From NCBI GenBank assembly GCA_965644265.1, contig OZ286473.1:64666001-64730000 (forward strand): a DNA stretch of 64,000 bases, given 5' to 3'. The position numbers and the translations under genes are program-made. The first letter of the stretch is position 1. Each line of letters opens with the position of its first letter. Shown in pieces: positions 1 to 64,000 of this stretch. A model generated the notes under the pieces. The model was not told the origin of the DNA and did not search any database. It worked only from the letters and a program-made list of their open reading frames with translations. Source of the DNA: Glycera tridactyla. Its lineage: Eukaryota.

Positions 1-256
1 CAGAGGGAGAGAGAGAGGCTACATGCATACATCACTACCACCAACAGCATCAGGCAGAACGTATGAGAGTGGAAGTACCGTTGCATGCGGCAGCTCCTGT
101 GAGCAGCGCCACCTCGTGTTTCTTCATGTCATGAATATTGTGCAGTTTAACATCATGTGATGGCGCCCGCATGTAGGTAACCGTCTCGCAACTCTGAGAG
201 CAAAGGTCACTTTTTCACTGGATATGCCAAAGCTGAAACAGTAGCGACACTGCAAG

Positions 257-3016
257 GTGATGGATAAACGTACCAGGAAACCACACACCAAGAACCAAAA
301 ATCTTCAGGTAGCGTTTTTGATACAAGTAGCTTTAGAAATTTTTTTACTCTGTCTCCGCGTGTCACAATGAGCGATGATAAGGAACATGCTAACTATACA
401 AGTGAAGAGTCACCTGTGCTAAACTCTAGTGTCACGAGTGAGTACTCTGATGAGCTAAATAGTGCTATTGACCCACATAGTAGAGTGAGGTGTGGTACGG
501 AAGAGTCAACGGACCGTGAATTTGACCGTGACGGGTCAACGACTACTGACTCCAACATAACCCTAACTGAGGAGAGCCCCACGCTGAGCAGGAATCCCAC
601 ATTGCGTGGTGATAGCCCTGGTAGTGAATCCACGCTCTCCACGAGTTCGAATCCGACCGCGGTTGAAGGGAGCCCCACATTACGTGGCGTCTTTCCCCCT
701 AGCGGAAGTATGCAACTTATCTCAGGATCGATTACTTTTCTACAAGATTCTGTCGTCCATATCAATAGTGAGGGAGAAAATGATAATACCAGTGATAATG
801 AACCATCCATTGGCACACAAAGTAGGCATGGACTAAGCGATAGCATTGAGATAATATCGACGCCAAAAAACCTGAGACTTGCTGAAAAAAACAAGAACAA
901 TGATCATGAGAACGATACTGAAACGCTCCCATCAATAGCAATTCCAATAAATTTCGACTTCGCAGATGTGGAGATCTCCGAGAAAGTGACTTTTGATGCA
1001 AAAAATCTGATTGAAGATGATAATGACATAGAAAGTGACGAAGCACTACCAATTGAATATTTGTCAACGTCTAAACATGCTACCAACCTCAGACAAGTGA
1101 AACTGGGGGACGTAAGTAAACAAGAGAGGAAACGCATTAGAGAATGCGTCTCACCTGAATCACTTGCATCAAACAGTATAGATAAAAAACCAAAAATCAT
1201 AACTAGTCCAGAGTCAAACGTTGATCATGCAGATCAATCCATGATATCCATGGACGATACAACTGATAATCTCCTTCCGCCATCTTTTGTCCCTGGAGAT
1301 CATCATAAAGCCCTAGAGGATATAATTCAAGGGAATTCTCCAGCAAACTCATGTAGCCAAGTGAGCGAAACCAAAGTGTCAACGATGACCAATGACCAAT
1401 CAAGTGGGAATCTCACATTGCGTGAAGACTATCCCCCTGTAGCTGCTAGTGGCGACACAACGATTGATGAAAATAGAGATGATCACCACGCGATGACATC
1501 GAACCAACCTGTCTCTCATAAAGATGCATCAAATGATACACCTAGTTCACCCATGTTACCTAAGTCGATCGTAAATGATGAATGGCTACTGATACTAAAA
1601 GAGGATATCAAAAAGGAATTACGTGAAGAACTGGTAAAATCTATCAGACCTGAACTTGCTTGCGAAATAAAACACGAGATGAGACTTGAAATGAAATCGG
1701 ATATCATCGCCGACCTAAAGGCTGAAATGAACATCTCCATTGCTAATACAGTGATTCCGAACATTGAAAAGAAGCTTGAGAAGAATATGTGCAAACTGAT
1801 TGAAAAGGAATGTACGAAGAAAGTCGAAATAATATCGAAAACGAAAAAAGATGAACTGGGCAAGGAACTACACAAAAACATCACTGAAGAAACTGTAAAA
1901 GAGCTTGTAAAACAGGAGCAGAAACTGAAGATGCTACAAAAGGAGATCAAGTCGATCATCAATAAAACAGTGGAACCCCATGTCGAAGGGCATACCAGGG
2001 AGATAGATATCGAAAAGATCAAGACAAGAATTGAACAACTGGAACTCTCGGACAGACTTACCACCGTAGTTTTGGAAGGAATTGACATTGATCCCAATTA
2101 CTCAATTACAGATAATGTGTCGTACTTCATTCAAAATAGTCTTGGCATTAATATGAACAATTCGCATATTGCGAAATGTACCTTTATTGGAGGGACTGGT
2201 AAACCCTCCAAACAAATTCTTGTTCGCTTTAAAGATGTAGACTTGAAGCGGAAAGTCATGAAAATGAAAGGAATGTTAACAGGTACGAATAAGTTTGTGA
2301 AAGAGTTCCTGATTGCCAGGAACAATAGTATCTTCTACTCGGCTAGACAAGCTAGGAAGAAAAATATTTTCCACAGAGTATGGTCTCATGATGGGGTTAT
2401 TTGGGCCACTCGTACACCAACCAGTCTGCCTGAACTTGTGACTGAAACGACTGAAAACGTGACTGACAACCCTGATAATATAGGTACTGTTAATCAGAAT
2501 CAAATTGAAATTCAAACTGATAGGGAAGCAGACCCGGTTGAAGCACCCTTATCAGATGATAATTCTCGAGCAAATGAACAAAACACGAACAGTCAGGCGA
2601 AAGGCTCAGAACCTGAACAGATTGGCGAACAATCAAAAAAGATGACACATACACAAAAATTCCATCAAAGAATAGTCGATGAACAGATGAAAAAGGCAGA
2701 AAATCGAAGAGAAAATTCAATTAATTACTACAGTGTAAAGGATATGACTAACTCACACACTCAAAATCGTTATCCCAATCAATTTCAAGACATGAATAAT
2801 TATAACCAAAACCACTACCCCAGAAGCAGGTTGCGCTATAATGCACCACCTTTCGTATCCAACAGGCCTAGTTTCCCAAACCAACCGGCACACATATCAG
2901 CTCCCCACCTAGCGTGGACCGCCGGCAGCGGGAATAACAACAATCAATCGTACCCCGCGCAGTCAGGCACACCGTGGCGAACTCAACAATTCCAACACCC
3001 GCCTTATTGGTATTAA
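257..3016 (+). CDS. LINE ORF1 protein (919 aa): low-complexity N-terminus, coiled coil, L1/L2-type RRM and C-terminal domain, N/Q/P-rich tail
   Basis: K/E-rich heptads (LKEDIKKELREELVK...IKTRIEQLE) followed by DRLTTVVLEGID...QILVRFKDVDLKRKVMK...KFVKEFL...RVWSHDGVIW, the pattern of Transposase_22-like ORF1 proteins of L2/Crack-type LINEs; lies upstream of APE-RT. Confidence 0.8.
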   Translation: MMDKRTRKPHTKNQKSSGSVFDTSSFRNFFTLSPRVTMSDDKEHANYTSEESPVLNSSVTSEYSDELNSAIDPHSRVRCGTEESTDREFDRDGSTTTDSNITLTEESPTLSRNPTLRGDSPGSESTLSTSSNPTAVEGSPTLRGVFPPSGSMQLISGSITFLQDSVVHINSEGENDNTSDNEPSIGTQSRHGLSDSIEIISTPKNLRLAEKNKNNDHENDTETLPSIAIPINFDFADVEISEKVTFDAKNLIEDDNDIESDEALPIEYLSTSKHATNLRQVKLGDVSKQERKRIRECVSPESLASNSIDKKPKIITSPESNVDHADQSMISMDDTTDNLLPPSFVPGDHHKALEDIIQGNSPANSCSQVSETKVSTMTNDQSSGNLTLREDYPPVAASGDTTIDENRDDHHAMTSNQPVSHKDASNDTPSSPMLPKSIVNDEWLLILKEDIKKELREELVKSIRPELACEIKHEMRLEMKSDIIADLKAEMNISIANTVIPNIEKKLEKNMCKLIEKECTKKVEIISKTKKDELGKELHKNITEETVKELVKQEQKLKMLQKEIKSIINKTVEPHVEGHTREIDIEKIKTRIEQLELSDRLTTVVLEGIDIDPNYSITDNVSYFIQNSLGINMNNSHIAKCTFIGGTGKPSKQILVRFKDVDLKRKVMKMKGMLTGTNKFVKEFLIARNNSIFYSARQARKKNIFHRVWSHDGVIWATRTPTSLPELVTETTENVTDNPDNIGTVNQNQIEIQTDREADPVEAPLSDDNSRANEQNTNSQAKGSEPEQIGEQSKKMTHTQKFHQRIVDEQMKKAENRRENSINYYSVKDMTNSHTQNRYPNQFQDMNNYNQNHYPRSRLRYNAPPFVSNRPSFPNQPAHISAPHLAWTAGSGNNNNQSYPAQSGTPWRTQQFQHPPYWY

Positions 3017-3742
3017 CAGTATATGATCGATGGCATACGTTCCCTTGTACCGCCGTCACTATGATTTCACAACTCCAACAAAGAGAGTAAGTCGATCTGA
3101 ATTTGTAAATTCATTGTGGATCTTGGTCGCTTCAACTGTCATGAATATATCACCCTTGTATTACCAGATATAATTATAGTGCTCTCTAAAAATGGCGTAA
3201 ATGAACAATTCTATTACACTATCATACCTGAAGTACAGTAATATATATGTGACAGAGAGTTTTGATAATATGTAAATATTATAAGGCTATGGGTTCAGTT
3301 GAATCCGAAATACTTTCACAGCCAGAATATGAGGAGTAAAGGGTGCTCTGCTCGACCGTGTTTGGTCACGCCTGAGTGGGGGTGATTTGGTACACCCAGT
3401 GGTCGCTATGAGAAATATACCCTCTTGAAGTGGACCAGATTTAAAATAACGATTTCTCATTGTTAGTAATGTTTCTCAAAAATTAGATCTATTGATATGT
3501 CCATCAGGTATCCTACATGCAATATTGAAGTGGAGAGGTCCTTGTACCTGTCCACTTTGGTAACGTTTGAATAAATAATGCATGGGTGTCTTTAATCCAA
3601 TCCATGTCCCATATACCTACATAACCAATGCCATTTGACGGTATATAGATAATCTCGGTTAATCAAATACACACTCTTATCAGTTATTATCAAGATTTAA
3701 TGATAACATAAACTAAGCAATAATACCTGACCAAATCCATCT

Positions 3743-4582
3743 TTGTTACAGGAATGCAATGCGGCTGTGCAGAAAATGGCTGAGGACCATCTAAATGCTC
3801 ACGGGCCAGACAAACTGATGAAAGCGAAACACGTTCTCATGAAGTATGGTCATCCTAAAATCCTCTTCATTGGATCTTCGCATGTGGTTCATATGACTAA
3901 AGCCATACGCCATCTACCGGCTACCTGTGAACTTAAGCCTTTCCTAATGGACACAGTTGAGCTAGGAGTTGGAGGGGCCAAAACATGGAATCTCCTGGAT
4001 AATCTCAAAGGCTTAGGTATGAGTGAAGAAAAAACCCTGAAGTATGGGAACCAATGGGACCCAATCGTGAATTCAGTTTGGAAACCTAATTTCATTGTCC
4101 TCATCATAGGTGGAAATGATAGTGACAACTTTGAAAAATACACATCAACAGCATATGAAGGTCTTGAGCCAATTACGGCGACAAAACAGGCACATGAGGA
4201 CAAAATTCTATGGGATGACGAACTTTTCCCCAGAATATTCAACTTGATAGATGATATCTGTGAGGCGTTCCCAGGTGTTCCTGTGGGACATATCCCTGTT
4301 TTCCCACGTATCTGGTGGGAAGATAATGGTCGAGCGATGGCAGATTGTATGAATTATAAATTCTACGGAATTTTCAAGGTTACCCATCCTGTCCGTTAGC
4401 TGCCAACTAGAACACTGTACTACTACAAAGACAGACCACGTGTGAGCACAGGATATAGGGACGATATCCTACCGGGCTTTCTTGAAAAAGATAATACTCA
4501 CTTGAATAATCTGGGCTACCAGGCAATGATCCGAGATATTCTCCCGAAAATAATGGAACACTGGAGATCACTGAACGAGTGA
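3743..4582 (+). pseudogene. SGNH/GDSL-family esterase ORF interrupted by one in-frame TAG (4397-4399)
   Basis: Block I ILFIGSSH, block II GVGGA, block III IIGGND. After the TAG the same frame continues LPTRTLYYYKDRP...LEKDNTHLNNLGYQAMIRDILPKIMEHWRSLNE* (block V DxxH = DNTH), stop at 4580-4582. Confidence 0.8.
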
Positions 4583-5234
4583 TTAGAATGCCGAGATTGA
4601 TATACCTCTGATTTTGATCACATCGCTATCACAATAATAACGCTCCGTCACGAACCTATATTACTCCCAAAAAGATGTGAAAACTCAACATTGGAAAGGC
4701 AGCATTGGGTTGCCTGACTCCAAAAACCATAATACATCCAACTATATACATGCCACATTAAATAAAGCTATCTTGAACCTGGAGATACAATTGATGATCT
4801 AGTTGAAATAAAATGAAACCATATAAAACACCAACTTTGGTTTGTCTATTTCTCTATAACATATATGAGTGGGCGACATGACCGATTTTGACAAAAGGTG
4901 ACTGGTTGGTTTTCATCATTGTTCCTTTGTACAACAATTGAATGCATGTGTGGATCTATTTTTGAATTTTTTGAATGTGTACATACCCAGATTATAGCAT
5001 GAGGTACCGACGACTGAAGACATCTAGACGAAGTCTACTGCTCTTTCACTCCATCATACTTCTAGCTAGGCCGGATATAGTTACCCGCTTTATAGGAAAT
5101 GTAGTATTATATTATCATAAACTATAATACCCTTAGAGTCTATATGTAACTTTGCTCTCCCATACCACATTATACAGAGCTGTATATTTGTGATCTCTGT
5201 GTGACTGAAATCTCCCACGCACAACATAAGACAA

Positions 5235-8171
5235 ATGCCGTGGAAGCGCAAGCAAAAGTATAGTTTTCCGTTAAATTGTGATATCGATGAACTCGAGTAT
5301 TGTACGAGGGTGTTATCTACCCAACCGGGTATTGTTTCGGGAGCATACAATATACGAAGCATTGTAAGAAAATTTGATGATATTTCCAGTCTACTTCTAA
5401 GAAGCTGTATTGATGTATTAAGCCTGTCAGAAACCTTTTTAAATAGATCTATATCAGACGAGGAAATCTCTATCCCCGGATATAGGTTTATTCGACAGGA
5501 CAGGACAACCAACTGTGGTAAGTTAGGTGGTGGGGGTCTATTAGTGTATTATGAGGACCAATATACTATACATTTGAATGAGGAATTATGTATATGTAAT
5601 TCTTCAATTGAAATAATCACATTCACTCTCGTCCTAGAAAAAGCACGACCGACATATTATTTTTTCGTGTACCATCCACCAGATGGATCTGTGAAGGATG
5701 CACTAATGCACTTATCAGATGTAATCAAACATGAATCATTATCAGATGTATCAGATAAAATTGCTCTTGGAGACATGAACATTGATCTAATGTCAGAGAA
5801 AAATCATAAAACTAAATCTTATCTAGCTACATGTGAAAACCTAGGTCTTCAGCATCTAGTCAAAAACCCAACCAGAGTTTGCAAGGATTCAAGCACCTGT
5901 ATTGACCATTTTTCTGTAAACCGACCGGAATACTACCAACGGATAGGAGTAATAGACCCTTCCTTAAGCGACCACCAACTCGTATACGGAGTTAGGCATC
6001 GCTCTAAACTTGACAAAATGAATAATATGATGGAAATCAGGTCTTTCTCAGTTGAAAAATTTAGTAACGAACTGAAGAATACTGATTGGAGTGCAGTCAC
6101 CAGCAGTGAAGAAATAAACGCTGCGTCAGTATCTTTTGAAAACTTGTTCACCATGGTCATGGAAAAACATGCCCCTAAGAAATTCATTCCCGCAAAAATC
6201 GATCATCAACCCTGGGTGAATCAAGAATATCTGAGTCAAATTGACTACTGTGAATATAGAAGCAAAATAAAGAATAAAAACCCCACGTTAATGAATATTA
6301 AAAAGAAAAAAGAGGCCTATCGAGTTAAGAATCGTCTAAAACGTTCTTTAAAGAAATCTTATATCATGGATTGTCTAAATCGCACACAAGGGGATAGCAA
6401 GAAACTATGGCAAGAAATTAAACGGTTTTGGCCTTTAACACAGAAAATACCAGTTTCTCCAACAAAACCTGATGTTGACGACAAGTATATCATAGCAAAT
6501 GAAGTGAATGAATATTTTGCTTCTGTGGGGTCGAACCTAGCGGAAAAATTTGGAACTACAACAATCGCAGTAGATGACCATGCAATACCGGTAGACTTGG
6601 AATTTGACCTAAAGGAGGTTTCGGTTAATGATATTGAACAGGCTATCAAAGATTTAAGCAACTCAAGCGCATCAGGATGTGACTCCATAAGTAGTTATTT
6701 TATCAAAATATCTGTAAAAATAATTGTCCCTATTTTGACATATTTGATTAACTTATCTATAAGACTCAAACATTTTCCGGAAAATTGGAAACAGGCAATA
6801 ATAACTGTATTACATAAAGGGGGTAAATCCACGGACTACGGTAACTTTAGGCCTATATCTCTACTTTCAGTCATAGGGAAAATAGCAGAACGCGTTGTAC
6901 ACAAACAGACATACGAATATATAAGCTCAAATAATTTATTCAGCCCTGTCCAATTTGGGTTCAGGAAGAGGTCCTCCACCGGCACCTGTCTGTCGATATT
7001 ATTAGACAAAATATATACAGCGGCAGAGAATGGTGAAATTTGTGGGGTCCTCTTCCTGGACCTAAAAAAAGCATTTGACACGGTAAATCATGTCATTTTA
7101 TTGAAGAAATTACAGACCCTTGGTTTCCATAAAAATAGTCTAACATGGTTCGGGTCATATTTAAAGGATAGGACACAGTCTACTAGAATCGGGCAAGTTG
7201 TATCACAAAAAACTAAATTGAATTACGGGGTGCCACAAGGATCCATATTGGGACCGCTGTTATTTTTAATCTACGTGAATGAAATTCTTAGTCATGTAAA
7301 TTTTAGCTTTCCGTTATTATACGCTGATGACACCGCACTTTATGTTTCTTGAAAATCTACGACTGAAATTGAAGAAAAATTGAATAATGACTTATCTAAT
7401 CTAGCAAGTTGGTTCAATGAACTTCAACTAACTGTAAATACGAAGAAGAGCAATGTAATGATTTTTGGCACTTCTCAAAGACTTCGACGAACCCCAGAGA
7501 TTAGTTTGAAATTAAATAATGAAACTATAGAACAAACTACAAAATATAAATATTTAGGTATACAATTGGACTCAAGCCTAACATTTGAATATCACATCAC
7601 CTATCTAATAAATAAAGTAAGCTTCAGGAGGCGTGCTCTCCAATATCTACGTCCATCAATCTCAAAGGACCTATGCCAGTATTTATACATTAGTTTAATT
7701 CATCCACTATATACATACCTGGATTATTTATATGATGGATGTTCTGCCACACAATCTAAGAGATTGCAGGTATCACAAAATAAGTGTCTAAATGTAATAG
7801 TTCAAGGAAATAGAAGATACTCGGCACAAGAACTACATAGTAGTTTGGGCATTCAAGACCTTGCTCTTACAAGGCACAAAAATACAATCATCGAAGTACA
7901 TAAAGATCTAAATACTTCAAACTTACTGAACAGCTATAATTTGTTCAAAATGAGCTCAAATAAAGAAGAACCGATACAAGAAGACAGACGTATTACACGC
8001 AGTAGAAGTAAAGAATCTTTCAATGTCGAAGTAGTTGAAAACAAGCTCCATTTTGCAGACAGGAGTCTTCGTCATCGAGGTGCAGTCTATTGGAATAGAC
8101 TGGATGTAGAAACGAAGCGGTGTGATACTAAAGAAATACTAAAACAACGACTTGCCTCGAAAGTGAATTGA
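5235..8171 (+). pseudogene. LINE ORF2: apurinic endonuclease plus reverse transcriptase, one in-frame TGA at 7350-7352
   Basis: APE motifs YNIRSI, LSETFL, VYHPP, LGDMNID, TCIDHF, LSDHQ; RT motifs FRPISLL, QFGFR, FLDLKKAFDTVNH, GVPQGSILGPLLF, YADDT. ORFs 5235-7352 and 7380-8171 share a frame (YVS*KSTTEIEEKLNND). Confidence 0.93.
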
Positions 8172-8315
8172 TATAAAATTATGCCCGAGATCACTCCATG
8201 GATTGCCCATGTAATGACTCCTGATAGCGAAATAAAAGATTTGATATAAAACTATGCCCGAGATCACTCCATGGATTGCCCATGTAGTGACTCCTGATTT
8301 CGAAATAAATAAATA
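8170..8315 (+). repeat. Tandem 73-bp duplication in LINE 3' UTR
   Basis: GATATAAAA-TATGCCCGAGATCACTCCATGGATTGCCCATGTA unit twice (core at 8194 and 8267); the core recurs at 8392 and 8595. Confidence 0.85.
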
Positions 8316-8909
8316 AAAATGATTGTACACTATAGGAGCCTAAGAAGGATTGATCATGATATCCCCATAGTCGAATGAATATTAAAGGCACCTCCATGGA
8401 CTGCCCATGTAGGGACCTAGGTCTGCAACCAAATCCTGAGCAAAAATTCAAAGTCACATCAGAAGAAAAATGAAGTGAGAATATACATTATCTGAAACAA
8501 TGACAATGACGGACTGAAGAACGAGTGATACTGCTACCTTATAAGAATTTAGACAATAGAATCAATAGAATCACATATACTGATCTCGAGGTACCTCCAT
8601 AGATTGCCTATGTAGTTGCCTGCATTTGAAGAGTTAATGTATAGTTGAGACATAGATTGAATATATGAGTAGAATGAGGGATGGCTGGGAAGTGAGTAAG
8701 AGAGTATTTGACTGTATATTTTGTATATAAGACAGGAACAATTGAGTGTGAAATTGAGGACGCGAATGTAGGAGTGAACAGAATGAATGAATGGTGAAAT
8801 GAATATGATATGGGTATGCACTGTAAAATTGCTCACATTTATAATATATTAGATTCAGCTAGTCACGTTATATTGAAATCATGTATTTTGTCTGCATTAG
8901 CGCGTAATA

Positions 8910-8984
8910 TGACCTCTCGAGGTCAATTGTAATTTTGTACTATACTTATGCAATAAAAACGTTTCTTATCTTATCTTATCTTAT
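8910..8984 (+). other. LINE 3' terminus: stem-loop, polyadenylation signal, microsatellite tail
   Basis: TGACCTCTCGAGGTCA hairpin at 8910-8925; AATAAA at 8952; (CTTAT)4 at 8965-8984. Typical of L2/CR1 3' ends. Confidence 0.8.
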
Positions 8985-9589
8985 GTTGAAATGGCATTAA
9001 AATCACTAGCAAGGTACCACACATAATCATTTGTTTATTTGTTTGAGTTTAACGTCCGTTCCCGAGAAAACAAACCAACAAATAGTCATTTCAAACGTAC
9101 ACCGACTGACAGTCGTGACGGTTAAAACAGTTTTGCAAAGATTCCGTCGTGTTTGGAACGTATAGGTCAAGGCCTACTTGATTTTTTGGGACCATCTCGA
9201 TCTCTGTGAGAGGATGCCCCTGGCCTGACAGGGGGGTTAAGTATGTGACATGATAGATGTGCTCAGCGTATTGAGGGATGTAATGCTGGGATTGACTCAC
9301 TAACCTAAACAGATGAGCATTGAATGTAAATAACCACATTTGTCAATCTTGTGGCAATAGGGATTAACTCACTTAACTACATTCCTGAGAAATGCTGAGC
9401 TCAGGAGATTGCTCACACGCTTACCGTTGATTGCGTAGATGATTAGGTAGTTGGTTTTCTATCTCACCATCGTTGCATGTGCTATATTAAGACGTCCACG
9501 TAATAGGCATAAGTTGAGTTCATTCGGGATTAGTTCTCCGTTAATAAACAAAGGTTCTCTATCGAGTTCATGGTTACCTTTAGCACCAT

Positions 9590-10380
9590 TTGTGCTATAT
9601 TGTGACGCCTAGGTAATTGGCATATGTGGGACCATCGAATATTCCGCCTACTGGGCTCCCAACAGAAGGTGACAATTTATTGAACTCGGACATTCAAGGT
9701 GTTATTTCTGGTCGAAAGTGAGAATCCATCAATTCGACACACTCCCGTTGTCATGCCTGATTAGAGATTGATGGTGGATGGGTGGCTGGTGGGCCTTTTT
9801 GTTTGTTTGTTTCGTTGGGGGTTTAACGGGGGGTTTAATATGTGCTATATTGTGACGCCCATGCAATGGGCATGTTTGAGATCATTCAAGACTTCTCCTT
9901 CTGGGTCCCTAACAGAGGGCGAAAATTTACGACATTCACAAACTCAATGTGGCATTTATGTTATTAGAATGTTGACCTTGGTGTTACCACGTGAGCATGG
10001 GATTGATCCGCATAGCTTCCACTGGGTGTCATTTTTGGTCCCTGTGTTACGCAGCGGACATGGGACAGTTCACTGTATGCTTAGTACTTCCGAAGCACCA
10101 TTCTTAAGGACCTTGAATACATGATGATTTGGCTTTAGAATGGTTGGTTTAGCGGCATGTACCAACCCAGCGGACTATGTATGGTTAAGTTGGTTGGTTT
10201 GTTGGTTGATTGATGGGATGATTCTGGTTTAAGCTGACATCAGCTCCTGTTGTGCTATATTGTGACGCCTGCGCAATTGGGCATGGGTGGGATCATTCAA
10301 GACTCCTCCCTCTGCGTCCCCAACGTGAGGAGAATATTCATGAAATTCACAGACACTCGAGGTCTTCATCTTAGTCAATT
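9590..10380 (-). mobile_element. Cluster of SINE-like family A copies (about 9590-9720, 9780-10120, 10190-10380)
   Basis: Shared core TGTGCTATATTGTGACGCCCATGCAATGGGCATG...ATCATTCAAGAC with (GTTT/GTTG)n tails on the + strand; same core at ~11585, ~13440 and, inverted, at 42826-42980. Confidence 0.65.
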
Positions 10381-10499
10381 CCTAAAACTTCACGTATGGT
10401 GCAAATGTACTTATAGCATCATGCAGCAGGACCATCATCAGTCAAAAATGACTTTTAGAACATCTACATGTATGACTATATAGTGGTCAGTGTTGACTA

Positions 10500-12380
10500 C
10501 TGCTGTGCAATGCCCATCTTGAACCCTTCCATCGATGGCGACCTTCTCACTTGAAGATCCAGGCAGTTGTACTCCACGATTGTAGGTGTGAAGAATTATT
10601 GTCGATACTACTCACTTGTACATCATATTTGGACAAGCTGTCTTGTGACTTCTAGTCGGGTGTTGCTCTCCGCATCTTGTGGATGGCACGATGGCAGTAT
10701 ACAGACTAGGTTGTTGAGCAGATTGTACATGGTTGCCAGATGTGAACTGTTATGTCTCTCCTCCCAATGAGGGCCAGCCAAGTTCGCTCATCATGGTAGA
10801 TATGCTGCCCTGCTTCTCACTGGTACATCTATGGGGCTTGTCACATACCAGCATCCTTGCTGCCGATCACTGTACCTTTTTGAGTATGGGGATGTTTCCC
10901 TTTCTATGAGGGTCCCAGACTGCACAGGCATACTCAAAGGTTGGCCTCACTAAGGTGGTGTAAGCCCTGGCCTCGATCTCTTCGCGACATTTTCACAGCT
11001 TGCCTCTGCATGAGAAATCCCAACATCCAATGTTTACATGCAACCACAGATTCAATGTGTTGGTTACATTCCATGTCTGAGCTCAGCAGACCACCCAGGT
11101 AAAGGCTCTGATCAACACATGTGAGTTTGCAACCATACATGTGATATTTATGGCTTGTTGGTGAACGTCTTGTTGATGTGACGTGCATCATATAGCACTT
11201 CTTTACATTGAATCTCATCAGCCATTTTGAAGCCCAAGATGTTATTTAGTCAAGGTCATATTGGAGTTTGATCCGGTCCTCCCCAGGCTCTATCACATGG
11301 TAAATGAGACAATCATCAGCAAACAGCCGTAGTTTAGATTTGATCCCATCAACAGATGTCATTTATGAAGACCAAGAACAAAATTTGGTCAAGAACAGAC
11401 CCCTGGGGCACTCCCGACGCGACATCAGCAAAATCAGACGCCTGTCCATCCAGCACGATTTGGCCTTCTAGCCACTTCTTGATCCATTTCCTCACATCCT
11501 CTCGGATTCCATGATACTTGAGCTTGATCATCAATTTGGAGTTGGTTGGTTGGTTCTGGTATAACGTCACATCAGCACCATCTGGGTATATTGTGACGCC
11601 CATGCAATGGGCGTGGTGGGATCTTCCAAGACTCCTCCTGGGTCCCAAACGGAAGGTGGAACTTTACGAAATTCACACACATCAGTGTGGCACAACATCG
11701 AGCTTTTGAAATGTCCAGAATGGACATGTCCACCTGCTTTCTTTTGTCGATGGCTGAGAGTAGCTGCGTTTTGAATAAGAGCTTTGATCTGTAGCCATGT
11801 TGCAGGTCTGTAAGGATATTACTCGATTCTAGATATTCAATGCTGTTTCTTGCAAGAATATGTTTCAGAATCTTTCCCAATATAGCTGCAAATGAAACTG
11901 GCCTATAGTTTACTGCCTGACTGCGTTCCCAATTCTTGTATATTGAGGTTACATTTGCTGTTCTCCAGTCCTCTGGAACGATGCGCTGTTAGTGTATGTT
12001 GATACAAATGTGTTAGGACAGGTGCTAGATATGCTACACGTGTCTTCAGCAGCCGAGCAGCTGCTTTGGATGGCTCGAGGTTTTTCTAAGAGTTTCGGAA
12101 CACCTCTATTCCTGATGATGATGTCTTGCATGGAGAGACCTCTTGGGGCATCCATTTCTGCCAGTCTGCTCGTGTCTTCTTTTGTGAAATTGGTCTGAAT
12201 TGTTCAATCAGAATCGTAGCCTTCTCCTTGGTCGTCGATCCAATGGTACCATTTGATATCAGAATCCCAACACCAAAGTTGTCATTATTTGGAGACTTGA
12301 CAAAGCAATAAAACTTCTTCCCATTGTCATGATTTTCAGGGTCGATCAGAGATGCTGCCCTGGTGATGGCTGGATACATT
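10500..12380 (-). pseudogene. Decayed, 5'-truncated CR1-type LINE ORF2 (RT and C-terminal region)
   Basis: Minus-strand fragments KKFYCFVKS, ILTDLQHGYRS, LDISKA, VASGVPQGSVLDQILFLVFIND, RLFADDCLIY, MRFNVKKC, RPTFEYACAVWDPH, ELGWPSL; many frameshifts and stops. Confidence 0.85.
11540..11690 (-). mobile_element. Family A SINE fragment inserted into the CR1 RT
   Basis: Family A core with (GTTG)n tail splits the RT between the AFDVVPH-like segment and SKLMIKLKYHG. Confidence 0.7.
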
Positions 12381-13044
12381 AGTCAATGCATTGAAACATA
12401 TACATGCCAAGTTAGGCGCCAAGTTGCTGAGCAAAGGCACCTCGACATGTGGACTCAATGGGCAACCGCAAGGTTAAAATGTCATCTACAGTGTCACCCT
12501 GCAAATATGGGATTGATTTACATGATAGAATTTCTGTAGTTCAATTATTTTTGGCTGATGTGTTGATCAGTGACCAAGGGATCAGTTCACTTGGCCAGAA
12601 TTCCTGTAAAATCCATTGCTCACAACTCCTAATCACAGTTTGTTGCTTGGTTTGTTTCTTTGGTTTTGATGTCCTTTCAAGCATACTGAGCTATATCAGA
12701 CTAAAAATAATAAAGAATGAATCACTGCAATCCTCTACTCTGTAAAGCACAGAAGTGGTTCTTCGGAGTGCATAGGAGAACAAGGCTCCCATACACACAG
12801 CCAGCCTTTGATACCCCAGTCGACATGCACTGGATTTAGGGATCACAGACCAACATCTCTTTATGAATCCATCCCAACAGATATGATACTAAGACATCCA
12901 GTGGATAAGTCTCAATTTATTTGTTCAAATATTTACATCAAGTTTGACATATTTACAAATAATTGTACAGCGCCCTCATATACACAATATTGGTTTTAAT
13001 TCAATCTGGTTCCCAGTGGCGAGAATTGAAGACAAGAGTTATTA

Positions 13045-15200
13045 TTGTTTGTTTGTTTGTTTGAGGTTTAACGGCATGTATCACCCCACAGGATTATTTA
13101 TGCCGTGTGTTCCTGGTTAATGAAAGCTAGATGTTCTCTCCCCTGCAGATATCACTCACAAACCCTGAACACAAGTTGATGGGGAACCTGAAAGGTTGTC
13201 AAGTGCTGACAGTTCAGACACACCTGTACCTAATCTGAACATATACATAATAAACCTAGGATGGCATATCTAACTACATGTATATAGCTGGCTGGAAGCT
13301 AACACCCAAGCCTGATAGCAATGCATTTTTTTTTTCAAAGTGCAGCACTTGACACATGGAGGGCCAAAAGTGCAATTCAAACAACCATTTGGTTCATCCT
13401 GTGATTACTCATCATCTTGTGGATGCTAGCTGAGTTATTATGAGATGCCCATGCGATTGGCATGGGTGGGATCAGACAGACTTGGAGTCACCAATGGAAG
13501 GTGAAATAATATGAAAATCACAAACACTCAAAAGTGTCATTTCAGAGATTGATGGTTTGGTTTTGTTTGCTTGTGGTTTAACGGCATGTCTCCCCTGCAG
13601 GCATCATCACTCTCACAAACCCTGAATACAAGATGATGGGTAACCATAAAGTTTGTCATGTTGAAGTAGCCAACAATTCTGACAAACCTTTACCAATCTC
13701 AAACAAATATATCAAACCTAATGATGGAATATCTAACTATGTATCTGACACTCAAGCCTGATAGCAATGATATCCTTCTAAGCAAGGCACAGCACTTAAA
13801 ACAGGGAAAAGCATAAGGTTCTAAGTATCAGCCATAAGAGACCACCTTACTGACTTCGACCAAACTCACTTATAAGGTGCTTCACTGCAGAAAAATAAAG
13901 AGGTCTGGTAAAGCAATCTCATTCATCATGAGATACGATGAGCACCTGTTGTATAATCTTGATCCCAATGAGATGATAGAAATCAAGGACCACTGAATTA
14001 CCTGTATTAGCTATTTTGTAGACTGAATCACTAACACACTTGATTTGAACACCATAAAAGAGGAATATGAAACATGAAAAATATGCCGCCTATAATGTTT
14101 TCGTCTACCTTGATATATAAGATGCATAGTTTTGAAAATATTTTTAAGATGATTTGTGCATGAATTTGTGTGTATGAGAGGCAGATTGTGCTTACATACA
14201 TGCAAAACAATTACTGGCTCTTTAGACAATTTACTGTGAATAGTGCAGGAATTTATCCCAATGGAACAAAAGCTTCATTGCTGAGTTATACTGAGCATGT
14301 ATCGAACAAATCGATCAGAATATGAAATAGCTGAGACATTGAGACAGATTGAACATGACTCTGCAAGAGTGACATTCACAGAGTGACATCTACAGTCTGA
14401 AATCTCAACCAATCTCTTTGCTCCATGCCACAAGATGGCTGTACTTGCCAAACAGCACCACCTAGTGCTATTCTGACTGCATCAACTCTGCATCTATGAG
14501 ATGGGAATTCACAAAATTGATTGATTGAAGATCGGTTTGAGCTGTATGCCATGTGTTCCTGATTTACGAAAGCTGGATATCCTGCCCCCTGCAAACATCA
14601 CTCACAGAAATCAAGAAGACATGATTATTTGTTTGTTTATTTGAGGTTTAACTGTGCATCAGCCCACAGGATTATTATATAGAATGTCCTGAGTGCCGCG
14701 TACGTAGAGAGCGTACACGTCGAGTTGTGGGGCCCCGGGGACGCCCGAGTGGCCGGAGGCCACGAGTGCTTCCCCCAGCCCCACTACAAGACTTAACTTA
14801 ACCTTTGCCGTGAAGCGACACAATTTGAACGCGCGACGCTGCCAGCGTGAAAGCAGTCTTGTGTCAGAGGTGGTCTCTCGTCAGGGTCTCTCAGAGTTCA
14901 CTGTATCTTTTCTTTGTTTGTTTGAGGCTTAACAGCATGTATCAACCCACAGGATTATGTATGCCGTATGTTCCTGGTTAATGAAAGCTAGATGGTCTCT
15001 CCCCTGCAGACATCACTCTCACAGGCCCTGAACACAAGATGATGGGGAACCTGAAAGGTTGTCAAGTGGAAGTAGCTGATGCTTCAGACACACCTCTACC
15101 AACTCTACAAAAAAGACATATTGAACCTGATGATGGCATATCTAACTATGTAACTGTCTGGAAGCTAACACTCAAGCCTGATAGCTATGCTTTTTTCAAC
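13045..15200 (-). mobile_element. Cluster of SINE-like family B copies (~13045-13330, ~13558-13790, partial ~14625-14680, ~14914-15200)
   Basis: Repeated ~290-bp unit (GTTT)nGAGGTTTAACGGCATGTATC...GAAAGCTAGATG...CCTGAACACAAG...CTGATAGC; B-box-like GGTTCAAAT on the minus strand in the 15.1-kb copy. Confidence 0.65.
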
Positions 15201-16574
15201 GCAAAGCGCTAGGTTCGGAGAATACTCAAACAATGTCTTCGATTACGAACTGTCAATTTCAAACCAGCTTTACAATCATGGCTTGCCCTATGCTCGCAGT
15301 ACAATGCCATCACACAACCTAGAAAACCTAGTCACAGCCCTAGTAACCCAGAACTGGTGTGCCTGGTACCCGCGTTTTGCATAGTGACAAGATCTGCTAC
15401 AGGCGAACCATCAGCCACCTACACCTGAGACAATATCACTGAAGAAATAAGAAATAGCTTAGAAGGATGAGAAAGAGGTCAAGAAACAGAAATCTGGTGA
15501 TGGTGCAATTTTGGTAGAAAATGCCTAAAGATAGATGATAGAAAATTTTGAAGGTATGTTTTCATTCAACCCCCCATTCCAAAAGATATTGAGAAGAAGA
15601 GAAGGGATGATGCTACACTTAGGCCACATCATCCCCGTTGGCAACTTTATCCCATGATGTAACAAAATTTACCAGATTATCGACAGCGTGCCTATAGACA
15701 TAGGGGAGTGGATGCCTGGCTTGCATAGATTTCTTTGATGAAGAGTAACCCCAAATCAAATGCAAAGCAATGGTGTCAATTGATAATTCCGTGGTGGGAG
15801 ATAATATCAAAATGAGAGATTGGAAGTTTTGGTTCACTATATCTGGATTTGTGGGTAATGCTACCATGAAAATCCCAGATTTGAAGGTAGCGGTGCCAAA
15901 TACCCACCAGGGTTGCATCCAGGATTTTCAGAATTGGGGGCCTTTGCCTCCTAAACATTGAGAATTAGGGGCATTTCGAAACAGTCATTCAAAATGGGTT
16001 CACTCAATATACAGTAATGCAACCCTCTTGCTGATTCACGGAGGTTAGTGGCCCCTGATTGCCTTGAAAAGGGGCCAACACTCGTAGAAAAGTGTGAATT
16101 GCCCCATGCTCCCCACTGGATGCAACTCTGAATTCCCTCTGTAAACCAACTATATTGAGAGATTGGGCTGCTTTTTGGTAATCATTCACTACATTGTACT
16201 ACCATCGGTGAAAAAGGTTATTGTTTGTCCACAGTGGGGGTGAGAAATCATGAATTGTTTTCATTCTTTGTGGCTGATCTGTGGATCCTTGTCATGAAGC
16301 TCCCACTGACCCAGGGTTGTCTTCTTTACAACCCACCTTGTGTTGCATAGCTCATGCTAGTTCCATCTTTAATCTTTGACTGCTTGAGACATTTCTAGAT
16401 GTACAGCCAGTTTTGCATAGGATGTGTTCTATGTGACATATAATATGAGAGCCAACTTCCTTAAACAATATGTGTCTTCACAATAGGAGTATAGTATGCT
16501 GTATTCTAGATTTGTCTTGGGGGGGGGGGAATTAGGTGGTGGCTAACATGTTAACATGCTAACATGGGAGCCTG

Positions 16575-17030
16575 CATTGACCTTGACCTAATTTTTGAGA
16601 CATAGTTCCGTGAGGTCATGACCTAGTTTCCAAAGATAGTTTCCACAGATCGGGGGATGGTTCCTATAGTTCTAAGATGGCTGACGAATTTCATTGATTG
16701 GAATTTGGAATATTTCAATGTGGAAAACGTCATGACTGCATTGGATTTATTGTCATTAGGCAATATTTAGTGCCACATTCATATTTTGTTACTTTACTTT
16801 CACTGATTTTGTGCATCATTTGACAGTGCAATCAGCCTGCCCCCAGTGGTGGCGCTTAGAACCAGTGATCATATTTCGACACAAGCGTTCGAGGCAAAAT
16901 TTACCATCTCATTAATACGCATGCTCATAGCACAGCTAATGTCTTCACCACAGGTCGACTTTAGATAGTAGCTCGAACCCGGCCCAGGTCACAACTTCAA
17001 GAAGCTAGGTCACAAAAATTAGGTCAATGT
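16575..17030. mobile_element. MITE-like element with imperfect terminal inverted repeats
   Basis: TTGACCTAATTTTTGAGACATAG near 16580 mirrors CTAGGTCACAAAAATTAGGTCAA near 17005-17030. Confidence 0.5.
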
Positions 17031-17209
17031 CACCCCTTCCGACCTGGAATAAAACATGCAATACTACAACTGCCTACAAAGACCACCATTGGTTGAATCA
17101 GGAGGTGGTCTTTCTAGATATGTGGCCTTTGTAGTACTCACTGTCTATTGTCCAATGAAAATCATGACCACAATAATTTCCCAAGCAGTTTTTCACTCAG
17201 AGAAGGCTT

Positions 17210-17813
17210 TCAATAGTCCAGCTCTGGAAATGAATGATGGGTTGTGAAGGGTGAGAATGGAATCTGTGGTGAGAACGTTGTGGAAGGGTATTCTAGGTGT
17301 AGTGGTCGCAATGGGTGCTGATACGAGGGGCGCGGGAACTCATGCGGATTGTACATCGGCGCTGGCGCTTGGAACTCGGGTTGTACATTCGGGGTTTGAT
17401 AACTGGAGGTTCGCGGCGGCACCTGACTTCCAGCGACCTGTGCTTGAAGATTTGTAAAACCCGTCGTCGACGTCACCTCCAATGGTGTGTCTTCGCTGGC
17501 TGCTTTTGGCTGTGACGTTGGTTGCTGATGCGGTTGGTGTGGTGAATGGATCTGCTGAGACGGTTGGTGCTGTTGTTGGTGCTGTTGTTGTTGCTGTTGT
17601 GGCAGGTCTTTTGGTGGTGTGGCTGCGGGTGCTGTCACATGTGTCAGCGCAGGTATTGGTGCTGATGGGGTTGTTGCGGTAGGAGAATGTAACTCTTCCA
17701 TAGGAGGTGACCTCTGGTGTGGAGGAGGCAGTGGTATGTCGTAACTCACAACTTTCCGTGGCCGACCTCTTTTCCGTTTGCCTGGTATGCCATCAATGTT
17801 ACTGGATGCAGAC
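17210..17813 (-). CDS. Last coding exon: AT-hook and Q/P/H-rich region
   Basis: Acceptor ATTTTAG, phase 2; SASSNIDGIPGKRKRGRPRKVVSYDIPLPPP...QQQQQQHQQQHQ...FPELDY*; stop at 17210-17212. Confidence 0.8.
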
Positions 17814-20800
17814 CTAAAATTTCAATAAATAACCTACATTTCAGCAATGCGACTCACAAAAAACAAGTACACGAGGACTGTGATGATACCACCCTAGAGG
17901 TATATTCAACTATGTTAAAAAAGGACCTTGCTCGTCTCAAGTGCTCACCCATCAGAGGAGAGACCAGTCACCACCCTAGATGTGACCAAAAAGAGATGTT
18001 CTATCATCAGAGGTACCGTATAATTGACATAGTCAAATAGGGATGCAGCCACCATGAGAGTAGTCTCCCATCAGAGTTGTTTCTCATCAAGGGTCCGTCA
18101 GTGCAGGTTTCACTATGTCATTCTAGCAGGGAGAACACCAAAGATGCATTAGCCTGTAGCTGAAGAAAGGAAGCTTCTACAATAAACTTTTAACACTGTG
18201 AGTATCGTGAACCTTACCTACTCAATGAGAATATACATATTAACCCACATCGGAGCTAATTTTCAAACAAATTGTAATTTCGGCAAAATTTGATGACTTC
18301 CTTTTGGCCCATTGGGGGTATTGGATTTTCACTTCCGGATAGGGCCTAGTGTCAGTTACGGATGGCTAATAATTACTAACACATGATATGCCAATCACTT
18401 GTGAAAGGTATTACAAATCCACAGCTGAGATAGAGGGCATGTAGCTTTGTAGAAATTATCAATAACCAGTCACACAGAAACTCTCAGGTGAAATTCATCA
18501 ACTTGTCAAGGCTGATGGTCAACTTCCAAGGGATCAACCAAATCTAGTACTTTCAAAAACTTTCGCAGGACTTTATAGCGATTTTGAAATGTGATGGAAT
18601 TCTCAAGAGGTCGGTCCGAATTCAAATTGAATCATACCTAATCATAGCTCTTGAGAATACTAGCGATACCCTACAACTATTCCAAGACACATTCAATGCA
18701 TGGGGTCTCCCATTTGATTTGATCATTGTTGTAAGAGGGGGAAGAGAAATGTAATTGTACAAACCCTGTTTTCAAATCAATGGGAGGATCTGCCTGGCTG
18801 ATTTGTGACCTATAATTCAAGAATGTATGAACTCTTTATTGTATACAGTATTACAATATTTCTGACTACATACAAAAACTTCAGAGTAGTTCACTGTCAA
18901 CTGACATCATTTCATGGATTTAACAACAGTCAGACTTCATGTTCACAGTAATGCCAGTCCCATATGCTTCCTTTAGGATGATGATCATTGTTTTCAACAG
19001 ATTTCAAAAGATCGGTGAAACGAATAAGTAAAAATAGACATTCTTGGTGATGCAAAATGCACAGGAATGAGACCGACAATTTTCCCAACAACCTAGAATT
19101 GCCTAGGGAAGGTGCAGTTTGTTGTAGAATACATGTATACCTAGTGTATATCTAGTGATGAGTAATAAGGAAGGAATAAAGCTCATCCTCCCTGTTGGAG
19201 TATGGAAAGGGTAAAGCTCTCACCCTGTGCTATTTCCTTATCCTCTATTCGCTACATGGCGTCCACTGGGAAACTCAGCATCAGAAGTCTCATGCTCATC
19301 ACTTGCACAGTTCAAATCAATTCGAAGTTTGATATGGTAAAAACTGAGGCTCTGAATGCAGACGGTCTCTCAACAGAGGCATACTTGACTATGTCAAATG
19401 GGAAAGTTGCCCGGATAAAGCTCTTTCTCATCGTAGGTGGTCTCTCATCAGGGAGTCCCTCATACTGTACATACTGCCTGGTTCAAATTGAAAACTCAAA
19501 TCCAAAGCAGACTGTGTGACCAATAGAGTGAAGATGAGAACAGATGTCATAATTACATTACAGAGCTATATTCTGCCTAACATAGGAATGTTAATGTTAA
19601 CAAAACTTACATTTTCTCTTTTTGCTGGGCTTCCATCTTGGCTCTCATTTCCGATGACATAAGATTGTGGGCCTGAAAAATACAAAGTATTCGGGTCTAA
19701 CATATTTCCTTTGTTCTGAAGGGCCACTTAGAGGTCGGGTGGTCACATTGCTGGACACAGGAATCCCACACTCCCTGGATGCAGCTCCATTCATGTCCTA
19801 TTTCCATGCATTTTCAAACTCATCTCCTAACTTAGATTTCCATGCAAACCCCAACAAATGCTACTTAACAGTAGCTACGATTGAAGACAAGGCAGATGGC
19901 AAACATACTGAATNNNNNNNNNNNNNNNNNNNNNNNNNNNNNNNNNNNNNNNNNNNNNNNNNNNNNNNNNNNNNNNNNNNNNNNNNNNNNNNNNNNNNNN
20001 NNNNNNNNNNNNNNNNNNNNNNNNNNNNNNNNNNNNNNNNNNNNNNNNNNNNNNNNNNNNNNNNNNNNNNNNNNNNNNNAAGAATGAAAAGTTACTCACA
20101 CAAGTGTGATGTTCTGTTGCAGCGTACCAATAGACACTTGTCTTTTAACTAGGTGTCACAAACAAGATTAATAGTGCATACCTGTGTACAACATCTCCAC
20201 CCATCCTGCTTCAATCTTCATGATCTAGTGCCAAAATAATCAGGACAGGGCTTCTTCTATCCTGTATAGAGGTGCGGCATTTGCCATCAAAAACGTGGAA
20301 ATCCGTGGAACAATCTGTTAAACTCACTTTTCGTACACAGAATAGGCAGTGACCATGCTCCCTGTATTACTCCATTGTAGCTCCACTCCAGAGACCTCTA
20401 GTGGTGTGTCCCGATTCCTGTATGTAGCTCCCTCTAGTGGGAGTTGTTGGTATTATCCATTTTTTTATCAACACAATCATATCTCTGCTTGACTGACCTG
20501 TATGCCATGAAGCAGAGAGCGTGCAGGAGCGGACGTCTGTGGTTGATTTGTGACGGTACCAGTCTTGGGATCAGAAGATGCCTTATGCACCACATAGATG
20601 CAGTCAGATCGAGGCTGAGGCGCACCTACGGGGCTGGTCATATTCACCGGATCTTTCGTTGGTGAACTTTCCTGGAAAAAGATATTGAAGAGTGAGTTTG
20701 CTTCCAGATTCCTGCTCAACCACTTACCTCTGGTGAGTCCAAAACAGGCTAGGCTAACCAATTACCCATTCAGGGAATCTATAATGTCACAAAACATCAG

Positions 20801-23800
20801 CAGGGCTCTACATCAGGGCTCTACATTGGCCAGAGTATTCAGGAGCCCGCTGGCTATTAAGTTGAAATTTTTGGTAGCCACTGCAAAATGTTGGTAGCTA
20901 GTTAATACATCACCAATTACAACCTCTCAAAATTTTCGGGGCAGCTGGCTCCTAACTTTTGAAATATGGTAGCCAGGGGGTAAATTTGTAAGCCATTTGC
21001 TACCCACAGGTAGCAACATAGAGCCCTGTACATAGCACCTTGAGTTTTCACAACCTCTGCTATTGGCCACCATGGAAGGGGCTGAAGCCTTTTTCACTTG
21101 GCTAGGATGTCATCTTCTAGAATAAGTCATGCAAACACGGGAAATCAGTGCTTCATGGGATTTGGAGGCTGAAAAATACACCTATGACATGTCAAGAACT
21201 CAATATACCAGTTTGGAAGGGAAAATATGGTGAAATTGGTATACATGTGTTCTCTTGAGCAGGTTTGTCTGTAATGTTCCAGTGCTAATACAAACTGTCT
21301 AAGTTTACAACGTTCTGAAGCCGACATACTTTTGAGCTCCTATTGGTTGATTGTACATCCTCTTCCTGATCACCCTCCGAGGGTGCGATACTCGATGCGC
21401 TCGGACTAACCAGGCCACTCGAACTTATCAAACCACTAGAATGTGCGGCTGAAACACATAATTCATACTGGTTAAGAATATTTGTAAAATTTACTCACTC
21501 AACAATGGCAAACTCTAATGTTCGCTATCAAACATGAATGTAAAAGTTTGGATTATAGCTTGAGCAATGCCATAATCTTCCAGACTGCAACTGTCATTTC
21601 TTGTTATGAATTCAACTTTTATCGTGTGCAGGGTACCGACTAGTGCTCCGACGATTCCCCGATTATATTGATTATTGCATCATTGAGAGGTCCGATTCGA
21701 TTAATCGATCATGAAAATTGGTGATCGATCAAAATAGTCATGACTTTTTCGTACTTCTATGGAATAACTTTAGATGATCTCATTAATCAGCATCGTGGGA
21801 ACATGCAAATGTTAGGCAGAAATCTCACCAAGCTCACAAATTACAAGAAAAACGAATATAGAAGTGTATTGGTCAGTAGAGGCACAGGATGCAAGTTAGT
21901 ACCCATATCTAAGGGTAAAAACCTTCTTAACAAATCATCAAACTTATGATTTCATAGCAAATCTTGAGCATTGTGAGGACAGCCAAGTGAGTCTTAACTC
22001 TGATTATTTAATCGATAATCAATCGCTGGCAAGTCCGATTAATCGATCATCATTTTTGCAACCGAATACGAGCACTAGTACCAACCTCCTAGCCTTTGTA
22101 AGGGCAGGTAGACAGACATATAAGTGCCGAGCTAGCCATAATGCTACAAAATAGCAGCTGCAGTAGTTTGTGTGGATCAGGGCATAAGAATACTGGCCAC
22201 TACACAGACTGAGCAGTCAGTGTCATGCAGAAGATCCAGGTTCAAATCCACATCAAGAAATTAGATGGTTTCAACGAGTGTAATCTGTATCATGAAATAT
22301 AGTTTCATTCTAATCGATTCCCATTGCATGGAAATTTCACATATGATTCACTGAGATAGAGCAGAGGAATGGCAAGTTCTGATGGACAATAGTAGTGGTG
22401 CCAATTTCAAAGAATAGCAGTGCTAGTATTTGCAGTGAAATAATGATGAAAATGTTGATTTTGAATAATGGCAACACTCACAAAAAAATCAGAGCTTCAG
22501 ATTTTCTGACAGGTTAGGGGGCCCATATGGCCCATGAATCAGAAATACAATGGGCCATAATGCAAGATGGTGGGCCATCTCATATTTTTCAATAGTAAAT
22601 AGGGGGAAAAAAGCTGGGCTACTGGGCCTATGAAAGGCAAAGTCAATGGGTCAAATTGGCCAAAATTGGGGCCGAGGGCCGAGGGCCAAGGGGGCAGAGG
22701 GCCCAGGCCCACCAACAATCTGAAGCTCTGCAAATTATACAAATTTTGGCCTGAGAAGAGTGGTCCAATACAATGTATCATTATCATTCGCATCTCAGTG
22801 TAGAGTTCATAAAATGAGACAATTTCCGGCGTAAACTTACGTGGGATAATTTGAGGAGCCAGAGACTGCTCCTTATTCATCACTTTACTGATGTTGACAT
22901 TCATCGGGATGTTTTCATCAACGGTGATTTTCAGCATTCCCTCGACGGTGAATCGGCGCTTGTAGAAGAGATGACTATCACAGAGGTACATGATGGAGTT
23001 CTGCAGAAGTTCGCCGATGTTGTGCTTCACACGATTCGTATCGATGCGCGACATGCCTGAACTGTTCAAACATAGAAAATAACTCGAAGTCACTTCCATT
23101 CACCTACTGCTGCAATAATTATGATCCCATTTCATTTGAAAGAGAGATGGCAAAAGCTACCAAAAATATCAAACTAGAGGCCAGTTGCTCCCAAATACGT
23201 TGGCCAAAGTAGAGCACTGTAGCCCCATTTCTTCATTTTCTTTCTTTTACTGCACGATCAACTATTAGCAATTCTTCACTACTGTCTTCCACAACCCTTG
23301 ATTTCTGAGATCTCCTTCATTCTGACAAGCCCCCCACACTGAATTTTTATTTGTTTGGCCTTTATTGCCAGCCATTTAGTCAGGGGCTATTCATCCATCA
23401 GGCTCGATAGAACTTGGCAAAATTAGATAAAAGAAATCAGACCAAAAGAAAAGATGAAGCAATATTTTCTCATGTGACTCATACAGTCATGAAACATAGC
23501 CTTCACTGAAGGCGGACCTCGCCTTGGCGAAGCCACACAACACGCCGCATCAAGAAAGGCATTTATATCTAAAGTTTACACAAACAAAACAGTGCTGCTT
23601 CTTTGATGGGTGCATACAGTTCCTGATTGCATAGGAAGACCCAATACATAATTATGCATGGAAAGGTACCTTTCCTCAAAAAATCTTTAAAAAAAAGTAA
23701 ATTTCTCTAAAATAATAGTACAGGGCCCTACACTAGTGGTTGCCCTACTGGCACAGGCAGGTGCTTTTATCAATCTGCCTGCCCGATGGACAAGTACCCA

Positions 23801-25992
23801 ACCCTTATTTGGGCTATGATTATATGCTGGAGGGCAGGTGAAAATGACAGGGAAGGCAGGTAAGAATCCTACTTCATCTGCCCGAATGACAGCTGAAGAA
23901 AAAAGTTAACGGAAAGCCCTGCAGTAGGGCTAATGGGCAATCCCATACATGGGTGAGAATCAATGAGGGATGCTTTGGCTGAGAACAGTGTTCATAATCA
24001 TAAAAATCCATTTCTGAAAAACCAATTTCCCCCCGAAATCTATCAGGCATGTTGGGAGACCCCATTCATGGCTGGCATTCATTCAGGAATGCTATGAATT
24101 GCATCCACGCCAAGTTTGGTGTGGCTATGAACAGCCACCATCTTCAAAAAGATCGATTTCTGAAAAACCAATTTTCACCCCAAAACCAACCAGGCCCTCT
24201 GGGAGACCCCATCCATGGCTGGCATTCATTTCTTTAGAAAAATCCATTTCTGAAATACCAATTTTCACCCCAAAACCAACCAGGCCTTTTGGGAGACCTC
24301 ATCTATGGCTGGCATTCATTAGGGAACGCTATGAATTGCATCAACGCCAAGTTTGGAGTGGCTATAAACAGCCACCATCTTTAGAGAAATCCATTTCTGA
24401 AAAAATACAATTTTCACCCCCAAAACCAACCAGGCCTGTTGGAAGACCCCATCTATGGCTGGCATTCATTAGGGAATGCTATGAATTGCATCCATGCCAA
24501 GTTCGGAGTGGTTATGAACAGCCATCATCTTTAGAAAAATCCATTTCTGAAAAACCAATTTTCACCCCAAAACCAATCAGGCCTTTCTGGAGACCCCATC
24601 TATGGCTGGCATTCATTAGGGAATGCTATGAATTGCATCCATGCCAAGTTTGGAGTGGCTATGAACAGCCACCATCTTTAGAAAAATCCATTTCTGAAAA
24701 AACAATTTTCACCCCAAAACCAACCAGGCCTATTGGGAGACCCCATCTATGGCTGGCATTCATTAGGGAATGCTATGAATTGCATCCATGCCAAGTTTGG
24801 AGTGGCTGTGAACAGCCACCATCTTTAGAAAAATCCATTTCTGAAATACCAATTTTCACCCCAAAACCAACCAGGCCTTTTGGGAGACCCCATCTATGGC
24901 TGGATTCATTAGGGAATGCTATGAATTGCATCCAAGCCAAGTTTGGTGTGGCTATGAACAGCCACCATCTTTAGAAAAATCCATTTCTGAAAAAACAATT
25001 TTCACCCCAAAACCAATCAGGCCTTTTGGGAGACCCAACTATGGCTGGCATTCATTAGGGAATGCTATGGATCGCATCCAAGCCAAGTTTGGAGTGCCTA
25101 CAGACAGCCACCATCTTTAGAAAAATCCATTTCTGGAAAATCAATTTTCACCACAAAACCAACCAGGCCTATTGGGAGACCCCATCTATGGCTGGCATTC
25201 ATCAGGAGATGCAATAAAAGGCATCCTTGTTGAGTTTGGTGTGTCCCGGTACTCAAAAATCACTGAAATTTTCAGAGTCCAGTCATTCAAAAAAAGTGAG
25301 GTTTTATCCCAAATCCATGATACATCACTCGACTGGCATGCATACGGCTGTGGTGATGGTTGGATGGCCCCCGAATACACTGGAGCATGTGTACATCAAA
25401 TCTGGTGGAGGTAGGGGCCATGGTTGAAGAGTGACCTGACCTGAACAAAAACTAAGACATAAAGTCCAATTTCCCACAAATGAGCAATTTCACCCCAAAA
25501 TCACTACCCTGAACTGAGATACTGCTGCTGTGAAGGGTAAACATCCCCTGTAACACAATGGAGCATGCGTGCATGAAAACTGGTGATGGTAGGGGCCATG
25601 GTTGTGGGGTCACCTGACTCCAACAAAAACTTTGACGTGAAGTCCATATCCTCAAAAATATGCATTTTCACCCAAAAATATGATACAAAACTGGGATAAT
25701 GCTGAATGGATGGATGGACACCTTTCCCAATACTCAGGAGTATGTGTGTATGAAATCTGGTGGTGGTAGGGGCCATAGTTGCTGAGCTACAGACTTCAAT
25801 GAAAAACTTTGACGTAAAACTTTGACGTAAAACTTTGACATAGTGCTCTCTTAATATTATTCCTGATGTGTTATAGCCCATGTGCACAAGATCTGATGAT
25901 GGTAGGAGGGTTAAAGAAAAACTTTGACATGAAACTTGCAGAAAAAAAAAACTTTGACGTAAAACTTTGACGCAAAACATTGTAAGAGTGCG

Positions 25993-26023
<31 letters not shown>

Positions 26024-29000
26024 ACGCCGACGCCGACGCCGACGCTGATGCGAGGACAATACCTCTCTTCAACTTCGTTGAGGCGAGGTAAAAATCTATG
26101 TATCATTATGTTTGTGGGTTGGGAAAAAAATGTCATGTCTGGAACTACACTCGTTCTAAATGAAAGTGATGGTAAAACCAAAGTCATCTCAAAATGCTTT
26201 TGGATAAAGCCTGGGCAATTCAGCTAAAATAAGAATAATGGCTTTAACCAAATTTGCTACAGGAAATATCATTCTAGTGCTTATGCAAGGAAGCTTGCCT
26301 ATTCATATCTTTTGGCAAGAAAATGGAAGACAACGAACAATTCATTCCAGTTTGGGAATGTTTATCTGTACTTCATTAGTACCATCTGGTTAGAATAATT
26401 TCTTGAGCATCACTACATTCAAACAATCTGAAATTTCCCGCTTTCCCGTTAATCTCCCTGCCTGCTCGCTCCAGTTCCTACCCAATCCCATGCGCTGAAA
26501 AAATTATGCAAATTATGTACCCCTCATTCTCCTGCCAAAAATCATTGTCCAAATTCTTTAATGGTTTCATATATCTTACCTGACTGGTGAGAGTAATTTT
26601 GGACCATCCTTCTTTGGCTCTTGTTGTTTAGCTTCTTGTTGCCTCTTTAATTCTGCTATCGTCTGCATAGTTCCCTTGTAATCTGTTAAACTGTAACCAG
26701 ATTGTACAAAGTGTTAGCTCAGGCAGTAATGCCGATGGGATAGAGGAACATTTTGAGAACATGTATCTTGGCTGCCCCTGTTTCAGTGAATATGGACAGG
26801 TGGAGGGGGAAGTACATGTAGCTATAGACGAGTCAGATAGGAAAATGGAAATATTGAGGTTTTCGGTCCACTTTCTGCACTTAAGTAGGCTAAATCAGAC
26901 CACCTGCCAAGGAGGAGCGAAGATGAAGGGTGAAACATTCCTGCATGGTAGGACCGGGGATTGAACCCCAGACCCATTGCACGCCAGCCCAGCACGTTAC
27001 CACTGAGCCAGCAAGGCAGGCTCCCGACTCAGACAGACTTCATCATAAGCTTTCACGTCACAAAGAGTTAAACCCTCTAAAGGATGACCATCTATTTTGA
27101 ATTATTTCCACCCAGCATTTAAGGCAATTTGACAGGAGGTATTACTATACAAGACATTCATATAAGGGTGCAATGTATGAAATAGATAGGGATATGCCAA
27201 ACAACAACTCACATGAACATCACTGGGACCTTTGAGAGAGCACTTTGATAACACACAGGTTTGAATGGAGCAATCGGCTTCTGAAATAGGCAATTACTTT
27301 TCAGAGGATTGTACTCACTCCAGTTTGATTTGTTTGGTGGGGATGTGTTCCGTATCTATGCTGGCTTTGATGGCAATAGCTTCCGAGGCAGTCAAACCAA
27401 CTGACCGCATCTGATAACAGAAAAGAATCATGAGATATTTTCCAAGTAACAGTGTTTAAAATATCCTGTGAAACTCAAAGGAACAAGGCATGCGCACCCA
27501 CATTCACATGATCCCATGTACTCTTCTACATGTTTGCTACTGCGCCCCCCTTTTTACATACATAGATGCCAACCTTTGAAGGACAGAAATCGTAGCCGTG
27601 CCAATTCTAGGGAGTAGCAGTGCCAGTACCTGTAATGGAATGATAAGAAAATCTTGATCTTCGAGAGTAGCATCGCCCGTAAAATGCAAGAATTTTAACC
27701 TCAAAGGAGTAGCTGCTACTCAAAAATTGTAGCGGTTGGCATCTCTTTGCAAATTTATACTTGTCTTCCTCACAACAATACCATGGCACTCTTCACATCA
27801 CATCACATCTGCGAGGTGGTTTAAACAGACACAGGTGACCGAGGCATAGTCTGAACTTCATGCAGTCTTCACGAAAAACTTTTCCAACCACACTCCCATC
27901 GGGAGAGCGGACTGGAAAAATCACTATCCCGAATTCGTTCAAGTGCACGGATAACAAGCTCAAAATCTTGAGAGCAAAACATTTGTGTGAGTAAACTCCT
28001 TATCATGACGTGAGTTCCGACTTATCCGTCATGTGAGTGACTATCCAAGTAACACCAACCCATTTTTGGCTCAGGTTCATTCTTCAGAATCATACATCTT
28101 CAGGTATGTACATCATCATCTTGCATGGTATAGGGTTTTTTGTTGCAGGAGTCAAAACCATGTCGTTCTGTCTTCACAAAAAATCAAAACTTTCTGACCA
28201 ACTAAAAAAATTACTCTCTCCTGTCGGGAGAGTGAGTTTGGTATATTCAATCTTCCCCGGATTCGAGAGAGTGGATGAATTTGAAGACTGTTCATGCATA
28301 CTCACCCCTGCATGGATTCTACACGGATTAGAGCAGCTGGGTCCACAAGCCATTGCTAACCTTTTGTAACGTGATGGCTTACCCTGAAAAGAAGACGAGC
28401 ATCCAGTGAGGCAGTGTCCCACGCTGACTACGCAGGCTCTACTAACCCCCCCCCCCCCCCTTTCTTTTACATATTACTGTATATCATATTATTCTGAGAT
28501 CTTTCCTTGCTTCTCACCTTTGTCCTGCCCCCTCCCTCTCATAATTCCATCTGTTGTCTTCCATTCTGAATATTGTTCAGAAATATCTTGACAGATCTGA
28601 AGCCAGTGCTGATGTAATAGAATAACATATTATGGTCAGAAACCAATTGACCAATCAGAGGCCAGCATATGGCCAAAAATCGCTGAAGCATGACAGTACG
28701 GACCTGGTGAGTTCACCGTCCAGATATGAACGCCCTGCAGTCAGCGGTTGGAGAGATAATGGCCGAAAGCAAAACAACCAATCAGATGCCAGCATTTGGC
28801 AGAAAATCGCTGAAACCTATTGACCAATCAGAGGTCAGCATTTGGCAGAAAATCGCGGAAACCTATTGACCAATCAGAGGTCAGCATTTGGCAGAAAATC
28901 ACTGAAGCATGACAGTACGCAAATCAGGTCTGAGGGCATTTCAATAGTCCCTCGCCATTGAGATCGTGTGGGGCAAACATTGTACAAATAGAGATGCTGT

Positions 29001-32000
29001 AGGGATCAAATTCATGACACCATTTCAGGTTTGTGGCTAGCCCTGTAAGTTCACAATTTTTATCGATGACAATCAATGAGGGCTATTCTATTTAAAAGTA
29101 GGGGGAGGGGCGGAGTGGAAGCTAGATTGGAATTTAGGGGTAGGGGGGGTCCGGAAAAATGGAATTCAGGGAGATGGGGGGTCCGAAAAATGGGAATTTG
29201 GGGGGTGGGGGGCTGATGCTAACCCCCCGTACTCCAAATTGAGGGGGAGGGGCGAATTCTGAATTCAGGGAGCCGAATTCTCAATGTAAGGGGGGGGGGG
29301 GGGGGGTTATGCTCCTAATGCTCCAGAATTAATTGGATAAACTCCAAGCATGCTCCTGGACAGATGATAGTGGCCACCTGCTGAGACAACTCTCCCCTCT
29401 TCATCTTAGTTACCATGGCAACCCAATGAAGTTCTCACCCACTGGTATGTCAACATATTGAGTGGCTGGGCACTCCCCATATACAGTCAAACCTCTCTAT
29501 AAAGACCGCCTTTGGTTGCATCAGTAAGTGGCCTTTATAGGGAGGTGGTCTTTATAGAGAGGTCATTTACTGTTGAAAATACTACCACGGTCGCAGCTCA
29601 GGGTGGTCTTTATAGGGAGGTGGTCTTTATAGAGAGGTGGTCTTTAGAAGAGGTTCGACTGTAGTTGGACTTGCTCGAGGTCACCTCTATACAAAGACCA
29701 CCTGGCCACAAAGGCCATCCTCAGCTGTGACCACAAAAGTGTTTGTACATTGAATCAGCGATGTTTCTGGCCCAAAAATCGAGCGGGCCAATGGCCCGCT
29801 CAGTAGAAAAACAGTGGGCCATTTTCAGGATTGAATGGGCCATTTTCAAAATTTGGTGAGCCATTTCCAGGTTTGTAAAAACAACAGTTTTTTCACAATA
29901 AGACACACCCACCACCACCCACACCTACCAACCACCACCCCCAAATGGACCAGCCACCACCCGCCACCAAGCACCGACACCACCAGCCACACACCATCCT
30001 CCCGGCATCACCACCACCACCAACAACAACAACCTGACTATTTCTTTTGTGAAATCCTCAGTGATACATTGAGTTGTAAGCAGGAATTGAATGGGCTGAT
30101 TTTAGTTGGCTCACTACTTTTCTTGACACATATTGAGGGTTAATGCGAAATCTCATTTTGTAGGCTCACACACATGGACACACACACACACACACACATA
30201 CAAGGAATGGCATCAAAATTATCCACCTGCCTGGTTAGCAGTTACATTTTCAGATCTACCTGCCCCTTCAAAATTCAGGATGGCTCCATTATGTATTCAT
30301 CAAATTTATTATCATTTTCTACCTGTTCATTGAGCAGGTAGGTTTCAAAATCATTCTGTCAACCTTGGAAATCTACCTGCAAGGGGCAGTTGGGGGCCAT
30401 CTAGAAGCACACACATGGAACTGTCTGTTGATGTGGTGGTAACATCCCAGTCATCAGCCAGTGGGAGGTCATTAAGAGGTATTACTTTCCCTGTAGAATG
30501 CCCCTGCCAACATCAGTTGTCCCTGAGCATAGTCACTGTTTGTTTATTGATGAAATTAATGGCGCGCCCAGGGAGGCCCATGGAGCTATTTGTTAGTGCG
30601 CCCACATCAACATGTAAGGCGCCGATGGCGCGATGGCGCTGGAAATAAACTTCGCTGTTGAATGACCTCTCTACTGAGACCAATTTTTTTATCCAACTGA
30701 GGCTGGTCCAACTATATGAATGGGGGGGAGGGTTCAATATTTCTTACACTCCCCCCACCCTACTTTTGAATGGAATAGCCCTGAAGTGTGATCTAGGGTT
30801 TCTGTGCAAAATGCAGCAACAAATTCCATGTATTTCCCAGGGTTTTCAAGAGCTGAAATGACCGATTTTCCAGGACAAAGATTCTGACCTCAAGGGCAAC
30901 TGAGTCAGATTTTCAGTTTCAGCAGCACAATTTCTGAAGAAAGGACATCATGTACACAGAACAAAATTGATTATATCTGAAATCCATTGATATTCCAGTG
31001 CAATAACAAACTTTCAGGCATTTTCCGGGGATGAGAATCAAATTCAACAGACTTTCCATGGCCAAAAGTGTAGTTTCAAAATTCAAGGGCTTTTCCAGAT
31101 TTCAATGACTCATGAAAACCCTGAATATACCACATAGGGATCCTGAGCTAACAAATGGTTCATCAAAGGCCGGCCATGTGTGTTAAGAGTCCATGCTGCA
31201 TGCATATGATTAGAATGGTAGCCACATGTATCATCAGTGACAGTTTTTTTTTTCAAGGAAAAACTTGGGAGGGAATTGACTCATTTCTTCACTCTCACTA
31301 GTAAATCCAGTCTAGGGATGATAAACCTTACTCTGTCAATCATTCAATCCAATATTGGGGTATCTAGAATAACCCTCATACAGTGGAATCATCATACACA
31401 GAGAAATCTGTGATAAATTCCATGATAAGTAAATCAAGATTAAGTGTACCTATGTACAATTCTCCATCTGTGATGAACTGATAGTTGGTATACTTACAAG
31501 AAGTTCTGGTCCTGTTTCTTTCTCAGAAGCTAATGTAGACGTACATGGCTTTGGTTTTAGTATTTTCTTCTCCTCCTCTTTGTCTTTATAGGCCTGTAAA
31601 ATCAGTGACAAAAGACTCGATACATCTTTCATTTAGGTAGAGCTTGTCCAAGGTCTGCCTGGAGTGTTATTCATCATTCCATCCTGGACATGTCTCAGAG
31701 TGTCCATACAGTGGAATTCCCTGACTTTCCCCTGATGAAGTATATAATTTCCCTGACAAGTCAATGTTGGCAAATAGCTTCAACCAACCCATATAGCCAT
31801 ACTATCCAGCAATTTTATTGAGCATGGACAGAGTAAAAACTAAACAGCAACACACAAGAACATGATGTCATTATGAAGAAGTCTGTGATACAAAAAAAAA
31901 TGAGAAACTGCAGTTTACAACAAAGAGGTATATAGTCAAACCTGCTTGAGAGACCACCTCTATACAAAGACCATCTGCCTTTGAGCTGTGACCAGGAAAG

Positions 32001-33537
32001 TTGTTTCTTAAGTGAAGGATCTCTACAAACATCACTTCTTGATGTGTCCATTGGTGGTCTTTGTGGACAGGTTCAACTGTACTGCTGTACATGATGTTGA
32101 TTTCATACATACAGTCGAATCTCTCTATAAATACCGCTCTTGGTTGCATAAAAAATGGCCTTTATAGGAAAGCGGTCTTTAAGAGAGGCCATTTACTGTT
32201 GAAAATTATGCTACCATGGTCAGAGCTCAGGGTGGTCTTTAAAGAGAGTTGGTCTTTAAAGACAGGTGCTCTCCAGAGGAGGTTCGACTGTACATAGTCA
32301 AACCTGCTTGAGATACCACCTCTGTACAAAGACCACCTGCCTCAAAGGACAACATGAGCTGTGACCAGGAAAGTTGTTTCTAGAGTAAGGGATCTCTCTA
32401 CTAAGACCACTTCTTCAGGTGCCCATCGGTGGTCTTTGTAGACAGGTTCGACTGTACTGCTGTACATGATGTTAATTTCATACATATATGGTAGCTCCGG
32501 AACAGACTAAACTGGCTAAATTTGCAATGCACTGCTGTCAACAGTCTGAACTGTGTGATAAACCCACCTTCATGGCCTGTCTTCTTGTGGCAAACTGTGT
32601 CTCAGAATTTTTGTATCCCAGGAACAGGGTCGGGATTGGATTGTCGGCGCTTGGCTTTTTGTCCTTGAAATGGTGTGTGCATATCTGGAATAAAATGAAT
32701 AGAAAACACACTATTATCAATAATTCAAATATGGGAGTGATATAGAATCATGTTTTTTGATGTAGGTAGAGGCTAGGAGCAGGATAGTATATGCTAGTGC
32801 CAGGTAGAGGTGTGTCTGAAGTGTGAGCCACTTTTCTCTTAACAACCATCTTAGTTCCCATCATCTTGTGTTCAGGGTTTGTGTGAGTCATGCATGCAGG
32901 GGCCAGAGCATCTAGCTCTCATAGATTTGTCACACACAGCATATGCACAACCCTTTGGATTGATATGAGTCATTGGCCTAAAACCATCTATTTTATATTA
33001 AAATCAATGGAATCACTTCAGGTAATTCAAGACATGTTTTTGCATTAATTGGTCACTGGCAGATTCAATTTTTGTGTGAACTGTTTGCTCAAAATCTAAT
33101 TTGGAAGACACTATCAATCTACGATCAACAGCCTTCAGCAGTCACAAGTTAAAGAGAGCTGACTGCATGCTGCAAAGTGTGAACTGTGAACACAACATGT
33201 GAACAGGTGCTGCCCCCACCGTGACCTACTTTTGGAAAGCAGCCCCTTGAAACTGTTGTGCTCACTCGCTGCGGCTGTCAGCTCAGGTACTCACCACGCT
33301 TGAGTTGCCCGGTATGAAGTTGTCACGGTTCACTGCACGGATCCATTTGATTCGGATCTCGGGACTCTTGGGGAAGCGGAGCAGTTTGAAGGGGGCTGGG
33401 CAGCCACATTCTTCGTGCTTGAGTGGGTTGTGCAGTTGACAGGTGATCTGTCGCCAGGCGCTCAACTTGCGCTGGTTGTTGTTGCAACCGACAACACAAC
33501 AGCAGCGCCCACCGCTTGTCTGGTATGGCATCGTCAT
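17210..33537 (-). CDS. Multi-exon gene: THAP zinc finger + unnamed ~65-aa module + AT-hook + Q/P-rich tail (model 1917 nt, 638 aa, at least 11 exons)
   Basis: Exons (minus): 33537-33295, 32684-32568, 31593-31498, 28383-28306, 27410-27319, 26690-26580, 23061-22841, 21448-21330, 20671-20498, 19672-19611, 17813-17210. All introns GT-AG; phases 0,0,0,0,2,2,1,0,0,2 match at every junction; no internal stop. Confidence 0.7.
19611..19672 (-). CDS. Internal exon (phase 0 to 2)
   Basis: TTTGTATTTTTCAG|GCCCAC...GAAAAT|GTAAGT; AHNLMSSEMRAKMEAQQKEK(M). Confidence 0.75.
19914..20079. other. Assembly gap (166 N)
   Basis: Run of N. Confidence 1.
20498..20671 (-). CDS. Internal exon (phase 0 to 0)
   Basis: TCTTTTTCCAG|GAAAGT...ATACAG|GTCAGT; 58 codons ESSPTKDPVNMTSPVG...LLHGIQ. 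Confidence 0.75.
20814..21028. mobile_element. hAT-like MITE with 5-bp TSD
   Basis: TIR CAGGGCTCTA...TAGAGCCCTG flanked by TACAT on both sides; inverted partial copy at ~58346-58520. Confidence 0.7.
21330..21448 (-). CDS. Internal exon (phase 1 to 0)
   Basis: TGTGTTTCAG|CCGCAC...TCAAAA|GTATGT; (P)AHSSGLISSSGLVSPSASSIAPSEGDQEEDVQSTNRSSK. Confidence 0.75.
21641..22077. mobile_element. hAT-type MITE with 8-bp TSD
   Basis: TIR TAGTGCTC...GAGCACTA; flanks GTACCGAC / GTACCAAC (7 of 8 match); ATCGAT-rich subterminal motifs. Confidence 0.75.
22510..22735. repeat. GGGCC-rich MITE-like fragment
   Basis: Dense GGGCC/GGCCC motifs resembling the subterminal region of the 29756 and 56166 elements. Confidence 0.4.
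22841..23061 (-). CDS. Internal exon encoding the unnamed conserved-looking module (phase 2 to 1)
   Basis: TTTGAACAG|TTCAGGCATG...CCCAC|GTAAGT; SGMSRIDTNRVKHNIGELLQNSIMYLCDSHLFYKRRFTVEGMLKITVDENIPMNVNISKVMNKEQSLAPQIIP. Confidence 0.8.
23721..23921. mobile_element. CAGGGC-terminated MITE nested in the Helentron
   Basis: CAGGGC...GCCCTG ends; flanks TAGTA/CAGTA; ACCTGCCC-rich body shared with ~34435-34630, ~35030-35242, ~53860-54012 and ~63380-63430. Confidence 0.55.
24003..25200. repeat. Tandem array, ~146-147-bp unit, ~8.5 copies
   Basis: Anchor C(C/G)ATTTCTG at 24008, 24154, 24244 (deleted unit), 24391, 24541, 24688, 24835, 24981, 25127. Confidence 0.95.
25260..25980. repeat. Second degenerate array (~178 bp x3) plus 13-bp AAAACTTTGACGT repeats
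   Basis: GGTAGGGGCCAT at 25410, 25588, 25765; 13-mers at ~25802-25840 and ~25917-25975. Confidence 0.8.
25993..26046. repeat. (GACGCC)n microsatellite
   Basis: About 9 hexamer units. Confidence 0.95.
26580..26690 (-). CDS. Internal exon (phase 2 to 2)
   Basis: GGTTACAG|TTTAAC...GTCAG|GTAAGA; LTDYKGTMQTIAELKRQQEAKQQEPKKDGPKLLSPV. Confidence 0.7.
26830..27025 (-). mobile_element. tRNA-derived SINE
   Basis: Minus-strand Pol III A box TGGCTCAGTGG (27010-27000) and B box GGTTCAATCC (26967-26958), followed by a non-tRNA body. Confidence 0.75.
27319..27410 (-). CDS. Internal exon (phase 0 to 2); read-through of the donor gives IKLE*
   Basis: TTCTTTTCTGTTATCAG|ATGCGG...CTGGA|GTGAGT; MRSVGLTASEAIAIKASIDTEHIPTKQIKL. 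Confidence 0.7.
28306..28383 (-). CDS. Internal exon (phase 0 to 0), symmetric so least constrained
   Basis: TCTTCTTTTCAG|GGTAAG...GCAGGG|GTGAGT; GKPSRYKRLAMACGPSCSNPCRIHAG; other frames hit stops. Confidence 0.55.
28630..28920. repeat. Short tandem/dispersed ~44-bp repeats containing CCAATCAGA
   Basis: GACCAATCAGAGG(T/C)CAGCATTTGGCAGAAAATC repeated about 4 times. Confidence 0.75.
29484..29661. mobile_element. Tc1/mariner-pogo-like MITE (CAGT termini, TA TSD), 178 bp
   Basis: TA|CAGTCAAACCTCTCTATAAAGACC...GGTCTTTAGAAGAGGTTCGACTG|TA; same family at 32112-32290 and 63459-63636 (inverted). Confidence 0.8.
29756..30657. mobile_element. hAT-like non-autonomous element with 6-bp TSD, copy 1
   Basis: CAGCGATGTTT...AAACTTCGCTG; TTGAAT on both sides; colinear with 56166-56954. 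Confidence 0.75.
31498..31593 (-). CDS. Internal exon (phase 0 to 0)
   Basis: CTGATTTTACAG|GCCTAT...CTTCTT|GTAAGT; AYKDKEEEKKILKPKPCTSTLASEKETGPELL. Confidence 0.75.
31932..32487. mobile_element. MITE cluster: two copies of one MITE plus flank (31932-32111, 32293-32487) around a 179-bp CAGT MITE (32112-32290)
   Basis: TAGTCAAACCTGCTTGAGA...GGTTC(A/G)ACTGTACTGCTGTACATGATGTT(G/A)ATTTCATACATA occurs twice. Confidence 0.75.
32568..32684 (-). CDS. Exon 2: C-terminal half of the THAP domain
   Basis: TTTATTCCAG|ATATGC...ATGAAG|GTGGGT; ICTHHFKDKKPSADNPIPTLFLGY supplies the CxxHF and (AV)PTIF-like motifs. Confidence 0.85.
33295..33537 (-). CDS. First coding exon: N-terminal THAP (C2CH) domain
   Basis: MTMPYQTSGGRCCCVVGCNNN...PFKLLRFPKSPEIRIKWIRAVNRDNFIPGNSSV|GTGAGT; contains CxxxxC, FP and W signature residues. 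Confidence 0.85.
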
Positions 33538-33599
33538 CGAGAACTCGTCTGAACCCCCGAATGCGTTTGCAGCTACCTTAGAATCATGAAAATCTCCAG

Positions 33600-33830
33600 T
33601 GTGAACTCAAGATACACATAATGCGGAAGTAACTTGCAGCTTTTGCACTGGATTGTGGGTGTTTGTTGTGATGCTGACAATCCAAAAGTCGACATCTATC
33701 GGTTGACGCGAGAACCAGACTATAAATAGACGAGTCGCCGCTAGAGGCCTCTTATCAGACATGAGCTGAGACATTCACGCGGGGGTTCTAGCTGAAAAGT
33801 AGCTACGAACATTCACTTAGAAAACAAATG
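33600..33830 (-). promoter_or_regulatory. Possible core promoter/5' UTR region of the THAP gene
   Basis: CpG-enriched stretch just upstream of the ATG, with ETS-like GCGGAAGT (~33624) and a TA-rich box (~33720). TSS not determinable. Confidence 0.3.
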
Positions 33831-34271
33831 TATCTGAGTGTCTGTGAATGGGCATGTGAAATGGCAGCTATCAATCCACCTAGTTAGCACAACTTTCACT
33901 CCAAATTATCCATTAAATCAGGTCCCCTGTAACCCTTCTGCAGCAACTCCAAAGTCGACTCATGGCGAGACGAGATGTTCTCTCACGACCAGGGCCATTT
34001 TGAGGGAAAGATCGGGGGGTGTGGAATTGCCGCGATCATCACCAGCTGGGATCGATCATTCCCACCTGGCTTCGGGTGTCTCCGTGTGTGAGCCGAACAT
34101 CGCCGAGCGCGCTAAAACAATCGTTGCCATGGTGAAGTTACCCCTGTCGTGCGCCCGCTGCTAGAGCGTCTTTGGCAGACGCGCACTCGGGTGCAGTCTG
34201 TCAACGCTATCACTAAAACACCATTAGCATCCCATCTCTTGAATAATCTTGTTGATGTAGTCGTGAGAGAA

Positions 34272-34433
34272 AAGTAAGAAGTCCCCGCCGGGTGTGATCG
34301 GCTAGTTTTTCCCCACTTGGTCCGACAGTAAGCCGCCAGCAGTCCCTCGGCCTGCGGCCTCGGGACTGCTGCCGGCTGACGTCGCACCTCGTGGGGAAAA
34401 ACGCCGATCACACCCGGCGGGGACTTCTTACTT
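34272..34433. mobile_element. Palindromic MITE (foldback)
   Basis: 31-bp perfect IR AAGTAAGAAGTCCCCGCCGGGTGTGATCGGC...GCCGATCACACCCGGCGGGGACTTCTTACTT plus an inner GCAGTCCC...GGGACTGC hairpin. Confidence 0.85.
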
Positions 34434-35249
34434 TAGACTCCCACCTGCCCCTTGCAGGTAGATTTCCAAGGTGGGCAGGTTGATTTTGAAACCTACCTGC
34501 CCGATGGACAGGTAGAAAATGATAATGAATGCAATCAACACATAATAGACGGATGCTGAATCTTTAAGGGGCAAGGAGATATGGAAATGTACCTGCTCAC
34601 CGCGCAGGTGGATAATGTTGATGCCCTGCCCTGCCGACTGGGCTTGGCTTCAATCCCAATTATCTCAAAAATGATTTGCTGATACTATACAGATTTTGAA
34701 GTGGGAAGAGATTGAGGGACTGATGAACCAGCATAGATAAACACATTCAAGATTCAAAACAGTCGATTTCATGCAAATATCCGATAGTTTTTCAGGGGTC
34801 AACTTTTTTAGAGGAGCTATAAGTAGGGTCATTGGTTACACTTGATTGTCTGCGACATTCCATATGGATTCAACCTCCATAGGAAATCCCCCTTTATTGT
34901 GCTTGGACATGTAATATATTTCATGAGCTTCTTGTCGTGTATCATGTCATCGACAATAATTGAACAAATCAAGGAGGTGTGTGTGTGTTAGTGAGAGAAA
35001 GATCCGTCAATCTAGATGATTTCTCCACCACCTGTGGCAGAGCCACAAGACCCCAGAGATATCTACGTGTCCATTGGGCAGGTGGATTTTAACCCCACCT
35101 GTCCCCTAAAAATTCAGCCTGTCCAAGATATATGAACATTGCAATTATCATTTGTCTCCACCTATCAGCTACGCAGGTGAATCTACATTCTACCTACCCA
35201 CCTTAGAAAGCCACCAGCGCTGAGCAGATGGGAGCCTATCTCTTCTCAC

Positions 35250-37200
35250 CCTGTGATACAATTGACGTTCGTTTTGGGGAAATAAAAGAAATAATCAGAG
35301 AAATGAGCGTCAATGAAAACCCTGAGTCAATGAAAATATTTATAAAAGGATGTCTCAGTAGCAATTGGCACCCCAGAAATCCATATAAACGTCTCGATAT
35401 CTTTGTATTAGAAACAAGAAATTTCTTCAAAAAGAAGAATGGTCGTCGATTTACAGTGGAGAGGTGGTAATTTAAAGGGAAAAATGAATGAAGTGGAGAG
35501 ACAGAAAGAGAGAGAGCCTGTGTTTGTGTTCTCCAAAGAACAAATAGACTGGTTATCACCTCTCAAACTGCGTATATAACGAAAGAAAACATCGAAATCT
35601 TGCCCCACGTGAACTAGCTCGAAGTGATTCCTCCTCATTTCGCCATAAAACATATTTTTCGACTTGTAAAGCAGCATGAAGAAACTCGCGATCGCCATCT
35701 TGGTATTTCTACAATCGAATCATATGATGACGGAATTCGCCTCCAACAAAGAAATAGACTGGTTATCACCTCTCAAACTGCGTATATAACGAAAGAAAAC
35801 ATCGAAATCTTGCCCCACGTGAACTAGCTCGAAGTGATTCCTCCTCATTTTGCCATAAAACGTATTTTTCGACTTGTAAAGCAGCATGAAGAAACTCGCG
35901 ATCGCCATCTTGGTATTTCTACAATCGAATCATATGATGACGGAATTCGCCTCCAACAAAGAAATAGACTGGTTATCACCTCTCAAACTGCGTGTATAAC
36001 GAAAGAAAACATCGAAATCTTGCCCCACGTGAACTAGCTCGAAGTGATTCCTCCTCATTTTGCCATAAAACGTATTTTTCGACTTGTAAAGCAGCATGAA
36101 GAAACTCGCGATCGCCATCTTGGTATTTCTACAATCAAATCATATGATGACGGAATTCGCCTCCAACGAAGAAATAGACAGATTGTCAACTCTCAAACTG
36201 CGTATATAACGAAAGAAAACATCGAAAGCTTGCCCCACGCGAACTAGCTCGAAGTGATTCCTCCTCATTTCGCCATAAAACGTATTTTTCGACTTGTAAA
36301 GCAGCATGAAGAAACTCGCAGATGACATGTGTCAAACACGTGGGTTCCGCGAATTCTCACATCGCCTTTCAAGGCTAAAATACCATAGAAATATCGAACT
36401 CACGGTGAAGACGATTACACGATTGAATCACGGATATCCGATTGTATATACTCCCATGTATAAATTCCGAGAATCCGTCGAATATTCGCCAGAAACAGTG
36501 GAAATGTCAAGCGAGCCATGTTAGGTTTGGCCTCCTTGTTTCATTCGTGAGTTCGGCTTCCTCGTGGTTCCGAAACCTGCGCAGACGCTCTGAAAACGTC
36601 TCCTGCGCACATTGTTGACATCTCGCGACGAGAGCCTTATGAAAGCAGGTTGCTGATTGGTCGATTTCGCCGCGATTTCGGCAATTTGGCCAATCAGTGA
36701 ACGCGACAGATATGAATTATTTATAAACTATTATGGGATGGATCTTCGCCTCATTTGCATATCGATATAATGACGTCACCGGAAGGGCTTCCCCGAGAAA
36801 TTCCGCGCTCTCTATCCGTAAGTGTCGCTTTCTCCGTCATATTTTTCGTTTCAAACGTTCTCACGCAGTCATTTATCGATATTATCAAGATTTCCTTGTA
36901 TTTCACGTAATAGGTAAAGTTTCTCACACAAATCGCATATTTTTCAGGCAAGGCCGGTCAAATTCTGATGATTCCAGAAGCATCTTTTACAAAGGGCCGT
37001 ACTCGGGCTGTGTCGACTATTAATGTCTACTTTCGCCGACTTTCTCACGTTTCTCTACGGAGTCCTCCACAAACCTCGGCGATTCTATCGTCTAGATTGA
37101 GAGGGAATCCCAGAGTGAAAACAGTACCGTCTCCGACGGAAAAAACTGTCTTCTCCACAGCAGCTACAAGGTCATCAAAATGAATCTACAAACATCACCT
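35250..37200. mobile_element. Unclassified non-autonomous element carrying a 210-bp tandem array
   Basis: Both flanks recur at ~47560-47645 (AAACAAGAAATTTCTTCAAAAAGAAGAATGGTCGTC) and ~48045-48100 (GGGAATCCCA-AGTGAAAACAGTACC-T...CCGACGGAAAAACT). Confidence 0.55.
35535..36320. repeat. Tandem array, 210-bp unit, ~3.7 near-identical copies
   Basis: GTGATTCCTCCTCATTT at 35624, 35834, 36044, 36254. Confidence 0.95.
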
Positions 37201-38285
37201 TGAAACCAAGGAGAAAGAGTCCGTGGGATCTCAGATCTGTATCATTCTCTGCTCATTAGTAGCTCTATTTCTACTATATCTAAATGTTCGACGTCTGATT
37301 GCTAAAAGTATCAACTTGCTACTTGTCCCTAATGTTAGAGGGCCATTATAATTACAGCTGCTCATCTTCGTTGTCTCCCACTGGTCGAATACTATACCTT
37401 TTACACATAACTTTGCTCTCATCTCGAGAATGCTTTATTAATGAAATCATTCCCTATGTCCAGTATTTCATTGCCTTAATTATCTGTGCCTTAAATTTCA
37501 TTAAGCTTGGTGCTGCTATCTTATATATCTCATGATGCATTTTTGTATATGTTTTTGTATGCAAGTAGTGAGACCAATTGGTCTTTGCTGCAAATAAATG
37601 ACATTACAAACAAAAATCTGTGCTCCTTGACCTTGAATGGATGGACGGTGGTGTTTGGACTCGGTTACAGAAGTGAGGATTGATTAATCAGGACTCGGCA
37701 GCGATTGATGATCAATCAAATAATTGGAGTTCAGACTCACCTGGTTCACCTCACTATGTCAACAATTTGCGAGTACCATCTTGCTCGCTCTCTTCCGGTT
37801 CAGTCCAATCCCATTGAAAATACGTTGACTGTAGGTCTCTTTTTCCCCTCCCTCAGCTTGGAGCTATAACTTCCACACCTTCGATGTTAACCTGTGAGCT
37901 CAATGAACCTTGTTGTGCTTTGAGACGTGGCTTCCATTATGCCTTCGCATTTTACCTGTGAACCTGTGTCATTGTTGTATTGTACTCTTTGGGGACAATA
38001 TGGTACTTGTACCCCCCCCCCCCATATGAATTTAAATTTGAATAAATACAAAGACAAATACAAAGAACCCCAACAGGGTTGCCAGTGCTGAGTCTTGGCT
38101 TTCACGCCTTCACAGTCCACCTGTGAACTCAGAGTTGAGAGGTTGAAGTGTGGAAACCACGGATCAAAGCCCCCCACCCCCTCATTGAGTTGTGATTATC
38201 AAGCCCTCATCTCCGAGCTCAAATAGCTCTGTGCAGTAGCTGATGAAGTGTAAAGTTTTTTCAGACTCGCTGAAAGGGGGGATCC

Positions 38286-38286
<1 letters not shown>

Positions 38287-38344
<58 letters not shown>

Positions 38345-38370
38345 GCGGCGGCGGCGGTGGTGGTGGTGGA
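38287..38370. repeat. Compound microsatellite (GAC)n(GGC)n(GGT)n
   Basis: Direct reading. Confidence 0.95.
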
Positions 38371-38531
38371 AGATGGATCGATAGAATGATTACGAATTGA
38401 AAATAGAACATTTTTTATATTTCATCCCGGTTTCCTCTTTCTACTGGATCTGTTCAACATACTCCGATTTATTTCAGTGATCCAGTTCTCAAACGGAACA
38501 CCGAATTCCAACGGCAGCTTTTCTCAACAAG

Positions 38532-38532
38532 A

Positions 38533-38580
<48 letters not shown>
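38532..38580. repeat. (ATT)n microsatellite
   Basis: Direct reading. Confidence 0.95.
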
Positions 38581-39059
38581 ACTACAGCTTTTATGCTTTG
38601 CTGCTATGATCACCACAGCACAAAAATTATTATCTTTCAGGATTTTTCTTTCACGGTCTATGTATGGGTCTTTCAGGCACATTGATGCAGATTTCATGTG
38701 ACATTTCGGATTTGTGTGTGCCTCAAACCATGTCATCAAATAAAAGTATGGCAAATTACACGTGCCTTTTAGGCACCAGATATATGGTTTAAGGTGCCCT
38801 TTCATAACTTTATGTGCCATTTGCCACAGGGCACAGCGTAAAATTATCCCGACGCTACTCAGCAGTCAATACCAGCTGAATAGGTAGCCCATCTCTAAAC
38901 GGCTGGCGAGGTAAACTGCTATAGGGCTACAGTTAAGGAAAATGAGGGTTGTAAATCAAAATGCAGCGACATAGAAAATGTGGTATTGCTGAAATGCAAT
39001 GTGCGCCGACACAATCGGTCTAGGTCAGATGACACACGTGTATAGCTGCACAAACCATG

Positions 39060-39069
39060 TGAGGGCCAT

Positions 39070-39136
<67 letters not shown>

Positions 39137-40225
39137 TACGTCGGTCTTATGTCCAATTTTAGCCAAGAAACGTCTTGAATGGCAGCCATTTTGAAATTTG
39201 AGGCAGCCATTTTGAATTTCTACTCCATCAAAATAAACTCAAAATAACCAGAATTATCATTGATGAATAACTCATCAATAAAAATAAGGGTAATATTATT
39301 CAAATGAAATCCTCAGAAGCCATATTACCCTTTATATGGAAATCCTCATCATTTGATTGGTGGCCATTTTGAATTTGCACATATTTTGAATTGCCCAAGG
39401 TTGAGAAATACACAACCACCTTGGTATGTCTATATGGTTCCCAGACATGAATTATCAGCAGAGGGAAAAAACTATATCCAGGAATTTAGGGTTGTACACC
39501 TATTCTGATTTTGTTGAAGAATTTTCATAATTGGCGGCCATTTTGATTTTTGAGGGGGCCATTTTGAATTTCACTGCTTACCATAGTAACTCTAAATTAC
39601 CTCAATCATCATTTGTAAATATAGCATCATTTGAAATGAGGATTTCATGATTCAATTGAACACCCAAGAGGCTATATTGCCCTCCATATGGGATAGTGAT
39701 CATTCAATTGGCGGCCATTTTGAATTTGCTCATATTTCAAGTTGCCCAAGGTTGAGAAGTTCACACCCACCTGGGTATGTCTATATGGGTCTCAGACATA
39801 AATTATCAGCAGAGGAAGAAAACTATATCCAAGAATTTTGGGTTATACACCTATTCTGATTTTGTTGAAGAAATTTTCAAATTGGCGGCCATTTTGATTT
39901 TTGAGGTGGCCATTTCGAATTTCAATGCTTATCAAAGTAACTTAAAAGTACCTCAATTATCATTTGTGGATATCTGAACATTATTAATGAGGGTTATGTC
40001 ATTCAAATGAACACCCAAGAGGCCAATATTGCCTTTCATATGGGATAGTCATCATTCAATTGGCGGCCATTTTGAATTTGCTCATATTTCAAATTGCCCA
40101 AGGGTGAGAAGTTCACACCCACCTGGGTATATATGGGTCCTTGACATGAATAATCCACAGAGAAAAAAACTTGATTAGAGAATTTTGGGTTAGGCCAAAA
40201 TTGGCCTCTTCACTGCCGGACTATG
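39060..40225. mobile_element. Helentron-like element: (TCTG)n microsatellite, ~351-bp tandem array x3, terminal palindrome
   Basis: (TCTG)n at 39071-39131; GGCCATTTTGAATTTGC at 39362, 39713, 40065; GGCCAAAATTGGCC hairpin ~40195 before ...GGACTAT. Confidence 0.55.
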
Positions 40226-41399
40226 TCGTTATTTAGTATTTCGATACGATTGACTGAAACGATGTCACCGGAAGATATTCTCTTGTCGTGTATAACTTCA
40301 TTTGTTTGTGAGTCTCATCAAAAGGGAGTGATGTTGGACCCTAACTTCATCAGCCAAATCCAGTAAGAACCAATGCTGGAATGGGATTTGGGCTCCTGAA
40401 TTAGAATTTGATTGACAGCTGGTCTGAGATAAGCAGGCTGTTCATTTGCAGCTAACAGTCGCTAATGTTTTGTGGTATTTTGTGACAGAAAACGGGGCCC
40501 CATTCTTTTTTATCACATAAAAGATAGATAATACTTTGTGGGGAATTTGGCTGATGTTTTCTCTGTTAGTCATACTGAACAATCCGCTGCCTTTTCCATA
40601 TGGCTCCCTAAGTTACCATACACATGTGTAGTATCAATCAGAGAAGTTCTACCAACAGTTGGTGTAGGTTTTCCATGTATCCTGTAATTCGATGGGAGAA
40701 TGGTCGATGTAAGTATGTCAAACATATCAAAATCCTTTGATGTGGCTTGCCCATCAGATTCTTTATTCATGTCATGTGATGTACTCTGATAAGTGCTGCT
40801 CTGACCCAGACCAAGCCTGCTTAAGCACAGGCAAGTACAAGTTAGTATTTCTCCCAATGAATAGGTTGAATTGCCTGGATCATTGTCTGGATTCTGATAT
40901 GTATTCCTGTCTGATATCTCACCGATATTACTCAGTGGTGGAGTTACCCATCATTACAGGTCAGTTGTATGCCAAATCACAAGTACAAAATTTACTTGCT
41001 TCGAGTCACTCTCTTGAATATGTAGCCATGCTGACGCTTGGTTGCTGAATAATTCCACGGATGGTTGGGACCCAAGATTGTAATGAAAGGCAATGTTCTG
41101 GAAGGTTTCCAGGAGGTTTTGGATTTGATTACATTATTTGCCCCATGTTGTTCTGTCTAATATGTGTGATTTATGGCTGTGCCGGATTTCCCCCTGAAAG
41201 CCAGACTTGGTTTTCCGATTCACATCGAATGAGTTGTTTGATCACAGTATCGTATTCGTCTTATTGATGGCAAAATATTAGTATTTGGGATCGTTGTCAA
41301 TTCGGCAGAGAGAGAGAGAGAGAGAGGGGGGGGGGGGGGGAGAGAAACGTCGACAAAGTCCCCCATCAGTGATTCTTTATCTCGGGTGTTTCGAAAAAG

Positions 41400-42300
41400 G
41401 AGAACCCCATTGCCATCACAAAACGTTAACGACCGAAATTTTCAAAATTGTGCAGCGAACCTAATTCATCGCGGCTATGGTGTGGAGTAGGTGCTTGTGC
41501 TACAGGTTCATGTCCATAGTAAAAATATTGCTATATAGTCTCTCATAAACGAATCTTGGAATCATGAGAAGTGGGAGGGCGGTCTTCAGACTGATCTCCG
41601 TTCACTTATGCAGTTTGTACCTTCCCATGTATCAATCGAAAGAATCAGCCCCATTGTCGATACTTACTGGCAACTTTCCAATTGACGAACTTGGCCCAGG
41701 TTGCTGACGGCCAAGTTGAGGTCCAGTGAACTGATCCCATATTCACAGTTTAACATGGTAGATAAAAATAAATTACATAGTGGATGCCATATGGATCAAT
41801 CTCATGGGTCTGTGGATTTCATAATTGAATTGGTTGTATAGATGGCCTATTGCAATATCGTATAATGTGATAAATTCCAACCTCTAATGTCATGGATGCT
41901 GCAGTTGAAGATATGACAACCTTCTTGGTATGTGAACCTGGTATTTTGTTGGTAGAACTGTGGCAGTGAATTGAGCTATTGTCTGCCATCGGTGCCAAAA
42001 GGGCAAGGAATTCAGAGTTCTAAGTTCAGTAGGTGTCGCAAATGGACATTCAACAGGTAAAACTCTTGTAACTGTCAGATCCATGAGTGGATATACACAC
42101 TCTCGATGTCGTCTTCATCCGCTGATACCATCGATTGATTGAGTAGGGCTTAACGTCACTCCACCCCAGGCAGGATTATTTCCATTGATACCATATCCAC
42201 TGTATTCTCTGTCAAATCCTTAGTTCAACGAAAGTTCCACCATCTTCAAATGATAAAATGGCATATAGGGATCGACAGATTGTCGATAGGTTCAAGGCAG
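41400..42300 (-). pseudogene. Highly decayed LINE endonuclease remnant
   Basis: Minus-strand FLSTMLNCEYGISSLDLNLAVSNLG followed, with frameshifts, by NWKV and GAD, resembling the APE C-terminal SxIDL...W.V...GSDH motifs. Confidence 0.35.
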
Positions 42301-42825
42301 CTAAATATGGCCCTGGGATCCCAGTCAATGGCAGAATGCCCACACAGGGTGGGTGGAATCAATCACGTTTGGAGAATGAAGATACACAGGTGACCGAGAG
42401 TGATTTTACTATCCTAACCAGTATGGCAATAAACCCTGAGATTAGAGTGATGCCTGAGTCCTGCTGGTGGCTGTGTCCTTAGAAGCAGAGGCTGGTCCCG
42501 CTGTCTGACATGTCTTCCACCTCAAGGAAGACTACTCATCGCTGTCCCTATCAGTGTCATTGGAGTCCATTCAACATTATTCCTAATCGTAATTAATGAT
42601 TACAAAGACTGTCGCCCATCAATGTCGGGCATCACTGTTGATAGCAATCTCTTGGCCAAGCTCCTTGCTGGTGGGGATGGTTTACTTGCTCATCATTGAA
42701 CGGATCAGCTCCGAGGGTTGGTGTAATTTTTTTGTTTTCTCTGATGGATTGCCCCTGGGGCTGCCTGGGGAGGAATAGGTCCTATGTGTTGTAGGAGGCG
42801 ACTAAGTGGGAACCCAGAAATGACA

Positions 42826-42985
42826 CCTCAAATGACTATGAATTTCATAAATTTCCGCCTTCTGTTAGGGACCCAGAAGGAGTCTTGAATTATCCCACCC
42901 ATGCCCATTGCATGGGCGTCACAATATACCACAAATTGAGCCGATGTGACATTGAACCCCAACAAACCAAATAAAAAAACACATT
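42826..42985 (+). mobile_element. Family A SINE 3' fragment
   Basis: ATGCCCATTGCATGGGCGTCACAATATA core and ...GAGCCGATGTGACATTGAACCCCAACAAACCAAATAAAAAAAC tail. Confidence 0.7.
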
Positions 42986-44590
42986 GCCTCATTGTCATCA
43001 CCATTTCTACATTCGTCACCTATCACTTGATCAACTTCAGTCATATTTCTGATTTTATGCATGCCCCTGTGAATCCATTGCTCACTGAACGCCAGTGTCC
43101 GTTTTGTAGTTGACAGACAGAATACTACTGAAGTAGATATATCCTAGAAAAAATTGCCACTGGGCCTACAGTGCAGTCACCCAAACAGATAGTGCTTGCC
43201 GCAGTCCCAATTGATGTGACATTCAAATATGGGATAGCCCAACAAACTAATGAGTCAAACAGTCAATTAATGTAACAGCAATTTGTCACTTGGTTCAGCA
43301 TACCTGGCCAGGAGCTAGATCCTTCCAGTAGAGTGGTGTTTGCGAGTGTTTGAGTATTTCAGCGAAGACCATAGTGGATGTGCGGCGAGGCTTTGGTGCA
43401 TCTCTGTCTTTGTTCCCAGACAGTGTGGATTTTGGCGTTGATGGGAAAAGTCGTGTATCAGATGGTATTTCCCACAAAATATTTGAAGGGGGGGGGGGGC
43501 AGTAAAAGTTTCGAAGGAAGGCTCTGGGAAGTTGCTGGAAATCACGGCTGCAAGTCATCACTTCTGCAATTGTCATCAATCAACTAAACCATCGTTCAGT
43601 GCGAGAATTGAATTCCTGACATTACTCTCTGATGGGTCACCTAGCTGTGGCAGTGCACAACCAGAAGTAGACTCTTCACTGAATCCATTCTGAATAACCA
43701 TTCTAACCTATTGACCCATGTTGGAGTTGGGTACAGCCTTACAAGAACAACCATTCTAACCTATTGACCCATGTTGGACTTAGTCAATTTATTTGCCTGT
43801 TGCTCGACTTAGTCACAATACACACCCATACATGTCGTCGTCGGGGCTATCTTTCACAGCTAAGGTGTTGATTACTTTCCTGAGACGCTAGTGGTCCATG
43901 CTATTTTTGAGAAGGGGAACTTCCATTCCACGTGTTTACTTTGTCAAAGTCTTTGATGGCTGCTTTTGTTTCTGCTCCTGTGGATTACATTCATTTAGCC
44001 CCCCCCTCCCCCCCGATATCATAACGAGAGAGATCTTGCCCCTCCTGAGACAGGTTGCCCCTACTGGGTCAGGGCTTCCCTGTTTCTGAAATATTATATC
44101 ATGGTGTAATATCATTTTTATAGGAGAACCTCAGTACTGCCTGTTTCATCACACTCCCTCTCGACAGACTGAGAGGCCCATTATCTGTGTAATATCAGTT
44201 ATGAGTGTATGTTGGTTTGGGCAAAGAACTTATAGACCGGCCAGCCTGGCCAGATGATGCACTGACAGCTGTTTTCCAAACATTGGACTATCTTTAGAAA
44301 CCAAAAGCTGTCAAGATGTGCCAGGGCTATATATAGTGAACAACTACCATTAAAGCCTTGGTCCATGGCGAGAGCTCCATGTGAGTGATGGCGGTGATTT
44401 TCAATGCTGCCTGGGACGATGTATCATTTCCTCAAATATATTCATATACGTCTATATTAAAAACCCCAGATAGACCATGACCTACAAATAAACGAACGCT
44501 AGGCCAGGTTGGTTTCCCTCAGCACGCTCATTCCCGTGTTGAGCAGCCTGGCACAACCAGGACTGCATCACCGCAGCAATCTGCGCGCAC

Positions 44591-44623
44591 TTGTTTACGA
44601 CTTTGAGAAAAATACCACGTGAC
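44591..44623 (+). promoter_or_regulatory. Forkhead/FOXO DBE (TTGTTTAC) adjacent to an E-box (CCACGTGAC)
   Basis: TTGTTTAC at 44591-44598 and CACGTG at 44616-44621, ~350 bp upstream of the IRS-like ATG, in a CpG-richer patch. Confidence 0.45.
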
Positions 44624-44971
44624 CTGTTATGGCGGCTGCTACCCAGCAAGATGTTTTGGTTTCCATTACTCAATTAATCACCAAATACTCACCAGATGAG
44701 GCAGCGATCTCACTACTATCGGTGGAAGTATGAAGGCCTCATGTTCTTGAGCATTCCTGAGGTCAGTGGAGGTGAATCTCCTTTTACGTCGGTGCCAAAT
44801 CTGTGATTTCCTGGGCCGTGACAGCCGTGAAGGAATCCATGAATCCACGTCCACGAGTGACACCAAGATGATATGTGTATAGTTTCTGTTGTTGCACCAT
44901 CACCACTGATCACCGATCGCCTTTGATCGGTGTCAGCTGATTGTTGCCAGTCACCAGGGAATCCAGTCACG

Positions 44972-45073
44972 ATGAATACACTGCTTGGCGGTGCAGCGGG
45001 CAAGGCAGAGCCCATTAAAATGCCTATCACCCATCCAGACATCAGGAAGATGGGCTATCTCAAGAAACTCAAG
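44972..45073 (+). CDS. IRS: First coding exon of an insulin receptor substrate (IRS/chico-like); start of the PH domain
   Basis: MNTLLGGAAGKAEPIKMPITHPDIRKMGYLKKLK|GTAAAC, phase 0. DIRKMGYLKKLK matches the start of IRS PH domains (IRS1 DVRKVGYLRKPK; chico GYLKKLK). The next exon was not found in the window. Confidence 0.72.
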
Positions 45074-45699
45074 GTAAACACATTTACCCTATTCTTATCT
45101 GCTTATCTCTGATGATGATTGACACAATCATATATGCTGGGATTGTCACATTTTCTCATCCACTCAAATGAAAAGGAATGGCACATCATCAGATCATATT
45201 TAGATGTGTGTATTCCATGAACTTCCCTAGCAGAGATTGGGAACATATCCTGTTCTGGTCAGCAAGTAATTGTTTTGGGAGTGGATCCGCGGGATTCTGT
45301 TTCCAGGCACTTGCAGATGAATAATGCACAGATAACCTCTGACATTAACTATACCCTTCTGAGAATTTTGGCGATTTGGTCATGATGGTAGGGCCGAAAT
45401 CAGTGGAGATGAGGCACAGAATATGCAGGTGATTTGATGTTTCAGTCAGTTGAGTTGTCTTGCTTCATCACAAGTCCAAATGTGATATATAGGTATTAGA
45501 GTCTATTTTGATCTGCAGACAATGGGCGTCCGAGCAGCTACTGGCCGCGGTGTGGCGCCACCACCGCACCGGCACCTCTCCCGGGTGCTCCCTCTATTAT
45601 CGCTCACCTCGGCAAAGTGACAGCTGTTTGTTTACATTCCTTCGCACATCAATACATTACTGTCAGCACCTAAAACCTTAACATTTCATTTCATTTCAT

Positions 45700-46150
45700 T
45701 TCCACCAACACCACTAAACTCTAACTGTGGCGGGTATGTTTTTTTGCCTGAGCATCCCAAATTCGCATCAGATTGAAATGAGACTCACTGACAAGACATT
45801 TTTCACATCTCCGATGACTAGGAATGTGATCACAATGAAGTTCCCTTGTATATATCACCTAATAGCGCCAAATATTTCAATTTCACGCATGTTTCACCGA
45901 ATGTAAGGCAGCCTTATCTCCACTGTCTCACATACAAATATTTGCCGATAATGCCAGCAGATTCGCCGAAAAATACAATGTAATGATAGTGTAATCCTTT
46001 TCAAAACCAAGCAAAATAATTGAAACCAGACCTATATACAATACTCTTGTGTCATTAAAACTCAGATCTGACGAAAAATGCCAAAGTTATCATGTGAAAT
46101 GTACCAACCACATTTGAATATGACTGAGACAGATTTTTATCAAGTCATTT
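45700..46150. mobile_element. Unclassified dispersed repeat; related copy at ~51700-52140
   Basis: Shared GTGGCGGGTA-GTTTTT...GATTGAAATGA-ACT...ACATCTCCGA-GAC...GTCATTAAAACT-A-ATC-GAC. Confidence 0.6.
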
Positions 46151-46358
46151 GTCAGTGGCACCCTCCTGAAAACCACCTGTATCTTCTCAACCAAATCAAA
46201 ACATTGCCAGGTTTGAACAGACATGAAACTAAGATTTATTGTACAATTAATTAATCATGGTAAAGCTTAGCAGTACAAAAACTCACTATAGCCTTCTAAA
46301 GAATCAGATGAAACTCCTCGCCTCATAAGGTGGACTTACACAAAGAACAAAAATTGGA

Positions 46359-46515
46359 NNNNNNNNNNNNNNNNNNNNNNNNNNNNNNNNNNNNNNNNNN
46401 NNNNNNNNNNNNNNNNNNNNNNNNNNNNNNNNNNNNNNNNNNNNNNNNNNNNNNNNNNNNNNNNNNNNNNNNNNNNNNNNNNNNNNNNNNNNNNNNNNNN
46501 NNNNNNNNNNNNNNN
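46359..46515. other. Assembly gap (157 N)
   Basis: Run of N. Confidence 1.
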
Positions 46516-47643
46516 AACAGTCAGTAGCCTAATGAGAAGCATGTCTAGTCGGCGGCAAGATATGCTGGTCACTACGTGGCGCTACCATCGCAGAAATTTC
46601 ACATCTGGAGCCTACTGCACCCTCTCTACTCACCCTCTCTGGTGTGAGTCAGTCTTGATACTTGTGATGTGCTCACCAAAACCCCAAGCTCAACTGAGTG
46701 AGGTCAGTCATGTAGGTAGTGTGGGTGGGTGGGGGAATGTACAGGCATGCATGACTTGGGGCTGGTGAGCACATATCAGTACAGTCCGTGCTCTTAGTCC
46801 GAGCCCCTTCCCCACCCCCTTCCCCAAATCACCCTCTGCCTACACAAGCCATTAACACATCAACAGGATGTCCAGCAGGGGTTGAACATCACTGACCACA
46901 ATATCATCCAACATCTGGTGTTTATCACAAAACTGGGAGAGCAAAGGTCATGAAAGTCTTCACATTACAGAACTCATATGTGTGACTCCCGGGGGGGGGG
47001 GGGGGGGGGGGGGGGGCACTCTCTATATGTCCTATAGTATCACCTGCGAACAGCAGACTGAAAATCATACCCTAAACACTGACCTCTAGTATGAAAAATC
47101 CCACCCTAAACGCTGACCTAGGATCGGATATCAGACCTTTCCACTGACAAATAAGAAATTGCTAATACAGAAGAGGAATTGCGCTGAAGTGACCCCTAAG
47201 CACTGATATACCGGTATGTGCCTTAATACAAAGTCACCCATTTAAGCATCTCTATGACAAAGATCACCTGTCCACCCATCCCACCTGTCCACCTAACCAC
47301 CCACCCATCCAAGTACCCACCTACCCACCCACTTACCCATCCACTGACCCCCTACCCACACCCTACACACCCATCTATGCACCCAACCACCCATCTAGTA
47401 GATGGTCGGGTGAATGATGGTTTCCGAATGATAACTCAAAAAGTTTGAGTTGCTTTGAAATTTTGTGGCTAGCATAGAGCCTAGGGTCATTACCATTTTC
47501 ATACCAGAAATGTCCTATCCCAGTTCCGATGGCACAGATGTGAAGATCGCTGTCACAATGAAAACAAGAAATTTCTTCAAAAAGAAGAATGGTCGTCAAT
47601 TTATAGCGGAGAAGTGGTAATTTAGAAGGAAATGCATGAAGTG

Positions 47644-47644
<1 letters not shown>

Positions 47645-47678
<34 letters not shown>

Positions 47679-47718
47679 GAGAAGAGAGGCATGCAGACAG
47701 ATAGATAGATGAACAGAC

Positions 47719-47801
<83 letters not shown>

Positions 47802-47852
47802 TAGATGAACCGACAGACAGACAGAGAGAGAGAAGGACAGACAGACAGACAG
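47645..47852. repeat. Compound (CG)n(AG)n(AGAC)n microsatellite inside the sister copy of the 35-kb element
   Basis: Direct reading. Confidence 0.95.
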
Positions 47853-48555
47853 AGGTTCTGCATGGAACAAATGCGTGAATATTTCAGCATGTATTTGTGG
47901 CATTTCAGTCGGGATGATCGGCGTCCCGACAGGCTGCTAACTTTAATTCTGATGATTTTATACCAACCGTTTACAAATGGCAGCCCACAGATCGTGTGAC
48001 TTGAACGTAGTCAAATTGCTCCACAAAATGGCCGATAGTAATATCTAGAATCAGTGGGAATCCCAAAGTGAAAACAGTACCATCCCCGACGGAAAAACTT
48101 GGTACAGAGGTCATTTACAGCAGAAAATACTGTTGCAGTAACGGCTCAAGGTGGGCAGGTGGGTCCTCAAAGCAGGCAAACTGTACAGGTACATGGAAAT
48201 AAGGGAAGGTCTGCACCATTATCCACTTACATATCTTTAGTTTCATTCAGGTGATACTTAACATTGAGCCCTGCACATCTGTCTACGAAATCCATTCTTC
48301 AACATTTGGACAACCACACAAGAAGAAACCACATACTATCATTTTATCCAGTTTATTACGTACATATCATCAAGTAAAGACATGCTCCTGAAAAAACAGG
48401 TTTGTCCATCAAAAGAGTGATAAGATGAGGTTCATGGAATCATATACAGTGGGGTTGGTTGTGTTATCTTGGTCAGAACACAATCCTATACCTGTAGTAT
48501 CACCTATCCATGCTGGCTAAGATTGTTTTCTAAGAGATATGGTGCTATGCTTGAA

Positions 48556-48731
48556 CAGGAAAACCTGTCTTGAGTGAAAAGTCACAGGACCAAATTTTTC
48601 TTCCACTTAAGACAGGATTTTGCTTAGCGGAGGACAATTATAGTGGGAAAAAACATCCAGGCAGCCCGTGGGGTATGTGCTTAAGACAGGATTTCGCCTA
48701 GCACAGGTTTACACTCAAGCAGGTTTTACTG
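48556..48731. mobile_element. CAGT-type MITE, short form; long form at 57005-57579
   Basis: AAAACCTGTCTTGA...AAGACAGGATT...CAGGTTTTA(C/T)TG|TA in both copies; the 57-kb copy has ~400 bp of extra internal sequence. Confidence 0.7.
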
Positions 48732-51700
48732 TATTTCTAGAAACTGAAAATATTTCCTCATCGATGAATAGATATTGAGTACCAGGCCATCAATAATATT
48801 GTGCCACCCCAAGTAAGATTACAGATCGAGTAACTTCAATGATTAAGCATCAAGTAGAAGATCTCATTTGTTGGAAGCTTTTCTGATGTTGATGAGGATC
48901 CATGAAGAAAGGATTTTCTTGGCTGATATCTCATGATGGCAGCTTCTACTGTGACATCCTACAGCTTCAGGACCTTTTGGTGTTTCTGGAAGAATAAAAT
49001 TACATTGATTTATTCTGGTGTATTGTGATAACACTCCACATATACTTGGACAAATTGCAGGGTATGCCATTAGGAGAGCTTGAGAAGCTCCATATTTGTT
49101 GCTTATAACCCAGTTTGCCTTCATAATATAGTAAAACCTCTCTTAGTAGACCACCTTAAATGCCAACCACAAGCGGTCTCTCAAAAGAGGTGGTCTTTTG
49201 TTGTAGATACATGTAATATTTGTTGATGATGGTACTGCAGAAGAAACAGAAGGAATATTCAGGTTTCATTTGGAAGTATGATTGAAATTGGCATTCAAAG
49301 GGTTCATGACATTGTGTATTTCAACCAGGTGGCTGCCTAATACAGGTGCCCTTTATAGCAGGTTGAACTGTATATGAAGACACTCCAAAAACTAACTTAT
49401 TTATTCAGGTGGAATTGAATTTTGCCGGCCTTTATTTCTCCCTTTACAGTATCTCACCCAGGGATCCAGAGCAATTCCACCTGAACTTCTAAATTCCTGA
49501 ATGTAAGCTGAGTATCGATATGAATAATATTGGATGTCGCTCCTTAAACATAAATTGGTGGTATTTTGGAGTTTGATTTTGATCTTCAGTTGCATTTTTG
49601 CTGGATTTCTATGGAATTTGCATAATTCACTTAAGGAATCCAGCAAAATCCATTGAGAATTACAGAAATGTGACTCTAGTATTGATGTATTGAGACTGGA
49701 TTTCTGTCCTTGAATATAAATCAGGGCTACAGGACGCCTTCACATCCACTCACACTTGGTAAAAGGTAGGTAATATCTGCCCATCCTTAAATCTCGAGGA
49801 AAATATGGAGTGATCTGGAAAACTCTTCTGTTTATTTCTTCTCCCTGGAGTCTCAGATCAAACAGTAGCACACATCTGCAAGGAAAAAAAACAACAGATC
49901 ATATCCAAGATATCTGTTTGAGCTGATTCAAAATCCAAATTAAGCATTTCATACCGTAGAATTACCATATACAGTGAAACCTGCGATGAGAGACCCCCCC
50001 CCCCCCCCCCCCCCCGACAAGAGACCACCTCCAACGGGAGACCACTTTTCCAGGGCAGCTTTTCTATCAGACATAGTCAAATATACCTCCGACGAGAGAA
50101 CACCTCTTTTGAGAGACCACTTTTTGGTGACATTTAGGGGCAGTTTCATAGTTGAAGCTGCCCAAAAGCCGACCTATCTACAAGGGCCACCTGCCTACAC
50201 AGTAAAAATCAGGGAATGAACTCATGATTAAATAAATAGGTGCAAGATATGGCAAATATTTCACAGATTCAGAAAACGTTTACTTGGTGGGGACGGATTG
50301 AGTAGAAGTCCTTCATTCCGACTGTTGCTGATTTCATCCACTACTTTGCTCTCTCCATGAACTCATGGCCATATGTACATGCCAGGTATGGCAGATCATG
50401 AAGTAAGGAACCACAAACCCTGGACCTCTGCTATTTCGCAACCAAAGGGGGTGGTTGGGAATAAATCCCACCCATGCTGCATGAATTACCTTTGACAGTC
50501 CCTAGAAAGGGGTGGAGAACATCTTTAATTGCACATCACCAGATAACTTACTCTCTGTGTGTCAGATAGGATGGATGTTGTTCATGCCCCCCCCCCCCCC
50601 CCTTCACAAACACACAACTGTCCTGTCATTCTTCATCCATCACATTATACAGTTGAATTTGATGAAATTTCTGTCATCTGGCCAACATTTTGTTTTTCTT
50701 CTTCACATTAAATCTTTTGAAATACTAATTTCCCAGATATCTCTAGGGAGAACAGCCAGGTTATGAAATCCAGCAGTGAACATCAACTGATGAGGGACAC
50801 TTTCACTAAGACCACTAAGACTAATAGGAAGGTTAACACAACAGAGCTGGAAATGTGAAATCTCCATCTTACAAAGCATGCTCAAAAAGGTGATACATAA
50901 ATTGTAAGATGTATCCCTTCATAGGTGTAACCTCAAACGTTAGTGAATGGGGCCCAGCCCTTACATAAAATCCCCTTTTTGACAGATTAATTCTTAATTC
51001 AAGACATTCATCTAGCTGGGGAATATCAAAATGTTTTGGCCCAGAGATCTGGTATGGAATGAACCTTTCTGGCTAAATGATACAGAAATGCCCCAGTGCA
51101 TGCAGACTGGATGTCTATGGATTCTGGAGACTAGGTGAGTATGAAAAGTTCTGTTATGGCTCCTTGGCCAAGGTGCAAGCAGGGCCACAAATTAGCACCC
51201 CTCAGTTGCTTGGGGCACCTCAAGCAAATTGATTATTAATTGTCCAGTAACAAGTTGTTTAAACTCTCATTAATTAATCATGAGGATTAGCTAAGAGCAT
51301 GTACAAACATGGGGTTGGAAGAGGGGTATGTCTAGATAATCCCAATGCTCTTTAACCATCCCTCCTCAACATTTTTATCTGCCCTCCTGCAAATCCCAAA
51401 TTATACCTTAATTTATGTATATTATTATTAATATTATTATTATTCGAATATTGAAACCATCTAAATTGAGTGATATGAAGGGCCAGTAGTGCTCAGTAAG
51501 TGCCATATAGCTAAATATGCATCATATATGCATTTAACATGACATTGTCAATGCATTATTTAATACAGTTTTTCAATTAAAAATGAATAACTAAATAAAT
51601 TACTGGGGAGCTCATTTCAGAATATTTTATCCCTGATTGGCCTTTGCATCTTACAGGCCTTGTTGTAGATTTGTGTGGCCATCAATAAACCTTCTAAAGT

Positions 51701-52255
51701 CTGTCAAGCTATCTCGTGGCGGGTACGTTTTTCGGCCTAGCATCGCGAATTCGGTTCCGATTGAAATGAAACTTGCTGACAGGCTTTGTGTACATCTCCG
51801 ACGACAATAAATGTAATCTCGGCGAAGATCCCGTGTATATTTCACCTTAGAATGCCAAATATGTCGATTTCACGCTGGTTTCGTGGCAGGTGCGGCGGCC
51901 GTATCTACGTTGTAAACATAGGGAAGGTTGGGCGATAATACCTGTGGATTCGCCAAATAAATACAATGAAATGATGGCGTACTCCTCCTCAAAAGCATAC
52001 AAGGTCCCTGAAACCCGATTCGATAATCGTCGGGACACCTCCTCAATACATTCGTGCCATTAAAACTGAAATCGGACAAGAAATGACGACAGGAGTGCTT
52101 GAAACGTACCCGCCAAATTTGGATTTGACAGACTTTATCCTTGAGCATGTGTGGTCAACCTCACACCCAGGGCAGTACACTGGCTTGAGAGTGAGGTTGC
52201 CTTGTGGTCACCACCTGTGTTCAGTGAAGATGAGGAGGTGATGATACAGATATGA

Positions 52256-52377
52256 TAGACCGAGCGTTCAGTCCCGATCCCGGCCGTGTTTACATATGGG
52301 CGTTTAGTGGCCGCTCCCGGCCATCAACAATGCCAATATCGAAAAAACGGCCGGAAACAGACAGATCGCTCGGTCTA
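52256..52377. mobile_element. Small MITE with TAGACCGAGCG termini
   Basis: TAGACCGAGCG...CGCTCGGTCTA, 11-bp IR. Confidence 0.6.
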
Positions 52378-54277
52378 CAGTTATGACAGCTATTTTCAGA
52401 ATACTCCTCAGGAGCGGTGGGCCAGCACTAAGCACTGCTAAGAACACAGACTGAAGAGAGGTACCTGGGCGATAATGAGTTGATTTCAGTCACTGCACAT
52501 GAAAGAATGTATGGTATTGAATGGCAAGGAGGTTATCAACACCAGATCACTAATCCTCCATGTTGCGGGATATATTACCAACATACCTGCACCAATGGAA
52601 CCTCTTGTAGCTGCTGATATACCCGCCAGTGGCGTTTTATTCTACAGGTGACTGTAGTGCTGTCAAGCTGTGCGCCATTTGTAAACAAACTGCCAGTGGG
52701 TGCTGGCGCGGTGGTGACGCCATCTATCGGAACGCACGGATGCTCGGACGCCCATAGAGATCTGACTGCGGTGAAATTACGGACTGGGTTTGTTTATGTT
52801 TCCAACAATTCGAAACAAGCTCATCAGGACGTTCACCTATACAGTCAAACCTGCTCACCTTTCTATAAAAGCCACCCTGACTTGTGATTGTATTTTCAAC
52901 CAAAAATAACCTCTCTACAAAGGCTACCTGCCTACTAAGACCATTATTTCATGCATCCAAGGGTGGCCTTCATGCGCAGGTACGACTATGTTTGAGCCTA
53001 GCATGCTAAATATGTTAGTTTCATGCTATTTTATGGTGGAGGCAGCAGCTGTGTCCGTGTCATCACGCATGAGCAGCTTGGCCAATAATCTCTACAATTC
53101 TATGGAATCAAGCTGGATCAACCTCAAAAGCATAGAGTCCATCTGAAAACAGATTCAATAAGGCCCTTTACAAGCCAGTGTCTTACCATCAAAATTATGA
53201 TCTGTTGAGCTTGTCCTTGAAACATGATATAGTATTGTTTGCATTTGTCTCAAGCTCACCCAGTTGCTAACTCACAGAGCTATTTCAGTGAAACCTGCTA
53301 CAGGAAATCCCCTGATGAGAAACCACCTCTAACGGGAGACCACTTTTCCTGGGCATTGTTCTTTTTTGACTATGTCAAATATACCTCTGACGAGAGACCA
53401 CCTGTTTTGAGAGACCTGGGGGGGGGGGGGCGGGGGGACATCCCTATTGCTCAATCATTTATATGGTTTATGAGCTCTACATGAAAAGTTCCCTTCAGCT
53501 ATTATTAGGGCAGCTGTAGTGGGATTTTTATCTACCCTTCCTGCCATTCTACCCTGTCCTACATATTTTCATGGACTAAATAATCCTCGGGCACCTGCAG
53601 ACCAAAGAAATCCCCTGCACTAACAGTAGATCTGCCTGTGCCAGTACAGCAACCCATAGCATAGAGCCGGTTGTGCAATGATGACAGTTCCATTTTGGGA
53701 TAGCACATTGACAAAACTGTATAGCTTAAGGAAAACTGGTGATATTCACTATAGCTGTGAAGCATGATATCAACCTTCGGTTACTGTTGTACATACCCCC
53801 ACAATATCCCAGGAGTCTCAACAAGTTGAGATGTATGGACCTTTTAGGCCCATTGGTGCAGCAGGGTGAGAAGACATCATGAAAATTCACCTGCTCCCCT
53901 GGGAAATCCACCTGCTCTGCTTATATATGCAAGTCATTTATGATAATTTTCCACCTGTGCACCTGTAAAATCTACCTGTCCCGAGCAGGTGGGCGGCTAT
54001 CTCTTCTCGCCCTTTGCAGTGTCAATGTGCTATTTCACATATTTATTTGCCCCAACTAATGTAATCTCTGCGCAGTACACTTACTTGCATGTGCCTCCCT
54101 TTTCTCACTTCATGCCCCTTTTGACACATGGCCTGGATTTAGGTTACTCATGATACCCTGATGGCCTGATCATTGTCTGAGAGCAAACATGGAGTATACA
54201 TTCCAGTTCCAGCCCAGTGGCAATATTAATTATTTGCATGGATGTATGGCATCAGAGGTCAAGCTCAATGTCATGTT

Positions 54278-54600
54278 ATTATTGTACCCCACCGGTGTTT
54301 ACACTGAAGGGGCAGTATGTTTTCACCTTGGCCCTCTGTGGTTGAATGACTTTGTTTCATGGTGAGTGTGCGTGTCTGCATCCATCTGTCTGTCCGGGGA
54401 ATATCTGTATACTGGGTTTCCGGACTTCATCTCAAAATTTTTTTTACCCATTAAGTTAAAACTCACAACACACCTGTAGCTTAGCCCTCCCAAGAACCCA
54501 TCGATTTTGGGGTGACTAGGTCAAAGTCAAATTCACAGTAGGTCATTCACTAGAAATCGCATTTTCTGCTCCTCTGACCTCGATTCTCAATTAATTGCGT
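54278..54600 (+). mobile_element. Helentron/HINE-like end fragment
   Basis: TTATTGTACCCCCACCGGTGTTTACACTGAAGGGGCAGTATG hairpin followed by a (GTCT/CCAT)-like microsatellite and GGTCAAAGTCA motifs. Confidence 0.45.
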
Positions 54601-56165
54601 GCATACTTAGGTCGGAAAGCCATTTGGAGGTTTATTCGTGTATTGGACTTGAGTACACCTTGTTGATTCCCTCTTTTGCTTGCTCGTGAGCCAAATGATT
54701 CAATTTTAATTGGTACCTTGCAGCTATTTTGTGCCATCTAGGGTAGGATCACAGGTAATTGATCTGTTTGTGTGAAATACCAAAAACTTCTGTCTGAGTG
54801 CATCTACCTGAATGAATGTCACTTTATATACATACTGGTAGGTTCATAATTATCAAACCTGTCTACAAAGGTACACCTTTGACAGCCTGGAAAAGTTCTT
54901 GAGCATTTCAATGTAAGATTCCTGGACTGAAAATATTATGATTATACAATCAAACATGCTCTAAAGACCAACCTCTCTATAAAGACCATACCAAGCTGCT
55001 TGCCCTTTGTTGCCTGAATTGGGTTTGTTGACAGGTCTGCTCTGCTGGTTGTGGTAGGTGGCAGCACCGGGTGGTTGTGTAGTTCACCACTAGGTGGCAG
55101 TGTACATATTCATGCTGGCAATATCTGCAGGAATAACTTGTTTTCCGCCACTCGTTCTCGCCACTCCAGCAGCCAGCGAATCACTACATACCGCGAATCA
55201 CAACAACGCTATCAGTGGAACAAGCACTGAGCATGAAACCTTATGCATAAAAAATCAGAACTGCATGTGCCTCTTCTAACGCATGGTGATGTCTATTCTC
55301 AGAACATCTTCTGGATCAGGAAAGTTACAAAATTTATGAGGTTCTGAAATTCGTTAAGCTGCCGTAAGTTGGACACAATAGCTTGGTTCCTGTCATGGGC
55401 CATTCCGCAGTAATTTTCGTTACGGAAGGGACGGGACAAAACATTGATTATTGGCATAGGACAAGAAAAATAAATTCTTTTTTTAATTTATACATTCTCA
55501 TTTTGCTGAGATTGGAATTGGACCTTTCTGCAGATACGAGTTGTGGAGCCGGTCAAATGATGTGAACTCTTGAGTGAGCACTACTTCGACAGAAGATTGA
55601 ATTTGAGCCATTTATCCAATTCAGTCAATTAATTGCTGAACTTCAACCTGAAACTGTATAGCATATCCTTTGGGAATATTTGCAGAAAACATCTCTGGAG
55701 CTAGCGGGAAGTCAGGATTGACATCACTCGGACTGGCTTGATTGATGGACTGTGTAGATTTCAATGTCTCCACCACCCTAGCTGGGTTATATGAGACAGA
55801 GAATGGCTTGAATTTCAGGTCTTGGATTCACATGAATTGTTTGTCTCTCTCTTTTTGTTCCGGATGCACAGTTTTCAACTAATCTGGGTTTTCGGGTAAG
55901 TTGCATATTCGAGTTGTGCTCGCTGAGCTTTCTGAAGTGTTAATCTTGAATGTGCTCGTATCCAAATCTTGACTTGATCAACAGGTAGGCAAGTCCTATC
56001 AAATTAGACCTGGAAGATTTGTAGGCAGGAATTGCGAGATTTCGAAAATCATGTACCGGTAACTGCTTGATTTCTACTGAAGGTCATATTTGGCTCCTAG
56101 GAAGTGAATGACAAGGGCCTATTCGGCCCATAAATATCTTTCGACATCAAATTCATGAGGCCCTA

Positions 56166-56954
56166 CAGTGATGTTTCCGGCCCAAAAAACGAGCGGGCCA
56201 TTGGCCCGCTCAGCAAAAAAACAGTGGGCCATTTTCAGGATTCAGTGGGCCATTTCCAAAATGTTGTGAGCCATTTCCAGGTTTGTGAAAACAACTGTTT
56301 TTTCACAATATGACACACCCACCACCACCCACACCTACCAACCACCACCCCCACATGCACCAACTACCACCCCACCACCAGCCACACACTATCCTCCCGG
56401 CATCAACAGCAACCTGACTATTTCTTTTAAAAGAAATTCTCGTGAAATCCTCAGTGATACATTGAGTTGACAGTGCTCAGGAATGGCATCTACCTGCCCC
56501 TTCAAAATACAGGATGCCTCCATTATGTGTTCATTAAATCTATTATCATTTTCTACCTGTCCATTAAGCAGGTAGGTTTCAAAATCATTCTGTCAACCTT
56601 GGAAATCTACCTGCAAGGGCTGGTTGGGAGGCCATCTCGAAGCACACACATGGACCCAAACATCTGGTCACCCCAGAATTACCCCCTCATCAGGCCAGGG
56701 TGAACAGGAATTGTCTGTTGATGTTGTGGTAACATCACAGTCATCGTCCCGGTAGGGGGTCAATTAGAGGGATTACTTTCTTTGACCCTGTAGAATGCCC
56801 CTGCCAACAAACGGTGTCTTTGAGTATAGTCACTAGTAGTTTATTGACAAAATTACTGGCGCGCCAAGGGGGGCCCACTGAGCTATTTGCTGGCGCGCCC
56901 ACATCAACATATAAGGCGCCATCGTTGCAATGGCGCTGCAAATGAACTTCGCTG
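56166..56954. mobile_element. hAT-like non-autonomous element with 6-bp TSD, copy 2
   Basis: CAGTGATGTTT...GAACTTCGCTG; GCCCTA on both sides; homologous to 29756-30657. Confidence 0.75.
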
Positions 56955-57856
56955 GCCCTATATCAAGGATGCAGCTTCAAGAGAAGATATCTTTCTAACT
57001 ACTAAAGTAAAACCTGTCTTGAACGAAAAGTCACGGGACCAAATTTTTTCCGCTTAAGACAGGATCTTGCTGGGCACAGGATTTTCACATGGGCAATAAT
57101 ACACGCTTATAAACGAATGATTCATGACTTCAAGAAATTAGCGTCTCTTCCGTGGCGCCCCACACTTGCAATAGTAGTCAGAAACTCACCAAATGATTTG
57201 GCTAAGCAGATCGGGGGATGCTGGAGACGATGATAGTCTCGGATTTTCGATCTGACAAGTGTAAATGGCATTTGCGAGCCATCAAATAATGGGTGAAACG
57301 TGGGAAAAAATGATGTAGTCGCTGGAAAAATACAACCTTGCCGCCTTTGCGCTCACACCACGCAATAAGTACAAATGGTATCTGTACAAACCATATATCA
57401 AACGAATCCTTAGAATATTGCGCAGTAAAGTTTTCTCGTAATGGCAAGGTGAAAAATTTGCGTCAGTTACCGGTTAATCCAGGACAATTATATTGAAAAA
57501 ATGTTCGGGCGGACTGTGGGGAATGCGCTTAAGACAGGATTCGGCCTAGCACAGGATTATGTTCTAGCAGGTTTTATTGTATTTGTCATCAGTAAGGGAA
57601 GAAATGTGACTGCCGTCTTTAGGCTCAATAATTTCTAAATTCAGCGCTCTCACTAATTGGAAATGGATATACAAACCTCCAAGTGGCTTAGAAAAATGGA
57701 CAGCTGTCTGACCTTTTCCAGCTAAAATTGGCTTCAAAGAAGTTCCCACATTATTCACCTCTGGACTGTATGGTGACGCAACATATGGCAATTTGTCATA
57801 TTTTATGATTTATTTGGCAAGAAGAAAATGGCAGGGCTGTAGCCAAAGTGGCTGAA

Positions 57857-58056
57857 AGGTACCAATGCCGAGCCATAACACTGAGACAGACAGGTGGCTC
57901 CCGACACTGAGGCAGACAGGTGGTCATTTTTGGAATTACGGTTTTTGAGATACGGTCCAATAATGACCAGCTGTCTGTCTGAGTGTCGGGCACCTGTCTG
58001 TCACAGTGTCGGGAACCACCTGTCTGTCTCAGTGTCGTGGCTCGGCATTGGTACCT
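57857..58056. mobile_element. Foldback MITE with internal repeats
   Basis: AGGTACCAATGCCGAGCC...GGCTCGGCATTGGTACCT plus mirrored CACTGAGACAGACAGGTGG units. Confidence 0.75.
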
Positions 58057-59854
58057 CTCCTGAATAAAGTATGACCCCAGTGCTAGCCCAAAAATTGTTT
58101 ATATTGTGTTGCATGAAATAGTGATTAGATTATCAGTAATTAATTGACATTTTGTGAATTTGACATGTTTGACTTACTCTCATTCATTATTGGTTTTGTT
58201 TCTCCCCTTTTTGATGTTCACCTCAGTCAGGCTTGACAGTTATCTTGAGTTTAATAGGATCCAAATTTTTGCTGTTTGGCCTTTTTGCTTCAGATTTTAC
58301 AATTTCTGTTCAGTTTCACTTCATGATGAGCTGCTCATATAGCTACAGGGCTCTATGTTGCTGCTAGCTGTGGGTAGCCGATGGCTACCAAATTTACCCT
58401 CTGGCTAGTTCAGACCAAGCTGCCTCCAAAATTTTGGAAGGTTGTAATTGGTGATGTACTGACTGGTTACCAAAAACTTCAACTCAGGAGCCAGCCGGCT
58501 CCTGAATATTTTGGCCAACTTCAATCGCTGATTTATTCATCATCGAGCATTCAATACGTCAGCCACTGTTGTCAATGAATTTGTGAAGTTTATGTCTCTT
58601 CTTTCTATTGATGCCGATTGAAAAGTGACCTCTCCAGAATGAGGAAACATATTTTACCAGATTTGGGCGGAGAATCATTCCAGAATATTCTTTACAAGGC
58701 CAGTAATCTTGTACAAACCCATGAAGTTCTCGTAACAATAACTTTTCTCTACACGAAATAGAAAATTCCTGATTTGATGCTCAATGTTTTTCCCTATGAT
58801 AATACTGATGTTCAGAAGGTTTGCCAGACATAATTTGGCTGTGAATTCCATTTTTCACATCTGGAAGTTAGTCTGACAGAATTCTAGGTACTGCGTGACA
58901 TCTGAGGCTTTCCTCTGAGACACTGTTATTTGGAATAGATGATACCCCAATTTGGCGATTTTATTGTATACTCAAGCATGAACCAGTTTCCACTGGGCAG
59001 TTTTTTCTCTTCTCAATCTCATACTCATAGCAGGTTTGACTGTATATGTTTAAGGTTTGTACAGGTCTTGAAAACGCCATCATTTTGGATAGACAACTTG
59101 AAAACTCTTTGAATTTGCCCAATAGTCTGGCAGATGAAGCCCCAAAATAACTGAGTTCAGGTAGCCCAAGGTATAACATTTGTTGACATATATCAAAATA
59201 ATCAGCGCACTGTGGGGAATCAGGCAAGACATGTAGAATAGCCCAGATTTTTGTGCGGACTGAGGGATGGCCCGTTACCATGGCAACCAACTTGAAAATT
59301 AAAAAAATTCAAATTCACCCTCACAGTGAGATTGCTTAAAAATTACAGATTTCATCCATCAAATAGTCCTATCCCATGTAAATTGACATGCTACACAGAC
59401 ACCCAGAGACCCTTTTGATCACCTGGTCATACCAATGTTCAAGCGTGAAGAAAAAACTTTATTAAGCAGCTTAGCAATGCCCATGAAATGCAAGTCTTTG
59501 GGCCAGAAAAGAATGGTTCCTACTTCAAAATCATGGTGGTTGGTGTATTTGGTTTTATACATCAAATCCTACCAATGTACGGACAGTGAACATGACATGA
59601 TATGACGGATTACAGCTGTAAATATGACAAGCGGTCTGATTCCTCAACATATGATGCGTGTAAGTTGTCATGTACCATGTTAGTTAGACCTTGCTCACAG
59701 ACACCAGTTGAAATGAAGATCATATTATTGTTGTTGAAAAAAAATCCAAGCTGTATATACCCATATGTTAGTAAGCTTGTTTCCCAGGAAGAAGTGAATG
59801 CTGGTCACAGCCGGAGTAGTGTCGGGAATTGATACACATTTTGAAATCGGATTA

Positions 59855-60499
59855 CCGTATTCTCCCTAATTAGCGCCCCCACCCTCATAAGCGCCCCCCC
59901 CCCCCCCCCCCCCTCCCGTGGGAGGGAGAAGTTGCCGACTGGCTTTGATGGTCACGGATATTTGAATTTCCCGCACTTTCTGAGCTAGCAAGGAGGCCGA
60001 ATCCAAGATGGCGGCGCGCACGTGGATGAAGAAGCCACTCCTTCCCGTTCGATATTTGCACTGTTTTCGGCGAATATTTGACGGATTTGAGAGATTTATG
60101 CATGGATACCACACAATTTTATACCTAGGAATTGATTCGCGCAATCGTTTTCACTGTGAGTTCGATATTTCGTAGGTATTAATCGCGGCAAACTACGTCT
60201 GAAAACACGGGATTGACTTGTCAAAGTGGGATCGGTAACAACAACACTTTTTATCACTGTTTATTCGGCAAATATTAGCCGTATCCTCATAGTTCTACCG
60301 GTTTTTCTATTATTTGACACAAATAGAGACTGAGTGATACATTCATCGAATGTTTCTTCATATTTCAACAGCCAAAGACCTCATGTTCGCGAAAATACCC
60401 TAATATCGCTCATCGGCGATTTTTCATATCTTGAACAAATTAGCGCCCCCCCTTTCTCAATTAGCTAGCGCCCCGGGGCGCTAATTAGGGAGAATACGG
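59855..60499. mobile_element. pogo/Tigger-like non-autonomous element (645 bp), TA TSD
   Basis: TA|CCGTATTCTCCCTAATTAGCGCCCC...GGGGCGCTAATTAGGGAGAATACGG|TA; 25-bp perfect TIR. Confidence 0.85.
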
Positions 60500-61459
60500 T
60501 ATTTGCGATTCATCTTGATTGATTTATCAATCATGGTTGGTGTTTAGTCAACACTCTGTGAGAGATTCGGTGCACTGAGGATGGTGACTGACATGGGGTT
60601 AGAAATGGGAAATGGCAAGGTTATCTGTGAAATTAAATTTTCACCATATACTGGAGTGTGAAAGATATACAAATATATTTGAGGAAAATGATGACTAGAG
60701 AATGTTTGTTCCAGTTAATAACGAGTTCTGTCGTGTTTGAAGTGAAAAGCGATAGAACAAAACTAATTTTGAATAACAGTATAACAAAAACTTTATTTAT
60801 AAAAGCGAATAGCAGAATACATACCTGTCAACAAAGGATTTTTAAGCAAAGAAATGTGAAATGTTAGGCCAGAGGCCTGCTCTTACCCTGCCACCTGTGA
60901 TCGTAGTATATCTTGGTTCAGTCATGTAATATGGAATTGTTCATTCAGTATCCACTAAAAAAGCTAGCACCAGGTGTTATTGAGAAAATGGTGATAAATT
61001 CATTGCAATCAAATCATGGATCTGTTAATATTGTTATGATTGTTCATAGAGTATTCAAGACTGTTTCTGATATTTTCTTTGAGAGCATGTCACATAATTT
61101 TCTCTGAGAGAATCGCTCTAATACTAATACAGAACCATCATCTTTTACATTTGGTGGCCAACCAGCTCAATGCAGGGATTGTGATCGACCGCGGCCTCGC
61201 GCCATTGTCGCATCAAACGAACGAAACCCGCGTGTTTTCTGCAGCGTGCGCCCGCCTGGGCGCATGAAAAACGCACAATCTGGCATGAAAATATCTAAAA
61301 CTCAATGAAACCGGCGAAAATCCGGACCAAATCGGTCAATTTGGTGATATTTCGCGGTTAAAATAGATCTTTATTCCTCTTCATCTTCAAAAATTTCAAG
61401 ATGGTGCCCAAATCCCGCGCGAACTCTCGCGATCGCGAGAGTATGACGAGATTTCGGCC

Positions 61460-61546
61460 AGTCTAGTTCACGGACCATCCGTTAGATGTCGAATTTTGTC
61501 GGTGCGCCACACACCGCCATCTGACGGCTCGTACAGGAACCAGACT
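61460..61546. mobile_element. Small CAGTCT...AGACTG MITE within a CpG-rich repeat remnant (~61170-61870)
   Basis: CAGTCTAGTTC...GGAACCAGACTG ends. Confidence 0.4.
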
Positions 61547-62029
61547 GATGAGGCACGTGATCAGTCCAAAATGGCGGGATGCTCTCGAATGCTTATACCT
61601 GCTGTGTTTTCATCACGTTTATGGCGAAAATATCGGGATTTCCTCAATAACGCTCACGAATTATGCAAATAGGATCACTTTTCGCGCATTTTGTGCTATC
61701 TATTGACACCCGGCTGTATTTTTAGCGTTTCGAGAGCGTTTCGAGAGCGGGAATCGTGGAAAACATCGTTCAAATGTAAGTGATTTGGGCACATAGAATC
61801 GCTGACAGGCGCATCAAACGTCACCTGGTGCGGCCGTGGGCGCACAATTTTTTTTTCCAAAATCATCTCTGTCAATGACTGGTCCCAGGGGCCTCAGGAC
61901 CTCACAATCTCCTTATCTTGTCTATGCCAATTAAAAAGCGCTGACACCTTAGCGATGTTCACTCGGACTTCTGTCCCTCGGGACAGGGGACACCAGTTTC
62001 AAATGCCTGTTATTAAGTCATGCCTCAAT

Positions 62030-62960
62030 CAGGCTTCCCACGGGCCCGGGAAACCGGGAATCGCCCGGGAACACGATTTTCACGGCAATCGCCCAGGAAT
62101 CGCCCGGAAATTACATATCTGCCCGGGAAAATCAATAAAATTCCGTGAAATTTTGCGAGTTTCCTCGCACCTTGACTTCGCTCATACGAAACATCAACAC
62201 AGATGCTTTTACACAAACATTCGAGCAACGGCTGGTTTCTTGTTACAACCCCGGGATAATTGAAGTACAATAAAGAATGTCTCGAGGGGGTGAACACGAA
62301 CAAAGATGGCTGTATATTTCCATTAGATTGTTTGATAATCCTCGCGTTAATTGTGATCAGTAGGCTGGTAATCAGATTCAACTAGCCTCCATGACAGATG
62401 CTTTTATTTCCTATATATATTCATGTAGAAACGTATGGCAAGCGCTCAACCGGCGATTGTCTGAGAAGGCAAGAATCCGCGCGTCTAGAAATAGCATCGA
62501 ATCGGGCATAAATCATGTTAATTAGCGGGGTTTCCCTTCTCGCGCATGTTGTGCGATTTCATCACGTTCATCGTTGATTTATCAGGATTTTCTCGAAAAT
62601 AATCATCATTTATGGGAATAAATTTGATATTGGTGCAATTGATACAATCTTTTAGTGGTCAGCTGTGTTTTGTGCGTTCCGATATCGATCATGATTTGTG
62701 AATGATAACGTTGTGAAAATGGATCTTGCTGACAGCTAGGCATCAACCAGCTCAAGAATAACACATGCTCACCAGTGTCACAGCTCAGTCAGCTGTGAGC
62801 ACATCAGTCACCACTTGTAATCTTGTCAAAGTTGCATATTATATTTGGTACATCCATGTTATTCGCGCGCTAAAGTACCCGTGAATCAGCCCAGGAAAAT
62901 TGCCCATTTAGCCCAGGAAAAGCCCAGGAATGTGGTTTTGGAGAAAGAGTGGGAACCCTG
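62030..62960. mobile_element. hAT-like non-autonomous element with 6-bp TSD (different family)
   Basis: CAGGCTTCCCAC...GTGGGAACCCTG; CTCAAT on both sides; GCCC(G/A)GGAA subterminal repeats at both ends. Confidence 0.75.
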
Positions 62961-63458
62961 CTCAATATCATGAATAAAAGGCCAGTTGCATCACAAGGGT
63001 AAATGCTATATAGTTTACAGGTGGTCAGAACTCTCCTCACTGAGGTGAAAAATCTACATCCCCAGTTGCGTATCCAAGAGCGAGATGGAATTGGCCCTTG
63101 CTAGTCATGGAGTCCCTTCTGTATATGGAACCTCTTTGGAGATTTGAAGGGTGTTATTCATTCATACGGTATTAGTCATGACTGGATGTGATCTCCCCCC
63201 CCCCCCCCCCCCCCAGTCAAGTGCATGTGGTTGACCAGTATGTTATCTGTGCGTCCTGTCTGTGCACATTGCATACCATCATATATGTTATTATCTATGC
63301 ATGCCACATACCAAAGACATGCTTGAAATACACATACCATACATAAACGTCAGGATTTAGCAAACACCAGAGGTAGAAGAGATACCTGTCCACCTGCCTG
63401 GGCAGTTAGATTTTTCCTGCCGGGCAGTGGACTACTGACCATAAAGTCTAGGCATATA

Positions 63459-63636
63459 CAGTCGAACCTCCTCTAAAGACCACCTCTCTATAAAGACCAC
63501 CTCCCTATAAAGACCACCCTGATCTGCGACCATGGTAGTAATTTCAACAGTAAATATCCTCCCTATGAAGACCACCTCCCTTTAAAGACCACTTTTTGAT
63601 GCGACCGAAGGCGGTCTTTATAGAGAGGTTCGACTG
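63459..63636. mobile_element. CAGT-type MITE (178 bp), inverted relative to 29484
   Basis: TA|CAGTCGAACCTC...GAGGTTCGACTG|TA. Confidence 0.8.
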
Positions 63637-64000
63637 TATAGCCAAACGTAAAGACCAACCGGGTTCACATAAAAAGTGGTCTTTGTAGACAGGTGACCTT
63701 CGTAGAGAGGTCGTTTATGGTAGACAACACTGTCAAAGTCAATGCTGAAGGTGGCCATTGTATGCAGGTGGTCTTTGTTTTGAGGTGGTCTCTTGACCAG
63801 GTTCGACTACATAACCAGGGCAGTTTGGTTCTCCTGGTGGGTGGGTCAACTCTCTTAATGTATTCTCACTCTGTTTTGTTCATCATGTTCATTTTAGACT
63901 GGTACAGGTGTGTTTGAACTATGAGTAACTTACACTTGACAACCTGTCGTGTTCCCCATCTTCGTGTTGAGCAACACACAGCATGCTTGATCTCTCAGTT

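Follow-up and report, generated by a model that had tools for sequence, protein, structure and literature searches.

A probable fusion gene of Glycera tridactyla joining a THAP zinc finger, a module of a large annelid and mollusc family, and an AT-hook

In this work we describe a locus in a 64-kb window (the whole stretch of Glycera tridactyla DNA that was analysed, 64,000 nucleotides) at which a single gene on the minus strand (33537-17210), made up of 11 exons, probably encodes a nuclear DNA-binding regulator of 638 residues, most likely the product of a lineage-specific fusion. In the proposed protein, an N-terminal THAP zinc finger with an extra C-H-C-C insert (exons E1-E2) would make sequence-specific contact with DNA and would be followed by a charged linker (E3-E6), the module encoded by E7, a putatively disordered region (E8-E10), and an AT-hook in E11 that would add a minor-groove contact at AT-rich DNA ahead of a Pro/Gln-rich tail. 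By analogy with the BTB, ZAD, SCAN, KRAB and FiNZ domains, the E7 module most likely serves in self-association, pairing with paralogues, or recruitment of a cofactor. We infer all of these functional roles, together with a history in which exons of a THAP gene began splicing into the 5'-UTR intron acceptor of a module-family gene, situated 7 nt upstream of its former start codon (ATG 23054), such that translation would have read through in frame. The original prediction of a hidden gene at this locus stands with respect to its exons, junctions, THAP finger, AT-hook and lack of a transposase core, while its suggestion of a transposon derivation finds no direct support.

Rebuilt independently from the sequence, the minus-strand model comprises 11 exons totalling 1917 nt (638 codons plus TGA), with GT..AG termini at 10 of 10 introns and agreeing exon phases throughout (Table 1). 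The rebuild has the same length and the same named junctions as the predicted eleven-exon, 638-residue frame with canonical splice sites, and the lists of open reading frames agree that the ORF track holds mere fragments of it. Domain and homologue searches were run exon by exon, the joined coding sequence being used just for length, phases and stops. Pfam searches of every exon singly, and of eight open segments within introns, returned no matches besides THAP and AT-hook, and no clear IRS exon was found among open segments of at least 75 aa. The short exons E3, E4 and E10 had been picked in the original prediction to keep the frame; E4 contains a Met, and E5 opens with an ATG (27410). The assembly gap begins 584 nt past the E9 donor and ends 241 nt ahead of the E10 acceptor, touching no exon or frame of the model, and the intron that holds it is flanked by a phase-0 end of E9 and a phase-0 start of E10.

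Table 1. Exons of the proposed gene and the assembly gap, in window coordinates.
Feature	Position	Strand	Description
E1	33295..33537	-	start ATG and first half of THAP zinc finger (~33504-33295); donor gtgagt, phase 0
E2	32568..32684	-	second THAP half (32684-32622), C-x2-H-F and NPIPTLF box; read from sequence
E3 (candidate)	31498..31593	-	32 codons, Lys/Glu-rich linker; phase 0 to 0, open, donor gtaagt
E4 (candidate)	28306..28383	-	26 codons; phase 0 to 0, open, 3' end GGG
E5	27319..27410	-	92 nt; phase-0 start with ATG codon; joint 26690/27319 in RNA contigs
E6	26580..26690	-	111 nt, charged helix-like linker; both junctions in spliced contigs
E7	22841..23061	-	unnamed module (~23039-22875), one helix and beta hairpin; joint 23061/26580 in contigs
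E8	21330..21448	-	119 nt, serine-rich, disordered; canonical splice sites and phase
E9	20498..20671	-	58 codons, Pro/Ser/Thr-rich; canonical splice sites, phase 0 to 0; single-copy in genome
E10 (candidate)	19611..19672	-	62 nt; splice sites tttttcag / gtaagt; open in required frame
E11	17210..17813	-	AT-hook KRKRGRPRKV (17779-17750), Pro/Gln-rich tail, stop TGA (17212-17210); 203 codons open
N gap	19914..20079	.	166 N, inside intron 9

The presence of a THAP domain is borne out by E1, which exceeds the Pfam cut-off (PF05485; 26.2 bits against 23.9, E 1.4e-5, profile positions 1-44 of 87), and by the C-x2-H and PIPTLF elements of E2, an exon of 39 aa that is not detected by Pfam alone, being too short to score. 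E1 aligns with the chains of human THAP2 and THAP11, the THAP2 alignment spanning FP..W..V.R.NF.PG. The C2CH ligands, C14-x3-C18 (or C13-x4-C18) in E1 and C83-x2-H86 in E2, are invariant in paralogues and are accompanied by further conserved THAP residues (RFP, KW, HHF and NPIPTLF, an AVPTIF-type box), and the first of them comes 12-14 residues downstream of the earliest ATG in the open frame, which by frame places the finger at the N-terminus. The spacing of 64 residues between C18 and C83 falls outside the canonical 35-53 because of an insert of ~22 residues that carries four conserved Cys/His residues (C33, H36, C44 and C46), invariant across five paralogues. Judged by these residues, the E1-E2 finger is a variant THAP rather than a non-THAP domain. 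The closest THAP relatives of this finger are four paralogues that contain introns, are divided over two exons in the same way and reach 41-47% identity; at three paralogous loci the C-x2-H-F..NPIPTLF of E2 is kept beside the homologues of exon 1 (E 4e-7 to 1e-3). Another THAP, carried on a 592-aa open frame that is possibly a transposase, reaches only 33% identity. A tblastn comparison of all 11 exons with the four THAP paralogue loci yielded matches to E1 and E2 only.

The module in E7 spans ~55 residues and comprises one helix and a beta hairpin, as captured in an AlphaFold2 model with a pLDDT of 77 (H8-30, E36-45, E53-62). It belongs to a family that we defined through alignments A2 and A3 (E7 itself being included in family alignments A1 and A2), in which the conserved residues are C, L, E-G, T-x-D and N, and E7 retains all invariant columns of A2. 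E7 scores 102 bits against the family profile, a value that is not independent since E7 is one of the 10 profile rows, and with ~30% identity to the family consensus, against a mean column identity of ~45% in A2, it is much more diverged than the other copies. With the single exon as query, 26 matches were found in this genome, and with the profile at least 64 copies, 63 of them stop-free; elsewhere, there were 8 weak matches among 1.84 billion representative proteins and matches on 110 metagenome host contigs. The 46 family proteins (244-777 aa), which include those of Helobdella and Paralvinella, carry C2H2, BEN or FLYWCH domains. In annelid and mollusc proteins, and in every other member known, the module is N-terminal: 79 of 80 relatives and 9 of 9 paralogues have a Met ~12 residues ahead of the helix, and in most paralogues a splice acceptor lies 3-36 nt upstream of that ATG.

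Searches with the predicted fold returned as structural neighbours annelid and mollusc clusters. Against the PDB, Foldseek with the E7 model gave no match at E <= 0.001 and a sequence profile search with the module gave nothing, while the best hit of a two-module model in a wide VIA-align search (Hsp33, Z 5.4) lay under the stated noise level of 7-8. The tandem two-module relatives are predicted with a pLDDT of ~90 and a pTM of 0.49, with a half-disordered tail, and these models suggest that the two modules may pack together. A comparison of E7 with the Protein Atlas produced sub-threshold bacterial rows only, which were discarded, and a winged-helix assignment (STN1_2) on three relatives (E 0.002-0.04, below the cut-off) had no support from fold searches and was rejected. 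The module is thus still nameless, as originally described, in having no Pfam, PDB or fold match; it is however not an orphan stretch, since it belongs to a large conserved domain family. The combination of THAP and module in one protein was found in none of the 8 representative matches, 46 family proteins, 80 metagenome loci or at least 64 genome copies, in keeping with the claim that the domain combination was an unrecognised one. When all 11 exons were compared by tblastn with the 80 metagenome loci, E7 alone gave matches, and no second locus or orthologue with the same architecture was found among the paralogue loci, metagenome loci and database relatives searched. We tentatively raise the possibility that E7 represents a previously undescribed lophotrochozoan domain, with an N-terminal self-association or effector role as in BTB, ZAD, KRAB, SCAN and FiNZ, that occurs in at least 64 genes with C2H2, BEN or FLYWCH partners and with THAP and an AT-hook here, and that this locus arose by domain shuffling via a 5'-UTR intron acceptor.

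Spliced RNA contigs from two studies bear directly on the middle of the gene. The joint between E5 and E6 (26690/27319) is present in contigs of runs X1, X2 and X6, and that between E6 and E7 (23061/26580) in contigs of runs X2, X5 and X6; at both, the intron ends are CT..AC on the plus strand, equivalent to GT..AG on the minus strand. The run type 'RNA' is a guess in the records, and the spliced joints show that the contigs come from processed transcripts. Splicing of E5 to E6 to E7 is thus directly seen, establishing these exons as real and expressed, and the two junctions for which RNA support had been sought are both found. The outcome that had been set as refuting the model, in which a THAP gene stops at 27315 and another gene begins at 23054, did not occur; the two joints refute a two-gene split between these positions. 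In the 698-nt contig of run X2, the 9-10 bases 5' of E5 differ from the intron sequence, which indicates that E5 is spliced to some upstream exon; the contig alignment covered one 6-kb stretch, with E4 located 7 nt beyond its edge. The same contig runs 264 nt past E7, outside the aligned stretch, a length that would fit E8 plus 145 nt of E9. Further downstream, 25-59% of sampled words from E11 and its 3' flank (16700-17830) occur in six runs, among them those with spliced E5-E7 contigs. Frame, phase and splice sites point to the joins from E1 to E5 and from E9 through E10 to E11, and on the same arguments THAP and AT-hook appear to lie in one protein. As for the AT-hook itself, the sequence in E11 is, as claimed, canonical (KRKRGRPRK, with the core R-G-R-P flanked by basic residues). 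KRKRGRPRKV scores 15.4 bits against Pfam AT_hook (PF02178), where the cut-off is 17.4 (E 0.017), and for an AT-hook motif, of 13 residues, scores near the cut-off are usual. A word search with E11 for relatives of 110-350 aa found none.

The RNA evidence shows for E5 some upstream exon and no more, and since E5 opens with an ATG, and THAP and module are nowhere else adjacent in the genome copies or the 80 related loci, the locus could be read as making two products. A module and AT-hook protein would then be translated from the ATG of E5 or the Met of E4, on a transcript with a non-THAP first exon, and E1-E2 would either form a small THAP gene by themselves, belong to an isoform from an alternative promoter, or not be expressed. 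We regard this as unlikely, given that the donor after E1-E2 is strong and in phase 0, that no exon further downstream belongs to this pair alone, and that E2 read past its donor meets a stop after 10 codons. Moreover, the end of E2, E3, E4 and the start of E5 are all phase 0 and all open; the 5157-nt interval between E2 and E5 has just two GTRAGT donors, those of E3 and E4, and E4 is the sole pairing of a strong acceptor with a GTRAGT donor within it. The X2 contig also has one extra matching base upstream of E5, which fits an exon ending in GG, as E4 does (GGG), and not the commoner AG. A very unlikely reading is that the gene is an ordinary member of the family, translated from ATG 23054 like its paralogues, with E5 and E6 as 5'-UTR exons. 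This codon is homologous to the family start codon, aligning within 3 residues of the family start Met, and the paralogues too have an acceptor just 5' of their ATG and hence a 5'-UTR intron. E7 has kept the homologous Met, yet the RNA-verified sequence upstream of it (E5, E6 and 7 nt, 210 nt in all) is stop-free in the frame of the module, which would happen by chance with a probability of 0.015 as judged from shuffles or 0.022 as judged from intron windows, while the remaining two frames of E5 and E6 contain 5 stops and 1 stop; the divergence of E7 likewise fits a changed context. With these upstream exons in an open frame, our best model places the module internally, unlike the N-terminal norm of its family.

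At the 3' end, the part beyond E9 could be mis-joined, the AT-hook falling outside the protein if the transcript ends after E9, includes an exon lying unseen within the N gap, or is read in an E11 frame without the AT-hook. This has some basis in that the RNA-seen junctions are confined to E5/E6 and E6/E7, that the gap lies in intron 9, that E10 is so short, and that E11 has another frame with 150 open codons. We nevertheless consider it quite improbable, as the splice sites of E10 are close to consensus and its length falls in exactly the class (2 mod 3) that brings E9, ending in phase 0, into the E11 frame with the longest open stretch (203 codons, beginning just ahead of the acceptor and closed by the stop), and as E11 and its 3' flank are found alongside the spliced E5-E7 contigs. 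It is extremely improbable that the locus is a decayed or domesticated P-element-type transposon instead of a host gene. P-type transposases do bind DNA through a THAP domain, and at least 150 matches to their RNase H domain (PF21787) occur in the genome; the 64-kb window contains none, consistent with the original statement that the locus lacks a transposase catalytic domain. The gene model has ten introns and is single-copy, and its nearest THAP relatives are intron-bearing paralogues. The proposal that it is 'possibly transposon-derived' finds no direct support.

The fusion gene that we favour resembles known THAP-domain factors in several respects. As in human THAP1, THAP2 and THAP11/Ronin and C. 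elegans LIN-36 and HIM-17, the C2CH finger lies at the very N-terminus and contains RFP, W, C-x2-H-F and the PIPTLF box, and a charged helix-like linker follows without a transposase core. Unlike these, it has the long Cys spacing with a four-Cys/His insert, and the HCF-1 binding motif is not seen here; to our knowledge, no characterised THAP protein has a counterpart to the module, AT-hook and Pro/Gln-rich tail. P-element and THAP9 transposases have the THAP DNA-binding domain in common with this locus, which differs in having no RNase H-like catalytic or GTP-binding domain and in being a spliced, single-copy gene. The single hook shares with HMGA-type proteins the core R-G-R-P flanked by Lys/Arg, but these have three hooks, and here the hook is set within a long Pro/Gln-rich tail and accompanied by a zinc finger.

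For the module, a likeness may be inferred to the small interaction domains joined to varied DNA binders in PATZ1, the ZBTB C2H2 proteins, NACC1 (BTB-BEN) and Drosophila mod(mdg4) (BTB-FLYWCH), the list of BTB/POZ partners (C2H2, BEN, FLYWCH and AT-hook) being that of the module family. However, the module has no sequence or fold similarity to BTB, its best structural hit being to an unrelated protein, and in this gene it is internal rather than N-terminal. Like the module family, KRAB in tetrapods, ZAD in insects, SCAN in vertebrates and FiNZ in cyprinid fish (bioRxiv 10.1101/2022.11.29.518450) are short, single-exon N-terminal domains that have expanded to dozens of genes of particular animal lineages, some in tandem copies, and attached to DNA-binding domains. 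The module differs from all four in its sequence, predicted fold, annelid and mollusc range, and partners beyond C2H2 fingers.

By itself, this gene represents one further lineage-specific THAP-type regulator; it also brings to light a subfamily of THAP domains in which an extra Cys/His insert is conserved. Its value lies in the family reached through its middle exon, a large and well-conserved one that appears to be unannotated and that accompanies four classes of DNA-binding domain in annelid and mollusc proteins. If the fusion history is true, the locus would offer a concrete case of domain shuffling, in which a new architecture arose through splicing into a 5'-UTR intron acceptor. In other animals, much of the expansion of transcription factors and of the control of transposons has been explained by lineage-specific partner domains such as KRAB, ZAD and FiNZ, and a counterpart in lophotrochozoans, if true, would open the same questions for that group.

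An eleven-exon gene model was rebuilt independently across a region whose minus-strand ORF listing shows fragments only, without any long ORF, as the original prediction had described. Every intron of the chain is GT-AG, the phases are consistent, and the spliced reading comprises 1917 nt, corresponding to 638 codons plus TGA. This is exactly the length claimed previously, and we are therefore confident that the rebuilt chain is the predicted model. Beyond exons 1, 2, 5, 6 and 7, the remaining six exons possess consensus splice sites. The assembly gap in intron 9, located 584 nt past the donor of exon 9 and 241 nt ahead of the acceptor of exon 10, is crossed by neither exon nor frame of the model, the end of exon 9 and the start of exon 10 both being in phase 0.

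Features of the gene and its surroundings (window positions, except where a contig position is given)
Feature	Position	Strand	Remark
Exon 1	33537-33295	-	ATG at 33537; gtgagt donor follows; read from the sequence
Insert residues C33, H36, C44, C46	33439-33400	-	exon 1 residues 33-46
Exon 2	32684-32568	-	encodes ICTHHF...NPIPTLF
Exon 3	31593-31498	-	
Exon 4	28383-28306	-	
Exon 5	27410-27319	-	named in the original prediction
Exon 6	26690-26580	-	named in the original prediction
Exon 7	23061-22841	-	named in the original prediction; encodes the unnamed module
Exon 8	21448-21330	-	
Exon 9	20671-20498	-	
Exon 10	19672-19611	-	
Exon 11	17813-17210	-	
AT-hook KRKRGRPRKV	17779-17750	-	ten residues into exon 11
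Candidate poly(A) signal AATAAA	16746-16751	-	~460 nt past the stop codon
Assembly gap, 166 N	19914-20079		within intron 9
Assembly gap, 157 N	46359-46515		outside the gene
Tandem array	24231-25206		intron 6; 147-bp unit repeated 6.6 times, 92% matches
Dispersed repeat	26860-27040		intron 5
Dispersed repeat	29600-29760, 31870-32500, 63642-63914		GGLYREVVFIERWSL-like peptides recur on translation in several frames
Reverse-transcriptase fragment	10937-12400	-	motif GVPQGSVLDQILFLVFINDI; separate from the LINE at 257-8171
THAP-like open frame	C39:64659855-64660046 (contig of the window)	+	opposite strand, ~6 kb before the window start

Sequencing data provide direct evidence for the central part of this chain. 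Two studies contribute six public runs in which 25-59% of the words sampled from exon 11 and its 3' flank were present, the run type being unstated in the records and the label 'RNA' a guess. Contigs from two runs per study (X1, X2, X5 and X6) were aligned to 22300-28299, with exon 4 lying 7 nt beyond. The stretch 26690-27319 is skipped by contigs of X1, X2 and X6, and 23061-26580 by contigs of X2, X5 and X6; the skipped stretches end in CT..AC on the plus strand, i.e. GT..AG on the minus strand. Because the introns have been removed exactly, the contigs derive from processed transcripts. Both junctions singled out by the original prediction (27319/26690 and 26580/23061) are thus present in spliced contigs from two studies. 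This refutes the alternative of two separate genes, in which the THAP gene would terminate with the TGA at 27317-27315 and another gene would begin at 23054. A 698-nt contig of X2 comprises 221 nt of exon 7, 111 nt of exon 6 and a 93-nt block at exon 5 (the 92-nt exon and one base), preceded by 9 extra 5' bases that mismatch the intron, and exon 5 must therefore be internal and spliced to an upstream exon. These bases fit an upstream exon with a final G after a non-A base; exon 4 ends in GGG and exon 2 in AAG. The same contig extends 264 nt 3' of exon 7, past the aligned stretch, a length that fits exon 8 (119 nt) plus 145 nt of exon 9.

The predicted THAP finger is recovered from the first two exons. 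Exon 1 scores 26.2 bits against the Pfam THAP profile (curated cut-off 23.9; profile positions 1-44 of 87) and aligns with the chains of human THAP2 and THAP11, and exon 2 completes the ligands and the box with C-x2-H-F and PIPTLF. The same two exons occur at four more loci of this genome, with identities of 41-47% and 50-58%, and beyond them these loci share nothing with the gene; the two-exon THAP therefore represents a small host gene subfamily. All five genes carry, after the GC.N turn and before the FP motif, an insert of ~22 residues with four invariant ligand-type residues arranged as C-x2-H-x7-C-x-C. Canonical THAP ligands are spaced by 35-53 residues; through the insert the spacing here is 64, outside that range. 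The C-H-C-C insert may bind a second metal ion, i.e. form a second zinc site. The further THAP-like frame upstream of the window spans 189 aa, with 35% identity to exon 1. At the other end of the model, the AT-hook that had been claimed lies in exon 11 and has the canonical motif, though its Pfam score of 15.4 bits lies below the cut-off of 17.4, and is followed by a proline- and glutamine-rich tail as far as the stop at 17210. Exon 9 is single-copy in the genome, and a word search detected no relatives of 110-350 aa for exon 11.

Homology searches were run with individual exons as queries. Exon 7 matched nothing in Pfam, and a HMMER search of 1.84 billion representative proteins returned eight weak matches (best 48 bits, 36% identity), one of which, cadherin-like, was rejected as a false positive. 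The seven true matches share a helix ending in LCK, followed by F-T-I-E-G-L-L-G-I-T-L-D and F-L-V-N-I-N-E. Five of them, the metagenome or transcriptome proteins P0001, P0004, P0006, P0007 and P0008, carry a tandem double module at the N-terminus, a parallel to the reported variable copy number of the fish FiNZ domain. Within this genome exon 7 matches 26 places and the module profile at least 64, of which 63 are stop-free, and the copies cluster on three chromosomes. The module is also encoded on 110 host-associated metagenome contigs, and a word search yielded 46 related proteins, 244-777 aa long, among them HELRODRAFT_183479 of Helobdella robusta and one from Paralvinella palmiformis. In the ESM Atlas, the Helobdella module has annelid and mollusc clusters as its structural neighbours, several being C2H2 proteins. 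Judged by these relatives, the source of the window is probably a lophotrochozoan. C2H2 fingers accompany the module in four of ten long frames, one of which belongs to a paralogue from this genome, and also in two database proteins, and BEN (PF10523) and FLYWCH (PF04500) do so once each, again in database proteins. THAP was never found with the module in database matches, metagenome relatives or the 46 related proteins, so the domain combination that the original prediction could not recognise has no counterpart among the relatives searched.

AlphaFold2 predicts for exon 7 a single helix (residues 8-30) followed by a beta hairpin (strands 36-45 and 53-62) with a pLDDT of 77, and for a tandem relative two helix/hairpin units with a pLDDT of ~90. 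The pTM of the latter model, 0.49 even with half the chain disordered, suggests that the two units form one body. Neither Foldseek, a PDB-wide VIA-align comparison nor a PDB sequence profile gave anything convincing among known structures. The full-text literature searched contains no description of a domain of this kind, and lineage-specific N-terminal partners of zinc fingers have precedent in FiNZ, KRAB and ZAD (bioRxiv 10.1101/2022.11.29.518450). The middle exon points to a lophotrochozoan domain that is widely expanded and apparently undescribed.

In the relatives, a Met lies ~12 residues ahead of the helix (79 of 80 metagenome relatives, nine of nine paralogues, most database proteins), and the module is therefore the N-terminus of their proteins. 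In most paralogues the start ATG is preceded, at a distance of 3-36 nt, by a polypyrimidine-CAG acceptor, i.e. by a 5'-UTR intron. The window copy has the same layout (acceptor 23062, ATG 23054), but its upstream exons read through in frame. By its layout it could be an ordinary module-family member starting at 23054 with upstream exons as UTR, a reading against which the open frame of exons 5 and 6 speaks and one we hold to be very unlikely. Over the RNA-verified 210 nt (exon 5, exon 6 and 7 nt of exon 7 before the ATG) the module frame has zero stops, and the other two frames of exons 5 and 6 have 5 and 1. A given frame is open in 1.5% of shuffles and in 2.2% of intron windows of this length; such a frame is thus rare by chance, exons 5 and 6 are very probably coding, and on this sequence evidence the protein very probably does not start at 23054. 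The RNA-covered junctions are those joining exons 5, 6 and 7, and the joins among exons 1-5 and 9-11 rest on indirect evidence. A THAP-less protein could arise from another first exon, with its start at the exon 5 ATG or a Met in exon 4, which we consider unlikely. Exon 2 ends and exon 5 starts in phase 0, so that THAP is in frame with exon 5 with or without exons 3 and 4; the only two GTRAGT donors of the 5157-nt interval between exons 2 and 5 are those of exons 3 and 4; and its sole strong acceptor-donor pair is exon 4, which is open and in phase 0-0. Across the whole 64-kb window such pairs number two on the minus strand and zero on the plus strand. A wrong 3' join would place the AT-hook outside the protein and seems quite unlikely; exon 10 has near-consensus splice sites, and its length (2 mod 3) is of the class that brings exon 9 into the 203-codon open frame of exon 11. 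All evidence combined, the full eleven-exon reading is the probable one.

The original interpretation holds for the exons, decisive junctions, THAP finger and AT-hook; its suggestion of a possible transposon origin gained no direct support, and a transposon relic is extremely improbable. As claimed, the gene has no transposase core: the window contains no match to the P-element-type RNase H domain. The genome holds at least 150 such matches, many of them within stop-free frames 600-940 aa long and several forming pairs or triplets of identical score, which suggests a P-like transposon population that is large and may have been active recently. Repeats also lie within the gene. Over the intron 6 array, summed contig depth is very high in each of the four runs and peaks at ~9900, so that its 147-bp repeat must be abundant, or transcribed, at other places in the genome. 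The intron 5 repeat reaches summed depths of 1500-6800 in all runs, with many loose ends, and looks like a SINE-type element; ARAGORN found no tRNA in it. The GGLYREVVFIERWSL-type repeat occurs in introns of the gene and upstream of the module exon of a paralogue (L007).

From their known properties, the THAP finger would make sequence-specific DNA contact and the AT-hook would contribute minor-groove affinity at AT-rich flanks, while the proline/glutamine-rich tail has a possible activation or condensation role. By analogy, the module may self-associate, pair with some of its at least 64 paralogues, or recruit cofactors. BTB has such a role in PATZ1 (BTB, AT-hook, C2H2), NACC1 (BTB-BEN) and mod(mdg4) (BTB-FLYWCH); the likeness is functional only, membership of the module in the BTB, ZAD or KRAB families being excluded. 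As to origin, we infer that an upstream THAP gene acquired splicing to the acceptor of the 5'-UTR intron in a module-family gene, and that the module was internalised in this way. Divergence is far greater in exon 7 than in its paralogues (~30% identity to them), in keeping with a changed constraint. With the earlier observation confirmed and its interpretation partly supported, we regard the gene as a regulator of the THAP family whose architecture is without precedent.
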